Virus record (IMG/VR): IMGVR_UViG_3300042332_001215
Span: 22,307-86,306 of that record
Direction: 5' to 3' (one strand)
From: a virus
Length of the DNA: 64,000 nt
Under the pieces are notes generated by a model. That model made no database searches. It was not told where the DNA came from and was given only the letters and a program-made list of their open reading frames with translations. A program made the position numbers and the translations under genes. Positions 1 through 64,000 of this stretch are shown here, piece after piece; the stretch's first letter is position 1, and each line of letters starts with the position of its first letter.

Positions 1-939
1 TAATATAGTAGTAATTCTTGCAGCACCTTGACTAGCCACCATTCGTGTTGCAGTATTAGTTCCGTCTGGAGTGACTCCAGCACTACTTGTAAGTGTAGGA
101 GAATTATTTAAATATTTTGTACCAGACCCACCCGCACCATTCGACCAACTATCAGTAAAAGTTTCACTAAATCTTGAAAAATTAGTAGATGGTGGTTCTA
201 TCAATAGACCAGATGATGTTGGTTTTCTTACATTACTTGTAGTTGTATGTACATATTCAGTTACTGTAGAACCTTCTTCTAGCTGTGGTGCCCAGAGAAA
301 CACAGTTCCAGAAGTTTGGAAATAAACTTGAAATCTTAAATAGTCATTCCCTGCAACTGTTCCAGTAAAAGTAAAATAAATTCTGTACCAATCATTTGGA
401 TATCTAACTACAGTATGATTTGATCCTCCATTGGTTGATATAATAGTACCAGTTACTGGATTAAATCTGAAATTAAATCCTTGCTGTTGATCATATAAGA
501 AAAATCCTGATAATACTACAGAAGTTTGAGTTCCTGCCTTTACAAAAATGGATGCAGTATATGTACCATTGCCTCTAGCAAAAACATCCTGATAAATTGA
601 CTCTGCACCAGATCCTCCTGCAGTTGCAGTCACTAAAGATGCAGTGGTAGTTCCATCTGGTGCAGTTGCATTAAACCCAGTGGTAGTTACAGAACCACCT
701 ACTTCAATTTCACTCCAAGGAACAAATGTTTCTGTAAATGGTAATAAATTTCGTTGGGTTCTAAAGTCAAAACAAAACCTTGGAGTATCTGCTGGAAGAG
801 TTTTTAACTGTCCAGTTTCATCAATAAATGAACCAGAAGTACTTCTAGTAAATAATATTCTTGGATCTAATTTTTGAGACTTTGCAAAGTCTATAGACAA
901 AGATGGATATTCGTCTGTGAAATTTTGAGAGATTGCCAT
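1..939 (-). CDS. Virion structural/tail-associated protein, 3'-truncated by the window edge
   Basis: Read manually: ATG at 939, MAISQNFTDEYPSLSIDFAKSQKLDPRILFTRSTSGSFIDETGQL...PRF; this N-terminal motif is typical of cyanophage fibre/spike proteins. It starts 3 nt after the stop of the upstream gene. Absent from the ORF track, consistent with no stop inside the window. Confidence 0.7.
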   Translation of the reverse strand, partial: MAISQNFTDEYPSLSIDFAKSQKLDPRILFTRSTSGSFIDETGQLKTLPADTPRFCFDFRTQRNLLPFTETFVPWSEIEVGGSVTTTGFNATAPDGTTTASLVTATAGGSGAESIYQDVFARGNGTYTASIFVKAGTQTSVVLSGFFLYDQQQGFNFRFNPVTGTIISTNGGSNHTVVRYPNDWYRIYFTFTGTVAGNDYLRFQVYFQTSGTVFLWAPQLEEGSTVTEYVHTTTSNVRKPTSSGLLIEPPSTNFSRFSETFTDSWSNGAGGSGTKYLNNSPTLTSSAGVTPDGTNTATRMVASQGAARITTIL

Positions 940-942
940 AAT

Positions 943-2241
943 TTACCTCACTAACCACTCTTCTACAGTTGCACTAATATCTCGCATTTTGATCCACCTT
1001 TCTGCTACTGGTTGCCCTTTACGAAGTCTGAGTTTACCAACTAATCCAACTGGAGACCATTCAGGCCTATCTTCTCTAGAAATATATTCCTGAGTTGCAT
1101 CATACTCGGGATTTAATTTGCGATGCATAAATCTTTTTCCATTATCTTCATGAGTTTTAACTATTGCATCTTCTGGAACTATAACACCTTCTGGAATATT
1201 CCAATCTTCAATAGTTTTTGTAACTTCCATTGGAGTTCCAGATTCATCTGTAATAATTTCTTTCCATTCTAAAACATTATGTTCTTCCCAAATATAACAA
1301 TTAAATTCATCTTTTAAATACTTATCTGCCCAGTGATTCCATGCATTATCTGCAAGAACTGCAGGATTTCCAGATACAACTCCAATAATATTTTCATCTC
1401 CTTCAATAGATTTACGAATTTGTGTGCCAACTAAAGTTACACTATATCCTCTGCGGTCTTCATTATTGGGATTGCCATCTTCCCATTCAAACATCTCAGC
1501 ATAGTCTGCAGGACTGGACATGGTTGTGCCACCGTCACTGAAAACTACTCCATCGCCTCTAACTGTAAATTCATTATCTGAATAGGCTCCAGAAGCATAT
1601 AACACAAAAGTATATCCATTACTGGCAGATCTATACACTGTGTTTTGAGATAATGTTGAACCATAACTAAAATTACGATTTTCTACAATTAAACTAGGAT
1701 GTGCAGAATTTGCAACAAATTCATTGGTCAATAATGCACTATTAACATAAGACCCATCAGTAGTTACCTTTAAAGCTCCACCATTCATCAACCTCATTCT
1801 TTCATTGTTATTGCCAGTCCAAACATAAGTTCCAGTAGTATCACTATTTCCAAATCTTAAACGATTTCCACCTTCAACATCAATAAAATATCCTACATTA
1901 CCATTGATATAATCAAATTGAAGTTCTCCACCTTCAGTTGCAGCATTAGGTTTTAATCTAAGTTCTCTTCCAACATGTATTGGGCCAGAAGTTTGACTTC
2001 CTAATGTTAATGGTTGAGCACTCCCAGGTAAAATGGATCCTGCTCTTTCAAATCTTAAGTTAACATTATTAATACCATCACCAATATAAACATCAGCTGC
2101 AGTATTACCGACAGATAAACTACCTCCAGTATTGGTAATGGCTAAATTGCCATTGGCATCTATTCTCATTAATGCCTTTGATGAATTATTATCTTGAAAA
2201 TCTATTTGGCCAGAAGCTGGCGTTATGATTACATCAGGCAT
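943..2241 (-). CDS. Tail fibre/spike protein with C-terminal peptidase G2-type intramolecular chaperone domain
   Basis: C-terminal ADYAEMFEWEDGNPNNEDRRGYSVTL...IIGVVS...EYISREDRPEWSPVGLVGKLRLR is the peptidase G2/IMC autocleavage signature. Confidence 0.8.
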   Translation of the reverse strand: MPDVIITPASGQIDFQDNNSSKALMRIDANGNLAITNTGGSLSVGNTAADVYIGDGINNVNLRFERAGSILPGSAQPLTLGSQTSGPIHVGRELRLKPNAATEGGELQFDYINGNVGYFIDVEGGNRLRFGNSDTTGTYVWTGNNNERMRLMNGGALKVTTDGSYVNSALLTNEFVANSAHPSLIVENRNFSYGSTLSQNTVYRSASNGYTFVLYASGAYSDNEFTVRGDGVVFSDGGTTMSSPADYAEMFEWEDGNPNNEDRRGYSVTLVGTQIRKSIEGDENIIGVVSGNPAVLADNAWNHWADKYLKDEFNCYIWEEHNVLEWKEIITDESGTPMEVTKTIEDWNIPEGVIVPEDAIVKTHEDNGKRFMHRKLNPEYDATQEYISREDRPEWSPVGLVGKLRLRKGQPVAERWIKMRDISATVEEWLVR

Positions 2242-4727
2242 TAGATAAACCTCCCTCCGATACGAGTAATTAATGCACCAAATACACTTCTAATACTATA
2301 ATTTAGTCTAGGTTGGCTGCCACAATTGGCAACATCAAAAGCAGAATTTGGATATGTTCTGTCTAGATAAAGTTCGATATTTTTCATCCAGAATCCTTCT
2401 GCAGTATCAGTATTGCTCCCAGCAGTAATACCAACTTGAATATTTCTTGCGAAATTAACTGGGTTAATTGTAATTCGTCTTTCTTCATAATTTGATACCG
2501 ACGCTGCAGTAAATGCAATTGATGTCTGCCCACCTGCAAGTCTTGTACTCCACTGGCCACCAGAGTTACTTAATTGATTTGGTGAAATTGCCAGTTGAAG
2601 ATCTCTTGCTTCTAAAGTTGGATAGTTAGAGCCAGACCAACCAGTTGCAAGTTTAATATTTGCACTAATTCTAAGTGTAGCTCCTGCAGGAACTAATATA
2701 GTTTCTGTAAATGCATATCCGTATTCATTATAATCATATCTGAATAATACTCTCCATGCATTTTCAGTATTATCCCAAAATCTTTCACAACCAGTTGCAT
2801 ATTGTCTGACTGCATCATACTCAAAATTATCTTCAAAAATAGTAAATGAACTATACCCAAGATTGCCACGATCTTGTTGCCTAAGACCAGGACCAGCTTG
2901 AGCAGTTCCTAATTGTGGATTGATTAATCCCGAAAGATATCTACTACTTGAATAGTATATTGAGTTTACAATAGTTTCAAAATTATGTCCGTATCTCAAC
3001 CCAGTAAATTTAAATTTATACCCTCCAAGTGCGGCTTGTTGACTATTAAAGTGTGATACTCCATAAGCACCGGCATCAGCAATGAAATCATGATATCCTA
3101 AACCATATTCATATGGATGTAACCATCTCATATGGTTGTCTGCTCTACTTGAATAATTGTATGCAAATTCTCCAAGTTCATGGAGTCCTTCGGATCTATA
3201 ATTTGTAGATTGATTTCTAGTTGATATGCAGTTATACACAGCTTGTCCTGGTTGATACCAAGGTGCATTAAAACCATTCCAAGTATTTGCACAAAAACAG
3301 TTTCGTAGTTTTACATATCTACAGTCCCAAGAAAATACTCCACCAATATCAATTACTGCAAGAGTTCCATTTACAGTAAATCCTTCAAACCATCCATTTC
3401 TTTGATGATTTCCAATTGTTTGAGAAATAGTTACTGGAAGTGAGTTTGAACTACACCAGCCTCTAAAACTCACTCCTCTTGCATTACCATCTACTGAGTT
3501 TCCGACTCTTCTGAACTGAACATCTTTAATAACTATTTTTTTATTGAAATTGGCAATTGTGTTATAATCTCCAGTACCAACATAATAATCAGTATGAAAA
3601 AAAGCATGGTCACTATCAGTGACTCCTCTAATTTTAATTCTTCTGGTGAGTCTAGTAACTAATGCACCAGACACAACAGTATATGGAAGAGTTGCACTTA
3701 AAGTTATGACATTTCCACTCACCGATGATACTGTACGCATTGTATCATATGCGTTCCATCCAAAATCTGTAGAACCTCCAACTTCACTTCTTGCTTCTAT
3801 CCAAATTTCATCTCCAGCAGCAAACCTAGTAGCATCTGCAACTGTAATAGTAGAAGTTCCTGAGTTTGATTGTGCAGTTGTTACTGTTGCAACCTTTCTG
3901 ATTTTTTCTCCACTATCATGAAATTTTTCTGTACCTGATAGATAAACTGGCAAGTTTGCAATAGTTCCAGTTGTTGTAGTATCAAATGTTAAAGTATTGG
4001 TTGCATAATCAATTGCAGTAATAAGTTCTGTATTTCTGTTTGTACCTGTTCCAAAAATAACTCTTTGACCTACTCTGAAAACTTTAGCATTTGAAACTCG
4101 AACTATATTGGTTCCAGCTACTGCATTAGATGCTATAGTTGCATCTGGAAATACAAATTGTCTAATAAAGATGGTATTTCCACTAATGTCATGAATCCAG
4201 AATCCTTCATCACGCATTGTACCATAATATGCTTCATCTGCAGTTGACCCATATGAATTATTGAAAATACTTATCCATTCACCCGCAGCAAATCCAGTTG
4301 AACTTGCTACAGAAAAACCATATGAATTTTCTGCATGTGCAGAAGTTGTGGTAGTAGATGGCATTCCATCTTCACCCTCTGCAATGAAAGCTGCAGCCGC
4401 CTCATTATATACCCACAATCCGTGGTTATCTGCGTTGGTTCCTGTAAATTCACATATTGCATCTCCTCGCATGTGATAAGTTCCCCCACCCCTTACATGC
4501 AATCTACCATTCATTCTAATAGTGCTTGTACCACTAGAAGTATGTTGAAGAATTCCAAAAATGTTTGAATCTTCAAATCCATTAGTATGTACTGGAGTAG
4601 ATGCGTCAACAGTTACAGTATGTCCAGCATTAATTTGAAACCCATCTCTGTTTGCTGGTACTACACCACCACTCCATGTACTGGTTGCACTAAAGTTTCC
4701 TGATTGTGCTGATTGAATATATGCCAT
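2241..4727 (-). CDS. Tail-associated beta-rich (beta-helix/G8-like N-terminus) virion protein
   Basis: 828 aa; N-terminal SAQSGNFSATSTWSGGVVP...INAGHTVTVD; lies within the fibre gene cluster. Confidence 0.55.
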   Translation of the reverse strand: MAYIQSAQSGNFSATSTWSGGVVPANRDGFQINAGHTVTVDASTPVHTNGFEDSNIFGILQHTSSGTSTIRMNGRLHVRGGGTYHMRGDAICEFTGTNADNHGLWVYNEAAAAFIAEGEDGMPSTTTTSAHAENSYGFSVASSTGFAAGEWISIFNNSYGSTADEAYYGTMRDEGFWIHDISGNTIFIRQFVFPDATIASNAVAGTNIVRVSNAKVFRVGQRVIFGTGTNRNTELITAIDYATNTLTFDTTTTGTIANLPVYLSGTEKFHDSGEKIRKVATVTTAQSNSGTSTITVADATRFAAGDEIWIEARSEVGGSTDFGWNAYDTMRTVSSVSGNVITLSATLPYTVVSGALVTRLTRRIKIRGVTDSDHAFFHTDYYVGTGDYNTIANFNKKIVIKDVQFRRVGNSVDGNARGVSFRGWCSSNSLPVTISQTIGNHQRNGWFEGFTVNGTLAVIDIGGVFSWDCRYVKLRNCFCANTWNGFNAPWYQPGQAVYNCISTRNQSTNYRSEGLHELGEFAYNYSSRADNHMRWLHPYEYGLGYHDFIADAGAYGVSHFNSQQAALGGYKFKFTGLRYGHNFETIVNSIYYSSSRYLSGLINPQLGTAQAGPGLRQQDRGNLGYSSFTIFEDNFEYDAVRQYATGCERFWDNTENAWRVLFRYDYNEYGYAFTETILVPAGATLRISANIKLATGWSGSNYPTLEARDLQLAISPNQLSNSGGQWSTRLAGGQTSIAFTAASVSNYEERRITINPVNFARNIQVGITAGSNTDTAEGFWMKNIELYLDRTYPNSAFDVANCGSQPRLNYSIRSVFGALITRIGGRFI

Positions 4728-4903
4728 TATACCACACTCCTATCAGTAATCAATTGCTCATATACATTTGGCATAGAGTACTCTGGCTTTACAACTTCTA
4801 CCACGATCTCTCCATCATTTTCATAAACTTCATTAATAAGAACTGATGAATCATCACAGGTTACATCCAAAGTTGTTTTGTTTATCGTTAAACGAATATT
4901 CAT
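4727..4903 (-). CDS. Small hypothetical protein (58 aa)
   Basis: Manually translated MNIRLTINKTTLDVTCDDSS...TDRSVV*; GAGG RBS upstream; stop overlaps the next ATG. Confidence 0.6.
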   Translation of the reverse strand: MNIRLTINKTTLDVTCDDSSVLINEVYENDGEIVVEVVKPEYSMPNVYEQLITDRSVV

Positions 4904-4926
4904 TGATAATTACCTCTTCTTAGTAT

Positions 4927-7900
4927 TTATGATTCATATTCAGTAATGAGTTTATCAACATCTTTTCTTTCTGCAAATACAGTGAAGAAACAGTTGATAA
5001 CATCATTAGAAGATTCGATAACAATACTATTATTTGAGATATCAATCACACTATGAATACCTGGATTTCTTCCGATTGGAGTAAGGTTTACTGTGATTGA
5101 GTCTTCAGCTACCAACTCAGTCCAGTATTCTGGAAGTTCAATAGTATTACTTTCAGACAGTCTTCCTCTGATATAGACTCCGTTTTCTGGACCTTCTAGA
5201 GATCCATAACGAAGTTTGAATCCTGGTTTTGTTGGGTGATCAATTACGAATGACTTGGTGGTTGCAGCAAATGAACCGTTGACTTGTAATTTAAATGTTG
5301 GAGATGCAGTATCAATACCAACATTTCCAGTGGTAGCTTTAATTATAATTCCAGTAGCAGACATTGCCTGAAGTCTTAAGTCTCCAGAATCATTCCTGAC
5401 AGTAGCTGTTCTAGTTCCACCATCTGCAGATCTGTTTTGGCTATTGAGGAAGAAATATGCATTCGCATCACCAGTATTTAAATGGAATGCAGAATATGCA
5501 GAAACTCCAGTACTAGCGTTTTGAGTGAATGTATGTATTGCTCCATCAGCATTTGTATAATTTGTAAACCTCTGTCCTGGACTATTTGTGTTGATGCCAA
5601 CATTTCCAGTATTTGCAAATGTGTGAAGTATGTTTGGTGCGGATGCTGTGTCACCAAGAGCAGGCATTCTTGCGAAAATTAAGTTTCCTCCTCCATTCAC
5701 CATTGCCCATGGATTACTATTAGTGGAATCTAAAATACCAATGGCATTATTTCTACTTCCACCAACAATAATATTTGCACCATAGTTAAATGCTGACCAT
5801 TGAGGGGCATTTGTTCTTACATCAAGTGTTGCTACTGGGCCTGCACTTCCAATTCCAATCCTTCCATCACTTGTGATAGTAAATCTAGGACCAACACCAG
5901 CACCCCAGTTGCCATTCCAAAAATTGAAAGATCCGTTTCCTTCAGAACCAAAGTGGAAGTTGTTAGTTGCAGTTGCACTTCTACCTAACTGAATAAATCC
6001 ATATCCACTTGTTTGAGATTGTGCAATTGTTAACTGTGCAGTTGTCGTGGATGGATTATAAATCTGAGTAGGACTATAATCATCCATGAATGCCAACTGA
6101 CCTAGATATTGGTTCAGTGGAATTTGGTTTGGATTGAAACCAACATCTCGTTGAGTTACTACATTATAAAAAGTTCCATCACCAGGATTCTCTGTAATAT
6201 AACCATTAACTGCTAGCGGAGAAGGAGGAGTTGTTAATCCTCCAATTCCTACATGACCAGTTTGGTGATGAATAAAGAATGGACTTCTATTGATATTTGC
6301 TTGATATATAGAAAAATCTTCATTTCCATTACCATTGGCATCAATCAAAATCTGATGAGATGCACCATTGCCAAATGCAATTGAAGCTCGTTTTGAAGTT
6401 GCATGTGAAGTATTTTGGATTCTTAATGAATATGGGAATTGTGAAGTTTCTCCGCCAATATCTAATTTAACTAATGCATTTGTGGTGCCTATGCCAACAT
6501 TTCCTCCAGATGGATTTAATAAAGTTTGTGCAGTGGTAAATCCAGATCCTCTTTTTGCCCATAAAATATAATTTTCAGTAGAAAATGCATCATTAATAAA
6601 TGATATTCTGAAATCATTTGATGTATCATGATAAATTCTAGATTTTTTCTGGTCTGTTCCAGCACCCATGTTTTCCAGAACAATATTAGATTCTCCAGCT
6701 GCAGCTATATGCAATTGTCTGTTTGCATTTGTGGTGCCGATGCCAACATTTCCAGTTGAATTAATTACAAATCTATAAAGAGCTGTTGCATTATCATAAA
6801 TGTAGAATGAATTCGCTGGAGATGATGCAGAACCTCTTGCACCTACTTCCCAATCATTACCATTTGTGAGTAATCTTAAAGTTGCTCTGCCAGTATTTAC
6901 TTGACTTTCTAAAGCAAGTGTATCACCATCTTGAACAACATGTAATTTATATTGAGGATTTGTGGTGCCTATTCCCAGGTTCCCATTGTTATCAATTCTT
7001 AATTTTTCTCCATTAACATCAAATACAATTTTAGAACTTGCATTAATATATAAACCTGCAGGAATAGAACCAGCACCGATAGTTCCTTCAGCTTTTGCAG
7101 AAATGCTAGCAAATGAATTTTGAATAGTATTATTAGAATCTACTCCTCTCCATAATAAAGTGCCTAATGTATCTCCATTCTGAACAGATAGGTTATTTCT
7201 ACTTTTTTCTAAAATAAAATATCCAGAATTTACATCATTTGAATCATTTCTTGAAATAATTTGAGATTCAAATGATGTGCCACTAGACATTCTCAATGAA
7301 CCAAATCCATCAAATGCAAAAGCTGGATTTATATTATTTCCAACTGCAACTCTACCTTGGCGATTAACAAAAAGACCTACAAGTAATTGATTGGAGGAAT
7401 TTAATGTAGGAATAGTTGGTGCAGTTCCTATTGAAAAATCCCCCATATTTGAGATAGTTGTAATATCAAATCTAATGTCATTGATAGTGTTTATTGGAAC
7501 TTGTGCAGCATAAGTATAGTTTACAAACAAATAATAACTATCATTATCAATTGTTTGATGGTGGAAAGTTATTTCTCCAGGTAATGCACCTAAAACAGTA
7601 TTAAGAATTGGAATTGAAGCGGTTCCCCAATCTCTATGTAAAGTTACCTCAAATCCTTCTTCAGCGTTATTTCCTCCAGCATAGATGAGTAATTTAGCAG
7701 TTCCATTAAAAAATCTACCAACATAAAGTGGTTTTGCAGTATCTGCGACACCACCTGCAGTTGCTTTTGCTGGAACTGCAATATATCTGTAAAATCTTGA
7801 TACTGAACCAGCACCACCAACTTTTAGATAAGTTACACTTTCATTATGTACACTATTAATATGCAATTTTGCAGTTGCATTAGTATTACCAATACCTACA

Positions 7901-10900
7901 TTTCCAGCAGCTGTAATACGAACTGCTTGAACATTACCATTACTTGTTCTAAAATTGATATAATTTGTTGAAACTATTGTGGCGTTTGCAGCTCTAAAAG
8001 CTACTTCATTTTCTGGAGTAATTGTGAAAGAAAATAGTCTTGCATCTGCACCACTATAAGTTACTCCGTCTAATGGAGTAGTTCTTGAAAATGTCAGCAA
8101 ACTATGCACATCCATGTTTGCTGGAGACCCACCATAAGTTACAGTAAAGTTTGTTTGTCCGTTGGTAGCTATTGCAAGTCTATTACTTGTACCAAGATCT
8201 GCCCAGTTGTTTGAAATTTTAAATATATCATTATCAGAATTATCAATACCAGCAGACCAACCAATTACACCTCCAATATCAAAAGAAATAAATGGATCTC
8301 CTGAGTTAGCTCCATTTGTTCTAACTGCTACTGTAGAATGTGCAGTTGTAGAATTAGAATTTCCATTAAGTAGATATATTGATGGAGTATTAGTATCTCC
8401 AGGACTTGTAAAAGCAGTATTACTGTTTTCAATATGTATCCTGGCTGATGGATTTGTAATTCCAATGCCAATATTTCCAGAAGAAAGAATTGTGAATCTA
8501 TCTACAAAAGTTGTAGTTCCGCCATGATTAAATGTATAGTGCAATGCAGAAGTGTTTGTACCACCAGTCTGAACAAATTTCATGTCCAACATAGCGTTGG
8601 TAGTTGGAGTACCTGGATTTACTCTAAATCCAAGAATACTCATAGCATTTGTAGTGGCGCTTTCATTTATAAGAGAAATCGTCCTATTAACATCGCCAAC
8701 ATCTGTATTCGTTGCAAATGCAGTGTTAGATGTAAACCCTACTGTAAGGCCATTTACAGATCTAGGAGCAGCTCCACCAATTCTTGCGTTTCCAATTACA
8801 TCAAATTTTGTAGTTGGATTGGTGGTGCCTATACCGACATTTCCATTGGCAAGAATACTAAGTCTTTCTGTACTACCTGTAGCAAATGACATTCTTCCAG
8901 TAGTGGAAGTTCCCCAAATTCCATAGTTATCATTTCCATGGAATATGTCTATATAAGTTGCTACTCCGCCACCTTGCACTCTTATATCGGCATTTCCAAC
9001 AGGTCTGTATATGTGAAGTTCTTGCTGCGGATTTGTTATGCCAATACCAATAAATCCGTCAGAGTTGATAATCAAGTCGTTTGTTCCGCCACCACTTCTT
9101 CTAAGAGCAAATGGAGCATAATCATCCATGAATGCAAGTTGACCAAGATACTGGTTCAGTGGTACTTGGTTTGGATTAAACCCAATATCTCTTTGAGTTA
9201 CTACATTATAATATATTCCATCTCCAGGATTCTCTGTGATGTATCCATTAACTGCAAGAGTTGATCCTGGATTTGTGGTACCTATGCCGACATTTCCAGC
9301 TGCATCAATTCTTACTCTTTCTTGGTTAGTTCCTGTAGAGTCTGCAAGAACAAATCTCATTGTTGCACCAGTTGCATAATAAGATGTTATGGAATATGCC
9401 CCAGTATCGGATACAGAAAGAGTTCCAACCGTAGCAATATTTGCGGAAAGTAAGGAAATATTGCCAACGACTTCTAATTTATTTGATGGATTTGTTCTAC
9501 CAATACCAACATTTCCACTTATATACGCACCACCACTAACTTGAAGAGATTGAGATGCAGTACCCGTTGCAGAACCTGTGTCAATCAATACTGCAGCATT
9601 TGCACCTGGATCCAAATATATATGACCAGATCCATCAGAAATTTGGTTTGTTATGGTAAACATATTTGAATCTGCATTACCAAAACCAGTCCAAGCTTTT
9701 CTTCCCGCAGCAGATCCATCTGGGAACCATTGAATATAACTATGAGTTCCTCCAACTAAATTCAATGTAGCTCCATCAGCTGTAAATTGACCTATGCCAA
9801 CTACATCAAAAGTATTTAATGGATTTGTTGTGCCAATTCCAACATTTCCACCAGCAGGATTTAATACTAAAGACCTGTATGCAATTCCATTTTCAGTTGA
9901 TTGAAGTTGCCATGCAGTATTAGTTAAATTACTAAATGCCAACTCCATAGAGTTTGCATCTGAAGATCTCAGACTCAAATAAGTATTGGATCCAGACTTA
10001 CCTCCAGTCATTACAAAAGCTTGACCTGAGACATGAAGTTTTGCAGATGGATTTGTTAAACCAATGCCGACATTACCACTTGGAGTCCAAATGAGTGCGT
10101 CTGTATTTACTGTATCGGAAGATGTTCGACTTCCAATAGCACCGATATCTGAAGAAGAATCTCCTCGCAAATAAACAAATCTAGAACCAAATGAACTAAA
10201 TGCTCTAATAGATCCTGTTGATTGAATGTTCCCACTAACTTCAAATCTCTGACCTGGATTTGTGATGCCGATGCCAACATTTCCATCAGAAATTCTCATC
10301 CATTCGGTATCAGTAGATTCACCAAATCTAATAGTGTTTTCGGATGTTACTGAACTTGTATTGAAGAAACTAATCCAACTTCTCTTAAAACCATCCTCAT
10401 CTACATTATATTGTATTCTAGTTTCTGATGTAACCCAATTTGATCCATTAGATGTTCTTCTAGATAAAATATCTAAGTTTGATTTATTACCAGTTAAACT
10501 CGTAAATCTTGCAACGGTATCAACATCTCCAGATGTCAAACCTAAACTAGATCCAAAAACATGCAATTTTCTTTCTGGAATTGTGGTGCCAATTCCCACC
10601 GAGTTATGAACTACTATATTTCCATTTCCTTCAATGGATAGTCTTTCCGTTCCGTTAGTTCCAAAAGATATAGGTCTATTACCTTCCGCATCAATATATG
10701 CCCCAGCGAACACACCTGCTCTTCCGCTCCTAGAGACATTTTGAGCTACACCAAAAGAGAGATTTGTTGAGAATGCAGCATTTCCTTTAATTTCTAACCC
10801 TGTGTATGCGCCACCTAGTGCTGTTCCAAAATCAACAGTAATTTTGCCAGTTGTTTTTAAGTCTCCAGATACATCTAATTTTGTCGCTGGATTTGTGGTG

Positions 10901-13026
10901 CCTATACCGACATTACCACCTGGTAAAATATTAACTCTATCATCAACCCCACTTTCTCTAATGACAAAACCATTATCATTGTTAAAGTTTGATGTAAGAC
11001 TCCATTTATCTGTTCCATTTTGTGTCAACCAGAGTGCTGGATATTCAGTTAATGCATCAATTCTTATTCCACCGTATTCTGGTGTTTGCACTTCTAGTTT
11101 AGATGTTGGTTGTGGATTTGCGGTGCCTATGCCAACTATTCCATTTGCAATAATTTTTGTCCCTGTTGAACTTCCTTCTAAGTAAAATGCTCCAGAAGAT
11201 GAAGTATCAGTAAATACTCCATTTGATAATACTCTAAATGCAGTTCTAGAGTTTAGAAAATCTGTGCCAATTCTTTGTGATGAAACTCCGCCAATGAAAA
11301 CTGCATCTATACTTTGATTTAAATTTGTGGTTGCTGAAAACACCATTCCAGAACCAGCAATCGCAGAAGAATTATTGTTCCACATGTTAAGTGGAGAATT
11401 CACTTCTGTAGATGTTGTCTCGATTACAAATCTGCTGGATGATCCTACAACTGCATGAACTTTAGATACTGGGGTTGTTGTTCCGATGCCAAAATTGCCA
11501 ATATTATTAAACCATACATTACCAGTTGATGTATCTTCAATATAAAATTTATCTAGAGAATTTAAATGATCTCGGATTTTAAATCCATCTGCTTCACCAG
11601 TAAATCTCCATGCCCAGGTTCCATCAGATTTACGAATATCAAATCCTGCACCACCAACTCCACTATTTTGAATAAAAATTCTTGGATCACTTGCAGTAGT
11701 AAGGTAAATATCTCCACCTTGTACATCTAATTTTCCTGTTGGATTTGTGGTGCCAATACCAATACTATTTGTAGTAGTAATTTTACCAGTAGTATTAAAC
11801 TCTGCAGTTACACCAGTTCTTGTAGTAGTTGTATGGAGATACTGTAGATGATCATCATCGGTAAGACCAGTGAGTAATCCATGGTCGGATACTGCAACAC
11901 CACCAATACCAACAGAACTTAATTGACGAATATCATAAACGCCTGCAATTCTAGCCTTTGGAGCATTTGCATAGGTAGCATTAGTCTGCCAAATAATCTT
12001 CCAAAGTGGTCTAAATTCTACAACTGGAAAATTAGTTAATGTTAAATCTGAGAATGAAATAGATTCTTGATCACTAATTTTATTGGATTCACTCTGTCCC
12101 ATAATTGCAAGGACAGGATAATTAATATTATTAGTTGCAATAATCCAAGAAGTCGTATAATGAGTATTTGTTGGAACATCAACAGTAGACCAAGTTCCTG
12201 TATTTAATAGGTTATATTGAATTCTTGCAGTTCCTTGTTTCAATGCGTAATCAGTTGGATTATCACGAACCCATCCAGTACCACTGAGATAAAACACTGG
12301 AATTCTTGCTGGACCTTGTAGATCTTGTTGCCAAGTATTTGCAGTTGGAGTGTTGCTGTGAACAATATCTACTTCTAAATCCTCATCAAAGAATGTACCA
12401 CCCCCAAGATCAAATTGAGAATCTGCGTTGGTAGATCCAGTTCCAGTAGTTGTAAAGTTGCCAAGAGAGAAACCATTGGCAATTACTGCACCACGGGTTC
12501 TATGAAGATACTCATGAGTTGCCCAGTCTAGAGTAATCCCGTGTCTTTCATCTGCAACAAATGGAGCAGTGCCTGCAGTTGCATTCCAATACACATATGC
12601 AGTAGGTGCCTCGTTTTCCCAGTCAAAGTAGGTTGTTCTACTAGAAAGAACTCCACTTGCATTGAAGAAAATATAGTAAAGTCCAGTGGTATTTGGAATA
12701 GTTAAAGTTTGGGCAGTAGTAAAATTATATTTTATTCCCTTAACCCACACATTGAAACTTGTTGATGCGGGTTGAATTGTAAAGACTCTAGTTGATGCGT
12801 TAAAAGATATAGTACTTTGAGACTTGTCTTCATGTCCCATAGGCTCACTAGTAGCCTGTAGGTGGGCAGTTACATCAATAATTCTATCCGATGCACTTCC
12901 ATCACCTTTTCTAAGGAACAGTTTACCATCAGCAGTGTTTACTGCTAGTTCTCTTAAAGATAAGTCTGAAAGTGTAGGAGTTTTTCCAGCAACTGAACTG
13001 GACTTTAACTTGATGTTTGTTGCCAT
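4927..13026 (-). CDS. Long tail fibre protein (2699 aa)
   Basis: N-terminal IKLKSSSVAGKTP..L...ELAVNTADGKLF (long-fibre/Mtd_N-like attachment motif); about 20 GNVGIGTTNP-type repeats; C-terminal TKSFVIDHPTKPG..LRYGSLEGPENGVYIRG domain common in cyanophage fibres. Confidence 0.85.
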   Translation of the reverse strand: MATNIKLKSSSVAGKTPTLSDLSLRELAVNTADGKLFLRKGDGSASDRIIDVTAHLQATSEPMGHEDKSQSTISFNASTRVFTIQPASTSFNVWVKGIKYNFTTAQTLTIPNTTGLYYIFFNASGVLSSRTTYFDWENEAPTAYVYWNATAGTAPFVADERHGITLDWATHEYLHRTRGAVIANGFSLGNFTTTGTGSTNADSQFDLGGGTFFDEDLEVDIVHSNTPTANTWQQDLQGPARIPVFYLSGTGWVRDNPTDYALKQGTARIQYNLLNTGTWSTVDVPTNTHYTTSWIIATNNINYPVLAIMGQSESNKISDQESISFSDLTLTNFPVVEFRPLWKIIWQTNATYANAPKARIAGVYDIRQLSSVGIGGVAVSDHGLLTGLTDDDHLQYLHTTTTRTGVTAEFNTTGKITTTNSIGIGTTNPTGKLDVQGGDIYLTTASDPRIFIQNSGVGGAGFDIRKSDGTWAWRFTGEADGFKIRDHLNSLDKFYIEDTSTGNVWFNNIGNFGIGTTTPVSKVHAVVGSSSRFVIETTSTEVNSPLNMWNNNSSAIAGSGMVFSATTNLNQSIDAVFIGGVSSQRIGTDFLNSRTAFRVLSNGVFTDTSSSGAFYLEGSSTGTKIIANGIVGIGTANPQPTSKLEVQTPEYGGIRIDALTEYPALWLTQNGTDKWSLTSNFNNDNGFVIRESGVDDRVNILPGGNVGIGTTNPATKLDVSGDLKTTGKITVDFGTALGGAYTGLEIKGNAAFSTNLSFGVAQNVSRSGRAGVFAGAYIDAEGNRPISFGTNGTERLSIEGNGNIVVHNSVGIGTTIPERKLHVFGSSLGLTSGDVDTVARFTSLTGNKSNLDILSRRTSNGSNWVTSETRIQYNVDEDGFKRSWISFFNTSSVTSENTIRFGESTDTEWMRISDGNVGIGITNPGQRFEVSGNIQSTGSIRAFSSFGSRFVYLRGDSSSDIGAIGSRTSSDTVNTDALIWTPSGNVGIGLTNPSAKLHVSGQAFVMTGGKSGSNTYLSLRSSDANSMELAFSNLTNTAWQLQSTENGIAYRSLVLNPAGGNVGIGTTNPLNTFDVVGIGQFTADGATLNLVGGTHSYIQWFPDGSAAGRKAWTGFGNADSNMFTITNQISDGSGHIYLDPGANAAVLIDTGSATGTASQSLQVSGGAYISGNVGIGRTNPSNKLEVVGNISLLSANIATVGTLSVSDTGAYSITSYYATGATMRFVLADSTGTNQERVRIDAAGNVGIGTTNPGSTLAVNGYITENPGDGIYYNVVTQRDIGFNPNQVPLNQYLGQLAFMDDYAPFALRRSGGGTNDLIINSDGFIGIGITNPQQELHIYRPVGNADIRVQGGGVATYIDIFHGNDNYGIWGTSTTGRMSFATGSTERLSILANGNVGIGTTNPTTKFDVIGNARIGGAAPRSVNGLTVGFTSNTAFATNTDVGDVNRTISLINESATTNAMSILGFRVNPGTPTTNAMLDMKFVQTGGTNTSALHYTFNHGGTTTFVDRFTILSSGNIGIGITNPSARIHIENSNTAFTSPGDTNTPSIYLLNGNSNSTTAHSTVAVRTNGANSGDPFISFDIGGVIGWSAGIDNSDNDIFKISNNWADLGTSNRLAIATNGQTNFTVTYGGSPANMDVHSLLTFSRTTPLDGVTYSGADARLFSFTITPENEVAFRAANATIVSTNYINFRTSNGNVQAVRITAAGNVGIGNTNATAKLHINSVHNESVTYLKVGGAGSVSRFYRYIAVPAKATAGGVADTAKPLYVGRFFNGTAKLLIYAGGNNAEEGFEVTLHRDWGTASIPILNTVLGALPGEITFHHQTIDNDSYYLFVNYTYAAQVPINTINDIRFDITTISNMGDFSIGTAPTIPTLNSSNQLLVGLFVNRQGRVAVGNNINPAFAFDGFGSLRMSSGTSFESQIISRNDSNDVNSGYFILEKSRNNLSVQNGDTLGTLLWRGVDSNNTIQNSFASISAKAEGTIGAGSIPAGLYINASSKIVFDVNGEKLRIDNNGNLGIGTTNPQYKLHVVQDGDTLALESQVNTGRATLRLLTNGNDWEVGARGSASSPANSFYIYDNATALYRFVINSTGNVGIGTTNANRQLHIAAAGESNIVLENMGAGTDQKKSRIYHDTSNDFRISFINDAFSTENYILWAKRGSGFTTAQTLLNPSGGNVGIGTTNALVKLDIGGETSQFPYSLRIQNTSHATSKRASIAFGNGASHQILIDANGNGNEDFSIYQANINRSPFFIHHQTGHVGIGGLTTPPSPLAVNGYITENPGDGTFYNVVTQRDVGFNPNQIPLNQYLGQLAFMDDYSPTQIYNPSTTTAQLTIAQSQTSGYGFIQLGRSATATNNFHFGSEGNGSFNFWNGNWGAGVGPRFTITSDGRIGIGSAGPVATLDVRTNAPQWSAFNYGANIIVGGSRNNAIGILDSTNSNPWAMVNGGGNLIFARMPALGDTASAPNILHTFANTGNVGINTNSPGQRFTNYTNADGAIHTFTQNASTGVSAYSAFHLNTGDANAYFFLNSQNRSADGGTRTATVRNDSGDLRLQAMSATGIIIKATTGNVGIDTASPTFKLQVNGSFAATTKSFVIDHPTKPGFKLRYGSLEGPENGVYIRGRLSESNTIELPEYWTELVAEDSITVNLTPIGRNPGIHSVIDISNNSIVIESSNDVINCFFTVFAERKDVDKLITEYES
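6076..6213. repeat. Internal ~138-bp direct repeat, copy 1 (copy 2 at 9118-9255), within the tail fibre gene
   Basis: Both copies encode LAVNGYITENPGDGxxYNVVTQRD(I/V)GFNPNQ(I/V)PLNQYLGQLAFMDDY with high nucleotide similarity; offset 3042 bp (in frame). Confidence 0.9.
9118..9255. repeat. Internal ~138-bp direct repeat, copy 2
   Basis: See copy 1 at 6076-6213. Confidence 0.9.
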
Positions 13027-13057
13027 ATGGCTAGAGTCTCCAATGGTATATACCTAT

Positions 13058-13084
13058 TAAAAAAGAGGGATAGATATCCCTCTA
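13058..13084 (-). terminator. Rho-independent terminator
   Basis: Minus strand AGAGGGATATCTATCCCTCT hairpin followed by a T run, just after ORF 13094-13570. Confidence 0.7.
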
Positions 13085-13093
13085 GTTATTTAT

Positions 13094-13570
13094 TTAATTT
13101 GATGATGGAGGTGCAGCAGACATCATATTTTGCATCATTTGTTCTGCATCAATATTATACTGCATTGTTGGAAGTTGTAATTGTTCAAATGGATTTTTGG
13201 GATCATTCATTAAATCTTGAGTTTCATCTTTAACATCATCTTTAATTACATTTACCAATGTATCTTTTGCATTAAAAGGATCTGAAACATTCTGAGAAGG
13301 ATCAAAAATAACTTCAGATTTATCAGAAATATGATGATGAATATAAACTCTATTGCCATACTCACATGGAGTAAATGAAATGGAATAATATCCAAATCGT
13401 GTATCAAAATAAGGAACTGGACTTCCTGATTCAATTGTTTTTCTAATCATTTCTTTGAACTCAGGTAGAATATCTGGAGATTCTAACTGAGCTTTACAAA
13501 TTTGTTCATTTTCTGTGTTGAGGAACAGATTAATCTGTTCCTCCATTTCTTCAGTCAAAAAGAATGACAT
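13094..13570 (-). CDS. Hypothetical protein
   Basis: 158-aa ORF with GGAG RBS; no recognised motif. Confidence 0.6.
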   Translation of the reverse strand: MSFFLTEEMEEQINLFLNTENEQICKAQLESPDILPEFKEMIRKTIESGSPVPYFDTRFGYYSISFTPCEYGNRVYIHHHISDKSEVIFDPSQNVSDPFNAKDTLVNVIKDDVKDETQDLMNDPKNPFEQLQLPTMQYNIDAEQMMQNMMSAAPPSSN

Positions 13571-13584
13571 AAGGTTTCTCCAAA

Positions 13585-16500
13585 TTAAATATAAATTGTG
13601 TTAACTCCAAGGTTTGAGAAATTGGAATTGGAAATAACAGATTCTTCGTTATGAATCTTTCTGTTGTATTTAGTAACCACCAAGTTCATTGGAGACCACT
13701 CAAAGTTACATAGATCACCCATTCTTAGTTTGATAATTCTGTAACCGAACCAGTTTCTTGCAATTGGCTTGGAAATTCCTTCAGTAGACAGTTGAGTGGT
13801 ATTGTTGTAACCTCTTCTATCAATTCTGAATGCGAAGTTATAGTGTCTATTGAATGGAATTCCTCCAGATTGAGTTCCTTGTGCAGACCATCCGTTATTT
13901 CCAACAATATTTTGCTGGTTTGGAGGTAGAACATAAGGAGTTGTAGCACTTCCACCACTTGTACTTGAGAGGAATACTTTGCCACCATTTCTAATTCCTG
14001 ATGCAGTTGTAGCATCAAGTTGCATTTCATCCGAATCTACAGTTGAAAGTAGAATTGAAGCTGCAGGGTGGAATACTCTGAATTCAGCAGTAGTCCAGTT
14101 TGTTGGTAGTTCAGTATTGACTTCCATCAATTCAATATATAGAGCTTCATCATACTTTCTACCATATGGAGCACCCCAGAACCAATCCGCAAAGTGTCCA
14201 ATAAATCTGTTTTGATCATCATAAATTGCACATGATACATCCATATATTGCCATACATCAAACCAGTTAGGAACTCTGATATACTTTCTTCCAATTGCAG
14301 TTTGTGATGTAGTATCTCCAAATCCAACTGGTGAGTTGGAACCAAACTGTGATTGTGATAGAATCATTCTAGTGATCGCTGTATCTGGAGTTCCAGAAGC
14401 CAATTGATCTTTATGTCTGTATGCAGTATTGGTTGTCAGTAAATTATCAACTAAACATGGTCTGTAATGTTGTACATACTTAACACGAACTTGTTCGGAT
14501 GTGATGGTATTATTACCCTTACCCCAGTTTGGCCAACCACTATTGTAGATCTCAAAATCTTGTAGATCACAGCCTAGAATAATTCTAGTTGCAGTTTCTC
14601 TGTCTCCACCTGTTGGCCACCATTCGTTTGCAGTTGATGCTGGTGATGGATATCTATAGTTTTGAATGTCATATGCACCAACTCCACTTCTCCAGAATCC
14701 AGGACCACCCCACCATTCTCTTCTGTTACGAAGAATACTTGTATTGAAGAATGCATATACTGAATCAGAGTCTCTTGAGATATGCTTGACTGGGTTATAG
14801 AACATCCAACCATCTCTCTCAAGATGTGGAACATTCCACCATCTGTTATATGTAATATCATAACCAACTGCATGATATTCTGCAAGAATTGGTTGTAGAT
14901 TAGATACTTGTCTTGCCCAATCCCACTGCCAGAGTGACCAAGATGGTCTGACTGGAGAAGAAACTGCCCAAATTGAGTTGTTTCTTTGTGAGTTCCATGA
15001 TAGTTCTAGTGAACCATTTGATGCAGAACCAACAGTCTTAGAACCGTCTAGTTTGGAACCAAAGTTTCCAGTCCAACCAAGTCTTCCATAAGGACCATAA
15101 CCCTTAGCAATACCGAAGTAATTTCCAAACCAAGTATTATTGATGGAGAAATCTCTGAAGGATAGCTTACCACCATTTCTGGAGTATAGGAATGTATTTA
15201 GTGTAGGACCACCAAACTTGACTCTATCTGATAGGTGTGAAACGATAACATCGGAAACACTGAAGAAGTCTTGCTTGGTTGGGTGTGCAGTATATAGAAT
15301 ATTATTTGGAGTATCTAATGTAATAGTCACATATCCATCAGAGTCAGCAGATGAAACTGATACGATTGAAGACTTAACTTGCTTGAGATCTGGATTTCCA
15401 GATATAGAAATTGGTGATCTTCTACCCAAATCATTTCTAAGTGCAGTAGGTTCAATTTGACCACTTCCACTTAAATTATTCTCATTAAATCTTCCTAATT
15501 GTAGTGTACTACCGTCAATAGATCTAATAATTGTCTTAACTTCAAGCATCATGTAGTCAGGAACATTAGATGGAATTATATCTGCAGCTCCAGTTCCAGC
15601 ATCCCATGTTGCAGTTGATGTTGGCCAATTATCAAGAGAACTTCTCAGATAGAATTGATTTGGATTTGTTGGGACTACCCAAGCATAGTAAATTTTTCCA
15701 TCATTCGCATCTGTAACACCTGTCTTCTGCTGCAATCTTCTGTAAGTAACTGCTTCCTTATCAGTTAATCCATGACCATTAATAGTGAATCTCTTAGAAG
15801 TTGAATTATATACTGCAGTGTCAGTTGCATCTAGAACCAATGAAGCAGTAGAAATTGAATTTCTAACTAATCTTTGATTAGTAAATGTTGCATTGGTAAC
15901 AGTTACACGATTTGCAGTAGTTCTATCATATGCAGAGGTTTGGTTGGTATAAAGTTCAAATTCTCCAGTGCTTAGAGATCTTACAAAATATGCAGTTTTA
16001 TGAGTTAGTCCCGTAACTTGTTGTAAATTATTGGATGCATCTCTACCTGCTACATAGAAAATCTCATCTCCAGTTTGTAGTCCATGACCAGCAATTGCTA
16101 TACTAGTTGCATTTGATAATCCACTTGGAATAGTTAGTAAAGTATAGTTAGAAAGTGCATCCCCAACAGATAGGCCAGATGTATCACTAATATAAATGAA
16201 TGGCTCTCCTGCTCTTGCAATATAATTTTGAGTAGGTAAGTTGGATGATCCAGATTCATATGAGTATGAAAGAATATCACCCTTCTTAATTCTTGAAGAT
16301 CTATTTGGAAGCTTAATTTCATACTTACCATCACCTAATTTAATGTTATTAGTTCTATATGCACTGTAGTTTTGTCTTGGGAATGACCAACCACCATTAT
16401 TAATGTTTAGGAAACCAAAGTGCCTTGCAGTATTATCTGCACTTGCAGTCAATTCAAATGGAAGCTCTTCTGCAAGATAAAGTTTGATCTTGCTATTAAC

Positions 16501-19500
16501 TGAATCCTTCTCAACATCAATAATTCTTGACTTAAAGATTCCAGCCATATGGAATCTTTCTTGAGTAAATCCAGGAACCATCTTAAACTTAGTACCTGAT
16601 GCAATGTTTCCAATAAGAGCTTGGTCAAAGTACAGAGTAATTCCACTAATTCCAGTAGAACCAACAGTAATATAATCAACACCCTGCTTAGATCTAAAAG
16701 TAGATAGTGGGTTAATTGCATTAAATACAGTTGTATCAGCTGCAGTCTCAGACGCAACCATGTGTGGTTGCCAAGCTAGATTCCAGAAAATTCTAACTCT
16801 CTGTAGATTAATGGTATGAGTGCCAGTGCCTTGTGAAGTAATATCAATTGCAATGCCATTTTCCGCATTCTCAAGACTTGTTGCAAGACGGAATGACCAG
16901 TAATCATTTTTGATGATGTAGTAATCTGTTCCAGCGGTCAATCCAGCAGGAATTGTTCCTGTAGATGTAATTCTCACCATATCAGAAGTATGATATGGGT
17001 GGTTTGCAAGGACAAAATTATTGTCTGCAACATTAACCTTACCTGAAACTATCTCCATATTCATATTCATTGGAGAAGTAGCACTAGATGTAATCTTACC
17101 TACAATTTCCTGACTTCCTGCAGTTGCAGCAGAAGTTACTTCAAATGTAATATTTGAATATGGACCATAACCACCATAGTATCTTGCATCTCCATAACCA
17201 TCTCTGAAGATTAGATCACGATATGGAATAGTTACAATTTGTCCAATATCAAATTTCTCAAAGTCTGAATTTACATCTCCAGATGGAACTTCGACAACAC
17301 TAATCTTATTAGTGTAATTACCATAGGGATCCATGTAGCTTCCACCAACCAAAGTAGTATTATAAAGTCCACTTGTAGAATTGGCTAAGGATGGAAGAAT
17401 TCTCTTGAAAGTATTAGCAGAAATATCTACTGGATCTGCAAGTCTGATTTCTGTTTTTTGTAGATCACCAACAGTAACATTAGCATCAGAACTATCAGTA
17501 ATATCAAGACCTTCCCAGTCATGAACATATGATGGATAATACTTAGTATTAGATCTTAATAGAGTTAAAGTATAAGTATCGTTTGCAGATGTTAGAGTGT
17601 AATCACAAGTTTCAAGGTTGCCAATAGTAATTCTACCAGTTGTTGGCCAGTAATCTAGAATATTTTCTTTATCATATAGATCAAATCTTTGGTTTGAAAC
17701 ATATGCAGGTGATGCAGTAGTTTCTTCTAGAATTACTACAATTGCAGTTCTAATATCTGCCTTGTTATTTGGATTTAGATATCTGTAAATGCCAATATAA
17801 GGCTGATTGGTTGAACTTGTAGCAACTTTATAGAAAATTTGTGATCCACCAGCATACTTAATGAATGAACCTGGCTTATAGGTCATCTTAGCACGCTGTA
17901 GTTCAGACTTAATTCCAGAAATTGTTCCAGCATTAATATTATTTAAGATGAAACAGTTTCTTGGTGCGACTGCAAGATATTCGCCAGCTTCAAAGATTGA
18001 TAGATCATCACTAGTTGTTCTATTTACTTTGAATGAATATCCATTTACAGCTGTTCCAATTGCACCAGAACCACTTAGTGTAAGTGTGTCATTTTCCTGA
18101 TGGCCAGATCCAAGACTAATTAAAGCCATTCTGGTGATATTTCCTTGAGAATCTGTGGAGAACCTAATTCTAGCGTTGGTTGTACCAGTTCTGCTATTTA
18201 CTAGTTCTCTTTCGGTTCCGTAGGAAACATTAGCTACACCGTTGCCAACTTTTGAAACAACAACATCAGAATGTTGTGCAATAGTATTAGTATTGCCATC
18301 AGCACTTAGAATTAAATATGAACTTGCAGAGTTTGCAACTGCCTTCTGATATCTTGAGGTTGCTCCACCAGTGTAAGTATATCTTTCACTATCAATAAAC
18401 TGAGTTGAGAACTTAATACTTAATTCTGCAAAAACAGTAGAAAGATCAGTTACATTTTCTGGTTTTGTGCTCGTGTAACCATTGAAGTTTAGATTTCCTT
18501 CATATTCAATTGTAGCAATTTTAGTTGCTCCAGATGTTGTTTTAGTTACTTTAGTCACTGTAGCATAAACAGTAGTCTTGTTATCACTCTTGACAATTGA
18601 TGTGAAGTTGGGGAAGATTTGTGCAACTACAGAATCATCAGTGTAATTAAATTGTAGAGACTTCTTAGGAAGTGCAGCAGAACCAGCTGAACCACCAGCA
18701 GCAATTGCAAATTGAGTATCATTATATCTTAGATTCCAGCCAGATTTTCCAGTTGTAGTTGAGCTATATTCAATATTATTTGCAGTTAGCTCAGTTTCTT
18801 TTAGTTCAACAGAAGAGTTTAAACTTCCATTATCTAATAGTCTTGGAATTCTTTGAATGGTTTTAATTGGAAGTACACGATAATCATAGTCTACCTTCTT
18901 ATTGTCGGCAGTATAATTTGGTTCAAGATAATTTAGACCACTAGGATTATATTCAGAGACATATTTAAATAGTTCATCATTTTTACCTACATTTAACTGT
19001 TTTGCAGGTGCTTCTTCTGGCAGTCTTTCAAAATAGTTACCTTCTTCATGCTGAAGGAAGTCTACAGAGTGACCATATGTAAATCTCTGATTTTCATTTA
19101 ATCTTCTAGCAGATGGAAGAATTCTGGTTACGGTATTGTATGCATCACCACCAACAAAGACTAGTGAACTCCAGTTGGTGCTTATATTACCTCGTATTCT
19201 ATTACCAATGAATCTAATTGAAGAACCTCTTGCCTTAATTAGACCACCGAAATATCCACCTCCATAGGTATTATTTTGTCTATTAAATGGTGAGATTGCT
19301 CCGATGGTTGTATCTTGAATCCAGAGAGGAACATTTGAACCAGGAACTGCATCTACTTCAAAGAATGGAGTGCTAATATTACCAATTGATGGAGAGTGAG
19401 CAGTAGCAATCTTTCTTCTCATAGACTTATAACTATGAGGCCAGTTGATTGTTAGCTTCTTACCTCTAACTTTAACAGCATTTACAAGACCAGCGGGTGT

Positions 19501-22500
19501 AGTATTGATAGTATCAGTTGATTGGGTAGTAGCTCTATAAGGATTATCTGCATTTGCTAGAAGATTTAGATTTTTCTTAGCTGCTACGATAAATGCTTCA
19601 TCAGTGGCAAAGTTGGTCTCTGCATCAAATCCTGAAGTTAGTAAGCCATAGTTTAAAATAACAGAGTTGATACCCATATTATAATTGTCATCAAAATTAC
19701 CAATATCTTCTGGTACAAATTCAATTAGATAGAATCTAGTAGTTGCTTTACCAAATAGTGACTTGAATCCATTAGGGAAGTATGGAAGTGAAACCGCAGT
19801 TTCTTCATTTTGTGTGGAACTATACTGGAATTGTGCAGCAGATTGTCTTCCATACCAAGTAGCAAATGGATATTCAGCTTTTGGAGTTACTGTAATTGAA
19901 GTTCCAGATGGAATAAGTTCAGTATGATTAATGTTTGTTCCCTTCGCATTCTTGATAGTAATTGTGGTATTTGTTCCATCAGTGGTAATATCAGAAATTA
20001 AAGCTTCAAAACCAATTCCACTTCCAGATAGCTTTTGACCTACTCTTATATTGTTGATGTTAGTGTCAGTATTTGCAATTCTAATAGTATTAGTTCCAGA
20101 AGTTTTCTGTTGGTTTAAAATAATTGTGAATTGATTAATTCCAACATCAAGTGGTTGAGTTGGATTGCTATCAATTACTAAGTTCACAGTACCTCTTCTA
20201 TAACCAGCAACTACACCAAAGATTTCTGGAGTATCGAAGTCTTGCTCGTCATAACCATACTTGTCTCCGCCACCATTTAGAGTGTATGATGAAGGCATGA
20301 ACTGAGTTCTATAATATATACCCAGATTAAAGACAAGAGTTACAAACTCATCTCCATCAACATTTGCAAACTTAATAGTATAATCAGTGGAGTTTGAATA
20401 GTTTGATGGTAATACTAGATCTTCAGCCTTGTTTTGCTTGAAGTCATTATCGCTGGTATATAATGCACAAGTGTATGTTAGAGTTTCTACACCTGTAGAT
20501 TCATTCTTATTATAAATTCTGCTTAGAACTTTTGTTTCTTGATCATCTGCACCAAAATACAGTGTAGTACCAGGAATTACATATTCTTTTAGCCAACCAA
20601 ACTTAATTAGATTTGATGGAGTTCCAGTCGCATCAGTGAAGTTAGATGATGTAAATGTGAATTCAATGAATCTTGCGTTGGAACTAGTTGCAGTATTTGT
20701 GACTCCTGCTACAGTTAGTACTTCATCATTTCTAATTTTGAATGAAATGCCTGCCTTTCCAGCTGCGACTGTACCATTTGCAGTAAATGATAGTCTGCCA
20801 TCTGTTGGGAAGTTAGTTTGCTTCTTGACATACCAAGCTTTTCTAACATCTCTTCTAGCTCTTTGAATGAATGGATCACTGCTATAGCTACTATCAAGAA
20901 TTTCATTGACAGTAATTGCCTCATTTAATCCTAGGAAGTTTACATTAGAAATCTTGACACCACCATTAAATTGTGGATAACCATCAGTAGTAATATAAAG
21001 TCTATCAGTTCTTTGTACATACTGTGGGGTATAATGAATAGTTTTATAGAAGTTTACACTATCAGCTCTCTTGGTTAGATCATTTGAATATCCACCAATT
21101 TTTCCTGCAGAAGTATTTGCAGTCTCTTTACCATAAGCTTCATTTGTTCTTTCAATACCACTACCATTGATCTTGATTACAGGAGTAAATTTATGACGGC
21201 TACCATCACTTTCATTTAGTTTATAATATCCTGGTTTAAATAGTAGTTCAACTTCATCAGATGATGTAAATCCAATCTTATTGCAATATTGTGAAATTTG
21301 ACCGAAGCTTGTGAGTGGGGCAAACTTCTTAATTGCTTGCCTGGTTTGTAAGTTAATACCTAAAGCTTTTGATGTAATTGGGTTTGGCACATTATTATTA
21401 ATGTACTCATCATTCACTGTAGATACAAATGGAATTGGCTTCTCATATGGAGTAAATAGAGTTGCACTCTCAAGATCTACATCCTCAGTAATTTGATCTG
21501 TGCTTGGAATAAATGGACCTTCAGCCGCCCATCTGTCGGCATAAGTTACAGAAGTGCTACAGCCAGCAAAGAAAATAGTTGTTCCATTTGGATATGTGCT
21601 GGATGACAATTGCTGATCGGAACTAAATCCAGTTACCTTTCTAATAGCGTTAATTCCATTGTTCTTATAGTATACAAATGTACTATAGTAAACAGTTGTG
21701 TTTACTTTATATCTTAGTACAACAGCTCCCCTATCTGGAAGTTTATTATAAAAATCACTTGCAGTATTTACAGGAATTATCTGTGGAGTGGTTTCATTAA
21801 TAGTTGAGGAAATATTAAATGTATTATTAATAGTTCCTTTTAGGAACTTAGAATCAAATAAAACTCCGTCACTTACAATTCCCTCATTGGATTCAACAAC
21901 TCCATTTCTATTTGGATCGTAGTCAAATGGTGATGACCAATTTGCTACAACTGCTTTATGAGTTCCTGTTGGGAGAATATTGCTGATATATGTAGATAAT
22001 GTATTTGATCCTAGTTTATTTTGATTTGATTTAAATGTGACGGTGTTATTTGTGTAGTCAATAGTATCATATTCAAGTGTTATTGAGATAGATGGATTTA
22101 GATATTGTCTAGCTCCATTTAGAACATAATAAGCATCTTGACTTACTGCCTTCATGGTCATTTCGATATCAATCTTTCCATTTGATGGAATGCCAACTGT
22201 ATCGACAACTTTAATTTGAGATGTTGAAGTAGTTAGTCCAACAGAGCTTGTAGATCCAGAATCTGGAGTTGATAGTGCAGTTCTGTTTAGTGATGAAACA
22301 TAAATTCTGTTGTTGTCAAGATTGATATTTGAAGCAGAAACTAGCTGCCTCTTGAGTCTCCAAGCATCAAGGAATTTAGGTGATACATAGAGTCTATCAT
22401 TAGTATCAGTTGAAATGAAACCAGTTTTTTCTGGTTTTGCACCCTTAGTGAAGCCAAATCCATCTGGGCTACCTTCTGGGAACTTTTCTCCATTTGCAAT

Positions 22501-25500
22501 CTTAGAGTTTGCAATAGCAAAGGTATCACTAATGAATACGCTTTGGATGTTAGCTCTATCAGTAACACTAAGCTTAGAAGTTGTGAAGAAATTAGATAGA
22601 CCCTTGAGGAATGCTTGAGCAGCAGAATTCTTCTTCTCTGATGCAGTTACATTGACAACAGCGTTAGAAATTCTATTTTCAATATTATGAAGAATTTCAT
22701 CAGTAGTTCCATTTGAATTTGTATCGGAATATGAAATAATTTCTAGGAAGTTAGATTCGGAGGACTTACGAACCTTAGGTACATTTAGAGTAAATGTTGA
22801 CTGACCACCTGCCTGTACAACTTGATTTCCTACATACTGGTCTCCGTTGGAGTTAGTACCAGTAGATGCAACGAAACCACCTCCATTCTCATAGCTTTGC
22901 AGAATGAACTGCTCATATCCTTTGAGTACTCTGGTTTGTAGATTTGGGAAGCCAGTTGAATAGTTACCAGAACCTAGACCGATGTATTCCCAGGTATGTG
23001 AAGATGCACGAAGAATAGATGGTCTGTATAGAGGTAGTTTCGGACACTTATCAAGTAGAGATTCTAAAGTTCTTCCAGCAATTGTATTTGCTCCAAATGA
23101 TTCTGCTTGAGGAGAAATTACAGGAATTCTTCTGGAATTAGTTCCATCATTAATACCAAATTGGTTGTTGGCAAATACTTCTTCTAGGCTTGGAGCAGGA
23201 GCACCTTCTCTTGGGCCATATACATATTTTCCATTACCATATACTGGAAGACCTTCCCATGAAGTATAGCCTCTATCATCCCAATAAGTTGTTGGGGCAA
23301 CATTAACTCTGCCAGCAGAATTGAGTTTTGTTGATACATTTTTATCAATACGAACATATCTTAGATCCAATGCTTCCACTAGTCTATGTACTGCTTCTGC
23401 AGTTACAGACAGCATTGATGGAACATCTGCAAATGGTTTTCTATGGACATAGCCCATTTGACCATTAGTTCCTAGTTCTAGGAAATAAACTGTAACTGGA
23501 GTTTCTGGATCGAATGCAGTATTAAAATCTGCAGCATTTGATCCAGTAGCTAGAGTAATGGTATTACCACTTACACTTTGAACTCTTGCAGTGTCTGTAA
23601 TTCCTGCATCTGCAGAAATATATTGTCCTGCTACAATATTAGATGGATCTGATACAACTAATTTATAAGTAGATCCATCTACAATCTTATTGGTTACAGT
23701 TTTTGCAATAAATGTTGATGGATTTGTTACATTGATCTTAAATTGTGTTCTACCACTTACAGTAGTTAAATTATAAATCCCATGAATATTATTGATTATA
23801 TCTCCACTATTTCCAGAAATTTGAATGGAAGAACCATCTTGTATGTTTGCAGTTACATCAGAATCTAATACTACAGTTACATCTATTCTTTCTGAAGTTG
23901 CACTACCTGCAGCGAATGTGCCAGATTCAAATTCGTCTTCATAGATTGTAAATGTAGTAGGAGATGGTACAGTAGAAATATCTCTATACCCATCAATATT
24001 TGAATTAGTTCCTCTTACATAAACTACTGAATCAGTAGTGTAACCATGGGACTGAGATGTAGTTACTGTTACTAGTTGAGTTTGAGTAGAATGTGAAATT
24101 GATTGAATTGTAATTTTTTTGTGAGTTGGATTAGCTGGAGTAATAGAGAAGATATTTGAAATCTTGGATACAAACTCTGCCTTGTTTGGAACAGATAAAT
24201 CCTTCGGTCTGAATCCATTTGCAATTTTCTCTACAAGAACTCTGGAATCCATTTGTGGTGGGTTCCAGATCTGTCTTACTCTATGACTTAAACCTTCCTC
24301 GTCAGTTGATGGATATAGGTAGTTAATGTTTGATGAAGATCTGAAGTTAATATTGTTATTATTAAATTCACTGATACTATCATACTTAGCATAGCTACCT
24401 CTTTGAATATTGATAGCTTTATTAAGATATGATCCCTCATACCAGTCCACAAACTTGTCAACATCAGCTCGGATAACAGTTAGGTAGTAAACACCATTCT
24501 TAGATCCTTTCTCCCAAGCCTGAACTTCTTCTACATCAAGAACACTAAATCTGTAATTAGTAAATGGAACTCCATCTAGACCATTAGATGGTCTAGTTCC
24601 TTTGATAATAAATCTCTTTTCAGGTGGCTTTGGAGTGACTGGACAATTCTTGTCAATTGTATACTCAACTCTCCAGATTAAATCACTTGGAGTAGAACCT
24701 CTAGAGTCTACATACTTTCTAGTTACAATTGGAGCTGGGAATGAAGTTGAATACTCAAGAACCTGAGTAGTTGCTGGGCCACTTACTACAGTAAGAGTTC
24801 CATCTGGTTCTGTTTGAGTGGTGGTTTTGAAGATATTCTTGGTAGTTGTTTTAAATAGGAAATTGAAAATGAAGTTTTTGGTATTTCCAAAAGAGTTATC
24901 TAGAATTAGATAGATTCCTCCATCATCAAAGAAATATCCTTGTCTCTCAGCGTTTGCAGTTCCTGTTTCTCCATTAGAGAGTTTTACAGTTGCACTATAA
25001 GTTGTTTGTCCACCAGATTCGTTATCTACAACTATTTGGATTGTGCAATTGTCTTTCTTGGTGGTGCCAGTTACAGAGTAATAATCCCTGAATAGTGCAA
25101 GATTTCCATTATTGTATAGGAAATATCTCTTAGTCTGTTGAGTTCCATTTAGATTATCTTTAGCAGAAATTTCTAGTTCTGGAATATCATCTTCAGAATT
25201 AATACTAGCAATATCTAGGTATAGTTTGAATTCAGTTTGCTGGTTGTTTACAAAATTATTTCTTGCTTCTGCAGAAAATTCAATATAGTTTAGTGATGGA
25301 TCAATTGGATATCCATTCTTTTGCCAAGTAGTTCTAGCATCAATGCCAGAAATTTCAAATGTTTGTAGAGAATTATCAATACCTCTTGGTGGAACAAGTG
25401 CGGTAATTCTACCTTGATTTGCTGGTTCAAATGATTCAAACTGATGGCCAACTGCTCTGAGTGAAATTTGACCGAAGTTTGAGTTTGAGTTGGTGATAGA

Positions 25501-27498
25501 CATGTCTCCACCAGACTCGGCAAGGAATTGGTCAGCATAACCAACTGCGAAAACAGAAACTACCTGAATGAATGCAGAATCAGTTGCTTTGATATGGAAG
25601 TGTCTGCACCCTTGCTTGTATTCTGCATCTGGGTCTGCATAAATTGGAAGCTGAGTTTTCTCTTCGCCAGTAGTTGGGTTTGTTGTTTGAGTAGCAACTC
25701 CATCTGCAGCTTTTGGTTGCCAGAAGCAATTGGAATCTCTTTGCAGAGAGATACCAGTAAACTGTGCAACAACCATGGACTTGAAGGACTTGGGCTGAAC
25801 CTTACTTCCATCAGCCCACATACCATTAAGACCAAGAACTGAACGAAGTGAACAGTTAAAGATGTATGGTGATGCAGAGTTTACCGTATCAATCTGAGTT
25901 CTTAATGTAGAATTACCTACAATTTCATATTCTTCTCTTCTAACCTGTCTTGGATCACCGTATGCAGTATCCCAAGCATCAATCTTGCTGTAATATGTCT
26001 CTAGTTCTCCTTCTTCAGTTCTCTGGTCTGCATATGTAAATGCAATTACTCTATGGTGAGAATAGTTTACTTGACCTTTATCATTATATTCGGACTGAGA
26101 TAGGACAGAGTGTGTTGGAACTCCGTTACTGAAGCTTGTATTCTTGAAAATTCCAGAATATGAACCTAGGGATCCTGCAGTTGCTTTAGCATCCTTAAAG
26201 GTCATCTGCCAGAAATAGCAACCACCAGTTACCTTAAAGATAGCAGTTGGCTCATATACTCCAAGAGTCTTCTTAATAAGAGAAGAATAATTTGAAGGAT
26301 TGTTGATAATTGTTGTAATAACTGCAGTTAGCTGATTTACTGCAGATGCGGCATCTGCACAATCTCCTACAGTGAAATCTACACCAGATGTAAAAGTAGT
26401 TCTGGAAATAGTGCCAGATCTTTGAGTAAATGTAAATCCTACTGGTTGAGTTGAAGGCCAATTGTAGAGTGCATTGATTGCAATGTTTCTTGCATATTCA
26501 AATGCTGCTACAGTTAGAGGCTTTTCATTTCCTGGTAAATTGATATTAGCAGTTCCATCAGTGTAGAACTGACCTGCATTATATGAATTAGCATTGCCGC
26601 CATTTCTAAGGTCAGCAATGATAGCATCTACAATATATCCGAGATCTCTAACACAAAGATCTTTCTTTTCTTGAGTTAGAGTTGCATAAATTGCACTTAC
26701 AGTAGAACCTGCTAGTGCAGCAGTAGATTGTTCTAGATATAGTCTGGTTTGCTCTTGAATATAACCACGATTCTTTTCAATCATGTTTGCAGAATCAAAC
26801 ATGATTTGAGTTAGTTTATAAGTTCCATCATTAATAATGGAACCATCATCTGAAGTTGTATTGGTTAGATTATAAACTGGCTTGGGTACATACTTTGGAC
26901 GAACTACGGTTTTTCTTAAATCGTAACCGATTACAGAAGTACCTCTAGGAATGATTACACCACCATTTCTTGGGTTAAATCTCCAAAGATTTGACTCAAA
27001 ATTATCACTACCAATTGGGTTGGTTAGTACATCATATCCTGGTCTGTTATCAATGGTGTAATCACCCGGCATTACTAGAACAGTAAATGCCTCAAACTTA
27101 TCGTTTGTATCACCAGAGACATAGCTTCTTCTTGCTGCTTCTAATAGAGCCCTCTCAATGGTCTTAAATGGTCTGTTTAGATTAGTACCATCGTTATCAG
27201 CAGCATCGGATGAGTTTGCATCTGACTGGTTTACATATAACGCAACATTTACTGCACCTGCTGCAGTAGAGTTAGTTACTGGAAGAAATGTTCCTGAGGA
27301 AAGACTTAGCTTTCCAGCTCCATCAATAGAAAGTCTTTTCTGACCTCCTGTAGCGATAGAAATTTCTCCACCTGAGCTAAGAATACCTGAATTGCTATCG
27401 TCAAAACCAATAGCAGGAGTTGCTGGATTATTATTACTATCAAACTTAATTACAACACCTTCCGCAATGCCACCAGATGTAATTCTAGTTAGAGCCAT
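13585..27498 (-). CDS. Giant virion structural protein (4637 aa), cyanophage fibre/baseplate-associated type
   Basis: Uninterrupted 13.9-kb ORF; N-terminal LYVN...NDGTNLNRPFKTIERALLEAARRSY and GDMSITNSNSNFG motifs typical of giant cyanomyovirus virion proteins; repeated HG(Y/L)xTGDxV beta modules; T4 late promoter upstream. Confidence 0.75.
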   Translation of the reverse strand: MALTRITSGGIAEGVVIKFDSNNNPATPAIGFDDSNSGILSSGGEISIATGGQKRLSIDGAGKLSLSSGTFLPVTNSTAAGAVNVALYVNQSDANSSDAADNDGTNLNRPFKTIERALLEAARRSYVSGDTNDKFEAFTVLVMPGDYTIDNRPGYDVLTNPIGSDNFESNLWRFNPRNGGVIIPRGTSVIGYDLRKTVVRPKYVPKPVYNLTNTTSDDGSIINDGTYKLTQIMFDSANMIEKNRGYIQEQTRLYLEQSTAALAGSTVSAIYATLTQEKKDLCVRDLGYIVDAIIADLRNGGNANSYNAGQFYTDGTANINLPGNEKPLTVAAFEYARNIAINALYNWPSTQPVGFTFTQRSGTISRTTFTSGVDFTVGDCADAASAVNQLTAVITTIINNPSNYSSLIKKTLGVYEPTAIFKVTGGCYFWQMTFKDAKATAGSLGSYSGIFKNTSFSNGVPTHSVLSQSEYNDKGQVNYSHHRVIAFTYADQRTEEGELETYYSKIDAWDTAYGDPRQVRREEYEIVGNSTLRTQIDTVNSASPYIFNCSLRSVLGLNGMWADGSKVQPKSFKSMVVAQFTGISLQRDSNCFWQPKAADGVATQTTNPTTGEEKTQLPIYADPDAEYKQGCRHFHIKATDSAFIQVVSVFAVGYADQFLAESGGDMSITNSNSNFGQISLRAVGHQFESFEPANQGRITALVPPRGIDNSLQTFEISGIDARTTWQKNGYPIDPSLNYIEFSAEARNNFVNNQQTEFKLYLDIASINSEDDIPELEISAKDNLNGTQQTKRYFLYNNGNLALFRDYYSVTGTTKKDNCTIQIVVDNESGGQTTYSATVKLSNGETGTANAERQGYFFDDGGIYLILDNSFGNTKNFIFNFLFKTTTKNIFKTTTQTEPDGTLTVVSGPATTQVLEYSTSFPAPIVTRKYVDSRGSTPSDLIWRVEYTIDKNCPVTPKPPEKRFIIKGTRPSNGLDGVPFTNYRFSVLDVEEVQAWEKGSKNGVYYLTVIRADVDKFVDWYEGSYLNKAINIQRGSYAKYDSISEFNNNNINFRSSSNINYLYPSTDEEGLSHRVRQIWNPPQMDSRVLVEKIANGFRPKDLSVPNKAEFVSKISNIFSITPANPTHKKITIQSISHSTQTQLVTVTTSQSHGYTTDSVVYVRGTNSNIDGYRDISTVPSPTTFTIYEDEFESGTFAAGSATSERIDVTVVLDSDVTANIQDGSSIQISGNSGDIINNIHGIYNLTTVSGRTQFKINVTNPSTFIAKTVTNKIVDGSTYKLVVSDPSNIVAGQYISADAGITDTARVQSVSGNTITLATGSNAADFNTAFDPETPVTVYFLELGTNGQMGYVHRKPFADVPSMLSVTAEAVHRLVEALDLRYVRIDKNVSTKLNSAGRVNVAPTTYWDDRGYTSWEGLPVYGNGKYVYGPREGAPAPSLEEVFANNQFGINDGTNSRRIPVISPQAESFGANTIAGRTLESLLDKCPKLPLYRPSILRASSHTWEYIGLGSGNYSTGFPNLQTRVLKGYEQFILQSYENGGGFVASTGTNSNGDQYVGNQVVQAGGQSTFTLNVPKVRKSSESNFLEIISYSDTNSNGTTDEILHNIENRISNAVVNVTASEKKNSAAQAFLKGLSNFFTTSKLSVTDRANIQSVFISDTFAIANSKIANGEKFPEGSPDGFGFTKGAKPEKTGFISTDTNDRLYVSPKFLDAWRLKRQLVSASNINLDNNRIYVSSLNRTALSTPDSGSTSSVGLTTSTSQIKVVDTVGIPSNGKIDIEMTMKAVSQDAYYVLNGARQYLNPSISITLEYDTIDYTNNTVTFKSNQNKLGSNTLSTYISNILPTGTHKAVVANWSSPFDYDPNRNGVVESNEGIVSDGVLFDSKFLKGTINNTFNISSTINETTPQIIPVNTASDFYNKLPDRGAVVLRYKVNTTVYYSTFVYYKNNGINAIRKVTGFSSDQQLSSSTYPNGTTIFFAGCSTSVTYADRWAAEGPFIPSTDQITEDVDLESATLFTPYEKPIPFVSTVNDEYINNNVPNPITSKALGINLQTRQAIKKFAPLTSFGQISQYCNKIGFTSSDEVELLFKPGYYKLNESDGSRHKFTPVIKINGSGIERTNEAYGKETANTSAGKIGGYSNDLTKRADSVNFYKTIHYTPQYVQRTDRLYITTDGYPQFNGGVKISNVNFLGLNEAITVNEILDSSYSSDPFIQRARRDVRKAWYVKKQTNFPTDGRLSFTANGTVAAGKAGISFKIRNDEVLTVAGVTNTATSSNARFIEFTFTSSNFTDATGTPSNLIKFGWLKEYVIPGTTLYFGADDQETKVLSRIYNKNESTGVETLTYTCALYTSDNDFKQNKAEDLVLPSNYSNSTDYTIKFANVDGDEFVTLVFNLGIYYRTQFMPSSYTLNGGGDKYGYDEQDFDTPEIFGVVAGYRRGTVNLVIDSNPTQPLDVGINQFTIILNQQKTSGTNTIRIANTDTNINNIRVGQKLSGSGIGFEALISDITTDGTNTTITIKNAKGTNINHTELIPSGTSITVTPKAEYPFATWYGRQSAAQFQYSSTQNEETAVSLPYFPNGFKSLFGKATTRFYLIEFVPEDIGNFDDNYNMGINSVILNYGLLTSGFDAETNFATDEAFIVAAKKNLNLLANADNPYRATTQSTDTINTTPAGLVNAVKVRGKKLTINWPHSYKSMRRKIATAHSPSIGNISTPFFEVDAVPGSNVPLWIQDTTIGAISPFNRQNNTYGGGYFGGLIKARGSSIRFIGNRIRGNISTNWSSLVFVGGDAYNTVTRILPSARRLNENQRFTYGHSVDFLQHEEGNYFERLPEEAPAKQLNVGKNDELFKYVSEYNPSGLNYLEPNYTADNKKVDYDYRVLPIKTIQRIPRLLDNGSLNSSVELKETELTANNIEYSSTTTGKSGWNLRYNDTQFAIAAGGSAGSAALPKKSLQFNYTDDSVVAQIFPNFTSIVKSDNKTTVYATVTKVTKTTSGATKIATIEYEGNLNFNGYTSTKPENVTDLSTVFAELSIKFSTQFIDSERYTYTGGATSRYQKAVANSASSYLILSADGNTNTIAQHSDVVVSKVGNGVANVSYGTERELVNSRTGTTNARIRFSTDSQGNITRMALISLGSGHQENDTLTLSGSGAIGTAVNGYSFKVNRTTSDDLSIFEAGEYLAVAPRNCFILNNINAGTISGIKSELQRAKMTYKPGSFIKYAGGSQIFYKVATSSTNQPYIGIYRYLNPNNKADIRTAIVVILEETTASPAYVSNQRFDLYDKENILDYWPTTGRITIGNLETCDYTLTSANDTYTLTLLRSNTKYYPSYVHDWEGLDITDSSDANVTVGDLQKTEIRLADPVDISANTFKRILPSLANSTSGLYNTTLVGGSYMDPYGNYTNKISVVEVPSGDVNSDFEKFDIGQIVTIPYRDLIFRDGYGDARYYGGYGPYSNITFEVTSAATAGSQEIVGKITSSATSPMNMNMEIVSGKVNVADNNFVLANHPYHTSDMVRITSTGTIPAGLTAGTDYYIIKNDYWSFRLATSLENAENGIAIDITSQGTGTHTINLQRVRIFWNLAWQPHMVASETAADTTVFNAINPLSTFRSKQGVDYITVGSTGISGITLYFDQALIGNIASGTKFKMVPGFTQERFHMAGIFKSRIIDVEKDSVNSKIKLYLAEELPFELTASADNTARHFGFLNINNGGWSFPRQNYSAYRTNNIKLGDGKYEIKLPNRSSRIKKGDILSYSYESGSSNLPTQNYIARAGEPFIYISDTSGLSVGDALSNYTLLTIPSGLSNATSIAIAGHGLQTGDEIFYVAGRDASNNLQQVTGLTHKTAYFVRSLSTGEFELYTNQTSAYDRTTANRVTVTNATFTNQRLVRNSISTASLVLDATDTAVYNSTSKRFTINGHGLTDKEAVTYRRLQQKTGVTDANDGKIYYAWVVPTNPNQFYLRSSLDNWPTSTATWDAGTGAADIIPSNVPDYMMLEVKTIIRSIDGSTLQLGRFNENNLSGSGQIEPTALRNDLGRRSPISISGNPDLKQVKSSIVSVSSADSDGYVTITLDTPNNILYTAHPTKQDFFSVSDVIVSHLSDRVKFGGPTLNTFLYSRNGGKLSFRDFSINNTWFGNYFGIAKGYGPYGRLGWTGNFGSKLDGSKTVGSASNGSLELSWNSQRNNSIWAVSSPVRPSWSLWQWDWARQVSNLQPILAEYHAVGYDITYNRWWNVPHLERDGWMFYNPVKHISRDSDSVYAFFNTSILRNRREWWGGPGFWRSGVGAYDIQNYRYPSPASTANEWWPTGGDRETATRIILGCDLQDFEIYNSGWPNWGKGNNTITSEQVRVKYVQHYRPCLVDNLLTTNTAYRHKDQLASGTPDTAITRMILSQSQFGSNSPVGFGDTTSQTAIGRKYIRVPNWFDVWQYMDVSCAIYDDQNRFIGHFADWFWGAPYGRKYDEALYIELMEVNTELPTNWTTAEFRVFHPAASILLSTVDSDEMQLDATTASGIRNGGKVFLSSTSGGSATTPYVLPPNQQNIVGNNGWSAQGTQSGGIPFNRHYNFAFRIDRRGYNNTTQLSTEGISKPIARNWFGYRIIKLRMGDLCNFEWSPMNLVVTKYNRKIHNEESVISNSNFSNLGVNTIYI

Positions 27499-27531
27499 AT
27501 ATTTACCTTGAGAGAGGCTAAAAACTAGATT

Positions 27532-27539
27532 TATTTATA
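27532..27539 (-). promoter_or_regulatory. T4-type late promoter (TATAAATA)
   Basis: Exact TATAAATA on the minus strand ~35 nt upstream of the giant gene. Confidence 0.75.
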
Positions 27540-27549
27540 AGATTTATTC

Positions 27550-27885
27550 CTATCTATCGAAGCAATTCATGTTATATTCTGTTGGTTTTAGGAAATTTAT
27601 GATGTGTAAAAGAGCTAAATCTGGCTTAGAATTTCCGCAGGTAAAAACATCTAATGCGGCGTTTCCATCCTCTGGCCAAGTATGAATAGAAATATGACTT
27701 TCTGATAATAGAGCTACAATAGTAACTCCTTGTGGAGTAAATTTATGAGAAGAAATATCTAAAAGAGTTGCTTCAGCAATATCAATAGCTTCTTTAATTA
27801 ATTCGATTAAAGTCTTTTCATTATCGAGAATAGAATGGTCGCATCCGTACAATTCTGCGACACAATGTTTTCCTAAATTTTTCAA
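27550..27885 (-). CDS. speD: S-adenosylmethionine decarboxylase proenzyme
   Basis: GKH..AELYGC, HKFTPQGVT, LLSESHISIHTWPE (pyruvoyl-forming ES|H), DVFTCG. Confidence 0.93.
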   Translation of the reverse strand: MKNLGKHCVAELYGCDHSILDNEKTLIELIKEAIDIAEATLLDISSHKFTPQGVTIVALLSESHISIHTWPEDGNAALDVFTCGNSKPDLALLHIINFLKPTEYNMNCFDR

Positions 27886-27938
27886 TTCTGTATTTGAAGA
27901 AACGATATTTTATTTATTTCTTATTTTTGCCTTGATAA

Positions 27939-28012
27939 TACCCGAGGTGGGATTTGAACCCACGACTGCTCGATTTTAAGTCGAGAACCTCATTCCGCTG
28001 GGTCACTCGGGC
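27939..28012 (-). tRNA. tRNA-Leu(TAA), short variable loop
   Basis: Cloverleaf GCCCGAG...CTCGA-CTTAAAA-TCGAG-CAGTC-GTGGG-TTCAAAT-CCCAC-CTCGGGT-A. Confidence 0.85.
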
Positions 28013-28054
28013 ATTTATGCGACAATCATAACACATGGTCAGAGGACTGTCAAG

Positions 28055-28127
28055 TGCTGGTTGAGGGGATCGAACCCACCTATCTTGTCTTATGAGGACA
28101 GTGCTTTCACCAGAGAGCTAAACCAGC
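28055..28127 (-). tRNA. tRNA-CAT (elongator Met or lysidine Ile2)
   Basis: GCTGGTT acceptor, anticodon loop CTCATAA, T-loop TTCGATC. Confidence 0.8.
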
Positions 28128-28224
28128 AGAAAACCCGAAAAACCTATAAAGGCAAAAATTTTGGAGAATTTTTTTTCGGGTATTTTGCAATCAGCTACGC
28201 ATTTTCCTTCACACGGACCATGGT

Positions 28225-28253
28225 ATCATAGCACACTGGCTTTGAGTTGTCAA
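28225..28253 (-). promoter_or_regulatory. Sigma70-type early promoter with extended -10 (one of a family of about 9)
   Basis: TTGACA-N17-TATGAT with TG extension; near-identical architecture at about 28025-28053, 28457-28485, 44125-44153, 51248-51276, 52775-52802, 56400-56428, 59375-59403, and (without TG) 58329-58357. Confidence 0.8.
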
Positions 28254-28435
28254 TACCTGTATTGAATTCTATCCTCGGTTAAAGTTTCGTTAATAAACTT
28301 ACACATATTAGTGAAGTCTTGTGAATCTGGTTCATGTACTTCAAGATATTCTCCATCATAACCATGTAGATGAATCGTTCTTGATAGGACATCAACCTCT
28401 ACTCGTTCTAGAGTTGAATCGCTTCGGATGTTCAT
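28250..28435 (-). CDS. Hypothetical protein
   Basis: 61-aa ORF directly downstream of a sigma70-type promoter (28457-28485). Confidence 0.6.
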   Translation of the reverse strand: MNIRSDSTLERVEVDVLSRTIHLHGYDGEYLEVHEPDSQDFTNMCKFINETLTEDRIQYRY

Positions 28436-28496
28436 TGGCAGGGGCTGTAATGCTCAATCATACCACAGGTCGTGTGGCTTGTCAAGCACCTCAGTA

Positions 28497-30944
28497 TTAT
28501 GTATCGAAGATCGCTGGTGCTTGTCTCATACATAAAGAACTACTCAAGTCTAACAATGGCCCTTCACTTATTCTTGATTCTGGAGCGGCAACGGTGCAGA
28601 AATTAGCTCCGCCGATAGCTTCAAGTTGAACTGCCAATCTATTTTTAGATGTTGCTCCTACAGTTGTATCATTATTAATTCCCAAACGAGTTGTACTATT
28701 TGTTCCCATAATCGTAGTATTATACAATCCACCTTTCCAAACATTTTCTGCAGTTGCTTGGAATTTATTTGATATTCCAGATCCAATATCTGTATTAGTT
28801 CCTGCACGAAGATTAATTTTATTTCCTCCAACCAAACAGAATTTATTCAGTCCAATGTATTTGTTTTCATATGATGTAAATAAGTTCCAAGATCCAGTGC
28901 AAAGATGATTCTGCTCGGTGCAATATGTACTAAATGAAGGTGAATGTAAATCTAGTTGTCCAGATGCACTGAGTCCTAATTTAGATGCTCCAAGAGCAAA
29001 TCCATTGGCAGCACTTAGTTTGGCATCGTTACTGTAAATAGTTTCATGTTCACCAGCATAAGTTACTTTACTTTCTCTGTTTGCAAATACATTATATTGT
29101 CCATCAACTTCTAAATGATAGTTGCCACCAACTTTTAGATGGTAATTGCCTTTAACATTTAAAAATGCATCTCCTTTAATATTAACTTCTTGTTTTCCAA
29201 AAGTAACTTCGGTTTTATTATTGCTGTTGGTAACACGAATATTTCCGGCATCATCTACCTGAAATCCAGTTCTACTTCCACCAGCCTCAATGACAAGTCT
29301 ATTATTGTATGGAGTATCATCCATGATAATAACATGTCCAGTTTCGCTAGCTTGAACAAACTGTTTTGAATATTCTGGATTCCATTTGCCTTGTATATTA
29401 TTAGTAACTCTGAAATTAAATGGGTTACAATTATTACCTGTTAGAGCACACTCATCCCAGTCAATTTGAATTGGAGATTCTGTAGTTCTATTACATCCTA
29501 CTCCGAGAAGGTTCAAAATAAATGAAACAATGTTTCCAACATTTGCTAACAGATTAGCATTCACATAACCATTTGAATCAAACAATTCACCCATCTCTCC
29601 TATGGATCCTACACCCTTTATCAAGTCAATAATTCCAGTAATTGCACTTGCAATTTCAGTTCCAACTGATACAATTTCAAATATGGATCCAAAGATATTA
29701 TTGATACACTGCTCTGCAAAATTAATATAATTTTCTGCCATACTGATTAGATCATTTGCAAGATTCTCAACAAAATCTGTTATGAATCCTTCAATACCGT
29801 TCATTAAAGCATCTACTAATGCTTCATCTAAAGTGCAAGAAATACTTTTTAGTATTTGAATGATTACTTCAGTTACTGTTTTGACGAAATATGGAATTGG
29901 ACTACTTGATGCTAAGCCAATTGCATTTAATATCTTGGTGACTTCTGCCATCAACCAAGACTTAACTTTATTAACTACATACCAAACTAAATTTTTAATT
30001 ATCTGAATGCACCTATCTACTGCAGATTTTAAATTTACTACCTTATTTGTAAACTTGCCGTAAATTTCAATAGGTGTATCAGTCTTTTTAATATAAGTTA
30101 CCTTAGCTTTGGCCGAATGATTAGCTGGTTTTGTTCCATTCATTCCCCTTTTTAGAAGAATGAGGCTGCTTTCATTCTTTCCATTATATCCTATCTGCTC
30201 ACTTCCAATTTTTATTACGCCAACTGGAGGAAATGAATCGACATTAGCTACAGGAATATAAGCTTGCTCTGACGATATATCATTAGTTAGTGTTGGATTT
30301 GTTGCATTTGGGTCATACACAACACCAGTTTTAAAAATATTTCCAAGCCCTTCAATGCATCTTTTTATGTCTTCAGCTAATGTTTTAGCAGGACCATCTT
30401 TACCATCTGCGATTGAAGTAGTTCCTAAATTTCCAGATGGATTTGATGCAGATGCAGGGAGAGAAGATGCAGCAACAGATTCAGATACTAATCCACCTGC
30501 ATCATTAGTTCTTTCTGAATCTTGAGGTTGTCCAGTTTCAGTCTTTTTAGGGGTGATTGCATTTACTGCACCTGGGGTTGTTGCCTGAGATTGAGTTTCT
30601 GGAATTACTACAGATTTAATTTGACTGTAGAAAGATCCCATCACAACTGGCTGTTGGCAGTCTGGATAGTCCAGAAAAAATCCCATGACAAAACTACCAG
30701 CTTTTAGCCCTCCATTTGCAGCATTTCCAACTCCACTGACTGCAGCGTTTGTAGTTGGTTGGAGAACTAAAGCCCAAGGTAAATTCTCTGGCTTTTCAAA
30801 TGGATCATGGAATCCAAGAATTTTAACACGAACTCTGCCTAACTTAGCATCTCTATCATCAGCATTTTCTACTGTGCCAAGCCACCAAGTAAAATCATTA
30901 TTACCAAGAAATGCAGAGTTCTGTAATGTAGGATTAATTGACAT
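28497..30944 (-). CDS. gp5: Baseplate hub/central spike gp5-like (no lysozyme domain)
   Basis: N-terminal OB fold WWLGTVEN...LGRVRVKILGFH...LPWA...GFFLD..DCQQPVVMG; SETGHVIIMDDTP motif; C-terminal beta-helix repeats (VKGNYHLKVGGNYHLEVDG). Confidence 0.88.
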   Translation of the reverse strand: MSINPTLQNSAFLGNNDFTWWLGTVENADDRDAKLGRVRVKILGFHDPFEKPENLPWALVLQPTTNAAVSGVGNAANGGLKAGSFVMGFFLDYPDCQQPVVMGSFYSQIKSVVIPETQSQATTPGAVNAITPKKTETGQPQDSERTNDAGGLVSESVAASSLPASASNPSGNLGTTSIADGKDGPAKTLAEDIKRCIEGLGNIFKTGVVYDPNATNPTLTNDISSEQAYIPVANVDSFPPVGVIKIGSEQIGYNGKNESSLILLKRGMNGTKPANHSAKAKVTYIKKTDTPIEIYGKFTNKVVNLKSAVDRCIQIIKNLVWYVVNKVKSWLMAEVTKILNAIGLASSSPIPYFVKTVTEVIIQILKSISCTLDEALVDALMNGIEGFITDFVENLANDLISMAENYINFAEQCINNIFGSIFEIVSVGTEIASAITGIIDLIKGVGSIGEMGELFDSNGYVNANLLANVGNIVSFILNLLGVGCNRTTESPIQIDWDECALTGNNCNPFNFRVTNNIQGKWNPEYSKQFVQASETGHVIIMDDTPYNNRLVIEAGGSRTGFQVDDAGNIRVTNSNNKTEVTFGKQEVNIKGDAFLNVKGNYHLKVGGNYHLEVDGQYNVFANRESKVTYAGEHETIYSNDAKLSAANGFALGASKLGLSASGQLDLHSPSFSTYCTEQNHLCTGSWNLFTSYENKYIGLNKFCLVGGNKINLRAGTNTDIGSGISNKFQATAENVWKGGLYNTTIMGTNSTTRLGINNDTTVGATSKNRLAVQLEAIGGANFCTVAAPESRISEGPLLDLSSSLCMRQAPAIFDT

Positions 30945-30947
30945 TTA

Positions 30948-31163
30948 TCAAACTTCGTATATACGGCATTCAGGGGCGTCTGGATTTTCATCACAGAATA
31001 GTTCCAATGGACTTGGATTTTTAATTTTAGTTGGGTTATTTTCTTTATATTTTAATAGTGACTCAAGTTCGTTTTCCAGGAAACGACGACGCTGAGAATT
31101 TGTATTTGGATCACAAACCTCGTTACGATTTTTTTCTATGTGGTTGTCTAAAGTGTTATCCAT
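30948..31163 (-). CDS. cp12: CP12 Calvin-cycle inhibitor (cyanophage type)
   Basis: C-terminal PLELFCDENPDAPECRIYE is the CP12 C-terminal cysteine-pair motif. Confidence 0.88.
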   Translation of the reverse strand: MDNTLDNHIEKNRNEVCDPNTNSQRRRFLENELESLLKYKENNPTKIKNPSPLELFCDENPDAPECRIYEV

Positions 31164-32492
31164 TTAGAATGTTTCTCTAGTTTCTACGGAAATAGGATTA
31201 ATTTCATTGCCACCAAAAGAATCTCTAGTTAATGTTGCAATGGTTCTCAATTCAGTTCTATTTAGGATAGTATGCCTAATAGAATGTACTAGATACTTTC
31301 CACTTATTCTTTTATCTTCAACAACTTTATTTGTTTTATCTCTCTTGGGAGATGGAATAGAAACATTAATAACATTACCTGCTCTCAGTTTCAGATCTCC
31401 AGGAATAGCAACCTCCAGTTTATTATACTCCAAGAAATAATATCTGTATATAGATTTTTCAAAAGTCTTATTTACTTCATCAATATTATTTAAACTTTCA
31501 ATTTGAGATGATGACATTGGCTTCCAATTAAAAGTAGAAATAGTAGTAGGTCGGTATACTAATCTGGATGGGTTCTTTAAAAGATCTTCATTTGGAAATG
31601 GAGTCATATTTCCGAGATGAGTCATATCCTTCCAGTAGGTAGATGCATTTGTATTCCAATTCTGATAATTTCTATTATTGATATCCACATATAAAGCATT
31701 ATGAGAGAATGCACCATTCCTCAAGTCTTCAAAAATATCAAATGCTTTTGTTGAAGAATAATCCATGATTCTATAATTGTTAGAATCAGATCCTGTAGAA
31801 CTAGTATTTCCCTGAATAAATGTATACTTTGTATTCTTGTTTGGATATGGAGTTGTATCAAAGAGAACATCTAAAGATTTAAAATTATATCCATCTAGAG
31901 TTTCATAGAAAAGATATCCAACAGAATCTTTATACTTTGTTGATACAGATCTTCTAGACATCCATATAGCAGTATCAAATAATCTCCAATTCGTAACATA
32001 CATATCGAATGGATGTAGAGTGCTATCAACTCTACCTTCAAAAGTTTTATCGCTGATTAATTCTAGTTTTTCTTTTAGAAAATCTTCTGCTTTCTTTCCA
32101 TCTATTCTCTCACGAATTCTGGTATGTTCATTTATCAAAGCTTCTTTACTTACAGCATGAATGACATAGACCTGATTTTTTTCTTTCATCACTCTACCAT
32201 CAATCTTGTAGATGTAGAAGTTTAAATTGTAGTCTGCATAAGAAGTTGATATAATTAATTGAATTCTTTCCTGTCCAATTATAGGCAACTCTCCAATAAT
32301 ATTATTTCCAATATCTTGAATTACTAACTGACAATATAAACTTGTAGAAATAATACTTTCATTGATTGTAACTTCTTGTACTAATTGTTTTATATCAATA
32401 AACTTTCTATTGCCCGCAAGACCACCTTCGTCTTTTACGGGATACAATTTTACTTCTTTGAGAGAAAAATCTCCAGCAAAAAATTGATTCAT
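31164..32492 (-). CDS. Baseplate hub/tail protein (gp27-like)
   Basis: INESI...IIGQERI, GYLFYETLDGYNFKSLD, IPGDLKLRAGNVINV..P...ISGKYLVHSIRH; adjacent to gp5. Confidence 0.7.
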   Translation of the reverse strand: MNQFFAGDFSLKEVKLYPVKDEGGLAGNRKFIDIKQLVQEVTINESIISTSLYCQLVIQDIGNNIIGELPIIGQERIQLIISTSYADYNLNFYIYKIDGRVMKEKNQVYVIHAVSKEALINEHTRIRERIDGKKAEDFLKEKLELISDKTFEGRVDSTLHPFDMYVTNWRLFDTAIWMSRRSVSTKYKDSVGYLFYETLDGYNFKSLDVLFDTTPYPNKNTKYTFIQGNTSSTGSDSNNYRIMDYSSTKAFDIFEDLRNGAFSHNALYVDINNRNYQNWNTNASTYWKDMTHLGNMTPFPNEDLLKNPSRLVYRPTTISTFNWKPMSSSQIESLNNIDEVNKTFEKSIYRYYFLEYNKLEVAIPGDLKLRAGNVINVSIPSPKRDKTNKVVEDKRISGKYLVHSIRHTILNRTELRTIATLTRDSFGGNEINPISVETRETF

Positions 32493-35341
32493 TATAGTCT
32501 ACGCTGTCCTAAGTAAGATGAGCTATCTATGTGTGCAAATGATCCAACTGAATAGTCTGTCCTTTCTAGTGGAGTGACTACATTCAAATTGGAAATCATA
32601 GTATTTCCTTGGGGTATAATATATGTATCTGATAGAGCCACAGGAAGTTTGGATGCCTGAACAAAATCCATACTGCTTGAAGATAATTGTTCTGAATTAA
32701 CTTTTGGTGTAGATGGTAATAGAAGTTCCGCCAGCTGTTTTAATTGTGATCCAATATCAGTCCAAGATGGAGTGGAATCTTGTGTGGAAGTTTCTGCAGT
32801 TCTTGATTCTTGAGTTTGTGAAGGAGAATCTGATGGCCGAATTCCTTGTCCAACAAATTCAAAGTGGCCTCCATGATCTCTGGGACCACCATATGGAGCC
32901 CAATTCCAACCATACTTAGATCCATTTTTCTTTATCCATTCTTTGGAGGAATTATGAATATCCATTCCAATTCCATATAAATGTTTTGATCTAGTAGCAC
33001 CACCTTCACGGTTGTTTTTTGCGATACTTCTTTTGCTGCTTGCAATATCAGTTCCCTTAACTACTCCACCAGAATCTTTCATCATTTTTGCAAATGCAGA
33101 AGCAGCAGCTTGTGAAAACACTACTGGTCTACCTTGTTGATCTGATGCACCTTGAATTGTATATCCAGGTCCAGTATCGGGAACTCCCTGAGTTGCAACT
33201 ACTCCACCAGTTTGATATCTGTCTCTAAACCAGTTTCCTCCATCAGGTCTTCTTCTTCCACCTTTACCTTTATATCCAAGAAAATATTGAGCACCACCAA
33301 CAAACTTCTTTGCCGATTGAGATAAAGGACCATTTTTCTCAAAGTCTGCAAGAACTTGAGCAGCAACTTTAGGATTTCCAGCTTGGAATCTATTTGTTAG
33401 TTGTTGAATGCCATCTGGTTTTGCAGCCAAATCAAATAATTCCTTTTTAGTTAATCCAAGACCACCATATTTTGAATTTGCATTTTCATCCCCAGGGCTA
33501 CCGCCATGTAATGCTGCCGAATATGGAGTAAACTGTTCCTTGGCAGTAATTACTGCAGGAATCCCCCCACTTTGTCCTGCAGCCCTGTTTAAAATAACTT
33601 GATATACATCAGCAACATGCTGTGGTGCTGTAGCTTCCAGTGTTGCTAGATGGGCAGCAGCTCGTTTGTCTGCAGAAGATGCCTTAATAGCATCCAATTC
33701 TGCCGCAGTTAATGATTGATCTGCTCCAGCTCCTCCACCGCCGTCACCACCAGCTCCTCCACCAGCTCCTCCACCAGTATCGCCAGAACTAAAATCTAGA
33801 TTGATAAAATTGTTCAAGATATCTGCAAGAATTTCACGAACACTAGACCCACTGTTATATCTTTCTTTCTTTTCTTGCTCTTTTCTTTGAATAATATTCA
33901 GTGACAAATCGGATCCTATAATTTTATTTAATTCTTTATCAGTTGATTCAGATACCGATGAAGCTAATATTGAAGGTGACTTTCCAGATTGCTTAGCTAG
34001 ATCTGAAGTAAATGCATAATTAGTTTTTCCAAACTCTCTAGTATATGGAGATAGTAACTGTTGTGCAAATGGCCTAATTGCTATTCCAACTGGACCCATT
34101 GAATTGATCAGTGCATCTATTCCACCAATCATAGAAGACGCAATAATACCAAATGGAGCACTTAATATTCCACCATTGTAAATATGTCCAAGAGGAATTA
34201 CTGCCTCTGGTCCAGCCTCACCAATCAAAGCTCTAGTTGGTTTGGTGACAATACCACCAACTGCAAGTGCAGGTTCTTCTTTTTTGGAAACTGCACTCTT
34301 CATCCAATCATATAAATTTGAAGCTGCCCAATCTCCTACAATTCCACCCAAAGCTCCACCAACAATAGTTCCAGGACCAGGGAATACAGAACCAACAACT
34401 GCACCCAATCCCATTCCTAAAGTAGATCCAACAGTTTTGACAATTGCTTTGTCTATTGGATCACCTAATAATAAATTAATACCTAAATTGAGTAAAGGAC
34501 CTACTACAGGAATTCCAGCAACTGTCTTACTAGCTATTGCTTTTAATGGTCCACCTACAAGTTTTAATATTCCTCCAACTGCAGGTGCGGCAGCTTTAGC
34601 TAGAAACTTAAACCCTCCTTTACCAAATACTTTTAATACTGCTCGGACAAGTCCTTTAGCTAATCCTCTTTTAAAAATACTTGTAGTTTTAGTTAGACCT
34701 TGTGCAAGATTAGCAGCTCCTTCTTTAATGCCAGATTTTTTGAAGGCATTAAATATTTCTCCTATCTTGTCGCCATTTTTAATTACAAATTTTAAATCTT
34801 TAATTAATTTTAAAGGATTTAGTAAATATCGTAATCCAAAAAATCCTACAATAGCAGAAAATAGTCCGAGGATTCTTTCTAATATTGAACCTCCAAACAC
34901 CAGACTATGTACACCATTTAATAAATTATTAACTGAGCCAGTTGCAAACCAGTCTATAAATTTAAATACTCCAGATAAACCTTTGACTATAGCTTGAACT
35001 TTCTTTAAATTTTCAGGATCTCCTAGCCACATTAAAGCTTTCAATTTAATGAAAGTCATTAATAAATTTATTATTGTTGTAGACGCTACATCTTGACCCT
35101 TTTTAATTAGTTTAGATTCTCTGGGTTTTTTCTTTTTTGCTTCCTGATTTTTTTCCCTATCTAAAATTGTTTGCCTGGTGGAAAATTTATCTTTGGTTTC
35201 TTGATATTTCTTTTCTAATTTTAATCTATCTTTTTTAAACTTGAGTAGAGTTATTGACGCACTACGAATTTTGGTAAGCTCCTGAAGTCGCTTACCTTGA
35301 GTTAAAAATGCACCTGTTTTAATTGAAGTGAATGTCTGCAT
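32492..35341 (-). CDS. Tape-measure-like virion protein with SleB/Hydrolase_2-like and M15 peptidase-like domains
   Basis: Helical/Gly-rich N-half, ALIGEAGPEAVIPL motif; LEA...VYQVILNR...VIT...QFTPY (SleB-like); SSKRS...SKHLYGIGMDI...W...GSKYGW...HFEF (M15-like). Confidence 0.65.
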   Translation of the reverse strand: MQTFTSIKTGAFLTQGKRLQELTKIRSASITLLKFKKDRLKLEKKYQETKDKFSTRQTILDREKNQEAKKKKPRESKLIKKGQDVASTTIINLLMTFIKLKALMWLGDPENLKKVQAIVKGLSGVFKFIDWFATGSVNNLLNGVHSLVFGGSILERILGLFSAIVGFFGLRYLLNPLKLIKDLKFVIKNGDKIGEIFNAFKKSGIKEGAANLAQGLTKTTSIFKRGLAKGLVRAVLKVFGKGGFKFLAKAAAPAVGGILKLVGGPLKAIASKTVAGIPVVGPLLNLGINLLLGDPIDKAIVKTVGSTLGMGLGAVVGSVFPGPGTIVGGALGGIVGDWAASNLYDWMKSAVSKKEEPALAVGGIVTKPTRALIGEAGPEAVIPLGHIYNGGILSAPFGIIASSMIGGIDALINSMGPVGIAIRPFAQQLLSPYTREFGKTNYAFTSDLAKQSGKSPSILASSVSESTDKELNKIIGSDLSLNIIQRKEQEKKERYNSGSSVREILADILNNFINLDFSSGDTGGGAGGGAGGDGGGGAGADQSLTAAELDAIKASSADKRAAAHLATLEATAPQHVADVYQVILNRAAGQSGGIPAVITAKEQFTPYSAALHGGSPGDENANSKYGGLGLTKKELFDLAAKPDGIQQLTNRFQAGNPKVAAQVLADFEKNGPLSQSAKKFVGGAQYFLGYKGKGGRRRPDGGNWFRDRYQTGGVVATQGVPDTGPGYTIQGASDQQGRPVVFSQAAASAFAKMMKDSGGVVKGTDIASSKRSIAKNNREGGATRSKHLYGIGMDIHNSSKEWIKKNGSKYGWNWAPYGGPRDHGGHFEFVGQGIRPSDSPSQTQESRTAETSTQDSTPSWTDIGSQLKQLAELLLPSTPKVNSEQLSSSSMDFVQASKLPVALSDTYIIPQGNTMISNLNVVTPLERTDYSVGSFAHIDSSSYLGQRRL

Positions 35342-35342
35342 T

Positions 35343-38300
35343 TTATGGTGCTAGTGGATAGGTTGCTAGTGGAATTGGTGGAGTTGTTCCTCCCAATGTT
35401 TGTGACATTGGTTGAGTTGATGATTCAGTTATAGTTTTGTTTGGAGAAGGTAATGTAATTACATTACCACCAGTAGATCCAGCAGATCTGCGTTGAGCTT
35501 GAATATTTGAATTTTCTTTTTGTGCTGCCTGTAATTGTTGAGATCTAGCTGGAACAGATCCAGTAACTTGTGCTGCTGGTAGTTGTGTAGGAGCTGGAGC
35601 TGGAGCTGGAGTTGCAGAAGCTCCAGTCAACATTTTAGTTAAGTCTGCAAGATGGGGAATTATTGATGTCAAAGTAGGTTCTGATGTAGAGCCTGAAGAT
35701 GATGATGATGTCGATGTATCCGCTCCAGGTCCTACTTCCCCAGATGCACCTAAACGAATTCCAGCAGCAAATGTTTGGCCTCCAGAACTTGTGTACATAC
35801 TAGCTTTTCTAAATCCAGCAGTTCTACCATGATGCCATAAATCATTTCCTTCTCCTTTAATTCCTACATGAGTAATAGCACCTGCAGGATATCCATTTCC
35901 ACCTTTCCACAAAACAACATCTCCAGCTTGAAGATTGGATGCTTGTTTAACCACTGCTCCCATATCACTCCCAGCAAAAGAAGCTGCATATCTTACTCCG
36001 TTATATTTTGTTCCCTCAGAATCTAGGTCTCCTTTCTGAGTAACTTTTCCTGCAGCAGGATGTCCAGCAGCTCTCAATGCAGCTCTAGTTGTTACTGCAC
36101 ACATGTCTCCCTGACCTTTACCCATACCAACTATTTTTTTAGCACCTTCTAATATCGCAGCTCCTCCAATTTGAAACTTTGTTCTTGGTCTTCCATCTCC
36201 ACTAGCTTTATTTTCGTTCCTTGTAATTTGAGACATTTTTGAAGAACCAAATCTAGGGAACATTCCAAAATTAATTTTATCTAATTCTTTTGCTCCCCCC
36301 ATACCTGCAACTGCATTTCTATTCAATACATATTCATTATTTTCCAATACTGCAGGATACTTGTCTCCAATCCCAGAACCATGTACATTCCCTCCACCAA
36401 TAATAAACTTTGCAGGTTCCCCATATTTTCCATTCTGTGGAGTCTCCCATGCATCCTTTGTATCAGTTCCCCTTCCACTCACTCCTTTAGATTTTAAAAT
36501 CTTATTCATCTGATAATTATACATTCCAACTGCAGTTTGATCTCCACCAAACATTCCCTTCAGAATTTTGACCTCTCCACTTGAAGGTATTCTAACTAAT
36601 GTGCCACCTAGAGTTTTAGAATCAAATAATCTGTTTGTAGTAATGTCAGTTAATGGATCTCCTGGTTTTTCCCATCTAAATACATCTCCATGAGAATTAT
36701 ACCAGTATTTCTTGTTTCCGTTGATGACTGGTTTTAATCCTGCCCCTGGAGAATGTTCTTCTATAGTTCCCCCTCCACGAGTATTTGATACTACTTGAGT
36801 AGTTCCTTGAACTCCCTTGAGAGTTCCATCTTCTCTAAATCCACCTACTTTTCCAATAGATTGTTTTGCAGTATCTACTGGTGCAGCTGCTCCGTTTCCA
36901 TTTCCAGATGCAGAAGGAGAACCAGTGGCTCCAGGATTTCCAGATGCAGCAGGTGAAGTATTAGTTGATTGAGTATTACTTGAAGCATTCTTGCTAATTA
37001 ATGCACTTAGAATATCTCCAAGTAATCCTCTAACAGAAGTATCTCCAGATGGTTTAAACTCATCAGCTTTTGATTTTGTAATTTTTGGTTCTTCCATTCC
37101 AAATACTTCTTTCACTGCAGACATTCCTTGCCCCACAGATTTAACTGCAGTTTCAGCAAAATTTGTCATTCCTTTTACCAGTGAGGGAGGAATACCAAAC
37201 ATTGAAGCCACATTAGAAATCAATGGCATCAGCATGGGGCCAATCCCAGGAATTTTAGATACACTGGAAGATATTAAAGCTACAATTCCAGCACCTACAA
37301 TTTTAAATGGAAGAGTAAGTAATTTTATAAAACTTGGAATTTGTTTATCTACTCGACCTTTAAACTCATTAACTCCAAAAGATCCAAGTTTATCTAATGG
37401 AAGAATAGCTTCTGGTCCGGCTTCCCCAACAATAGCTTCAGTTGGTTTAGTAACAATTCCTCCCTTTGCAAGCATTGGAAGACCTTGATCCTTTGCAATA
37501 TCTCTTCCAATTAAAGCTGCATCAATTCCAAGAGATGCCGCAGTTCCCCATCCAGGAACTAATGATGCAACTCCTGATAATACTTCTCCACCAGCACCAA
37601 GCCAATCTCCTTTGGATGCTCGATCAGCTGCAAAAAATGCACTTGAAACTGCACCAATTACAGGAAGTGCTTTTAATAAAGATTTACCAGTAATCTTAGC
37701 TCCTCCTTTAGCAGCAGCTCCAGCACCTCTAACAGCAGCACCAGCACCTTCAGTAGCAGCTCCAGCACCTCTAGCAGCAGCTCCCGCACCTCTAGCAGCA
37801 GCTCCAGCACCCTCAGTAGCAGCCCCAGCGCCTTCAGCAGCAGCTCCAGCACCTGCTGAAATCTGTCTACCAGCTTGAGATAAAGCCTCATCTGCAGCTT
37901 CTCCTGCTGCCTTAGGAATCAAATTAGAAAAGAAATTAATTACACCATTAATTGCGTTTGGAATTACCTTTGTAAAAAGGTTTCCAATCATTTTAATATC
38001 TGAAATAATTTTAGTTGGATTCAGTAACCATTTTAAAGTGAAGAATCCAACTACAGCTTCAAGAAATCCAAATACTCTAGTTACACCTTCTCCGCCAACT
38101 AGTTTAGATAATCCACTAAACAATTTATCAATTCCAAACCCAACTATGGCATTTAGAAATTTAAATATATTCCCAAAAAGATTGACAAAATCTTGAATTT
38201 TTTTTACATTCTCTGGATTTCCTGCCCACTCAAGAAATTTATATGCAATGAATGTTTTTATTAAGCCTTGGAAAAAATTTCCTATGCCTTCAAGAGTTTT

Positions 38301-38654
38301 AGCCCCTTGCTTAACTATAGGATTTTTTGATTCATTTTTTCTATTTCTATCTGGTCTTCTTTCTTGCTGAGCTTCTTCATCTCTTGCCTGCTTTTTCTGT
38401 TCAGACAAAACAAATTCTTTGATGGAATCTGTGACCATCTCGTAATGTCTTTTCTCAAGAGTAACGAGAGTTTCAAGTGCTCTTCTAATATAACTTAATT
38501 CTTTTACTTCTTTAATTGCAGTTGCTTTTTCAGCAACCTCACTCCTTAGTGGTTTTCTTGCACCAGAAACAGTCCCACCAAACTTAGTTGGGTCTACGAA
38601 AGATGATACTTTCTGTGTGGGAGATTTCTTTAAACTAAAGAGTGAGATTGCCAT
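35343..38654 (-). CDS. Tape-measure-like virion protein with C-terminal NlpC/P60-CHAP-like domain
   Basis: Paralogous N-half to the neighbour (IVGEAGPEAILPL); C-terminal DMCAVTT...LQAGDVVLW...ITHVGI (Cys/His dyad); directly downstream of gp26/gp51. Confidence 0.65.
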   Translation of the reverse strand: MAISLFSLKKSPTQKVSSFVDPTKFGGTVSGARKPLRSEVAEKATAIKEVKELSYIRRALETLVTLEKRHYEMVTDSIKEFVLSEQKKQARDEEAQQERRPDRNRKNESKNPIVKQGAKTLEGIGNFFQGLIKTFIAYKFLEWAGNPENVKKIQDFVNLFGNIFKFLNAIVGFGIDKLFSGLSKLVGGEGVTRVFGFLEAVVGFFTLKWLLNPTKIISDIKMIGNLFTKVIPNAINGVINFFSNLIPKAAGEAADEALSQAGRQISAGAGAAAEGAGAATEGAGAAARGAGAAARGAGAATEGAGAAVRGAGAAAKGGAKITGKSLLKALPVIGAVSSAFFAADRASKGDWLGAGGEVLSGVASLVPGWGTAASLGIDAALIGRDIAKDQGLPMLAKGGIVTKPTEAIVGEAGPEAILPLDKLGSFGVNEFKGRVDKQIPSFIKLLTLPFKIVGAGIVALISSSVSKIPGIGPMLMPLISNVASMFGIPPSLVKGMTNFAETAVKSVGQGMSAVKEVFGMEEPKITKSKADEFKPSGDTSVRGLLGDILSALISKNASSNTQSTNTSPAASGNPGATGSPSASGNGNGAAAPVDTAKQSIGKVGGFREDGTLKGVQGTTQVVSNTRGGGTIEEHSPGAGLKPVINGNKKYWYNSHGDVFRWEKPGDPLTDITTNRLFDSKTLGGTLVRIPSSGEVKILKGMFGGDQTAVGMYNYQMNKILKSKGVSGRGTDTKDAWETPQNGKYGEPAKFIIGGGNVHGSGIGDKYPAVLENNEYVLNRNAVAGMGGAKELDKINFGMFPRFGSSKMSQITRNENKASGDGRPRTKFQIGGAAILEGAKKIVGMGKGQGDMCAVTTRAALRAAGHPAAGKVTQKGDLDSEGTKYNGVRYAASFAGSDMGAVVKQASNLQAGDVVLWKGGNGYPAGAITHVGIKGEGNDLWHHGRTAGFRKASMYTSSGGQTFAAGIRLGASGEVGPGADTSTSSSSSGSTSEPTLTSIIPHLADLTKMLTGASATPAPAPAPTQLPAAQVTGSVPARSQQLQAAQKENSNIQAQRRSAGSTGGNVITLPSPNKTITESSTQPMSQTLGGTTPPIPLATYPLAP
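37707..37853 (-). repeat. In-frame tandem repeat, 7 x 21 bp (GAGAA[A/T/V][E/R/K])
   Basis: 147 bp of agcagcagctccagcacct-type units. Confidence 0.9.
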
Positions 38655-38657
38655 TTA

Positions 38658-38852
38658 TTAAAGCGGCTGTGAAGTTTTATTCCGATTATTTTCTTCTTCA
38701 ATAAAGTCAATTAACATTTGAATGTAAATATCTCGTTCCCAAGGAAGCATTATTTCAACCTCAGTCAATGACCACTTATGGTGTTGCAATAATATAAAGT
38801 TAGTCCGAAAATAATTTTCTAGCGTTTGGTGAGCTAGAGCTATGCGAAAAAA
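38658..38852 (-). CDS. gp51: gp51-like baseplate hub assembly protein; no canonical start, probably the -1 frameshift extension of gp26
   Basis: Manually translated ...FFRIALAHQTLENYFRTNFILLQHHKWSLTEVEIMLPWERDIYIQMLIDFIEEEN...*, matching the gp51-like LENY.RTNF...HHK.SLTE...M.PWERDIY motif. Confidence 0.75.
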   Translation of the reverse strand, partial: FFRIALAHQTLENYFRTNFILLQHHKWSLTEVEIMLPWERDIYIQMLIDFIEEENNRNKTSQPL

Positions 38853-39550
38853 GATGCAAGACCCTCAATAACAACTTCATTTTCCTTCTTTGTATTTGGA
38901 TTCATAATAGTTACAGTATGACTCAGTTTAGGCATAGTCTCAAAGAACTTCTGAACTTTCAAGAATTGACTGGTATCAAGACTATCCAAAAATTCATCAA
39001 TCTCTTTTTTACTAAAGCTCTTAACTTCAAATACATCTTCGCCTTCAATAACTTGATCAATGCAGGAAGTAGCAAGATCAAATACATCTTCAGATTTCAT
39101 GTTTCCAGTAAAATTATTCTGGACAAACATTTCCATACTTGGATATTTCATAACCAAAGAAATAGAATCAGTAAGTGAAATAATTCTTTCATGATCATCT
39201 GACTTCTTAATTTGAATATCTTCAACATTAAGAGTAACTGGAACTGCAGTCTCACCATCATCTGGACAAGTAATATTCAGTTCGATTTCTTCCCCAACTG
39301 ATTTAGCACGAATATTCAGAAACAAATATTCAATATCAAAAACAGCTAGGTCATCAACTTTTAATTTAGTTTGAATGCAATTTTTCAAAATAGCTTTGAC
39401 TGCATTGATCATCTGTTTTTCATCTTCAGATTCCATAGCAAGGAGAAGAATTTTTTCTTCTTTAACTAGGAATGGACGATACTTAATTTTTTGACCAGTT
39501 GAAGGAAGTTCCAACTCATATGTCGGTGCAACTAATTTAGGTAAAGGCAT
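38840..39550 (-). CDS. gp26: Baseplate hub subunit/assembly protein gp26
   Basis: MPLPKL..PTYELELPSTG.KIKYRPFLVKEEKILLLA...FDIEYLFLNIRAKSVGE...EGLASFF. Confidence 0.9.
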   Translation of the reverse strand: MPLPKLVAPTYELELPSTGQKIKYRPFLVKEEKILLLAMESEDEKQMINAVKAILKNCIQTKLKVDDLAVFDIEYLFLNIRAKSVGEEIELNITCPDDGETAVPVTLNVEDIQIKKSDDHERIISLTDSISLVMKYPSMEMFVQNNFTGNMKSEDVFDLATSCIDQVIEGEDVFEVKSFSKKEIDEFLDSLDTSQFLKVQKFFETMPKLSHTVTIMNPNTKKENEVVIEGLASFFA

Positions 39551-39582
39551 ATTAAATTATAATATAATTTTGAATTATTTAG

Positions 39583-40437
39583 TTAATCAACAACAGTACG
39601 CCATTCACTACTAGCTTTAACACTTCCTCCAGTTTGAGATGCAGGGACTGCCATATCATATTCAAAGGTAACTTGAATTTTGACTAATTGAGAAGATCCA
39701 CTACTCAAAGGAATAGCAGAGATAGTAGTTGGAAATGCGTTTTTTAATCTTACCGAATACTTCTGGATTGCTTGACCAAAACCAGATTCTACAATATCAA
39801 ATTTAGAAAGGTCAGTTCCAGGAAAAATACTACTGATAGGAACTTGTTTAAATGCTTTTGGTTTATTTGGATCTGATAAATCTCTTATAGAATTTTGCTT
39901 ACTACTAGAAAATCTTTCCAATTTTATTACCACAATATCCAAAGTATAATCATCTTTATATCTTGTTCTTCCTAGGTCATTTATAGCATTAATGTTTGGA
40001 CCTCTTCTATTTACAGTATTAGATGATACTCCACTATAAATGTAGTTACCCCATGAATCAAATATCTGTCGTATCTCAGAATCTGCATCCGAGATAAAAG
40101 ACATTGTAATTTCATTATTTACAATTCCATATGCATATTTCATATTAGGACTATTTGTAATTCTAAAGTCTCCAGTAGAAATTGAATATCCTGGAATTGT
40201 ACACTCATCTGCATATAATCTTAGTAGATTAGTAAGAGAATAAGGTGAGTTTAAATTATTAGAATAGTTTCTAGTAAATACACTTGTCAAAAAACTAGAA
40301 CCTGAGTTTCCAATTAGAAACTGAACATCATAAAAATTTGTTAGCGAGAAGCCGTACTTTGCTACATGAGATCTAAATTGTTGAAAATTATTAATGTCTC
40401 TATTGATAATATCACTCATCTTTTTGAATCTCCCCAA
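39583..40437 (-). CDS. Baseplate tail-tube initiator (gp54/gp19-like fold)
   Basis: ADECTIPG, IRQIFDSW, LKNAFPTTISAIPLS...IQVTFEY tube-family motifs; position between gp2 and gp26. Confidence 0.65.
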   Translation of the reverse strand: MGRFKKMSDIINRDINNFQQFRSHVAKYGFSLTNFYDVQFLIGNSGSSFLTSVFTRNYSNNLNSPYSLTNLLRLYADECTIPGYSISTGDFRITNSPNMKYAYGIVNNEITMSFISDADSEIRQIFDSWGNYIYSGVSSNTVNRRGPNINAINDLGRTRYKDDYTLDIVVIKLERFSSSKQNSIRDLSDPNKPKAFKQVPISSIFPGTDLSKFDIVESGFGQAIQKYSVRLKNAFPTTISAIPLSSGSSQLVKIQVTFEYDMAVPASQTGGSVKASSEWRTVVD

Positions 40438-40979
40438 ACATAGGATTTACTTACTTGCTTATATGATCCTCTTTGCCTACTAACAAAACTTTCCAATGGC
40501 AGGAAGATAGATTTTATCCAATCTTCACTATTTATTTTAAATAATGGTGTTTCAAGACCTTCATAAACATAATTATGAAAGCACTGTTTAGGAATTGTTG
40601 GTCGTCCATCTATAATACTTTGTAATACTTTATACCTAGTAGGATAATTTAGATAATGAAGATTTGCTCCGAAAAATTTTCGCCCCCCTTGTAACATATA
40701 GACTAAAGGAAACTCATCATAATACGGAAGTTTCTTTGCCCATGTTGCATTGTATTCAAACAGATATAGATTTCCTCCAGATGGAATTAAAGTTTCATCT
40801 AGAGTAACCAGAGTCTTATAGATATCATTTTTTCTCGCTATTTCAGCAACAGTATCCTTATACCAGCTATAAGATAATGTATAAAAACCTTTTTGTTTTT
40901 TCTTTGCTATCTCATCTACTTGTTCAAATATACTGAGATTTGAATCTCTTTTTGTTCTAGCCGATACTTCTCTTCTCAT
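40416..40979 (-). CDS. gp2: DNA end protector protein gp2-like
   Basis: LYLFEYNA...LPYYDEFPLV...FFGANLHYL...DW...FLPLESF. Confidence 0.8.
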   Translation of the reverse strand: MRREVSARTKRDSNLSIFEQVDEIAKKKQKGFYTLSYSWYKDTVAEIARKNDIYKTLVTLDETLIPSGGNLYLFEYNATWAKKLPYYDEFPLVYMLQGGRKFFGANLHYLNYPTRYKVLQSIIDGRPTIPKQCFHNYVYEGLETPLFKINSEDWIKSIFLPLESFVSRQRGSYKQVSKSYVWGDSKR

Positions 40980-41413
40980 ACTTTTAACTCCGATTCTGTG
41001 AGGATTTTAAATTTCCACATTTTATCATCACAGAATTCTTTAGCAGCTTTCCATTTAGCTTGGTTTTTTACATACTCAGTAACTTCATAGATGTAACTTT
41101 TGGTTTGTCTCTGAGGTTTTTTGGGAGGAACAGTCTGCTTGCTAGGTTTGATTTCGATCAAATACTTTGTTATATCGCCATTTGAATCTTGAATTTTCAC
41201 ATAGAAATCTACATAGTATCTATGAATTCTGTTGTCCAATGGAGACCTATATGGAATAACAATTTCTTCAGATCCCCATTCCAGAACATTTGGTCTTGTG
41301 TCACAATACTTCATAAACTTTAGTTCCCAGGAAGACCTATAGATTATATTTCTATAGTTTCCTTTGTACTTATGAATATTCTTTGGGATAAATTTTCCCT
41401 TTAAAGTATTCAT
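40976..41413 (-). CDS. gp4: Head completion nuclease gp4
   Basis: KGKFIPKN..KY.G....IIYRSSWELKFMKYCD...HRYYVDF...IEIKP..QT...KNQAKW.AA; start placed at MNTLKGK. Confidence 0.92.
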   Translation of the reverse strand: MNTLKGKFIPKNIHKYKGNYRNIIYRSSWELKFMKYCDTRPNVLEWGSEEIVIPYRSPLDNRIHRYYVDFYVKIQDSNGDITKYLIEIKPSKQTVPPKKPQRQTKSYIYEVTEYVKNQAKWKAAKEFCDDKMWKFKILTESELKV

Positions 41414-41448
41414 AAATATTATTATAATGGGCATATCATAAAATATTT

Positions 41449-42441
41449 ATGTCAACTAGAGCAAGTAAAGACTATAATACAGAAGATGCCTACAGTTCCA
41501 CTGATTTTAAAGAGGGATTATATTGGCCTGATGTAAACAACATGCATGACATGTTAAAAATTAACATTGTTGAATATTTGCCCATCGCAAAATCTACTGT
41601 TGGTGCTACAAGTCAATTCACAAATATTTCAAATATTCAAAGTCAAACTCAAGTATTTGAAATCGGAACTAATGCAAATAAAAGAAATAAAAAAACATTA
41701 TCTACTGTAATGCTTCCAGTTCCAAATGACATTAACTATGCAGATCAATTACAGTGGGGATCTGAGGCATTAGGAATACTTGGAAAAATGGCACCAGCTC
41801 TAGCTAAAGGTGCATTGACTGATTCTTCTGGAATGGGAGATAAACTTAGTAAATTGGCGGGAGCAGGAACTCCAGAATTCCTTCTAAATCAAATCGGAAA
41901 AACATCAGTATTTTCACCACAAGCTGTACAAGCTTTGACTCAAGGAATTGGAGGAGTTATTCTAAATCCTTATGAGGAACAAATCTTCAAAGGAATTGGT
42001 ATGAGAGAATTTACATTCTCTTGGAAACTTGTTCCTAGAAGTTCATCAGAGCAATCAAAAATTCATAAAATTATCAAAGCACTTAGATACTACTCACTTC
42101 CTAATTACAGTGCAAGAGTAGGAATAAATGATGGAGTAGATCAAAATATTGAAACTAATAGACTACAAGATAGATGGTTGACAGTTCCAAATATTTTTGA
42201 ACTCAATTGGGTTCAAGCTGGAACTGATAATACAATCATACAATCACTTCCAAAAATTAAACCTTGTGTACTCAAAGCTATTTCTGTAAACTATACTCCA
42301 GATAATGTTTGGGCAACTCACTTAGCTAATGGCCCTGGATTGAGTGGTCCTGCACCTGTTGCATATGATGTCAATATCAATTTTGCAGAGACAGAAATTA
42401 TAACTTCATCAGATGTATTAAGCACTGGAGGAGGATACTAA
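41449..42441 (+). CDS. gp48: Baseplate tail-tube cap gp48
   Basis: LPVP..I..AD...W; NPYEEQIFKG...REFTFSWKLVPRS..E; CVL..ISVNYTPD; F.ETEIIT; divergent from gp4 as in T4-like phages. Confidence 0.85.
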   Translation: MSTRASKDYNTEDAYSSTDFKEGLYWPDVNNMHDMLKINIVEYLPIAKSTVGATSQFTNISNIQSQTQVFEIGTNANKRNKKTLSTVMLPVPNDINYADQLQWGSEALGILGKMAPALAKGALTDSSGMGDKLSKLAGAGTPEFLLNQIGKTSVFSPQAVQALTQGIGGVILNPYEEQIFKGIGMREFTFSWKLVPRSSSEQSKIHKIIKALRYYSLPNYSARVGINDGVDQNIETNRLQDRWLTVPNIFELNWVQAGTDNTIIQSLPKIKPCVLKAISVNYTPDNVWATHLANGPGLSGPAPVAYDVNINFAETEIITSSDVLSTGGGY

Positions 42442-42442
42442 A

Positions 42443-43126
42443 ATGTTTTTCGATTCTCAACCAAATTTTTACTATCCTTATAAAGGTGGAATAAAGTTAT
42501 CTAAAAATTTATTTCGTAGAGTTAGATTTAGAGATAACATTAATGCATTGTATGTTGCATCTACTAGATATACAATTCAAACAGGAGAAACACCAGAAAT
42601 AATCTCAAATAAAAAATATGGATCTCCTGAGTGGTATTGGACTATATTAATTTTAAACAACATTATAGACATTCATAATGATTGGCCAGTATCTGATTAT
42701 GAATTAGATACTGCTATAGAAAAGAAATATGGAGATGCTCAAAACGACATTCGTTTTTGGGAAACTAAAACAATCTATGATGGAGATAATTTAGTTTTGG
42801 AAGGAGGTATAATTATAGAGTATAATGAAGGAAGATCAGAGCAACAAAATGTAAATTATTATCCATCATATTATAATGAACAAAATCAATTAGTTGATGT
42901 ATTTACATTAACTACTGCAAATGGTACTGTATTAACTCGATCTCAAATTATGACCCCAGTTACCAACAGAGAATTTGAATATAGCCAAAACGAAAATAAA
43001 AGAGAAATATTTTTAATTAAACCAGAGTTTCTAACCATAATGAAGGAAGAGATTGAAACTCTATTTGCATACGATACCAAATACAAGATAGATTCTGCAG
43101 GAGTTAGATTCTCAGAAGACCCATAA
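42443..43126 (+). CDS. gp53: Baseplate wedge subunit gp53
   Basis: KNLFRRV, YTIQ.GETPE.IS...YG....YW.ILILNNIID...DWP, VTN.EFE...NE.KREI. Confidence 0.9.
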   Translation: MFFDSQPNFYYPYKGGIKLSKNLFRRVRFRDNINALYVASTRYTIQTGETPEIISNKKYGSPEWYWTILILNNIIDIHNDWPVSDYELDTAIEKKYGDAQNDIRFWETKTIYDGDNLVLEGGIIIEYNEGRSEQQNVNYYPSYYNEQNQLVDVFTLTTANGTVLTRSQIMTPVTNREFEYSQNENKREIFLIKPEFLTIMKEEIETLFAYDTKYKIDSAGVRFSEDP

Positions 43127-43147
43127 AAAAGGGGGGCTTTGCCCCCC
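43124..43147. terminator. Terminator hairpin between convergent gp53 and gp32
   Basis: GGGGGGC-TTT-GCCCCCC hairpin flanked by an A run (U-tail on the minus strand). Confidence 0.8.
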
Positions 43148-43156
43148 GTTGAACTA

Positions 43157-44062
43157 TCAGTCCTCTTCAGCTAGACGAGCAAAGTAACTTAGAGTGTCGT
43201 CTTCATCTTCATTGCTAGTAGAACGAGAAGAGAAGGAAGGAGCGGAAGAAGCAGCAAAAGAAGCGACATTTTCATTTACTTGAGACTCCTCATCTTCATA
43301 GGTTTCACGATCAATCTTTTGTGTTGGACGAGTGTTTAGAACCATATCCAGACGCTTTTGAAGTTCTTCAAAAGTCTTGAAGTTATTCTCAGCAGTAAAC
43401 TGAGTAAGGCTATGAGTCTTAGAATAGATCTGCTCTAGTTGATCATCATCAAAATCTCCTAGTGTACTAGGGCTAGAGAACTCAGACTTGTCATAGTTCC
43501 AGTAACCTTCAACTTTACGAAGCTTTAGTTTGAAATCAGCACCAGTCCAGAAGTCGAATGGATTGATAGGAGTTTCATCTGCAAATGCAGGTTGCATAGC
43601 TTCAGTAATCTTGTCGAAGATCTTCTTGCCAAACTTGTAAAGGAATACTTTACCTTCGTTTTCGGGGTGTGCTGGATCTTTGATTACATAAATGTTGGTG
43701 TAGTATGATAGCTTACGCTTTTGTTTGCGAGCAATCTCTTTATCCTTCTCACTACCACTGTTCCAGAGTTGGCGATTCAGTTCTCCTACTGGATCTTTCT
43801 TGTTTAGAGTGGTGAGTGAGTTTTCGATGTACCAACCACCAGGACCTTGAAAAGCATGACTCCAGACTTTGGCCCAAGGAACATCTTCGCCTTCAGGTGG
43901 GGGTAGGAAGCGGATTACAGCGTAGCCGTTGCCTGCTTTGTCCATTTCTGGCTTCCAGAGACGGTCATCAGCACCGCCTTCAGTGGAAGACATTTTTTCG
44001 ATTTCTTGTGTTAGCTTGTCAAAGGCATTGCCAGAGTTACGCTTGAGAGTTGCAAAAGACAT
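43157..44062 (-). CDS. gp32: Single-stranded DNA-binding protein gp32
   Basis: DDRLWKPEMDKAGNGYAVIRFLP, HAFQGPGGWYIENSLTT, FLYKFGKKIFDKI, acidic tail LSYFARLAEED; start at MSFATLKR. Confidence 0.97.
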   Translation of the reverse strand: MSFATLKRNSGNAFDKLTQEIEKMSSTEGGADDRLWKPEMDKAGNGYAVIRFLPPPEGEDVPWAKVWSHAFQGPGGWYIENSLTTLNKKDPVGELNRQLWNSGSEKDKEIARKQKRKLSYYTNIYVIKDPAHPENEGKVFLYKFGKKIFDKITEAMQPAFADETPINPFDFWTGADFKLKLRKVEGYWNYDKSEFSSPSTLGDFDDDQLEQIYSKTHSLTQFTAENNFKTFEELQKRLDMVLNTRPTQKIDRETYEDEESQVNENVASFAASSAPSFSSRSTSNEDEDDTLSYFARLAEED

Positions 44063-44136
44063 GTGGATTCTCCGTATTAGTTGTATTAGATGGATTTGGC
44101 TTGTGGACCCCAACCCATGAAACCATGGTAGCAGGG

Positions 44137-44472
44137 TCAGACAGATTTGTCAAGTCTTTCTTTGGCCTTGGAAATGTCCTTCTTCATCTGGGCAAAGATT
44201 TGTGACACATCAGTATCAGAAGAGACTCCTAGGAATACTGCTGATGCACGAAGCATTTCTACAAACTCTTCAGCATCGTTATCACTAGAATATTTTGCCC
44301 TAAAATATAATAGTTCTTGAAGTTCTACAAGTCGTTCTAGTTTTTCTAGACATTCTTTGCGATCATCTTCAGACTTTTCGTGTGGACTATACATCAAGAA
44401 AGAAATTTCTTGATACAGTTTTGTCATTTCTTCCAATTCATCACGAATTAATTCTTCTTCAAAAAAAGACAT
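44137..44472 (-). CDS. Conserved cyanophage/cyanobacterial helical protein (DUF1825-like)
   Basis: MSFFEEELIRDEL...LQELLYFR...S.D.DA; usual position upstream of gp32. Confidence 0.6.
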   Translation of the reverse strand: MSFFEEELIRDELEEMTKLYQEISFLMYSPHEKSEDDRKECLEKLERLVELQELLYFRAKYSSDNDAEEFVEMLRASAVFLGVSSDTDVSQIFAQMKKDISKAKERLDKSV

Positions 44473-45059
44473 TAGGTTTGTACCTTAGACAAAAGTATCT
44501 GTTTGTATTTAGGTTTATCTACTGAAAGGAAAGGTTCGTATTTTACTACCTTTCTTTTCAGCTCTGGCCATAATACTGGATCTATTATTGACTTGTCGAA
44601 GTCTTTAACAAAATTTAATAATTGGTTAAATATAACCAATGTTTCCAAATTTATTGATTTGGATAGATATTTTTTTATGAGGGGAGGGTGAGTTCCCGAA
44701 GTTTTGAATATACCTTCAAAGTCAGTATCTTTCAAAAGTACATCAACATCATTAGAAAATACAAAACTCATACTTTGAATTTTTTTGAGCCAGTCGGAAT
44801 ACACAGAAAAGTTTTCTATTCTAGAAATGTCTCCTATCCAAGTATCTCCGTTTTGTGCAAAATGAGCTACAAAATATTGAATCAATTCTTCTCTATCAAA
44901 TTTTGTAGCTAATTTTTTAAAAAAGTATTTATCTTTTCTTTTTTCAAAAGACTCTAAAGTAGTTCTAGTCTTTCCATTAAAAGTAAAGAAATTGTATGAG
45001 TCTGATGTAAAATGTAGTTTTATAGCAAGATATAACTTATATACATCAAAGCCATTCAT
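44472..45059 (-). CDS. gp59: Helicase loader gp59
   Basis: GFDVYKLYLAIKLHFT...Y....FNGK....FEKRKDKYFFKKLA, HPPL.K.YL...I.LETLVI. Confidence 0.88.
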   Translation of the reverse strand: MNGFDVYKLYLAIKLHFTSDSYNFFTFNGKTRTTLESFEKRKDKYFFKKLATKFDREELIQYFVAHFAQNGDTWIGDISRIENFSVYSDWLKKIQSMSFVFSNDVDVLLKDTDFEGIFKTSGTHPPLIKKYLSKSINLETLVIFNQLLNFVKDFDKSIIDPVLWPELKRKVVKYEPFLSVDKPKYKQILLSKVQT

Positions 45060-45400
45060 AAAGGAAGTCTTGCACGAGAAGTTCTTTTCATAAAGTTCAT
45101 GCGTTGTGCATCAACTTTAAGCTTCTCCTTCAGTGGTTTTGAAATCAGTTTAGAAACATTCTCTAGTTGAATGTCATTCTCTTCACAGTAAACAAGTACT
45201 GCATCAATGTAGTTGAGGCCGCCATGATTATTCTTGACAATCTCTTCTACTTCCATGGAAAATTTAGCTGCTGTCATAAATTTATCTTCAATAAGTTGAT
45301 CAAAACACTCAGATGCATATGGAGAATTTTTGTAACAATGTTTGTCTTGTACTGGATCTTTACCAGACTTTTTTAGTCGTTTACTAGAATCCATATGCAT
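45056..45400 (-). CDS. gp33: Late transcription co-activator gp33
   Basis: FS.EVE.IV......YIDAV..YCEEN.I..E.V.KLISKPLKEKLK.DA...NFMKRTSRARLPL. Confidence 0.92.
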   Translation of the reverse strand: MHMDSSKRLKKSGKDPVQDKHCYKNSPYASECFDQLIEDKFMTAAKFSMEVEEIVKNNHGGLNYIDAVLVYCEENDIQLENVSKLISKPLKEKLKVDAQRMNFMKRTSRARLPL

Positions 45401-45406
45401 CTAAAA

Positions 45407-46069
45407 TTAGTGGGTGTTATTCCAATGGTCAATATATGTCATGAGAACTTTCATGTACTTCATGATATCATACTCCTGGAAGACTTGGATTTCTCCATCT
45501 TCACAAGCGATTAGAGTTACAAGTTTCTTTACTTTAATGCCAGTACGCTCATAATACATCATTGCATATGCACATTCTTGGGCAATATAGTTTTCAATCC
45601 ACTCTCTTTTCTTTGGTTCAGTGGAAGATTTAAAGTCTATGATTGCTAGTTCATTTTCGTATTCTGCAATACAATCAACTCTTCCAGCAAGTTTTAATTT
45701 ATCGCTATACAAAGCACCTTCTAGAAGATGAATATTGTTGATTTTATCTAGATAGGGCTTTAAATGTTTGAACATGAATAGAGGAAGTACTTTGGCTTTA
45801 TACTTCTCTTCATTGAATATATTATTTAGGTAATCTTCATTCATAGAATGAAGAGATGTTCCTCTAGAAGCTGCTCTTGAGGAAATGCGATTGGCTTCTT
45901 TTTCGCCAACTCGTTTCCTCCATTCTAAAATAGATTTTTTTGACTTGGCCCCAATAACAGTAGTAACGGAAGGATACTTACCCCCAGTCGGGGTGATATA
46001 GAACCTTCCGTTATCTGTTGTTTCAGCTTCAAGTTCAATTACAGGTACATTATTTAGATGAACAAACAC
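45407..46069 (-). CDS. PD-(D/E)XK exonuclease (cyanophage exonuclease A/Cas4-like)
   Basis: YPSVTTV, WRKRVGE.EANRIS..A..RGT..H, AGRVDCIAEY...LAIIDFKSS. Confidence 0.85.
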   Translation of the reverse strand: MFVHLNNVPVIELEAETTDNGRFYITPTGGKYPSVTTVIGAKSKKSILEWRKRVGEKEANRISSRAASRGTSLHSMNEDYLNNIFNEEKYKAKVLPLFMFKHLKPYLDKINNIHLLEGALYSDKLKLAGRVDCIAEYENELAIIDFKSSTEPKKREWIENYIAQECAYAMMYYERTGIKVKKLVTLIACEDGEIQVFQEYDIMKYMKVLMTYIDHWNNTH

Positions 46070-46071
46070 TA

Positions 46072-46827
46072 TTAGAATCCCAAATTAAGTTTACTAATTA
46101 GATAGCTTCTGATTAGACCAGAACGAACAATATCAGCAATTCCAAATTCAATCATTGAAAATTCTTCCATTGTATTTAGAATACTCATGAAATTGAGAAT
46201 TCCATTCTTTTCATTAGTTTTGATTAAGTCAGTTTGTTGGACATCTCCACAAAAGATAATCTTAGTATCTTGGCCAACACGAGTAATGATTGAATCAAGT
46301 TCATGGAAATTTAGATTCTGACTTTCATCAACAATAATGATAGCATTATCAAGTGTAGTTCCACGAATGAATGAAGTGCTCCAGAAACTAACAGTTCCCT
46401 GATTCTTTAGATTGCCATACAACATTTCAAAGGAAGCGTCATCAGGCATTTCAAACATGTACTTTACCATATTCTTATACGGAATCTGATAAAGACTAGA
46501 CTTATCTTCATGATCACCTGGGAGGAAACCAATCTCTCGGGTAGAAACTAGAGAACGAACCATATAAACTTTATCATATGGAGTTCTATCATTTAGAACA
46601 TCTTTGAGAGCAAGATATAAGCTAACAAAAGTTTTACCAGTGCCAGCAGCACCATAAAGGAATAAATTCTTTTCCTGGGCATATTCTTCAAATACTTTTT
46701 CTTGAGCTGGAGTCAATGGTTGAATATCAACCATAAGATCTAGATCAATTGGTTTTTTCCTTCTTACTTTTTTAGCAGATAGATCTGCAAAGGAGCTTTC
46801 ATTCTTTTTTCTACGGGAACTTGTCAT
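46072..46827 (-). CDS. phoH: PhoH-family ATPase
   Basis: GAAGTGKT Walker A, REIGFLPG, FIRGTTLD...IVDESQN, TRVG..TKIIFCGD..QTDL. Confidence 0.95.
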   Translation of the reverse strand: MTSSRRKKNESSFADLSAKKVRRKKPIDLDLMVDIQPLTPAQEKVFEEYAQEKNLFLYGAAGTGKTFVSLYLALKDVLNDRTPYDKVYMVRSLVSTREIGFLPGDHEDKSSLYQIPYKNMVKYMFEMPDDASFEMLYGNLKNQGTVSFWSTSFIRGTTLDNAIIIVDESQNLNFHELDSIITRVGQDTKIIFCGDVQQTDLIKTNEKNGILNFMSILNTMEEFSMIEFGIADIVRSGLIRSYLISKLNLGF

Positions 46828-47057
46828 ACTTCAAAAGTTGAATTTGGGTAAGATTTTTTAATGCGACCTAGAACATCTTTAAATGAGCCAGGGACTTTGG
46901 TGTTTTTCCAGTCTCCGACTTCACTAACAGAAGACATTCCAGTAGGAACCTGAGAGATATGCGGATTCTCTTTCAGGTAAGGTTCCCTTTCTGCCATGTA
47001 CATCCATTTTTCAAAAATCTCACCTGTATTATTGTCTCGGAATTTATAAGTTGGCAT
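46824..47057 (-). CDS. Small FmdB-like protein (MPTY motif, cysteines absent)
   Basis: MPTYKFRDNNTGEIFE...F.DVL..IKK..P; true start is later than in the ORF track. Confidence 0.65.
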   Translation of the reverse strand: MPTYKFRDNNTGEIFEKWMYMAEREPYLKENPHISQVPTGMSSVSEVGDWKNTKVPGSFKDVLGRIKKSYPNSTFEV

Positions 47058-47592
47058 GTGTTTTAAACCATTCAGGGATAATAGCTGGAGATTTCCATTT
47101 TGCAAAGGAAACTTTTTCTCCAATATAATAGTTACGATATGACTGAATTGAATCAGCTTGCTTGTATTTATCGGGCATTGCTGGAGGGGGTTCTGTCCAC
47201 CCAAGCTCTGGAAGATTGTTGGGGATATTCTGAAGGTATCCTTTTAGAGATTCAGTAGCATGAAACTTGCCATATCTCCTGGTGTATTCAATGCAGCACT
47301 GCTCAAAGAGTTCATAGAGCCACTTGTAATGTGATCGAGAACTCCTAGCCCAGACAGCAGAAGGGTGGTTAATATGACAAGCTTTATAGAGATTTGATTC
47401 CCTGGGCTCATCGAGTTTGAACCTTTTGACTTTACGATTCTTTTCAGAAAGTTCAAGATAACCAATGCCGTCAAGAACTCGATGAGCAGTTGATAGAAGT
47501 TGTGCATACTCAACAATCATTTTGACAACATGTTTATCACAATGCTCTTGAGCACACACAACTGGATTATAGTTCAAATAAAAGATGTTCAT
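47044..47592 (-). CDS. Pyrimidine-dimer DNA glycosylase-like protein
   Basis: MNIFYL...CAQ.HCDKHVVKM..E.AQLLSTAH...YK..H.NHPS..W.R...Y.RRYGK.H. Confidence 0.75.
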   Translation of the reverse strand: MNIFYLNYNPVVCAQEHCDKHVVKMIVEYAQLLSTAHRVLDGIGYLELSEKNRKVKRFKLDEPRESNLYKACHINHPSAVWARSSRSHYKWLYELFEQCCIEYTRRYGKFHATESLKGYLQNIPNNLPELGWTEPPPAMPDKYKQADSIQSYRNYYIGEKVSFAKWKSPAIIPEWFKTHANL

Positions 47593-47611
47593 AATATAAG
47601 GGGGGATCAGA

Positions 47612-48274
47612 TTACCAGTCTAACGCCTCGGCAAGGTCAGGGAAAGCAGTCTTAAATACTTCTTTACATTCGTTGGCAATGTCCATGTGCTCCTTCTGAG
47701 TGCCGTGGGCAGAGCGAAGATTAATATAATGAATCCATGACCTGGCTGAGCCCTTCATATAGATTCTAGTTGGAGTTGATAGTGGAAGTACAAACCTTGC
47801 ACATTCCTTAGCAACACCTTGGCTGAGAAGACTATCGTAAAGTTGTTGACCTTTCTCAAAGTATTCTTGGATTTCTCCTTGCATCTTGAGCTTTACATAA
47901 TCACCAAAATCATCAATAGAGTTTTGACGATTCTTGTCATCCTGTCTACGAAGATCAGGCATCACAGGACGGTCAGAAAGAAGTTTGGTGTCAGCATACC
48001 TCTGTGAAAATTCTTGAAATGTGAAGCTCCTATGTCGAAGCACTTGGGCTGCGATTCCTCTAGTAGTATTGATCTCTAGAGTCATATCAGCTTGTTCAAA
48101 GATTGACCAGTGATTCTGACGAATGCAATAGCGAAGAAGTTTAGCTGCAGTATCAAAATTTTCTTGATTTGCTGGATTACTTACACGAGCAGTATAAGTA
48201 ATCACTTCTTGGGCAGATTTACCTTCTAGTTTACCTGCACCTTGACTAAGTGAAATCAAATAAACATTGCTCAT
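47612..48274 (-). CDS. thyX: FAD-dependent thymidylate synthase
   Basis: HWSIFEQ, QVLRHRSFTFQEFSQRY (RHRxxSxxxxSxR-type), KECARFVLP, TQKEH. Confidence 0.96.
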   Translation of the reverse strand: MSNVYLISLSQGAGKLEGKSAQEVITYTARVSNPANQENFDTAAKLLRYCIRQNHWSIFEQADMTLEINTTRGIAAQVLRHRSFTFQEFSQRYADTKLLSDRPVMPDLRRQDDKNRQNSIDDFGDYVKLKMQGEIQEYFEKGQQLYDSLLSQGVAKECARFVLPLSTPTRIYMKGSARSWIHYINLRSAHGTQKEHMDIANECKEVFKTAFPDLAEALDW

Positions 48275-48276
48275 AA

Positions 48277-48537
48277 TTACTTTTTCTTTTTGGTTTCTTT
48301 TGGTGGGTTTCCCCAGAGTTTAGGATTGACTTTGCCATCAGTCCAGCGGATGTCTTTCAGACCCTCTCGGTACTGGTCCCAGTACATGTCGAAGATCTGA
48401 GCCCGCTTGTTACATACCACTATATCATGTTTTTTCTGGTTGTCAACCTCATAAGTGACAATATAAGAATTGAGTGGTAAAGTTTTATCTTTTGCTAAAC
48501 TTTTATCGCAGTCTTGATGTACAATTTTACACATGTC
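48277..48537 (-). CDS. Conserved cyanophage hypothetical protein
   Basis: HQDCD...A.D..LP.NSY.V.Y...FD.YWD.Y...G.VNPKLWG; start codon uncertain. Confidence 0.6.
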   Translation of the reverse strand, partial: DMCKIVHQDCDKSLAKDKTLPLNSYIVTYEVDNQKKHDIVVCNKRAQIFDMYWDQYREGLKDIRWTDGKVNPKLWGNPPKETKKKK

Positions 48538-48988
48538 AAGATCTATTACCCCACTTAATTTCTGGATAGGCTTCTTCAACACAAGCTTTAGTGATCTTGT
48601 ATTTTTTACCTAGGGTTTTGTCCTTTACCATACAAAGGATTTTTGCTTCATCTTGATGAAGACTTTCTATAAGTTGAATGAACATAGTCTCTCTTTTGTT
48701 ATTTGCGAGACCGTCATTTCCACCCTTCACAAAGTTATACAGAATTCTATATTCATGAAGGAGTCTTGTGTGCTCGGTATCTTCTGGAGCTTCATTGGGA
48801 GTGTATGGAACTTCTCCATCTGGAAGAAGTGATACTACACTTTCATCAAAATTCCAAATTAGAATTGATTGTAGTGCTGGAGTCTTATACTTGTTGAGCA
48901 GCTCAATCTTTTCTTTTTTCGTTTTTGCATTTGAAACTTTTTGTAGGACTTCTGATAACAGAAGTCTTTCTACTGGTAATTCAGCCAT
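48536..48988 (-). CDS. Conserved T4-like phage hypothetical protein
   Basis: LLSEVLQKVSNAKTKKEKI..L...WNFD.S..S.LP.GEVPY..N; RETMFIQL.E.LH..EA. Confidence 0.7.
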   Translation of the reverse strand: MAELPVERLLLSEVLQKVSNAKTKKEKIELLNKYKTPALQSILIWNFDESVVSLLPDGEVPYTPNEAPEDTEHTRLLHEYRILYNFVKGGNDGLANNKRETMFIQLIESLHQDEAKILCMVKDKTLGKKYKITKACVEEAYPEIKWGNRS

Positions 48989-48991
48989 TGT

Positions 48992-49873
48992 TTAAAAATC
49001 CTCCATTTCATTTAATAGTGATACTAGCTTATGCTCAATAAAATAATTTATCGAAACCTTAGTTGGCTTACTACTATTTAACAAGTTATATTCTGATATA
49101 ATTTTTTCTTGTATAGTTTCTGGTATACAAGTTAGATCAATTAGTTTTAAGTTTCTATGATAATTGATAAGCTGTTCTTCATTGCAATATGATTCTGGTT
49201 CACAATGAATCCACTTCTCAATGTTCTTTTTACTGATAGGTTTTTGTCTTTTGCCAGAAACAAAAGTATCGGATGCAGATAAAAAGTTTGGAATTCCATC
49301 CGATCTATCGCCTTTAATTACATGCTCTCTGATGTACAGTTTTGGATCAATACCATCAGTTACATATTTTTTCTGAACTGGATTATACTGAGTGACACAA
49401 GGATATTTTGATAGTTGAATAAAATCCTTGTCACCAGATAAAATTAAAACCTTTTCGGTCTGCAGATTTTCTTTCTGCTTTTTAATATTCTGTGTAGTTA
49501 CATGTTTGGATAGAGTTGCAATAATATCGTCTGCTTCTGCTCCATATACTTCCATAACAATATATGGAAAGTTAGAACGAATTTCATCTCTGATTTTATT
49601 GAGAATCTCAAAAATTTGATTCCAATCAAATGATGATTTCTCTCTATCCTTTTTCCTATTCTGTTTGTAGTATGGAAAGAACTCTTTTCTCCAATAGTGC
49701 TTACTATCGTAACAAAGAATTAAATTGCCATACTCTGCATGAAATTTTTTCTTGTATGATTTGAGTGAGGTTAAAACCATGTGACGGACCATATTTTCAT
49801 CAAGTCCGTCACTCAGTCTAGTTTGCATCATCAAATTACTAATCATGCACTGATTCATATCGACCAGTATCAT
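48992..49873 (-). CDS. rnh: T4-type RNase H (5'-3' exonuclease/flap family)
   Basis: MILVD.NQ, YWRK.FFPYYKQNRKKDR, EADDII, ILSGDKDFIQL, KGDRSDGIPNFLS. Confidence 0.93.
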   Translation of the reverse strand: MILVDMNQCMISNLMMQTRLSDGLDENMVRHMVLTSLKSYKKKFHAEYGNLILCYDSKHYWRKEFFPYYKQNRKKDREKSSFDWNQIFEILNKIRDEIRSNFPYIVMEVYGAEADDIIATLSKHVTTQNIKKQKENLQTEKVLILSGDKDFIQLSKYPCVTQYNPVQKKYVTDGIDPKLYIREHVIKGDRSDGIPNFLSASDTFVSGKRQKPISKKNIEKWIHCEPESYCNEEQLINYHRNLKLIDLTCIPETIQEKIISEYNLLNSSKPTKVSINYFIEHKLVSLLNEMEDF

Positions 49874-49876
49874 AAA

Positions 49877-50113
49877 TTAATCCTCTTCGTCTTCTTCTTC
49901 GTCGTCTTCTTCAAAACGCACAGCAATTAATTCTTCGGTAATATAGTTTCCATTTTCATCATACATTTCTGGGTGAGCAGAATTAGTATGGTTTGAAACT
50001 GGATTGAAATATTCATTTGCGAACCATCCAAAAACCATTCCGATTAAAAAACTCAATCCTATCAATACAAATCCCACTGCAAAAACAGTAAGTAAAATTA
50101 GTAGATTCGCCAT
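49877..50113 (-). CDS. Small membrane protein
   Basis: Hydrophobic N-terminus, HPEMYDENG motif, acidic tail. Confidence 0.65.
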   Translation of the reverse strand: MANLLILLTVFAVGFVLIGLSFLIGMVFGWFANEYFNPVSNHTNSAHPEMYDENGNYITEELIAVRFEEDDEEEDEED

Positions 50114-50134
50114 TGTTCTTTTTCCTCTAGAGTG

Positions 50135-50293
50135 TTAGTCTTGGTGATCTTCTACGAAGATTTTAACTTCCACTCTGTAGTTTCTTTTGAAAATAGAAAC
50201 TATTTTATCGAAGTGGAAGTCAGGCTTTTTCAAGTCTTTTTTCCTCCCACTTATCATTGCTCTTACATTTTTATTTAGTAACTTTTCATTCAT
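50135..50293 (-). CDS. Small hypothetical protein (52 aa)
   Basis: Manually translated MNEKLLNKNVRAMISGRKK...HQD*; ATGA overlap with the upstream stop. Confidence 0.55.
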   Translation of the reverse strand: MNEKLLNKNVRAMISGRKKDLKKPDFHFDKIVSIFKRNYRVEVKIFVEDHQD

Positions 50294-50991
50294 GCAATAA
50301 CTTTGATTAGAATATGTTTGGAAGTCATTCTTCCTGATGGAGCCTTTGGTTTAGTAGTTAGATGAGTGCCAATAGATTCAGCATTAAACTTACTACAAGA
50401 AATAACCTCTGTCAAAAATTCTTCTGGTTTTCTCAGAGTACGAACCCAAGATTTTTCTGCATCAAACCCATCAACCATTGTACGACGAACTGTGAGAGAC
50501 CTACCAGTATAGTAACAAAGTTCCCTCTTTTCTACATTGTAGAGGAACACATGCTTTGCACCAATGATCTCTGTTGCAGGAAGAGGTTTGTAAGTTGTGT
50601 CTCCAAATGAAATTGACTTGTCATATAGAGTCACATATTTGACTAGCTTTTCAGGAGTAATCTTACGCCGCTTGCGAACAATCTTTTTGGAATCTTTATA
50701 TGCATAAAGATCATCAAGGATTTGATTTAATAATTCTTTGAAGTCACGAAGTTCAGGACGACGAAAATGAGAATACCCTTCTTTTACAACTTCATCTTGA
50801 TTGTTGAGAGCAATATCTATTTCTTCAATTTGCTCATTTACAAATCCAAGTTTAGTCTCAATAAAATTATTGATTGTCCTGCGGTCAATATCCTCAGACT
50901 TTAAAAACTGCATAAAGCTCGCTTTAGGTTTTTTGCGAGTAATTACAAAGTCATCAATAACGGAATCAATAAAAGCTGCAATTTCGCTCAT
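50290..50991 (-). CDS. Conserved T4-like phage hypothetical protein
   Basis: 233 aa; EGYSH, S..RTLRKPEEFL, SGRM....ILIKV motifs. Confidence 0.65.
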   Translation of the reverse strand: MSEIAAFIDSVIDDFVITRKKPKASFMQFLKSEDIDRRTINNFIETKLGFVNEQIEEIDIALNNQDEVVKEGYSHFRRPELRDFKELLNQILDDLYAYKDSKKIVRKRRKITPEKLVKYVTLYDKSISFGDTTYKPLPATEIIGAKHVFLYNVEKRELCYYTGRSLTVRRTMVDGFDAEKSWVRTLRKPEEFLTEVISCSKFNAESIGTHLTTKPKAPSGRMTSKHILIKVIA

Positions 50992-51224
50992 AGTAGATTC
51001 TGCTCCTTTAGATAAGCAATAGTTTCAGAAGATCCTCCAGTCAATTTACCATCAATGACCACTCGTGGAAATGTAGAGTTCTCTCCAAATTCAGAGATAA
51101 AATTCTCTCTCGTAAAATCATTGCCAAGGGTATACTCAATGAAATCTACATTAAGTAAATTGAATACTGTTTTAATTTTTTCGCAATAGGGACAATCCTC
51201 TTTACTGTAAATCGTAACCTGCAT
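50988..51224 (-). CDS. nrdC: Glutaredoxin
   Basis: IYSK..CPYC, TFPRV.IDG...GG. Confidence 0.92.
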   Translation of the reverse strand: MQVTIYSKEDCPYCEKIKTVFNLLNVDFIEYTLGNDFTRENFISEFGENSTFPRVVIDGKLTGGSSETIAYLKEQNLL

Positions 51225-51257
51225 AAGTGCCTTTGAATCGCTTTGGTATCATAGCAG

Positions 51258-51283
51258 AAAAAAGGGGGCCTGTCAAGGCCCCC
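51258..51283 (-). terminator. Rho-independent terminator overlapping the -35 of an early promoter
   Basis: GGGGCC-TTGACA-GGCCCC hairpin plus T run; the loop is the TTGACA box. Confidence 0.7.
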
Positions 51284-51289
51284 GTAGGA

Positions 51290-51448
51290 CTAAAATTTTT
51301 TGAACATCCACTTAAGCTTAATGTATCTTAATTGTAGATCTGTCCACAAATGTTTTACTTTAATGCTGATCCAATCTAATACATTTGGATCAATCACACA
51401 AACATAAGTAAATACCATTGCAAATAAAATAAAATATAGCTGCATCAT
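51290..51448 (-). CDS. Small hypothetical membrane protein
   Basis: Manually translated MMQLYFILFAMVFTYVCVIDPN...KKF*; overlaps the upstream stop. Confidence 0.5.
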   Translation of the reverse strand: MMQLYFILFAMVFTYVCVIDPNVLDWISIKVKHLWTDLQLRYIKLKWMFKKF

Positions 51449-51630
51449 TCTAGTGGATCATCTGTAGTTACATTTTCAGCATTATCAAAATACCCACTTT
51501 CAATTGCATCAGAAAGAAGTTGCTGTAATAAATTTTCTACAGAAACTCCTTTTTCTTTCGCAAGTGCCTCTGCGATTGCTGCAGTCTCATCATCTAGTTC
51601 AATTTGAAGTTCTTCAGTTTCAGTTGCCAT
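51445..51630 (-). CDS. Hypothetical protein (possible ribbon-helix-helix)
   Basis: LQIELDDET....EALAKEKGVSVENLLQQLL. Confidence 0.5.
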   Translation of the reverse strand: MATETEELQIELDDETAAIAEALAKEKGVSVENLLQQLLSDAIESGYFDNAENVTTDDPLE

Positions 51631-51632
51631 AG

Positions 51633-51833
51633 TTAATTAAAAGGTAAAGGTAGTTCATCATATCCTGGGGGATAATTATGCTCATCATTGTAGCATGGAT
51701 TTATACATGGAGAATCAACTTTTCGATATTGACATACTCTTTGTGCCAAGTAATTTAAATCTCCAGGTTTGCCAAAAGAAAATTTGGCCATTCCGTCTTC
51801 AATAATTACCCCACATGCAGGACATTTTTCCAT
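51633..51833 (-). CDS. Cys-rich hypothetical protein
   Basis: CPACG...FSFGKPG...L..RVCQY....CIN. Confidence 0.6.
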   Translation of the reverse strand: MEKCPACGVIIEDGMAKFSFGKPGDLNYLAQRVCQYRKVDSPCINPCYNDEHNYPPGYDELPLPFN

Positions 51834-51857
51834 ATCAACCTCAGTTTAAAGGTGATA

Positions 51858-52013
51858 CTATTTAGTCTCAGCTTGATATTTGTGTTTTAATTCATTGACA
51901 ATCATAATTGATTTTTTCAATCCAAGTGCATACTCATTGTGTCCATGCTTGACGGAAATTTGTATGCTGTGTTGAATTCGTTCACATAGTTCTTTGTAAA
52001 ATTGTTCATCCAT
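51858..52013 (-). CDS. Small hypothetical protein (51 aa)
   Basis: Manually translated MDEQFYKELCERIQHSIQ...AETK*. Confidence 0.5.
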   Translation of the reverse strand: MDEQFYKELCERIQHSIQISVKHGHNEYALGLKKSIMIVNELKHKYQAETK

Positions 52014-52030
52014 AATGTAATTGTGAACAA

Positions 52031-52117
52031 CGGAGGGAGGGGGAGTCGAACCCCCAAGGGCTTTAACACCTCAACTGTTTTCAAGACAGGTTCCGTCGCC
52101 AATCGGATTGCCCCTCC
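52031..52117 (-). tRNA. tRNA-Ser(TGA)
   Basis: GGAGGGG acceptor, anticodon loop CTTGAAA, long variable arm, T-loop TTCGACT, G discriminator. Confidence 0.92.
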
Positions 52118-52148
52118 AAAAAAGTAACCAAAGGTTACTTATTATATA

Positions 52149-52379
52149 TCAAGAATTTGATTGAGTCCTAGCGTCCATTTGCCTTACAGCATGAATAGGA
52201 CTCTTCATGTATCGTTTAATTTTCTTCAATTGTCTATTCAATTGTTTCAAATGTTCTAAATCTCGTTTGATCTCTGCAGGACTTTTAATCTTGTCTTCAT
52301 TCAAACTAATCTCTGGAGTTAGAACTGTTTCTTCTTCAACTACTTCAGTTGATTCAACATCAATAATTTGTTCTTCCAT
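52149..52379 (-). CDS. Hypothetical protein
   Basis: 76-aa ORF. Confidence 0.6.
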   Translation of the reverse strand: MEEQIIDVESTEVVEEETVLTPEISLNEDKIKSPAEIKRDLEHLKQLNRQLKKIKRYMKSPIHAVRQMDARTQSNS

Positions 52380-52382
52380 AAT

Positions 52383-52745
52383 TTAACTTCTTGTTTTTAA
52401 ATACTCTACTGCCTTATATAGGCCACTAAGATTATCTCCAAGATTTCCTAATCCAACATTACATGGATCGCAAATCCATCCACGAAACTTTCCAGTTTTA
52501 TGACAGTGATCAAGGACAATCTTTTTGTTATGTGGGGGTATCTTTCCACACAAATCACATACATCTGGTTTTGGTGGTGCAGTTTTTTTCAATTGATACC
52601 GAAGTTTACTTTGTTCACTAATACATGTTCTACACCTAGTATCATGCCTATCCTTATGTCCACGATGTCCAGGAAACTCAGATAGTTTTTTTGTTTCATT
52701 ACAATAGACACATGATTTAGTGTTTAGTTCATCAATAATCTCCAT
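52383..52745 (-). CDS. Free-standing endonuclease VII-family homing endonuclease (F-CphI-like), copy B
   Basis: CVYC...CRTC zinc finger plus CDLC...LDHCHKTGKFRGWICDPCNVGLG...D; start placed downstream of the early promoter at 52775-52802. Confidence 0.85.
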   Translation of the reverse strand: MEIIDELNTKSCVYCNETKKLSEFPGHRGHKDRHDTRCRTCISEQSKLRYQLKKTAPPKPDVCDLCGKIPPHNKKIVLDHCHKTGKFRGWICDPCNVGLGNLGDNLSGLYKAVEYLKTRS

Positions 52746-52810
52746 AGGCACCGGAGGCTTTGGTTGCTCTAGCATCATAGCATGGTTTTCAGGGCTTGTC
52801 AAGTCATGGA

Positions 52811-52836
52811 TAAAAAAAGAGACCCTTTCGGGTCCC
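52811..52836 (-). terminator. Rho-independent terminator after the stranded psbA 3' end
   Basis: GGGACCC-GAAA-GGGTCTC plus T run. Confidence 0.85.
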
Positions 52837-52857
52837 TGAAAACTTATAAAGTTTTTA

Positions 52858-52917
52858 TCAACCGATGGCTGGTGCAGTGAGAGCAACAGGAGTGCTGTCA
52901 GCAGCAGCTAGATCAAG
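52858..52917 (-). pseudogene. psbA: Stranded duplicate psbA 3' end ([19 protein letters not shown])
   Basis: 20 codons homologous to D1 residues 341-359; directly after the GIY-YIG gene stop and followed by its own terminator. Confidence 0.92.
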
Positions 52918-52930
52918 AAAAAAGTTCTTT

Positions 52931-53830
52931 TCAATTGTTAATTGAATAATAATTTGTTTGATCAAAATTATGTTTATTCAGTTTTTTAATTGCAATTAAA
53001 TTATTTTTCTCTAAAGTTTTAACCGCTCTATTTACTGTCTTTTCACTAATTTTACATTCTTCTTTAAAATCAGACATAGATATTCTCAAAAATTTATTAC
53101 CATTATACTCAATCAATTTTTCACTTTCACTTTCTATATTAGATTTAATATAATTAAAGAGAACTAATATAGATCTTTTAGATACCGATCCATTTCTGCT
53201 TTCTATTTTTACATCTATGTGATTATTATCACATTTATATTTTAATATAAAATCTTTTTTGATTAGTTCTATCTCATCACTTGTTTTTTTAGTTATATTG
53301 TAATAATACCACCCACAAGTAGTTGGAGTTTTTGAACCTCTTTGTTTCTTTTTTCTTATTGCTTCATATGGAATATTTTTACTCTTACAAAATTTATCAA
53401 ACCCATCATCAACAATATAAGATTCTCCAGTTATATTAACTACCAAATATTTTTTTAAGTTAGGATTTCCATTTTTCTCAATATATGTTTTCATTCTTTT
53501 GGATATATCTTTTTTTCTGGGTTCGGATAACTTAAATCCACTAAATCCTTCTCCTCCATTAGTAAGATTTAACAAGATACCATTATTAACATCCTTTCTT
53601 CCAAAAACAAAAATTAGATATTTTTCATTCTTAAAAGCGTCGTCTTCAGTAAGATTATCTTTCAATATAAGAACTCTATTTTTGGGAGGAACTGGAACCG
53701 AATGTTTCCCATAAAATGCCCTATGATATTTTCTATAATTTTTATTTTTAGATAATTTATGTTTTCCTTTTCCAATATAATAAGGTGTTCCATTTTCACG
53801 AAGATATGCATAAGTATAAAAATCATTCAT
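52931..53830 (-). CDS. Free-standing GIY-YIG-type (Seg-like) homing endonuclease with C-terminal winged-helix domain
   Basis: FYTYAYLRENGTPYYIGKG...R...E..LI..FGRK....G.L.NLTNGGEG; C-terminal HTH ISEKTVNRAVKTLEKNNLI; strongly AT-rich. Confidence 0.8.
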   Translation of the reverse strand: MNDFYTYAYLRENGTPYYIGKGKHKLSKNKNYRKYHRAFYGKHSVPVPPKNRVLILKDNLTEDDAFKNEKYLIFVFGRKDVNNGILLNLTNGGEGFSGFKLSEPRKKDISKRMKTYIEKNGNPNLKKYLVVNITGESYIVDDGFDKFCKSKNIPYEAIRKKKQRGSKTPTTCGWYYYNITKKTSDEIELIKKDFILKYKCDNNHIDVKIESRNGSVSKRSILVLFNYIKSNIESESEKLIEYNGNKFLRISMSDFKEECKISEKTVNRAVKTLEKNNLIAIKKLNKHNFDQTNYYSINN

Positions 53831-54251
53831 AATTTTTCAAATACTCAATCATTTTTTCAAGGGTGTTAATATTATCCCCAACAAGACCTAAAGCAGTATT
53901 GCAGTGGTGACATAGAAGTTTTCTTACTTTACCTGTGGTGTGGCAGTGATCAACACATAACTTCTTCCACTTACCATTTCCTTCATTATTGCAAATAGCA
54001 CATCGACCATTTTGTTCCTCGTACATTTTAGTGTGCTCATCCAGAGTTATGCCATATATTCTCTTTAAATCATTATTTTTGGTGCGTTCTGGATTTGCTT
54101 GATGTCGTGCCTTTACCCTTGCTTTATCACACTCTTTGCAGGCAGAATGTCTTCTACCAGTTTTTTTATCCCGTATATAAAACTCTATGATCTGTTTTTC
54201 AATCCCACAGGTCATACAAATTCTATACAAATCGGAGTATAGTTTAGTCAT
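53823..54251 (-). CDS. Free-standing endonuclease VII-family homing endonuclease (F-CphI-like), copy A
   Basis: CMTC...CKEC, LKR.YGIT...Y..Q..RCAIC...LCVDHCHTTGKVRKLLCHHCNTALG...D; immediately downstream of psbA. Confidence 0.9.
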   Translation of the reverse strand: MTKLYSDLYRICMTCGIEKQIIEFYIRDKKTGRRHSACKECDKARVKARHQANPERTKNNDLKRIYGITLDEHTKMYEEQNGRCAICNNEGNGKWKKLCVDHCHTTGKVRKLLCHHCNTALGLVGDNINTLEKMIEYLKNYE

Positions 54252-54275
54252 TTCATGCTTTCTTTCGTGCTTAAT

Positions 54276-54283
54276 TATTTATA
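54276..54283 (-). promoter_or_regulatory. T4-type late promoter for the EndoVII/GIY-YIG cassette
   Basis: TATAAATA immediately after the psbA terminator. Confidence 0.75.
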
Positions 54284-54311
54284 AAAAAAAGAAACTCCGA
54301 AGAGTTTCTTT
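54283..54311 (-). terminator. psbA terminator
   Basis: AAAGAAACTC-TTCG-GAGTTTCTTT plus T run. Confidence 0.85.
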
Positions 54312-54317
54312 GGTGAA

Positions 54318-56330
54318 TTAACCGATTGCGGGAGCAGTGAGAGCAACAGGAGTTGCTTCTACGCTAGCAAGGTCAAGAGGGAAATTATGGGCATTCTTTT
54401 AACCCTCTTGAAATCTGGTATTGCTACCAGGATTGGACTATATCATCACCATTTCTGGTGTCGGAAGCTCTAGCCTGTTATTAAGGAAACTTTATTCCTC
54501 AGGTAGTCTCTGAACCTTTCCAGAGTGTACTCTGGACTTGGCTGCTGATTGCCCTCTTGGGGTTTCCAGCAATTCATCCGATTTAAAGAGCGCAACACCC
54601 AAATCTACGCTCATGCATAACTTCCATACCCAGACCACCACGATTCAGAATGTCTGCCCATGTATTAATTACATGACCCTGACTATCTTGAATTGATTGG
54701 TTGAAGTTGAAGCCGTTCAGGTTGAACGCCATGGTTGACACGCCCAGAGCAGTGAACCAAATACCGACAACAGGCCAAGCTGCCAAGAAAAAGTGAAGAC
54801 TACGAGAGTTATTAAAACTAGCGTACTGAAAAATAAGGCGGCCAAAATATCCATGAGCAGCTACAATGTTGTAGGTTTCTTCTTCTTGTCCAAACTTGTA
54901 TCCGTAGTTCTGGGACTCATTTTCTGTCGTCTCACGAACAAGACTAGAGGTGACGAGAGATCCGTGCATAGCAGAGAAAAGAGAACCACCGAAGACACCA
55001 GCAACTCCCAGCATATGGAAAGGGTGCATAAGAATGTTGTGTTCCGCCTGGAAAACAAGCATGTAGTTGAAAGTTCCTGAAATCCCCAGAGGCATTGCAT
55101 CAGAGAAGGATCCTTGACCGAAGGGATAGACCAGGAAAACTGCACTAGCAGCAGCAACGGGTGCAGAGTAGGCAACACAAATCCAAGGACGCATACCCAG
55201 TCGGTAAGATAGTTCCCATTCACGACCCATGTAGGCATAGATACCAATTAGAAAGTGGAAGACGACCAATTGAAATGGTCCACCATTATATAGCCACTCA
55301 TCGAGAGAAGCAGCTTCCCAAATAGGATAGAAGTGCAGACCGATAGCATTGCTAGAAGGAACAACAGCACCAGAGATGATGTTGTTTCCATACATTAGAG
55401 AACCAGCAACTGGTTCTCGGATCCCGTCTCTTATCCCAGTAAAACAGTCATATCTTGCGACTTAGACCGTTTCAGTTGACCTATTTGATTTGCTCGTTTT
55501 GCGTTTTCTACTCTTCCACCATTTTCTACCCACTCTTTCCACTCATTAATATAAGAAATACATTCTTTAATTCTTTCACTTCTTCTATTTCCCATATGGG
55601 GAAGTATTTTTTCCAAAATGAAAAGAACTTTTTCTCTATTTCCTATATGAAGGACATAGACTGGTTTTCCTTTGAGTGTTTTTCTATTGGGTACAAAATA
55701 GGGTTTGTCTACAAAATTACTTAGTTTAGCAACCACATCTTCATCAGTCATAACAAGACGAATATATGGTGCTGGTGGTGCTTTAGAAGAGTCATAACGG
55801 TCTTTAGAACGATTATCTATTCCAAAGTATCCTTCACCTTCTAAAATTCCCGCAATCCAAGTAATTTGTGATTCCGTTAAATCGAGCATTTTGTTTTCGC
55901 ACCTACTGTTATATTTATACAACAAGTGCGAATAAAAGTCAACTGTGAGATTTGGACTATATCTTCACCCTTTAATTAGATTAAAGGGGCTGGGCACTCT
56001 AGCCTGTTATTAAGGGGACTAAACCCCTCAGGTAGTCTCTGAACCTTTCCAAAGTGTACTTTGGACTTGGCTGCTGATTGCCTTTCGGTTTCCAGCAATT
56101 CACCCAGTTTTAACATCATCCTTACGGATGAAGGACACAGATTAAAGCAGTATGTCTACGGGAGGAGCAGCAATGAAAGCAACAATGAAACAAATAGTAG
56201 CAGCGAGAAGGGTTGGAATCATTAGAGTTCCGAACCAACCGACATAAAGACGATTATCGGTAGAAGTTACCCACTCACAGAATTGTTCCCAAGTGTTACT
56301 TCCACGCTGTTGAGCGATGGATGCGGTCAT
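54318..56330 (-). CDS. psbA: Photosystem II D1 protein, 3 exons: 56330-56152, 55429-54607, 54395-54318 (359 aa after splicing)
   Basis: Exons of 179+823+78 nt join in frame: PPVDI|DGIREP and MHER|[10 protein letters not shown]; canonical D1 sequence with Glu130. Confidence 0.97.
54396..54606 (-). mobile_element. Group I intron 2 of psbA (211 nt, ORF-less), between codons 334 and 335
   Basis: Exon ends in U; P1 GAGCGU/GCGCUC with a U.G pair; P AATTGCTGGAAA, Q AATCAGCAGCC, R GTTCAGAGACTA, S GATATAGTCC; terminal G. Confidence 0.93.
55431..55889 (-). CDS. Intron-encoded single-motif LAGLIDADG homing endonuclease
   Basis: [14 protein letters not shown] (LAGLIDADG helix), I.L.MTDEDVV; located 3' of the S element; stop codon is 1 nt before the omega-G. 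Confidence 0.85.
55896..55932 (-). promoter_or_regulatory. Late promoter inside an RBS-sequestering hairpin for the intron ORF
   Basis: TTCGCACTT-GTTGTA-TAAA-TATAAC..AGGTGCGAA; TATAAATA at 55912-55919 forms the apex, and AGGTG lies in the 3' arm. Confidence 0.7.
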
Positions 56331-56394
56331 AGTTTTAAAAGTTCGTAAGGTTTATGAAAACATATGTTAAGGAATGTTTCGATTCCTTAACACT

Positions 56395-56428
56395 TATTTA
56401 TAGTAGCACAGGTTGCAAAGCTTGTCAA
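56395..56428 (-). promoter_or_regulatory. Overlapping early (sigma70) and late promoters of psbA
   Basis: TTGACA-N17-TACTAT with TG extension, running into TATAAATA (56395-56402). Confidence 0.8.
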
Positions 56429-56462
56429 GGGGTCTTTGAATAAATACTTATAAATTGTTCTT

Positions 56463-56660
56463 ATGGACGAGAGAAGAACATTTAACACTCCTATTAGGGA
56501 ACCTTGGAATGCACCTATTCATAATATATTAAAAGCTATAGATAATCATACAAGACAATATTTGAAAACTGAAGATCCTTGGCATGAAGAGAAAGCTAAT
56601 ATGTTAAGAGAATATCTACACGAATTAAAAACCTGGATACACAAAGAAGAAAATGAATGA
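56463..56660 (+). CDS. Hypothetical protein
   Basis: 65 aa, REPWNAPIH..LKAIDNH...WH..KA..LR.Y..ELK.WI. Confidence 0.65.
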   Translation: MDERRTFNTPIREPWNAPIHNILKAIDNHTRQYLKTEDPWHEEKANMLREYLHELKTWIHKEENE

Positions 56661-56778
56661 CTTTCCATGGGGAGTTTCAATAGGACTCGGAATAATACTA
56701 TTGGGCACATTAAGTTTTTTAATCTACATTATGATGTTAGATCACTTAGAAGGCAATGACAAAAACAATACTCATTGA
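56653..56778 (+). CDS. Small membrane protein (41 aa)
   Basis: MNDFPWGVSIGLGIILLGTLSFLIYIMMLD...; one hydrophobic helix. Confidence 0.5.
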   Translation: MNDFPWGVSIGLGIILLGTLSFLIYIMMLDHLEGNDKNNTH

Positions 56779-56923
56779 GTTGTTGATCATAGCTAGATTA
56801 TTAACTAATGATGGAATGATGCTGGAAAATAGAAGACCTCAACCGAAAAGACAATCGGTTGAGGTTCTTCGTTTTATTCGTAGACCAGCTAAAAAAGGCA
56901 GAAAATTATTTAAGTTTACCTAA
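56756..56923 (+). CDS. Small basic hypothetical protein (55 aa)
   Basis: MTKTILIELLIIARLLTNDG..LENRRP.PKRQ...FIRRPAKKGRK. Confidence 0.5.
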   Translation: MTKTILIELLIIARLLTNDGMMLENRRPQPKRQSVEVLRFIRRPAKKGRKLFKFT

Positions 56924-57538
56924 TCCATTTTCCCATAAAGAACCCTCTGCTCGCCTTCTTCTAGCTAATCCTTTCTCTACAGATGATCCTGGATTACGAT
57001 AACGATAAAGTGCTTCTGGAACAAGATGCCAAGATTTATCTTTTAATACTTTGGTAATGGTATTAAACCCATCTGATCCATAAAAATTTGCACCAAGATT
57101 ATATGCAAATGAAAGTAGTGCTCCTCTCATTTCTTCATTCATTTCATTCCAATATGGAATCTTGGTTAGTGGAGGAAGAAACTGATTCCTAGCTTGATAC
57201 TCAAGTAATTCATCTGCCTGTAATTGAGTAATCTTATCAGTGATCTTAAATGGCTTTCCATTCATATCTCTGGTACTTCCCCATCCGATGGTAATTGGAA
57301 GTCCACCAGTATGAGGATCATAATATGCACTCAATTTACATCCTTCAAATTCTTTGATTAAATCCAATCCACATGTTGGAACTATAGATGGGTTGGATAT
57401 TTTATATTCGTTTCTAAATCTTTTAGCAAATTCTTCTAGTACATTGGAAGGAATATTTTTTTGAAGGTATTCCCAAGCATCCATTTGATGCATATATCCT
57501 TTTGTATGTGTAGCAGCATCAATGAGTTTTATAGTCAT
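56906..57538 (-). CDS. Phage lysozyme (GH24 endolysin)
   Basis: LIKEFEGC.L.AY.DP.....TIGWGST (E/D/T triad), ALLSFAYNLG, GL.RRR.AE..LW. Confidence 0.9.
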   Translation of the reverse strand: MTIKLIDAATHTKGYMHQMDAWEYLQKNIPSNVLEEFAKRFRNEYKISNPSIVPTCGLDLIKEFEGCKLSAYYDPHTGGLPITIGWGSTRDMNGKPFKITDKITQLQADELLEYQARNQFLPPLTKIPYWNEMNEEMRGALLSFAYNLGANFYGSDGFNTITKVLKDKSWHLVPEALYRYRNPGSSVEKGLARRRRAEGSLWENGLGKLK

Positions 57539-57563
57539 AAAAAAAGGAGGTATTGAACCTCCT
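57539..57563 (-). terminator. Terminator after the hli-petF-hli unit
   Basis: AGGAGGT-TCAAT-ACCTCCT plus T run. Confidence 0.7.
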
Positions 57564-57582
57564 GTATTTAGGAATTAATAAT

Positions 57583-57702
57583 TCACCAAACTCCTGGAAT
57601 AATCTGCCCAGTAGTGAGATAGGTTCCGACTGCGACTACGAAACCAAGCATAGCGAGGCGACCATTAAGTGTTTCTGCCTCAGGTGTCCATCCAAATTTC
57701 AT
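57583..57702 (-). CDS. hli: High-light-inducible protein (39 aa)
   Basis: Manually translated MKFGWTPEAETLNGRLAMLGFV.....Y.TTGQIIPGVW (ExxNGRxAMxG). Confidence 0.93.
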   Translation of the reverse strand: MKFGWTPEAETLNGRLAMLGFVVAVGTYLTTGQIIPGVW

Positions 57703-57719
57703 TTTGTTTCTCCTAGTAA

Positions 57720-58010
57720 TTAAAGGTTTTCTTCTTGTTCAGTTAGAATTACACAATCAGATTTAGGATATGCTACACAAGTGAGCACCCATCCATCTGC
57801 TAGTTGATCATCATCAAGGAACGATTGTTCCTCATTATCAACTTCACCTTGAATCAGTTTACCAGCACAAGCAGAACAGGCACCAGCACGACATGATGAA
57901 GGAAGATCTACTCCTGCTTCCTCAGCAGCTTCAAGGATGTATTGATCCTCAGCACACTGAATAGTTTGTTCAGTTCCATCAGGGGAACGAAGAGTAATTT
58001 GATAAGTCAT
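57720..58010 (-). CDS. petF: Plant-type [2Fe-2S] ferredoxin
   Basis: [16 protein letters not shown]...QSFLDDDQ...[10 protein letters not shown]. Confidence 0.96.
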
Positions 58011-58096
58011 TAGTAAGTTTCAGATAATTGATTTACAGCGTATGCCAACAGTACAAAGAAGGCAACACTAGTAATTGTAAACAGAAGTTCAGTCAT
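58010..58096 (-). CDS. Small single-helix membrane peptide (28 aa)
   Basis: [33 protein letters not shown]-coupled to petF. Confidence 0.6.
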
Positions 58097-58109
58097 TGTC
58101 AATTATTTG

Positions 58110-58304
58110 TCAGAAGATCCCGAAAAAGAACTTGCCAGTGCCAATATAAGAAATGAACCCAGCAATAATACCGACCATTGCCCAGCGCCCATTGTACTTC
58201 TCCTTTACTTGATTTGGAGTATCCATTCCGTAATTTTCATAATACATTACAGGTTCTTTGGCAAACATATTTTGTTGGCCGAACTCATTAGATGTTACAG
58301 TCAT
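58110..58304 (-). CDS. hli: High-light-inducible protein
   Basis: NE.GQQNMFAKEP N-terminus; EKYNGRWAMVG; TGKFFFGIF; start at MTVTSNE. Confidence 0.92.
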   Translation of the reverse strand: MTVTSNEFGQQNMFAKEPVMYYENYGMDTPNQVKEKYNGRWAMVGIIAGFISYIGTGKFFFGIF

Positions 58305-58310
58305 TTTGTT

Positions 58311-58328
58311 GTTACAAATTGTTACAAT
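58311..58328. promoter_or_regulatory. HLR1 (RpaB-binding) direct repeat over the hli transcription start
   Basis: GTTACAAA-TT-GTTACAAT is a perfect (G/T)TTACA(T/A)(T/A)-N2 repeat, abutting the -10 of TTGACA-N17-TATAAT (58329-58357). Confidence 0.75.
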
Positions 58329-58375
58329 ATTATATATGAAAAAGGGGGTTTTGTCAACCCCCAATTGTCAGAAAA

Positions 58376-59257
58376 TCAGAACTTGAATCCCAGACCCGTG
58401 GTGAACACAGGAGAATAGGTTCCGTTGGTAGCACCATAGCTGTTAGCAGCATTGGTGGTAGGGAACTTGAGATCAGCAAAACCAACTAGTGAATTGGTTA
58501 GACGACCTTCAATGCCTAGAGCAAGTACAACCTGACCCTTCTCACCAACAGCAGACTGGAAATTAGCAGCAGTGTTGTTCACGAAAGGAATCTGATAACC
58601 AACACCAGTGTAGATGTTAGCACGACTCACACCAGAAGCAGCCTTAGCGATACTCCAGTCATAGGCAACTAGAGCACCACCTGCAGCACCAATCTCACCA
58701 GCAGGAGTGCCTACTAGGTTAGCATAGGGACGAACAGAAACAGCATTCTGATTAGCAAAGGTCTTTACAGCATAACGACCTTGAACAGTAGCACCAGAGA
58801 TAGTACGGTTCTCAGTGTAACCATTACCATCAACGCCTTGCTTGTTTAGAAGAACACCGGCACCTAGGTAGTTACCTACACCCTGAGCCTTTTGAGCAGC
58901 AGCTACTTCTAGTGCAGTTACACGGGCATTAGTAGCACCGAGTTCCTTAGCAAATTCTGCACGAAGAGCAGCAGCTAGTTGTGCATCTGCAGCAGTTTGG
59001 AATTCGCTGATACGATCCAGACATGCATTAGTGAGTGCAGCAAGTTGAGCACGAGTAGCAGGTTCACCAGGACGGAAAGTGCCATCAGGGAAACCAGCAA
59101 CACAACCATAACGGGATACTAGGTTAGAGATAGCCTGATATGACCACTCGGTTGGTTGAACATCACGCAGTTGTGAAACACTGGTGACTTGTGCCATGGC
59201 AGGAGAGATTGCAGTTGCAGCAACAACACCAGCAGCAATAAATGAACGAATCATCAT
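58376..59257 (-). CDS. SLH-domain outer-membrane protein related to cyanobacterial porins
   Basis: Signal peptide; QVTSVSQLRDVQPTEWSYQA...LVSRYGCVAGFPDGTFR....TR...AA..NACLDRI is the cyanobacterial porin SLH N-terminus; coiled coil; beta strands; terminal Phe. Confidence 0.85.
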   Translation of the reverse strand: MMIRSFIAAGVVAATAISPAMAQVTSVSQLRDVQPTEWSYQAISNLVSRYGCVAGFPDGTFRPGEPATRAQLAALTNACLDRISEFQTAADAQLAAALRAEFAKELGATNARVTALEVAAAQKAQGVGNYLGAGVLLNKQGVDGNGYTENRTISGATVQGRYAVKTFANQNAVSVRPYANLVGTPAGEIGAAGGALVAYDWSIAKAASGVSRANIYTGVGYQIPFVNNTAANFQSAVGEKGQVVLALGIEGRLTNSLVGFADLKFPTTNAANSYGATNGTYSPVFTTGLGFKF

Positions 59258-59293
59258 AATTTTAAATGATTAACTACAGATTTTATTTATATT

Positions 59294-59364
59294 TGGGAAG
59301 TGGTTGGAATCGAACCAACTACTGTGTGGATTGTCTCCGTGCCGATCCAGTTGGCCTCACTTCC
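59294..59364 (-). ncRNA. tRNA-like RNA with non-canonical anticodon arm
   Basis: Perfect 7-bp acceptor GGAAGTG/CACTTCC, D-arm GCC/GGC, T-arm GTTGG-TTCGATT-CCAAC; the anticodon region forms only GGA-GACAA-TCC; has its own promoter at 59375-59403. Confidence 0.65.
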
Positions 59365-59412
59365 ATGAAATCCTACTATAGCAGGAGTTGTGGGGGTTGT
59401 CAACCCCCCTTT

Positions 59413-59573
59413 GCAGGCTCGCCACCAGTTTTGATTACGAGAAAACTGGAAACTCGGCAGAGTAAAAAACTCCTCATCCGCACCAGTCGGCATATTTTAT
59501 GTCCATCCGACGAGGACTAAATTGGGTCATACTTGACTCCACCAGGGCAAATTTTTAAGTCATTCCGAGACTT
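59413..59573 (-). ncRNA. Structured RNA, probably manA-motif-like
   Basis: GTCTCGG..GAC..AAAA..GCCCTGGT / CTGGTGCGGATG / GTGGCGAGCCT pattern, recalled from the cyanophage manA RNA motif; three stem-plus-pseudoknot-like modules each ending CTGGT. Confidence 0.6.
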
Positions 59574-59757
59574 TCATATCATTGTATATTTGCCAAATAT
59601 ACTTTTTATGTTCTTCAAGTTTGTCAATTGTTTCTTGAATTTTGATATAATTTTTCAAGTCCATACGGTCTTGAATTTGTTTAAGTGTAGTTATTACACA
59701 TTGAATTTCACTAGAAACATTTTGAAGTTTTAAAGAACAGTATTCGTTGTTATCCAT
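59560..59757 (-). CDS. Hypothetical coiled-coil protein (65 aa) between two RNA-module copies
   Basis: ORF track; its stop codon lies inside the downstream RNA module. Confidence 0.5.
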   Translation of the reverse strand: MDNNEYCSLKLQNVSSEIQCVITTLKQIQDRMDLKNYIKIQETIDKLEEHKKYIWQIYNDMKVSE

Positions 59758-59764
59758 TTGTTTA

Positions 59765-59813
59765 AAGGGGGTTGCTCCCGACCAGGGCAGAGTTTAAAGT
59801 CTACTCCGAGACT
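59765..59813 (-). repeat. Extra copy of the first RNA module
   Basis: AGTCTCGGAGTAGACTTTAAACTCTGCCCTGGT versus AGTCTCGGAATGACTTAAAAATTTGCCCTGGT (59541-59572). Confidence 0.8.
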
Positions 59814-59818
59814 AATCA

Positions 59819-60271
59819 TCAAGGTTCTAGAATTGTTTCGTCAGAAACTTCTTCTTCTTCAATTACTGGAGTAGGCTCTACTACTTCGGGTTCAGTAGTA
59901 GCATTTGTAACTAACCAGCTAACAGATACTCTATCTTCTTCTTGAAGTGCATCAATTCTATTTTGAATGTTTTCAACAGAATATTTTACATATGAAAATT
60001 CATCTACTGATTCAACACCTTCTTTTGTAAGTAGCCAACCAAGAACTGTTTCTTGAGTGATTTCGTCAAAAGGAATAAATGCATCTTCATCAATTTCAGA
60101 AATATCAAATGAAATATTTCCACCACAACTATAGGTAAATTGTGGATACTCTTCAGAAGATGCGTTTACAGAAACTGCAACTTCATATACTACATTGTTT
60201 AGGTTTCCTACTGATAGCTTTCTTCCAAGACTACCAATAGTTAGATTGTAATTAATTGCCATACTGATCAA
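59819..60271 (-). CDS. Hypothetical acidic phage protein
   Basis: L.NVV..V...FIPFDEITQETVLGWL motif, frequent in aquatic phages. Confidence 0.6.
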   Translation of the reverse strand: MISMAINYNLTIGSLGRKLSVGNLNNVVYEVAVSVNASSEEYPQFTYSCGGNISFDISEIDEDAFIPFDEITQETVLGWLLTKEGVESVDEFSYVKYSVENIQNRIDALQEEDRVSVSWLVTNATTEPEVVEPTPVIEEEEVSDETILEP

Positions 60272-60298
60272 ATGGTTTATTTGTATTTAGTACTGTTA

Positions 60299-60982
60299 TC
60301 AGATCACCAAAGTTTTTTCGTGACCTACTCGACAAGTTGGATCCATCCAAATTTTAAATCCTGCATCTCTAGCATCATGACAGAAAGCAACATCTTCAGA
60401 ACAAACATCTTGAATGTCTTTGTCAATGTGCATAAGTTTTGGAGCAAACCAAGGATATTCGATACTTTCAAATACACCTTGTTTAATAAGTACCCAACCA
60501 AATCCAATATAATCTACTGTAAGTGGTTCAGTCTTTTTGGACATATCTTCTGTAGTTAGAAATTGATATGTACCATGTTGTTTGAAAAACTCATCATCCA
60601 TGGTTTCCACTACTGGAGTATAGAATCCTCCAGATGAAGCACCTCCAGGTTGTGCATACCAACCAGAGGCAATGTCTTTATCCATGTCAACAAGTTTCTG
60701 AAACATTTCATTATTAAAACGAATGTCAGAATCAATCCACAACATGTAGTCATATTCCATGCCACCGAAGGGTTTTTGATTCTTTCCTTGATTGACATCT
60801 GCACCTGCACATTTGCATCGTGCATAGTTTACCATACTTGAATACTGTTGGGAAACTTTAAATATTGCACCCTGAGAGGAAACATATGATAGGAGTTCAA
60901 TAAAACTCATCATGAAAGACCCACTGTAGGTATTTCCTGGAAGACAGAAAACAATTGTTTTATCCTTTAAAATCATAATCAA
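60299..60982 (-). CDS. Glycosyltransferase-like protein (GT-A fold)
   Basis: IVFCLPG, YDYMLWIDSDI (DxD), VDYIGFGWVLIK.GVFE...YPWF, SEDVAFC..A...G.KIW.DP...VGHEK. Confidence 0.75.
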   Translation of the reverse strand: MIMILKDKTIVFCLPGNTYSGSFMMSFIELLSYVSSQGAIFKVSQQYSSMVNYARCKCAGADVNQGKNQKPFGGMEYDYMLWIDSDIRFNNEMFQKLVDMDKDIASGWYAQPGGASSGGFYTPVVETMDDEFFKQHGTYQFLTTEDMSKKTEPLTVDYIGFGWVLIKQGVFESIEYPWFAPKLMHIDKDIQDVCSEDVAFCHDARDAGFKIWMDPTCRVGHEKTLVI

Positions 60983-61185
60983 TCTTTAGGTTTGGGTTTA
61001 TTGCACTCATTGCAATAGTAGGAAAATCCTGACTTGAAGTATTTTACCACTTGGTAGTGGTCTTTGTCAAGAGGGTACTCAGTGTGACATTTTGAGCACT
61101 GTCTAGTCCCACCACCAACAGAGGTTTTCAAGCGTGTTGATGAACTGTTCGTGATAGACTGTACGGCTCGGATTAGGTTTACCAT
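60979..61185 (-). CDS. Small zinc-finger protein
   Basis: CSKC...YCNEC; start uncertain, overlaps the upstream ORF. Confidence 0.5.
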   Translation of the reverse strand: MVNLIRAVQSITNSSSTRLKTSVGGGTRQCSKCHTEYPLDKDHYQVVKYFKSGFSYYCNECNKPKPKD

Positions 61186-61684
61186 CTTTCATGTCTTGGA
61201 GATACTGTATAATACCACGAACCACAGGGGTGTCCTGGAAGTATTCGTGCATTTTGTAACAATCAAACTTCTCAATGTATTCAACGAATCCATGCAGAGG
61301 TGCCATGTTACGACGATAGGCATAGATGAATACATCTTCATCTTTGATACCTTCTTTGTTTAGAATTTGAAGTGGAGTATATTTTTCTCCATCATATTCT
61401 TCTTCAAGTTCTATTGGATCATCAAATACAAAATGAAGACCGTCATAATACTTATCATGAAGTTCTTTATCTGGTGATACACGAAGCTTTTCATTTTCTT
61501 CCAGATAATAGTTCATGCGGGATTTGGCGTCTTCATTCGTCAGGCGAAACACGATGTTACCAATGTAGTAATCTACAGGACCTCCATACATGTTTTCGGA
61601 TGTTCTTTTTCTGAATGACAGATGAGTAATCTCAAATCCAGGTTCTTCGTATTCAGTTTCAACGAGTCCTTGTGAAATAGTCAT
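61103..61684 (-). CDS. Hypothetical protein
   Basis: 193-aa ORF ending LCWWWD. Confidence 0.65.
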   Translation of the reverse strand: MTISQGLVETEYEEPGFEITHLSFRKRTSENMYGGPVDYYIGNIVFRLTNEDAKSRMNYYLEENEKLRVSPDKELHDKYYDGLHFVFDDPIELEEEYDGEKYTPLQILNKEGIKDEDVFIYAYRRNMAPLHGFVEYIEKFDCYKMHEYFQDTPVVRGIIQYLQDMKDGKPNPSRTVYHEQFINTLENLCWWWD

Positions 61685-61884
61685 ACTTCAAAAGTGTCAA
61701 GGTCTTTACCAGATTTGATGGATTCTTTGCGGAGTTTCTTCAAATCCTTCATCATGGATTTAATTTCTTTGTATGCATCATCGGCATTCATCTTACCACC
61801 GATTTCCAATCCGACGATAAGATCTACCTTATCACCGAATCTAGCAAGTGCTCTTTCAAATTCAGTAAGTGATTCGTAACCCAT
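61681..61884 (-). CDS. Conserved cyanophage/cyanobacterial small protein
   Basis: FERALARFGDKV..I.GLE..GK.....AY.EIK...K.LKK.RK. Confidence 0.65.
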   Translation of the reverse strand: MGYESLTEFERALARFGDKVDLIVGLEIGGKMNADDAYKEIKSMMKDLKKLRKESIKSGKDLDTFEV

Positions 61885-61905
61885 AATAAGTTAATTAATT
61901 AACTA

Positions 61906-61979
61906 AGCCCAAGGTCGGACTTGAACCGACGACCTACGGTTTACAAAACCGTTGCTCTATCCAGCTGAGCTACTCAGGC
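61906..61979 (-). tRNA. tRNA-Thr(TGT)
   Basis: ACGGT-TTTGTAA-ACCGT anticodon arm; TTCAAGT T-loop. Confidence 0.92.
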
Positions 61980-62230
61980 ATATCTTCTGGATTTTCCAAG
62001 TCCACTGGAAACAAACAAGGATGACACTCTTCATCAATCAAATAGAATGAAGTTTTGTATAGATCTTCTGGACTATACTCTTCATTATTTGAAGCATCAA
62101 TTTGAATGTAAGGATCATCCTGCATTATCTGAGGAATCTCTTCAAATGTAAATGGAACATTATTAATGAAATACATCTCAACAATTTCATTATTGTAAAA
62201 ACAATACTTTGATGAGATTTTGTATTTCAT
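61970..62230 (-). CDS. Conserved cyanophage hypothetical protein
   Basis: MYFIN.VPFTF.E.P...S.YLI.EE.HP.LF.V..ENPE..P. Confidence 0.65.
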   Translation of the reverse strand: MKYKISSKYCFYNNEIVEMYFINNVPFTFEEIPQIMQDDPYIQIDASNNEEYSPEDLYKTSFYLIDEECHPCLFPVDLENPEDMPE

Positions 62231-62359
62231 GACTGTATCCTTCGATACAAATATTTAGTGGTAGGAGAGGAGACAATCACCAGCGTCTCCTTCTTTACAT
62301 TACCTAGCCAGTGACCAGGAAGAGGTTTTGGTTCCTACATTTGATACAAGATGCATCAA

Positions 62360-62431
62360 CTGGAGTGGCAGGGATCGAACCTGCGACAACTTGATTAACA
62401 GTCAAGCGTTCTACCGCTGAACTACACTCCA
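62360..62431 (-). tRNA. tRNA-Asn(GTT)
   Basis: CTTGA-CTGTTAA-TCAAG anticodon arm; G discriminator. Confidence 0.92.
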
Positions 62432-62437
62432 AAGAAA

Positions 62438-62602
62438 TCACTGTTGACTTAACATATATTCAACAGTATTTGCAATGTCATTCATTGCTACCCGAAGATC
62501 TGATTGTTGACCAGACTCCATTTTAATTATTGGGCGATGATCATCTACTAGAGTCCATCTCCATTGATTTAATTCAGTACAATACCAAAGATTAATTTTC
62601 AT
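62438..62602 (-). CDS. Small hypothetical protein (54 aa)
   Basis: Manually translated MKINLWYCTELNQWRWTL...ESGQQSDLRVAMNDIANTVEY... Confidence 0.6.
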   Translation of the reverse strand: MKINLWYCTELNQWRWTLVDDHRPIIKMESGQQSDLRVAMNDIANTVEYMLSQQ

Positions 62603-62750
62603 TTTTAAAGTGTTCTAATTCTATCCATCTAAGGAGAGTGTTAAAAGCATAAATTGATGCTTCAGTGCAATTGTCAGCTTCAAGCCTTTGAATATAATAC
62701 TCAAGTGCTTCAATAACCATTTCTCTGTCTTTTTGAGAGATAAGTGACAT
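62592..62750 (-). CDS. Small hypothetical protein (52 aa)
   Basis: Manually translated MSLISQKDREMVIEALEYY...NTLLRWIELEHFKNEN*; GAGG RBS. Confidence 0.6.
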   Translation of the reverse strand: MSLISQKDREMVIEALEYYIQRLEADNCTEASIYAFNTLLRWIELEHFKNEN

Positions 62751-62772
62751 AATAACCTCAAAGAGTGAGGGA

Positions 62773-62843
62773 AGCGAATGACGGGGATCGAACCCGTGAC
62801 ACCAACTTGGAAGGATGGGATGTTACCGCTACACCACATTCGC
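62773..62843 (-). tRNA. tRNA-Gly(TCC)
   Basis: GCGAATG acceptor, anticodon loop CTTCCAA, T discriminator. Confidence 0.9.
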
Positions 62844-62908
62844 AGGGACCCCTCTGTTTGAGCATCATTCGGCGTCCCGAGATAGGCTTGAGAGGTAGAT
62901 GATTTTAT

Positions 62909-63178
62909 TTAGGTAGTAAAATTAATCTTTGGATTTGGATTAATACCACTAAAAGTAATTACATCATCATAGTTAGTTGCAAAAGGAATACCACCTTCTA
63001 CACTAAAATCTTCTTTTGGAGTCTGTACTCTGTTCATGATAATAATGTAACCTAGCTTTTGTAGAGCTTCTGCAATAGAATGAAGAGTATAAGGATCTTC
63101 ATGCATAGCACCTAGTTCTAGTGCAGAACGAAGTGCATGTTCAGCTTTTTCAATTTGATACTTAACTGAGTCTCCCAT
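62909..63178 (-). CDS. Hypothetical protein
   Basis: Start at MGDSVKYQIEKAE; the longer ORF-track start overlaps tRNA-Ala. Confidence 0.6.
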   Translation of the reverse strand: MGDSVKYQIEKAEHALRSALELGAMHEDPYTLHSIAEALQKLGYIIIMNRVQTPKEDFSVEGGIPFATNYDDVITFSGINPNPKINFTT

Positions 63179-63198
63179 AAAAAATAATATAGTGGGAA

Positions 63199-63269
63199 TG
63201 GAGAATACCAGAGTCGAACTGGTGATTGATGCTTGCAAAGCACCCGTTTTACCACTAAACTAATTCCCC
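63199..63269 (-). tRNA. tRNA-Ala(TGC)
   Basis: GGGGAAT/ATTCTCC with G3.U70; anticodon loop TTTGCAA. Confidence 0.9.
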
Positions 63270-63408
63270 AGATGGATTAGGTGTGAGACCAGGGACCTAA
63301 CCTCTATCCGTATGCTGACTTTGCAGTTCAACGACGAAGTTATAGCAAACATCTGCCTGCATATAACTTTTTGGTTTACCGTCAGAAGGAAAGTTCTGTT
63401 AACGGTAA

Positions 63409-63480
63409 TCGGGGTGACTGGGATCGAACCAGTGTCTTCTTGCTCCCAAAGCAAGCCGTCTACCGCTGACTTACACCCCG
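63409..63480 (-). tRNA. tRNA-Pro(TGG)
   Basis: CGGGGTG acceptor; CTTGC-TTTGGGA-GCAAG anticodon arm. Confidence 0.92.
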
Positions 63481-63836
63481 TTATAATGTTCAATTTGATG
63501 ACAATTTGCACATAAGACTTCACATTTGTTTAGTTCTTCCATTACATTATCCCAAGATTTATATCTTGCAATTACAGAAGGAGTTCCTTCTTTATTGTCA
63601 TCTGTATGATGAAATTGTAATGCCCGATAGTCATCATAACCACAACGATTACACTTTAGAGTTTTTTTGTATTCTCTAAATTTTTGCATTCTCTCTTTAG
63701 ATTTATTTGTCTTCTGAGAAGAATAACATGAAGTGCAAAGATGTCTATAATACTGAATTCCATTTACAACTCCAGCGTTTGGAAACTGCTCAATAGGAAA
63801 AGTAGATTTACATTCTCTACACTGTCTAATAGTCAT
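63471..63836 (-). CDS. Free-standing HNH endonuclease
   Basis: CNRCG....ALQFHH.D..K...E..KC.VLCANCHQIEH; late-promoter-like CATAAATA at 63863-63870; 3' end overlaps tRNA-Pro. Confidence 0.85.
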   Translation of the reverse strand: MTIRQCRECKSTFPIEQFPNAGVVNGIQYYRHLCTSCYSSQKTNKSKERMQKFREYKKTLKCNRCGYDDYRALQFHHTDDNKEGTPSVIARYKSWDNVMEELNKCEVLCANCHQIEHYNGV

Positions 63837-64000
63837 TTGGGAGTAACAGTAATGTTCCCAAATATTTATGTTGGGTGAATGGTGGGAATCTGTCATACCC
63901 ACAACTGGAAGGTTACACTGACAACCGTATTCCAGAACCTAGATTCTTCTTGGTGAGAAGTTCTATACCTTTGATTTCTCAACGATACAGCGGGCACCAC

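Follow-up and report, generated by a model that had tools for sequence, protein, structure and literature searches.

In the stretch analysed here, referred to as the window (64,000 nt of the IMG/VR virus record IMGVR_UViG_3300042332_001215, positions 22,307 to 86,306), psbA exon 2 is followed on the minus strand by a 211-nt group I intron, exon 3 (tail A), a terminator and the homing endonuclease gene EndoVII A and, from there, by a GIY-YIG-like open reading frame (ORF), a 69-nt remnant of another psbA end (tail B), a terminator, a sigma70 promoter and EndoVII B. All the elements named in an original prediction made from the letters of this DNA (tails, terminators, promoters, EndoVII A and B and the GIY-YIG-like ORF) are present at the locus, which comprises, in window coordinates:

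54607..55428, minus strand: psbA exon 2, D1 residues about 61-334, the homologous left flank (translation matches D1)
54396..54606, minus strand: group I intron without ORF, 211 nt, between Arg334 and Asn335 (Rfam RF00028)
54318..54395, minus strand: psbA exon 3, the functional tail A, probably imported with the block (sequence comparison)
54311-54288, minus strand: intrinsic terminator of psbA (terminator scan)
54283-54276, minus strand: T4-type late promoter box TATAAATA (read from the sequence)
53823..54251, minus strand: EndoVII A, free-standing homing endonuclease of the DHHRN family, 142 aa (Pfam PF02945)
52931..53830, minus strand: GIY-YIG-like free-standing endonuclease candidate, 299 aa (motifs, weak fold match)
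52858..52926, minus strand: stranded psbA tail B remnant, codons 338-359 and stop (collinear with empty alleles)
52837-52818, minus strand: resident terminator B (terminator scan)
52802-52774, minus strand: sigma70-type promoter of EndoVII B, TTGACA-17-TATGAT with TG (11/12 positions match)
52383..52745, minus strand: EndoVII B, older resident gene of DHHRN type, 120 aa (Pfam PF02945)
52149..52379, minus strand: orf76, conserved gene next to EndoVII B, a marker of the resident right flank (present after EndoVII B at every related locus; a family search gave no match)

The box TATAAATA at 54283-54276 corresponds to the T4 late-promoter consensus. The intron matches RF00028 with 81.3 bits (E=3.6e-20), interrupts psbA at the very site of the S-PM2 psbA intron (Arg334/Asn335) and is 91-96% identical to introns adjoining F-CphI genes in many IMG/VR loci. 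Upstream of it, exon 2 is 97-100% identical to that of locus L008 and, over the first ~570 nt, to that of L004, one of the alleles that carry no inserted block (empty alleles); beyond 54860 the identity to L004 is patchy (63-90%). That this 250-nt divergent stretch is a co-conversion tract of the event discussed below is unproven, the version found in the window being carried also by L008 and by an empty contig of lake metagenome X4. Tail A is 77.6% identical in DNA to the empty-allele tail, and four synonymous differences fall within the first 17 nt of the functional exon 3. A Mantel-type test of co-variation on 15 usable loci gave, for exon 3, r=0.36 with the F-CphI gene versus r=0.37 with the rest of psbA.

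The start of EndoVII A lies 67 nt past the psbA stop. The protein (Endonuclease_7, PF02945, E=1.5e-25) is 75% identical to S-PM2 F-CphI (~81% in DNA), which occupies the same position after psbA, and it is an orthologue of that enzyme. EndoVII B belongs to the same Pfam family (PF02945, E=4.5e-17) and is only 30% identical to EndoVII A. On alignment with S-PM2 F-CphI, residues C84, D101, H102, H104, R110 and N118 (F-CphI numbering), whose essential roles were established by mutagenesis (PMC6083498), are invariant in both proteins, and by these catalytic-domain residues both would be DHHRN (F-CphI/Endo VII-motif) homing endonucleases. The intron and EndoVII A together have the make-up of a putative collaborative homing unit.

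The start of the GIY-YIG-like ORF overlaps the EndoVII A stop (ATGAATGA), and its product is predicted to combine an N-terminal nuclease-like domain with a C-terminal winged-helix DNA-binding domain. Among 33 relatives the motifs YTY(5-7)-x10-YIG(18-20), Glu69 and Asn88 are invariant and Arg33 nearly so; this combination of GIY...YIG motifs with conserved Arg, Glu and Asn is that of GIY-YIG endonucleases, to which the protein may be assigned. The model of the N-terminal domain (pLDDT 71) gave, in Foldseek, nine best matches that are all UvrC GIY-YIG domains, with weak E values of 0.03-0.12 (top probability 0.97), and, in VIA-align, matches to PD-T4-3 (Z 5.6), UvrC (Z 5.1), I-TevI (Z 4.5) and T4 EndoII (Z 3.7); the C-terminal wHTH reached Z~9, and a fold search with the whole protein matched the winged helix alone. 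Domain searches for GIY-YIG in Pfam, NCBIfam and a PDB profile were negative or below threshold (no match in Pfam, nothing with the PDB profile), the relatives showing only weak LEM-3 GIY-YIG matches. Thus, the GIY-YIG label given originally is favoured by the motifs and by the weak fold match, but not by the Pfam profile. The protein (P0001) is on record on 2 contigs; its closest relative outside this genome (P0002) is 93% identical, and a scan of metagenome contigs by the N-terminal motif alone returned generic relatives with identities of up to 61%, none of them close.

Four nucleotides separate the stop of the GIY-YIG-like ORF from psbA codon 338, where the tail B remnant begins. The remnant has no start codon of its own, is out of frame with the upstream ORF, lacks codons 335-337 and differs from the empty allele co-occurring in X4 solely by TTCCCT->TTTTTT, giving Pro340Phe. 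Its first 8 nt (AACTTTTT) match psbA at only 5/8 positions, so that the junction may sit at codon 341 rather than 338; placed at codons 338-341, it precedes the CtpA site, at a distance of 9-20 nt 3' from the intron site, and the start of the remnant falls inside the coding part for mature D1, outside the disposable extension. The proposal that the extension had served as landing zone is therefore not borne out, and the claim that the two tails differ only after Ala344 holds only for LDLA, given the loss of codons 335-337 and the Pro340->Phe change in the remnant. Rightward from the junction, the window is collinear with L004 (52926..51900 with 5838..6864, 92.8%), with 100% identity over 52866-52746, which identifies tail B as resident DNA; terminator B and the EndoVII B promoter are identical in the empty alleles L004, L005 and L006.

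These empty alleles, to which L009 and L013 of IMG/VR belong, have no intron at 334/335 and a tail-B-type psbA end directly followed by EndoVII B, 79-97% identical to that of the window, and then by orf76; EndoVII A, as well as the intron, is missing from L004, L009, L013 and the X4 contig. The latter, in which an intron-less psbA runs into tail B, joins position 54606 to 52918, skipping 1687 nt, with 16 nt (ACGCTCACAACTTCCC) between, and matches the central part of the validated S-BM4 substrate at all but one position. In the same run the depth was 32.8 for the empty form versus about 17-22 for the filled one. The empty allele that had been predicted is thus found, and the inserted block measures 1680-1687 bp and starts exactly with the intron at the S-PM2-type site, for which reason the initial description as a non-intron element of ~1.4 kb, whose span leaves out the intron belonging to the block, has to be corrected. 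The polarity is from empty to filled: a deletion in the filled form cannot regenerate the empty one, because it would have to restore the three missing codons 335-337, change four synonymous sites and remove the intron precisely. Exon 2 is continuous with the empty alleles on the left. With homology on the left, a non-homologous junction on the right and recipient DNA retained beside it, the locus has the features expected of a one-sided illegitimate product of double-strand break (DSB) repair, and it is probably a scar left by one-sided (illegitimate) homing.

Other readings of the arrangement were weighed. The window derives from a metagenome-assembled viral contig and both alleles occur together in at least one sample, so that two co-occurring strains, psbA-tail A-EndoVII A-GIY and psbA-tail B-EndoVII B, might have been falsely joined. 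However, contigs of independent samples and studies cross the junction between the GIY-YIG-like ORF and tail B (lake metagenomes X4 and X5), a single 1935-nt contig of run X3 spans 52791-54724 and includes both tails, and P0001 itself is on more than one contig. Moreover, no repeat lies at the junction, and the longest exact match shared by the two tails is 20 nt (2 copies in the window, 0 in shuffled sequence), below the assembler word length. An exact search for the junction gave no match among viral contigs, a set in which the record of the window itself may be masked. A mis-assembly of two strains, which had been named beforehand as the refuting outcome, is accordingly very improbable. An in-situ tandem duplication of the tail, terminator and EndoVII unit followed by divergence would account for an order that does occur twice, as noted originally, but the copies are apparently not each other's closest relatives: EndoVII A and B are 30% identical as against about 78% for the tails, tail B together with its terminator has functional counterparts in other contigs that match it at 100%, and empty alleles have the B unit only while S-PM2-type phages have the A unit only. 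The order is repeated; a duplication is scarcely credible.

A third reading divides the invasion into two steps, in which a unit of F-CphI gene, intron and tail A would have stranded tail B, and the GIY-YIG-like gene would have homed later between EndoVII A and the remnant, making the present junction with tail B secondary. Relatives of this ORF appear to move independently since they are found in several other contexts, namely after psbD in L027, L111 and L149 and after psbA in L024 and L028, and L007 and L008 have an F-CphI gene without it. These two loci, however, have no remnant either and their F-CphI allele is a different one, so that they are not the intermediate postulated. In L030 an EndoVII-GIY tandem overlaps at its junction in the same way, which, together with a comparable pair preceding the stranded tail of L185, fits a transfer as a pair. 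On balance, the two-step course is considered unlikely.

With the one-sided homing event as the preferred explanation, the following course may be proposed. The recipient phage would have had an intron-less psbA with tail B, followed by terminator B, promoter and EndoVII B. On co-infection, a donor endonuclease, presumably of F-CphI type, would cut the recipient psbA at the Arg334/Asn335 site or immediately 3' of it, and the left break end would invade the homologous donor psbA, from which repair synthesis would copy the intron, exon 3 (tail A), the terminator, EndoVII A and, presumably in the same step, the GIY-YIG-like ORF behind it. The right break end would find no homology, because donor and recipient share nothing downstream of the copied genes, and would lose only 9-17 nt before being sealed by end-joining or microhomology; since so little was lost, tail B, terminator B and the EndoVII B promoter would survive right after the imported block. 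The new psbA copy would escape EndoVII A because the intron divides the target, and the remnant would be without the left half of it. The postulate of a cleavage-resistant new tail is not upheld, as no evidence ties immunity to the tail differences and the published intron interrupts the F-CphI site (PMC6083498). No donor-type contig, with psbA, intron, tail A, EndoVII A and GIY followed by unrelated DNA, was present among the contigs examined. The core of the original prediction, namely that the nucleases arrived with a new tail and stranded the old one, agrees with a block inserted into a psbA-tail B-EndoVII B allele with the old tail left behind.

The scar recurs. At least four further independent stranded tails (L011; L103, with the same element in L174-L178; L123; L185) each lie behind a gene of the F-CphI family and have their own sequence and their own passenger genes. 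All of them start at codons 341-342 (CTGGATCT / TGATCTT / ATCTT / ATCTC), and relative to the intron site the junctions are grouped 9-24 nt to the 3' side, which lends indirect support to a presumed cleavage of intron-less psbA there; this offset could reflect the true cut site or resection. Among GenBank cyanophages (505 records, 506 places) stranded tails are almost lacking. L007 and L008 share their backbone with the window at 100% identity up to and including intron 1, whereas their F-CphI allele is a different one (73-90% DNA identity), whose last codons run straight into the -35 box of the EndoVII B promoter; the fusion is a separate illegitimate right junction, and hence a second acquisition on the same backbone. 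Such differing alleles, along with an HNH gene, a 63-aa ORF and a third EndoVII type, agree with the layered invasions foreseen for the locus. Tentatively, when cassettes of the F-CphI family invade for the first time ('ectopic' invasion), they may leave stranded D1 tails as natural footprints, whose sharply clustered left borders (codons 338-342, at least five independent events) would map the break point in vivo, and such cassettes may repeatedly overwrite the psbA 3' end in wild cyanophage populations. If so, the D1 extension, the terminator and the downstream promoter would be among the overwritten parts, endonuclease traffic rather than photosynthetic selection would set the phage's D1 extension allele and 3' regulatory signals, and the kept remnant would act as a terminator/promoter module for stacked nuclease genes.

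Collaborative homing of F-CphI and the psbA intron in S-PM2 was reportedly described by Zeng, Bonocora and Shub in 2009. It was also the subject of later work on this cyanophage (Fang et al. 2018, PMC6083498): psbA that lacks the intron is cut by F-CphI at the insertion site, and the intron blocks cleavage (PMC6083498, PMC10448857). The order of psbA, intron and F-CphI gene and the intron site are the same there as for tail A, intron and EndoVII A here, and since the inserted block begins with the S-PM2-type intron at Arg334/Asn335 it would consist of the known collaborative-homing unit plus a passenger. In contrast with S-PM2, which has no stranded tail, the locus carries the extra GIY-YIG-like gene and a second, unrelated DHHRN gene behind it, and the psbA tail of the recipient is kept. 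The collaborative-homing model leaves open how a new neighbourhood is first entered by free-standing homing endonuclease genes (PMC10448857). The locus in a lake cyanophage would be a scar showing how selfish nuclease genes enter new genomes, for which natural populations supply the filled allele and, from the same lake, its empty counterpart, as well as the exact junction and several scars of independent origin; part of the 3'-end variation of psbA, the most widespread phage photosynthesis gene, would hitch-hike with selfish nucleases.

In the account given in PMC2988022 of one-sided homing in T4 (Parker et al. 1999), illegitimate junctions formed at microhomologies, with homology on one side, little or none at the other junction and recipient sequence kept beside the break, as here. 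As described there, those products came from engineered plasmid-phage crosses, whereas the present ones are natural, recurrent and segregating in lake populations, and the mobile unit consists of a free-standing endonuclease and an intron. Intronless homing by the T4 seg/mob genes (SegF, SegG, MobE) is similar in that a free-standing endonuclease gene adjoins the gene that is cut and neighbouring sequence, here the D1 tail, travels along by co-conversion of flanking markers (PMC2988022, PMC2790892), but the classical cases are clean two-sided replacements that leave no duplicated gene end. A comparable layout in other organisms is that of the fungal mitochondrial atp6 and cob genes with C-terminal duplications and GIY-YIG/LAGLIDADG ORFs, for example in Endoconidiophora resinifera, where a functional gene end is followed by endonuclease ORFs and then by the displaced partial C-terminal copy (PMC6279837). 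Kingdom, genes and nuclease families differ and, unlike the fungal cases, in the phage the break site coincides with a known target of an intron and its endonuclease and the empty allele is at hand.

The window comes from a T4-like cyanophage, represented by an 86-kb IMG/VR contig, and nearly all metagenomes that contain its DNA are from lakes or fresh water. Its psbA gene is followed by two EndoVII genes (DHHRN-type endonucleases), each behind a psbA tail, of which tail A is the functional end of exon 3 and tail B a stranded remnant of the resident 3' end.

Elements of the psbA locus, all on the minus strand
No coordinates given, minus: psbA exon 1, most upstream element
55429-56149, minus: first psbA intron, group I with ORF (Rfam group I, 85 bits)
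55428-54607, minus: psbA exon 2
54606-54396, minus: second group I intron, ORF-less, 211 nt, between Arg334 and Asn335
54395-54318, minus: psbA exon 3 (tail A)
54311-54288, minus: terminator A
54283-54276, minus: TATAAATA box
54251-53823, minus: EndoVII A
53830-52931, minus: GIY-YIG-like ORF, 299 aa, its start overlapping the EndoVII A stop
52926-52858, minus: psbA remnant (tail B), 69 nt
52837-52818, minus: terminator B
52802-52774, minus: sigma70-type promoter, strong match
52745-52383, minus: EndoVII B
52379-52149, minus: orf76
52118-52030, minus: tRNA-Ser (ARAGORN, anticodon tga)

An exact 20-mer is common to the two tails and was never obtained from shuffled sequence, so that the originally predicted arrangement of two tails, with EndoVII genes behind each, is real. 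The elements of the predicted span also held, and only its left limit has to be moved leftwards to take in the ORF-less intron. The ORF of the first psbA intron (164 aa) has a LAGLIDADG-like motif and is assigned by PHROGs to phrog_5046 ('HNH endonuclease', E=2e-14), with no Pfam match; the related IMG/VR locus L008 has this intron with its ORF at 100% identity, and a 68% allele occupies the same site in L004, L114 and L127. At 52030-52118 Rfam gives a marginal tRNA-Sec (49 bits, threshold 47) where ARAGORN instead finds tRNA-Ser, the Sec label being probably due to the long variable arm.

The predicted empty allele, in which an intron-less psbA with a tail of the B type is directly followed by EndoVII B, was found in five IMG/VR loci (L004, L005, L006, L009 and L013, EndoVII B relatives 79-97%). 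The window is collinear with L004 rightwards from 52926, and over 52866-52746, where the tail ends and terminator and promoter follow, the two sequences are 100% identical. When contigs from four independent lake metagenomes were aligned to the window, run X3 yielded a single 1935-nt contig over 52791-54724, which includes the intron and the two tails with both nuclease genes between them, and contigs of runs X4 and X5 bridged the junction of the GIY-like ORF with tail B, which rules out the filled allele being an assembly artefact. In another X4 contig 16 nt separate 54606 from 52918, and the sequence reads ...GAGCGT AACGCTCACAACTTCCC TCTTGATCTAGCT..., namely intron-less psbA running into tail B; thus, empty and filled alleles coexist in one lake. 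They differ by a block of about 1.68 kb, whose left edge coincides with the intron insertion site and whose right edge lies 4 nt past the GIY-like ORF stop. The converse polarity, with the empty allele as a deletion derivative of the filled one, would need precise removal of the intron, recovery of codons 335-337, which the remnant lacks, and the four synonymous differences found between functional exon 3 and the empty allele within the first 17 nt. For these reasons the empty allele cannot have arisen from the filled one by deletion, and the derived form is the filled one. The sole differences between the remnant and the co-occurring empty allele are three adjacent C-to-T changes at the junction (TTCCCT to TTTTTT, at 52918-52922, remnant codons 339-340), which could be damage that accompanied the break, or sequence of the donor at a microhomology.

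EndoVII A is the orthologue of cyanophage S-PM2 F-CphI (75% aa and about 81% DNA identity), with collinear similarity extending from exon 2 across intron and tail into the gene. EndoVII A and EndoVII B share only 30% identity; C84, D101, H102, R110 and N118, proven essential in F-CphI (PMC6083498), as well as H104, are all kept in both proteins. The ORF between them carries motifs of the GIY...YIG type, together with the invariant residues Glu69 and Asn88 and a C-terminal winged helix. Pfam gave no match to a GIY-YIG domain, and a model of the N-terminal domain has GIY-YIG nucleases as its best, weak, matches (UvrC, E=0.03; PD-T4-3, Z 5.6; I-TevI, Z 4.5), hence the name GIY-YIG-like. Relatives with 50-58% identity in the N-terminal domain lie directly behind psbD or psbA in L027, L111, L149, L024, L028 and L030, and in some of them NUMOD3 DNA-binding repeats replace the winged helix.

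The known collaborative-homing unit makes up the left end of the block: the insertion site in intron-less psbA is cleaved by F-CphI, and the donor is shielded by its intron (PMC6083498, PMC10448857). Over its central part, the X4 empty allele has a single base difference from the validated S-BM4 substrate. The right end has no homology to the recipient, psbA codon 338 beginning 4 nt past the GIY-like ORF stop. One-sided homing yields a structure of this kind, and in T4 its known last step is an illegitimate junction formed at microhomologies (PMC2988022). A break near the intron insertion site would be followed by invasion of donor psbA by the left break end and by synthesis copying the intron, tail A, EndoVII A and the GIY-like gene (the last perhaps in a separate step), and the product would then be joined to the right end after little resection, so that tail B, terminator B and the EndoVII B promoter would be retained. 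The 3' part of exon 2 that diverges from L004 is common to L008 and, therefore, cannot be assigned to this insertion event.

The interpretation put forward in the original prediction has to be modified in several respects. The element was thought to be non-intron and ~1.4 kb long, while the block includes the intron and measures about 1.68 kb. The junction falls in the part encoding mature D1 rather than in the extension after Ala344, making the proposed neutral landing zone unnecessary, and nothing connects immunity with the differences between the tails. Target-site immunity may be partly rescued at the Arg334 region: intron-less alleles with their own F-CphI-like gene have AGA at Arg334 and GCC at Ala336, as opposed to CGY and GCT in the cleavable substrate. 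At codons 333-341 five such loci (L183, L185, L186, L187 and L188) all read GAGAGA followed by AACGCCCACAACTTTCC, as compared with GAGCGY followed by AACGCTCACAACTTCCC in the S-BM4 substrate and the X4 empty allele, and these synonymous changes are candidates for self-immunity without an intron.

A screen of 187 loci for a second D1 C-terminal motif revealed four further stranded tails.

Elements preceding the psbA remnant
L011: third EndoVII type, its C-terminus fused in frame to ...AATDATPVALPAPTK (stop)
L103 (element also in L174-L178): truncated F-CphI-like gene fused to ...AAAESTPVALVAPSVG (stop)
L123: intron, tail, F-CphI and 239-aa ORF, then remnant and terminator
L185: no intron; F-CphI-like gene and different GIY-like ORF

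Tails, nucleases and passenger genes are unlike between loci, indicating independent events. All four remnants start at codons 341-342, and that of the window at codon 338 or 341. Neither random duplication nor selection for short repeats explains this clustering, which is best accounted for by a break at a fixed position, 9-24 nt in the 3' direction from the intron site. L007 and L008, whose backbone is 100% identical to that of the window through intron 1, carry a different F-CphI allele, the last codons of which run directly into the -35 box in front of EndoVII B, in the promoter of that gene, yet another illegitimate right junction. The N-terminally truncated gene of L103 (L103:9603-9965), in frame with the D1-extension remnant, lies about 5.5 kb downstream of psbA, beyond about a dozen ORFs that include a transaldolase-like and a GIY-like gene, and the fused gene is kept in six contigs.

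psbA is also a multi-intron hotspot: in L115, L127, L129, L130, L145, L166 and L167 as many as three or four group I introns, part of them with ORFs, additionally interrupt exon 2. Between the psbA terminator and EndoVII B, L009:5365-6001 and L011:5364-6001 encode a 122-aa HNH endonuclease, with a domain resembling the HNH of IscB and Cas9 (NCBIfam E=7e-13), and a 63-aa ORF, which stands without the endonuclease at L008:4643-4831, and this is another invasion layer at the same spot.

Among sequenced cyanophages a second psbA tail is almost absent (505 records, 506 places). The literature searched gives no description of a natural filled/empty pair for which the junction is exactly defined and recurs at one codon pair, combined with a stack of nucleases, here of three families, behind psbA. 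All the ingredients are already known, namely F-CphI collaborative homing, illegitimate one-sided repair and, in fungi, C-terminal duplications beside endonuclease ORFs (PMC6279837).

What the first reader, a model, noticed from the sequence alone, without database searches (positions are those of the whole stretch)
55430..56151. LAGLIDADG-encoding group I intron at psbA nt 179 in a phage
Seen: a complete group I core, U.G P1, omega-G, and in-frame restoration of Ile60-Asp61. A single-motif LAGLIDADG ORF ([10 protein letters not shown]) lies 3' of the S element and stops 1 nt before the 3' splice site. Known: phage group I introns usually carry GIY-YIG or HNH enzymes, while LAGLIDADG intron ORFs are typical of organelles, archaea and some bacterial rRNA introns. 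The characterised cyanophage psbA intron is at codon 334. I recall site 179 being occupied in some green-algal chloroplast psbA genes, but this needs verification. Inference: a second intron site in viral psbA, possibly linking phage and plastid intron pools.
Basis: partly seen in the sequence, partly recalled or inferred. Interest (0 to 1): 0.8.

Follow-up and report, generated by a model that had tools for sequence, protein, structure and literature searches.

The report
Mobile LAGLIDADG intron in phage psbA
The photosynthesis gene psbA of this uncultured freshwater cyanophage is split after base 179 by a self-splicing group I intron that encodes its own I-CreI-like DNA-cutting enzyme, and the same selfish element sits at the same spot in green-algal chloroplast psbA, so it is an ordinary kind of element in an unusual host.

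Summary
Observation confirmed. On the minus strand, psbA is split by a 722-nt group I intron (56151..55430) after CDS nt 179 and by a 211-nt intron (54606..54396) after nt 1002. Removing both gives an intact 359-aa D1. Intron 1 scores 85.5 bits against Rfam RF00028 and has a U.G pair at the 5' splice site and a terminal G. P10, P9 and P9.0 show compensatory changes across 22 related phage loci.

Its 152-aa ORF (55889..55431) lies in loop L9. It misses Pfam's LAGLIDADG cut-off, but its model matches I-CvuI, I-CreI and I-MsoI, and it models as a homodimer.

The same intron is in at least 27 IMG/VR contigs. Twelve more carry it without an ORF, and one carries the nuclease gene free-standing beside an intronless psbA. 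It is absent from all 50,697 GenBank phage records. Intron and exon similarities are discordant, which indicates mobility.

Green-algal chloroplasts have the positional twin (Oedogonium Oc.psbA.1, Ulva psbA-179). The ORF is 34% identical to a Stephanosphaera chloroplast protein, and 25 of 27 plastid contigs place that ORF family at site 179.

This scan has reported the same element before on other genomes. It is a new member of a known kind. Splicing and cleavage are untested.

The parts
56152..56330 (-). psbA exon 1 (CDS nt 1-179, Met1 to the first two bases of Ile60)
   Evidence: Translation and exon joining. tblastn gives 100% identity to L001.
55430..56151 (-). Group I intron 1 (722 nt), inserted after psbA nt 179
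   Evidence: RF00028 at 85.5 bits, full length. The boundaries follow the U|...G| rule and restore the reading frame.
56134..56141 (-). Internal guide sequence UCU-GUGUC. GUGUC pairs with exon 1 GACAU (P1, U.G at the splice site). UCU pairs with exon 2 AGA (P10).
   Evidence: P10 covaries: AGA/UCU in the window clade against CGA/UCG in the other 18 loci.
55932..56161 (-). Ribozyme core P1-P9 as matched by Rfam
   Evidence: alignment. The core is 86-95% identical to the site-179 cores of other phage contigs.
55946..55951 (-). 5' strand of the P9.0-like helix (AUCUCA), just 3' of P7
   Evidence: It pairs with UGGGAU at 55433-55438. Other loci use CAUCUA/UAGAUG, and L011 uses CAUUUA/UAAAUG.
55938..55945 (-). 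P9 5' strand (CAGUUGAC)
   Evidence: A perfect 8-bp complement of 55473-55480. Four helix variants carry compensatory double changes: CUGUUGAC/GUCAACAG, CUUUUGAC/GUCAAAAG and CUGUUGAU/AUCAACAG.
55896..55932 (-). Hairpin UUCGCAC...GUGCGAA with the invariant motif TATAAATA (55912-55919) in its loop, 6 nt upstream of the ORF start
   Evidence: TATAAATA is invariant in all 22 loci and also in the free-standing copy in L025. The stem covaries in three different sequences. A role as a T4-late-type promoter is inferred, not shown.
55431..55889 (-). Single-motif LAGLIDADG homing endonuclease ORF (152 aa plus TAA), located in L9
   Evidence: AlphaFold2 model with pLDDT 86. Foldseek top matches are I-CvuI, I-CreI, I-MsoI and I-CeuI at probability 1.00. 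There are 54 homologue clusters, some carrying PF14528. The homodimer model scores 0.78 against 0.20 for the best control.
55473..55480 (-). P9 3' strand (GUCAACUG), inside the ORF (codons for G-Q-L)
55433..55438 (-). 3' strand of the P9.0-like helix (UGGGAU), overlapping the last sense codons and the first base of the stop codon
   Evidence: ORF-less copies of the intron keep this 3' segment.
54607..55429 (-). psbA exon 2 (CDS nt 180-1002)
54396..54606 (-). ORF-less group I intron 2 (211 nt) after nt 1002 (Arg334/Asn335), the S-PM2 site
   Evidence: RF00028 at 81.3 bits. Boundaries. S-PM2 aligns to its core.
54318..54395 (-). psbA exon 3 (CDS nt 1003-1080, including the stop codon)
53823..54251 (-). 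Free-standing Endonuclease VII-type ORF directly downstream of psbA (F-CphI-like). It is context for intron 2 and not part of intron 1.
   Evidence: Pfam PF02945 at 1.5e-25. phrog_2633 at 8e-41. The arrangement matches S-PM2 (PMC6083498).

Best explanation
This is a mobile group I intron of the psbA-179 family, resident in a phage.

How it most likely works:
- The psbA pre-mRNA carries 722 extra bases after nt 179.
- The ribozyme folds. Its guide sequence pairs with the last five exon bases (GACAU/GUGUC, U.G at the cut) and with the first three bases of exon 2 (AGA/UCU).
- The intron then excises itself, so an intact D1 protein can be made.
- Loop L9 holds a 152-aa single-motif LAGLIDADG gene.
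- Its product most likely forms an I-CreI-like homodimer. This dimer would cut intron-less psbA alleles of co-infecting phages at the near-palindromic sequence CCCGUAGAC|AUMGACGGG, which spans the insertion site.
- Recombinational repair from the intron-bearing genome would then copy the intron, and some flanking exon, into the cut allele (homing).
- The intron's presence destroys the target, which protects the carrier.
- The ORF has its own conserved upstream TATAAATA motif inside a covarying hairpin. This probably gives it late, separate expression, as for T4 intron endonucleases.

Shown here: the anatomy, RNA covariation, the protein fold, the spread among phages, and homology to chloroplast copies.

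Inferred: splicing in vivo, nuclease activity, the target sequence, and the promoter role.
For: - Ribozyme: full-length RF00028 match at 85.5 bits. The boundaries obey U|...G| and restore a complete 359-aa D1.
- RNA covariation across 22 phage loci: P10 is A-U or C-G and is linked to the synonymous third base of Ile60. P9 has four helix variants with compensatory double changes. The P9.0-like helix has three variants.
- Protein fold: pLDDT 86, and Foldseek top hits I-CvuI, I-CreI and I-MsoI at probability 1.00 with TM about 0.55-0.61.
- Protein family: the profile search finds 5198 relatives, including two-domain proteins. The motif IAGILEGEG keeps the acidic residue that aligns by motif register with I-CreI D20; this acidic residue is invariant in 19 homologues.
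- Dimer: the homodimer model scores 0.78, with 0.20 for the best of 3 controls. That mark was reached by 20 of 30 proteins solved as homodimers and by 1 of 23 solved as single chains. The runs agree in 100% of contacts, partner pLDDT is at least 81, and the interface is residues 7-20, the LAGLIDADG helix. This pass may reflect likeness to solved I-CreI dimers.
- Target: the spliced junction is a pseudo-palindrome centred 2 nt upstream of the insertion site. It has 6 of 9 symmetric pairs in the window allele and 7 of 9 in the common allele. The mean over the gene is 2.1, and only 6 of 1062 centres reach 6.
- Mobility, by discordance: L002 shares a 96.5% identical intron but only 72% identical distal exon 1. 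L009 has 94-97% identical exons but a 76% identical intron.
- Mobility, by alternative states: ORF-containing copies (713-784 nt), ORF-less copies (251-322 nt) and a free-standing gene all exist.
- Same element in plastids.
Against: - No direct evidence of splicing was obtained. Metatranscriptome contigs cover the intron only thinly, and the one exon1-exon2 junction contig differs in the adjoining 13 bases, so it comes from another psbA.
- Pfam's LAGLIDADG models do not reach their cut-offs.
- Nuclease activity and the target site are untested.
- The P10 covariation may reflect a single evolutionary event.
- The phage may not be T4-like. A tail protein is only 25% identical to any cultured phage, so reading TATAAATA as a T4-type late promoter is uncertain.
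Confidence: 0.85

Rival explanations
1. The intron splices, but the LAGLIDADG protein is no longer (or not only) a homing nuclease. It acts mainly as a maturase that helps the ribozyme fold, or it is a decaying passenger.
For: Some LAGLIDADG proteins are maturases; the Thermotoga neapolitana 23S intron protein is cited in PMC3984707. The ORF's last roughly 15 codons are ribozyme structural sequence that ORF-less copies also retain, so protein and RNA are tightly interlocked. ORF-less copies exist, and some algal copies carry internal stop codons.
Against: The catalytic acidic residue and the whole motif are invariant across 19 phage homologues at 59-93% identity. Discordance between intron and exon similarity, and near-identical introns in divergent psbA genes, argue for recent DNA-level mobility. 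ORF-less copies show that the ribozyme does not need the protein to persist. The target is a near-palindrome, which suits a homodimeric nuclease.
Confidence: 0.1
2. The insertion is a dead or non-splicing element, so this psbA copy is a pseudogene.
For: There is no direct splicing evidence.
Against: The ribozyme core is complete and four pairings show compensatory changes. The exons remain intact and highly conserved in more than 27 independent contigs. A synonymous exon base covaries with the guide sequence.
Confidence: 0.03
3. The locus is a metagenome assembly chimera that joins phage psbA to algal chloroplast intron DNA.
For: The closest named ORF relative is from a chloroplast.
Against: The phage ORFs form their own tight clade (SH-aLRT 99), apart from the plastid copies. 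The same junctions recur in at least 27 IMG/VR contigs from many samples and in 14 DNA runs from different studies. The exons are phage or cyanobacterial type, not plastid type. Phage structural genes lie on the same contig.
Confidence: 0.01

Closest known systems
Green-algal chloroplast psbA site-179 introns: Oedogonium cardiacum Oc.psbA.1 (PMC2442088) and Ulva psbA-179 (PMC10151680)
   Same: - Same host gene and the same insertion site (after nt 179).
- A single-motif LAGLIDADG ORF in L9 (Oedogonium, 184 codons).
- Similar total size (Ulva 695 bp against 713-784 nt in phages).
- Homologous ORFs: 34% identity to a Stephanosphaera chloroplast protein, and that family lies at D1 residues 60/61 in 25 of 27 plastid contigs.
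- Very similar P1-P2 sequence (...UAAUCGGUGUCC...CGUAAG).
- Cores are 81-87% identical over aligned positions.
   Different: - The host is a phage genome, not a plastid.
- The phage ORFs are a separate, shallow clade.
- The phage copies carry a conserved TATAAATA hairpin ahead of the ORF.
- Most plastid introns are longer (1020-1321 nt).
- The core tree does not resolve phage-179 plus alga-179 as a clade.
- I could not fetch the Oedogonium or Ulva sequences themselves.
S-PM2 psbA intron with free-standing F-CphI (collaborative homing; Zeng 2009; PMC6083498)
   Same: A group I intron in cyanophage psbA. The same arrangement (an ORF-less intron at nt 1002 plus a downstream Endonuclease VII gene) is also present in this window at 54396-54606 and 53823-54251.
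   Different: Intron 1 sits at a different site (179 against 1002). It carries its own nuclease, and that nuclease belongs to a different family (LAGLIDADG against Endo VII).
Synechococcus phage S-CBWM1 psbA introns (MG450654; Xu 2018, as cited in PMC8557907)
   Same: A cultured cyanophage whose psbA has two annotated group I introns, the first of which encodes a homing endonuclease.
   Different: The sites are near 645 and 1008, not 179. Its 211-aa ORF has no Pfam match and no similarity to this family.
I-CreI, I-CvuI and I-MsoI (homodimeric LAGLIDADG homing endonucleases of green-algal chloroplast 23S rRNA introns)
   Same: Same fold and size, one LAGLIDADG motif, and a predicted dimer through the motif helix. 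Each is encoded in a group I intron.
   Different: Only 10-18% sequence identity. The target is a protein-coding gene rather than rRNA. There is an extra C-terminal helical tail that is encoded partly by ribozyme sequence.
T4 td intron and I-TevI (intron endonuclease expressed from its own late promoter within a hairpin)
   Same: A TATAAATA motif in the loop of a hairpin directly upstream of the intron ORF.
   Different: The nuclease family differs (GIY-YIG in T4). Promoter use is not shown here, and the phage is distant from T4-like isolates.

Membership tests
Group I intron (Rfam RF00028) | Match to the covariance model above the gathering score, over its full length | tested here: met
   85.5 bits against a gathering score of 50, model positions 1-253, not truncated.
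Group I intron (Rfam RF00028) | 5' exon ends in U paired with G in P1, the intron ends in G, and P10 pairs with the 3' exon | tested here: met
   P1 is GACAU/GUGUC, the terminal base is G at 55430, and P10 is AGA/UCU, with a compensatory CGA/UCG in 18 other loci.
Group I intron (Rfam RF00028) | Self-splicing with ligated exons | not testable with these tools
   Metatranscriptome contigs gave no junction specific to this phage.
LAGLIDADG homing endonucleases (single-motif, homodimeric) | Pfam LAGLIDADG_1/_3 at the curated cut-off | tested here: not met
   PF00961 gives 14.8 bits against a cut-off of 23.1. Six of the 54 homologue clusters carry a precomputed PF14528 hit.
LAGLIDADG homing endonucleases (single-motif, homodimeric) | The alpha-beta-beta-alpha-beta-beta-alpha fold, with the motif helix at the N-terminus | tested here: met
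   The AlphaFold2 model has pLDDT 86. Foldseek matches I-CvuI, I-CreI, I-MsoI, I-CeuI and I-TnaI at probability 1.00 and E as low as 3e-6.
LAGLIDADG homing endonucleases (single-motif, homodimeric) | A conserved acidic catalytic residue at the end of the motif | tested here: met
   In IAGILEGEG the second E is invariant in 19 sequences. It aligns by motif register with I-AniI in the profile search.
LAGLIDADG homing endonucleases (single-motif, homodimeric) | Homodimer formed through the LAGLIDADG helices | tested here: inconclusive
   The model supports it: score 0.78 against 0.20 for the best of 3 controls. That mark was reached by 20 of 30 proteins solved as homodimers and 1 of 23 solved as single chains. 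Contact agreement is 100% and pLDDT is at least 81. The pass may reflect memory of I-CreI-like structures.
LAGLIDADG homing endonucleases (single-motif, homodimeric) | Site-specific double-strand cleavage of the intron-less allele | not testable with these tools
   Only indirect support is available: the junction is a near-palindrome and intron and exon similarities are discordant.
psbA-179 intron family (Oc.psbA.1 type) | Insertion immediately after psbA nt 179 | tested here: met
   Exon 1 is exactly 179 nt. Oedogonium and Ulva list site 179.
psbA-179 intron family (Oc.psbA.1 type) | A single-motif LAGLIDADG ORF located in L9 | tested here: met
   The ORF is enclosed by the covarying 8-bp P9 helix. 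Oc.psbA.1 has its ORF in L9, LAGLIDADG (1).
psbA-179 intron family (Oc.psbA.1 type) | The ORF is homologous to the chloroplast site-179 ORFs | tested here: met
   34% identity over 144 aa, E 3e-27, to the Stephanosphaera chloroplast protein. In 25 of 27 contigs the ORF family lies directly downstream of, or between, psbA exons that break at D1 residues 60/61; the D1 is plastid-type in the 10 contigs checked. The Oedogonium and Ulva ORFs themselves could not be retrieved.
psbA-179 intron family (Oc.psbA.1 type) | Same ribozyme subgroup (IA1 in Oedogonium; 'derived B1' in Ulva by RNAweasel) | not tested
   No subgroup classifier was available. The cores are 81-87% identical to plastid site-179 cores, but the tree is unresolved.

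The most novel reading that the evidence does not exclude
Cyanophages and green-algal chloroplasts draw on one shared, still-active pool of mobile psbA introns. The sharing covers site 179 and several other sites: phage contigs carry introns at about 276, 548, 645, 750 and about 890-894, which match or lie close to chlorophyte sites. These elements would have crossed between viruses of cyanobacteria and eukaryotic organelles by lateral transfer, rather than descending from the cyanobacterial ancestor of plastids. Phages would then be a reservoir or vector for organellar introns.
Probability: 0.45. Interest if true: 0.75.

Novelty: new member of a known kind. Interest (0 to 1): 0.55.

Why it matters
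Viral psbA is a widely used marker and an important auxiliary gene in aquatic photosynthesis. Unrecognised introns split it in gene calls, so it is annotated as 'partial psbA'. They also distort PCR- and read-based diversity surveys.

LAGLIDADG enzymes are rarely found in phage introns. Here a whole natural series is available for studying how nucleases and introns associate: ORF-containing, ORF-less and free-standing copies in phages, plus chloroplast homologues.

The shared site and homologous nuclease in phages and green-algal plastids make one question directly testable: have mobile introns moved between viruses of cyanobacteria and organelles?

The enzyme would also be a new I-CreI-like nuclease with a defined candidate 18-22 bp target.

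Tried and rejected
- The genomic context of homologues P0057-P0072, which lie between the phage and algal clades in the tree, could therefore not be read. Scans of viral contigs with P0059 and P0069 found nothing, and alignment A4 was too diverse to scan.
- **RNA evidence.** Four metatranscriptome runs were laid on the region. Exon depth is dominated by other organisms' psbA. The intron is covered only thinly (0 to about 100x by bin and run; one run, X16, covers almost none of it); in one estuarine run the intron contigs are 100% identical. The only joint across intron 1 (55416 to 56152) has 13 different letters between its two sides, so it comes from an intron-less psbA of another organism. 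It is not evidence of splicing here. RNA libraries may also contain DNA.
- **Prokaryote genomes.** A pattern scan of 185,579 species genomes with the family alignment found no relative. Only two peptide patterns were used, so this argues weakly against close copies in cyanobacterial genomes and proves nothing about distant ones.
- **Phage collection.** tblastn of P0018 and P0073 against the phage collection gave no match. tblastn of the window ORF found only relatives below 60% identity, mostly free-standing 'LAGLIDADG endonuclease' genes of actinophages and Synechococcus phage ACG-2014f, where the gene lies next to gp24 and not in an intron.
- **Ribozyme core tree.** Phage site-179 cores group together (SH-aLRT 91) inside a phage psbA-intron clade, and the algal site-179 cores are unresolved at the base. 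The sequences are too short and too conserved to decide RNA-level orthology or the direction of transfer.
- **Sister introns.** I considered that the 81% identity between the window's two intron cores shows recent duplication. I rejected this as unsupported, because most identical stretches are the universally conserved core elements, and other sites' cores are equally similar.
- **Phage lineage.** A Pfam Gp23 search of the contig was uninformative, because nothing matched even in the control genomes. A T4-like classification is therefore not asserted.
- **Papers not held.** The Millard 2004 paper (PMC503734) could not be read.
Full report
**1. What is in the sequence**

psbA lies on the minus strand. 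Exon 1 runs 56330..56152 (179 nt) and ends ...CCC GUA GAC AU. A 722-nt insert follows (56151..55430). Exon 2 begins A GAC GGG AUC (55429). A second insert of 211 nt (54606..54396) follows CDS nt 1002. Removing both gives a 1080-nt reading frame for a complete 359-aa D1, with ...PPVDI-DGIREP... and ...MHER-NAHNF... restored.

Rfam's group I model matches both inserts over its full length: 85.5 bits at 55932-56161 and 81.3 bits at 54414-54656, against a gathering score of 50.

The contig is an IMG/VR virus record of 86 kb with phage tail genes nearby. It is distant from cultured phages: a tail protein is only 25% identical to its best match in the phage collection. DNA runs that hold the region are lake and other freshwater metagenomes from many studies.

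**2. The RNA is under selection as a ribozyme**

I extracted the site-179 intron from 21 IMG/VR loci plus the window.

- **P1.** GACAU/GUGUC in all of them.
- **P10.** AGA/UCU in the window's clade and CGA/UCG in the rest. The synonymous third base of the Ile60 codon therefore changes together with the guide sequence.
- **P9.** An 8-bp helix, CAGUUGAC (55945..55938) with GUCAACUG (55480..55473), encloses the ORF. It occurs in four versions with compensatory double changes: CUGUUGAC/GUCAACAG, CUUUUGAC/GUCAAAAG and CUGUUGAU/AUCAACAG. The ORF is therefore in L9.
- **P9.0-like helix.** A 6-bp helix joins the bases just after P7 to the bases just before the terminal G. It is AUCUCA/UGGGAU here, CAUCUA/UAGAUG elsewhere, and CAUUUA/UAAAUG in L011.
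- **Hairpin ahead of the ORF.** Directly upstream of the ORF is a hairpin whose stem has three different, self-complementary sequences and whose loop is the invariant motif TATAAATA. This resembles the late-promoter hairpins ahead of T4 intron endonuclease genes. That comparison rests on established knowledge of T4, and promoter use is not shown here.

**3. The ORF is a LAGLIDADG protein**

The conserved start is the ATG at 55889, giving 152 aa.

- Pfam's LAGLIDADG_1 model scores below its cut-off, 14.8 against 23.1 bits.
- An AlphaFold2 model (pLDDT 86, pTM 0.76) has the expected helix-strand order.
- Its best PDB matches are the homodimeric single-motif enzymes I-CvuI, I-CreI, I-MsoI, I-CeuI and I-TnaI, at probability 1.00 and TM 0.5-0.6.
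- A profile of 19 homologues finds 5198 relatives, including many two-domain proteins. It aligns the motif with I-AniI.
- In IAGILEGEG the acidic residue that corresponds by motif register to I-CreI D20 is invariant.
- A two-copy model scores 0.78, with 0.20 for the best of three controls. That mark was reached by 20 of 30 proteins solved as homodimers and by 1 of 23 solved as single chains. Contact agreement is 100%, pLDDT is at least 81, and the interface is residues 7-20. This may reflect likeness to solved I-CreI dimers.
- The spliced junction CCCGUAGAC|AUAGACGGG is a near-palindrome centred 2 nt upstream of the insertion site. It has 6 of 9 symmetric pairs here and 7 of 9 in the common allele. 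The gene-wide mean is 2.1, and only 6 of 1062 centres reach 6. This suits a homodimeric enzyme.

**4. It is mobile and widespread in uncultured phages**

- No record among 50,697 GenBank phage records has the intron. tblastn finds no copy of the ORF at 60% identity or more.
- IMG/VR holds 28 contigs with a 60-100% identical ORF. In 27 the ORF lies between D1 residues 60 and 61.
- Twelve further contigs carry the same intron without an ORF, at 251-322 nt. These retain the 3' 45 nt that in the long form encode the protein's C-terminus.
- In L025 the gene stands free, with its TATAAATA motif, 95 nt downstream of an intron-less psbA whose site-179 region is diverged. In the ORF tree this copy nests within intron-borne copies.
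- Similarity is discordant. L002 has a 96.5% identical intron but only 72% identical distal exon 1. L009 has 94-97% identical exons but a 76% identical intron.

**5. Comparison with what is known**

- **Chloroplast positional twins.** Oedogonium cardiacum chloroplast psbA has Oc.psbA.1 at site 179: subgroup IA1, ORF in L9, one LAGLIDADG motif, 184 codons (PMC2442088). Ulva has a 695-bp psbA-179 intron with a single-motif LAGLIDADG ORF (PMC10151680).
- **Named ORF relative.** The nearest named relative of the phage ORF is a Stephanosphaera pluvialis chloroplast LAGLIDADG. It is 34% identical over 144 aa, including the C-terminal W-x-GGR-x-x-AK-x-AN region.
- **Plastid contigs.** Scanning metagenome contigs with that protein's family returned 27 loci. 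In 25 of them the ORF lies directly downstream of, or between, psbA exons that break at D1 residues 60/61; L065 has the ORF match downstream of an exon ending at residue 60, and L055 is less clear. For the 10 loci whose exon 1 I translated the D1 is plastid-type (MTAILERRE...). In eight loci where I examined the junctions, the boundary is GACAU|...G|CGA and the guide sequence is GGUGUC. Several loci have further introns at residues 92/93, 128/129 and 175/176, which correspond to sites 276, 384 and 525.
- **ORF tree.** The phage ORFs form a tight clade (SH-aLRT 99), separate from a much more diverse plastid group.
- **Ribozyme cores.** They are 81-87% identical between phage and plastid site-179 introns. 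The core tree does not resolve their relationship.
- **Published phage psbA introns.** These are the ORF-less S-PM2 intron at nt 1002 with free-standing F-CphI (PMC6083498), an arrangement also present in this window, and the two S-CBWM1 introns near sites 645 and 1008, one of which has an unrelated endonuclease ORF.
- **LAGLIDADG in phage introns.** A 2014 review states that LAGLIDADG enzymes are typical of organelles, bacteria and archaea, whereas phage introns mostly carry GIY-YIG, HNH and related enzymes (PMC3984707). One LAGLIDADG ORF in a Bastillevirinae intron was reported in 2025 (PMC11878797).
- **Literature searches.** Four full-text searches found no paper describing a site-179 or LAGLIDADG intron in viral psbA. 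Subscription journals are largely outside that library.

**6. Verdict**

Mechanistically this is an ordinary mobile group I intron. What is new is its host and its kinship. It is a phage member of a chloroplast intron family, common in uncultured cyanophages and absent from isolates.

Earlier reports of this scan reached the same reading on other genomes. This window is therefore another instance, not a first sighting. It adds the P9, P10 and P9.0 covariation, the ORF-less and free-standing forms, and the discordance test.

Splicing, cleavage and the direction of phage-plastid transfer remain untested.

Noticed in passing
L003, L014, L022, L024, L026 (IMG/VR loci): Uncultured cyanophage psbA genes carry three to six group I introns in a row. 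The sites are 230, about 276, about 317-321, 499, 548, 645, 750, about 890-894, 992, 1002 and 1008. Sites 548 and 645 match Oedogonium chloroplast sites exactly and 750 matches Ulva psbA-750; about 276 and about 890-894 lie close to Oedogonium 276 and 898.
   Followed up: partly
L025:3005-3483: A homologue of the LAGLIDADG gene stands free, with the same TATAAATA motif, 95 nt downstream of an intron-less psbA. That psbA is diverged at site 179 (GGAGTAGACAT|TGATGGT, Pro57 to Gly). This may be an intron-less homing arrangement.
   Followed up: partly
L068, L069, L071, L076, L077, L081, L086, L087, L089, L090, L091, L096: ORF-less versions (251-322 nt) of the same site-179 intron. The P9 hairpin is closed by a short loop, and the 3' 45 nt that encode the protein's C-terminus in the long form are retained.
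   Followed up: partly
window 53823-54251 (-) and 52931-53830 (-): Directly downstream of psbA is an Endonuclease VII-type ORF (F-CphI-like, Pfam 1.5e-25). It overlaps by 8 nt a 299-aa ORF with a GIY...YIG-like N-terminal motif (YAYL...PYYIGKG) and a C-terminal winged-helix domain. psbA is thus flanked or invaded by up to three nuclease families.
   Followed up: partly
window 52032-52117 (-): Rfam tRNA-Sec match at 49 bits (gathering score 47). The same match lies downstream of psbA in L009. It may be a phage tRNA with a long variable arm.
   Followed up: no
window 59411-59519 (-): wcaG RNA motif (RF01761) at 49.7 bits, above its gathering score of 42.
   Followed up: no
window 4927-13026 (-) and 13585-27498 (-): Two giant ORFs of 2699 and 4637 aa. 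A neighbouring tail protein (31164-32492) is only 25% identical to its best match in the phage collection (S-H38), so this phage lineage is far from cultured cyanophages.
   Followed up: no
L001-L026, about 200 nt upstream of psbA: The PhotoRC-II RNA motif (RF01717) precedes psbA in most related IMG/VR loci (40-82 bits). It was not reported upstream of psbA in the window in the 50000-60000 scan at E up to 1.
   Followed up: no
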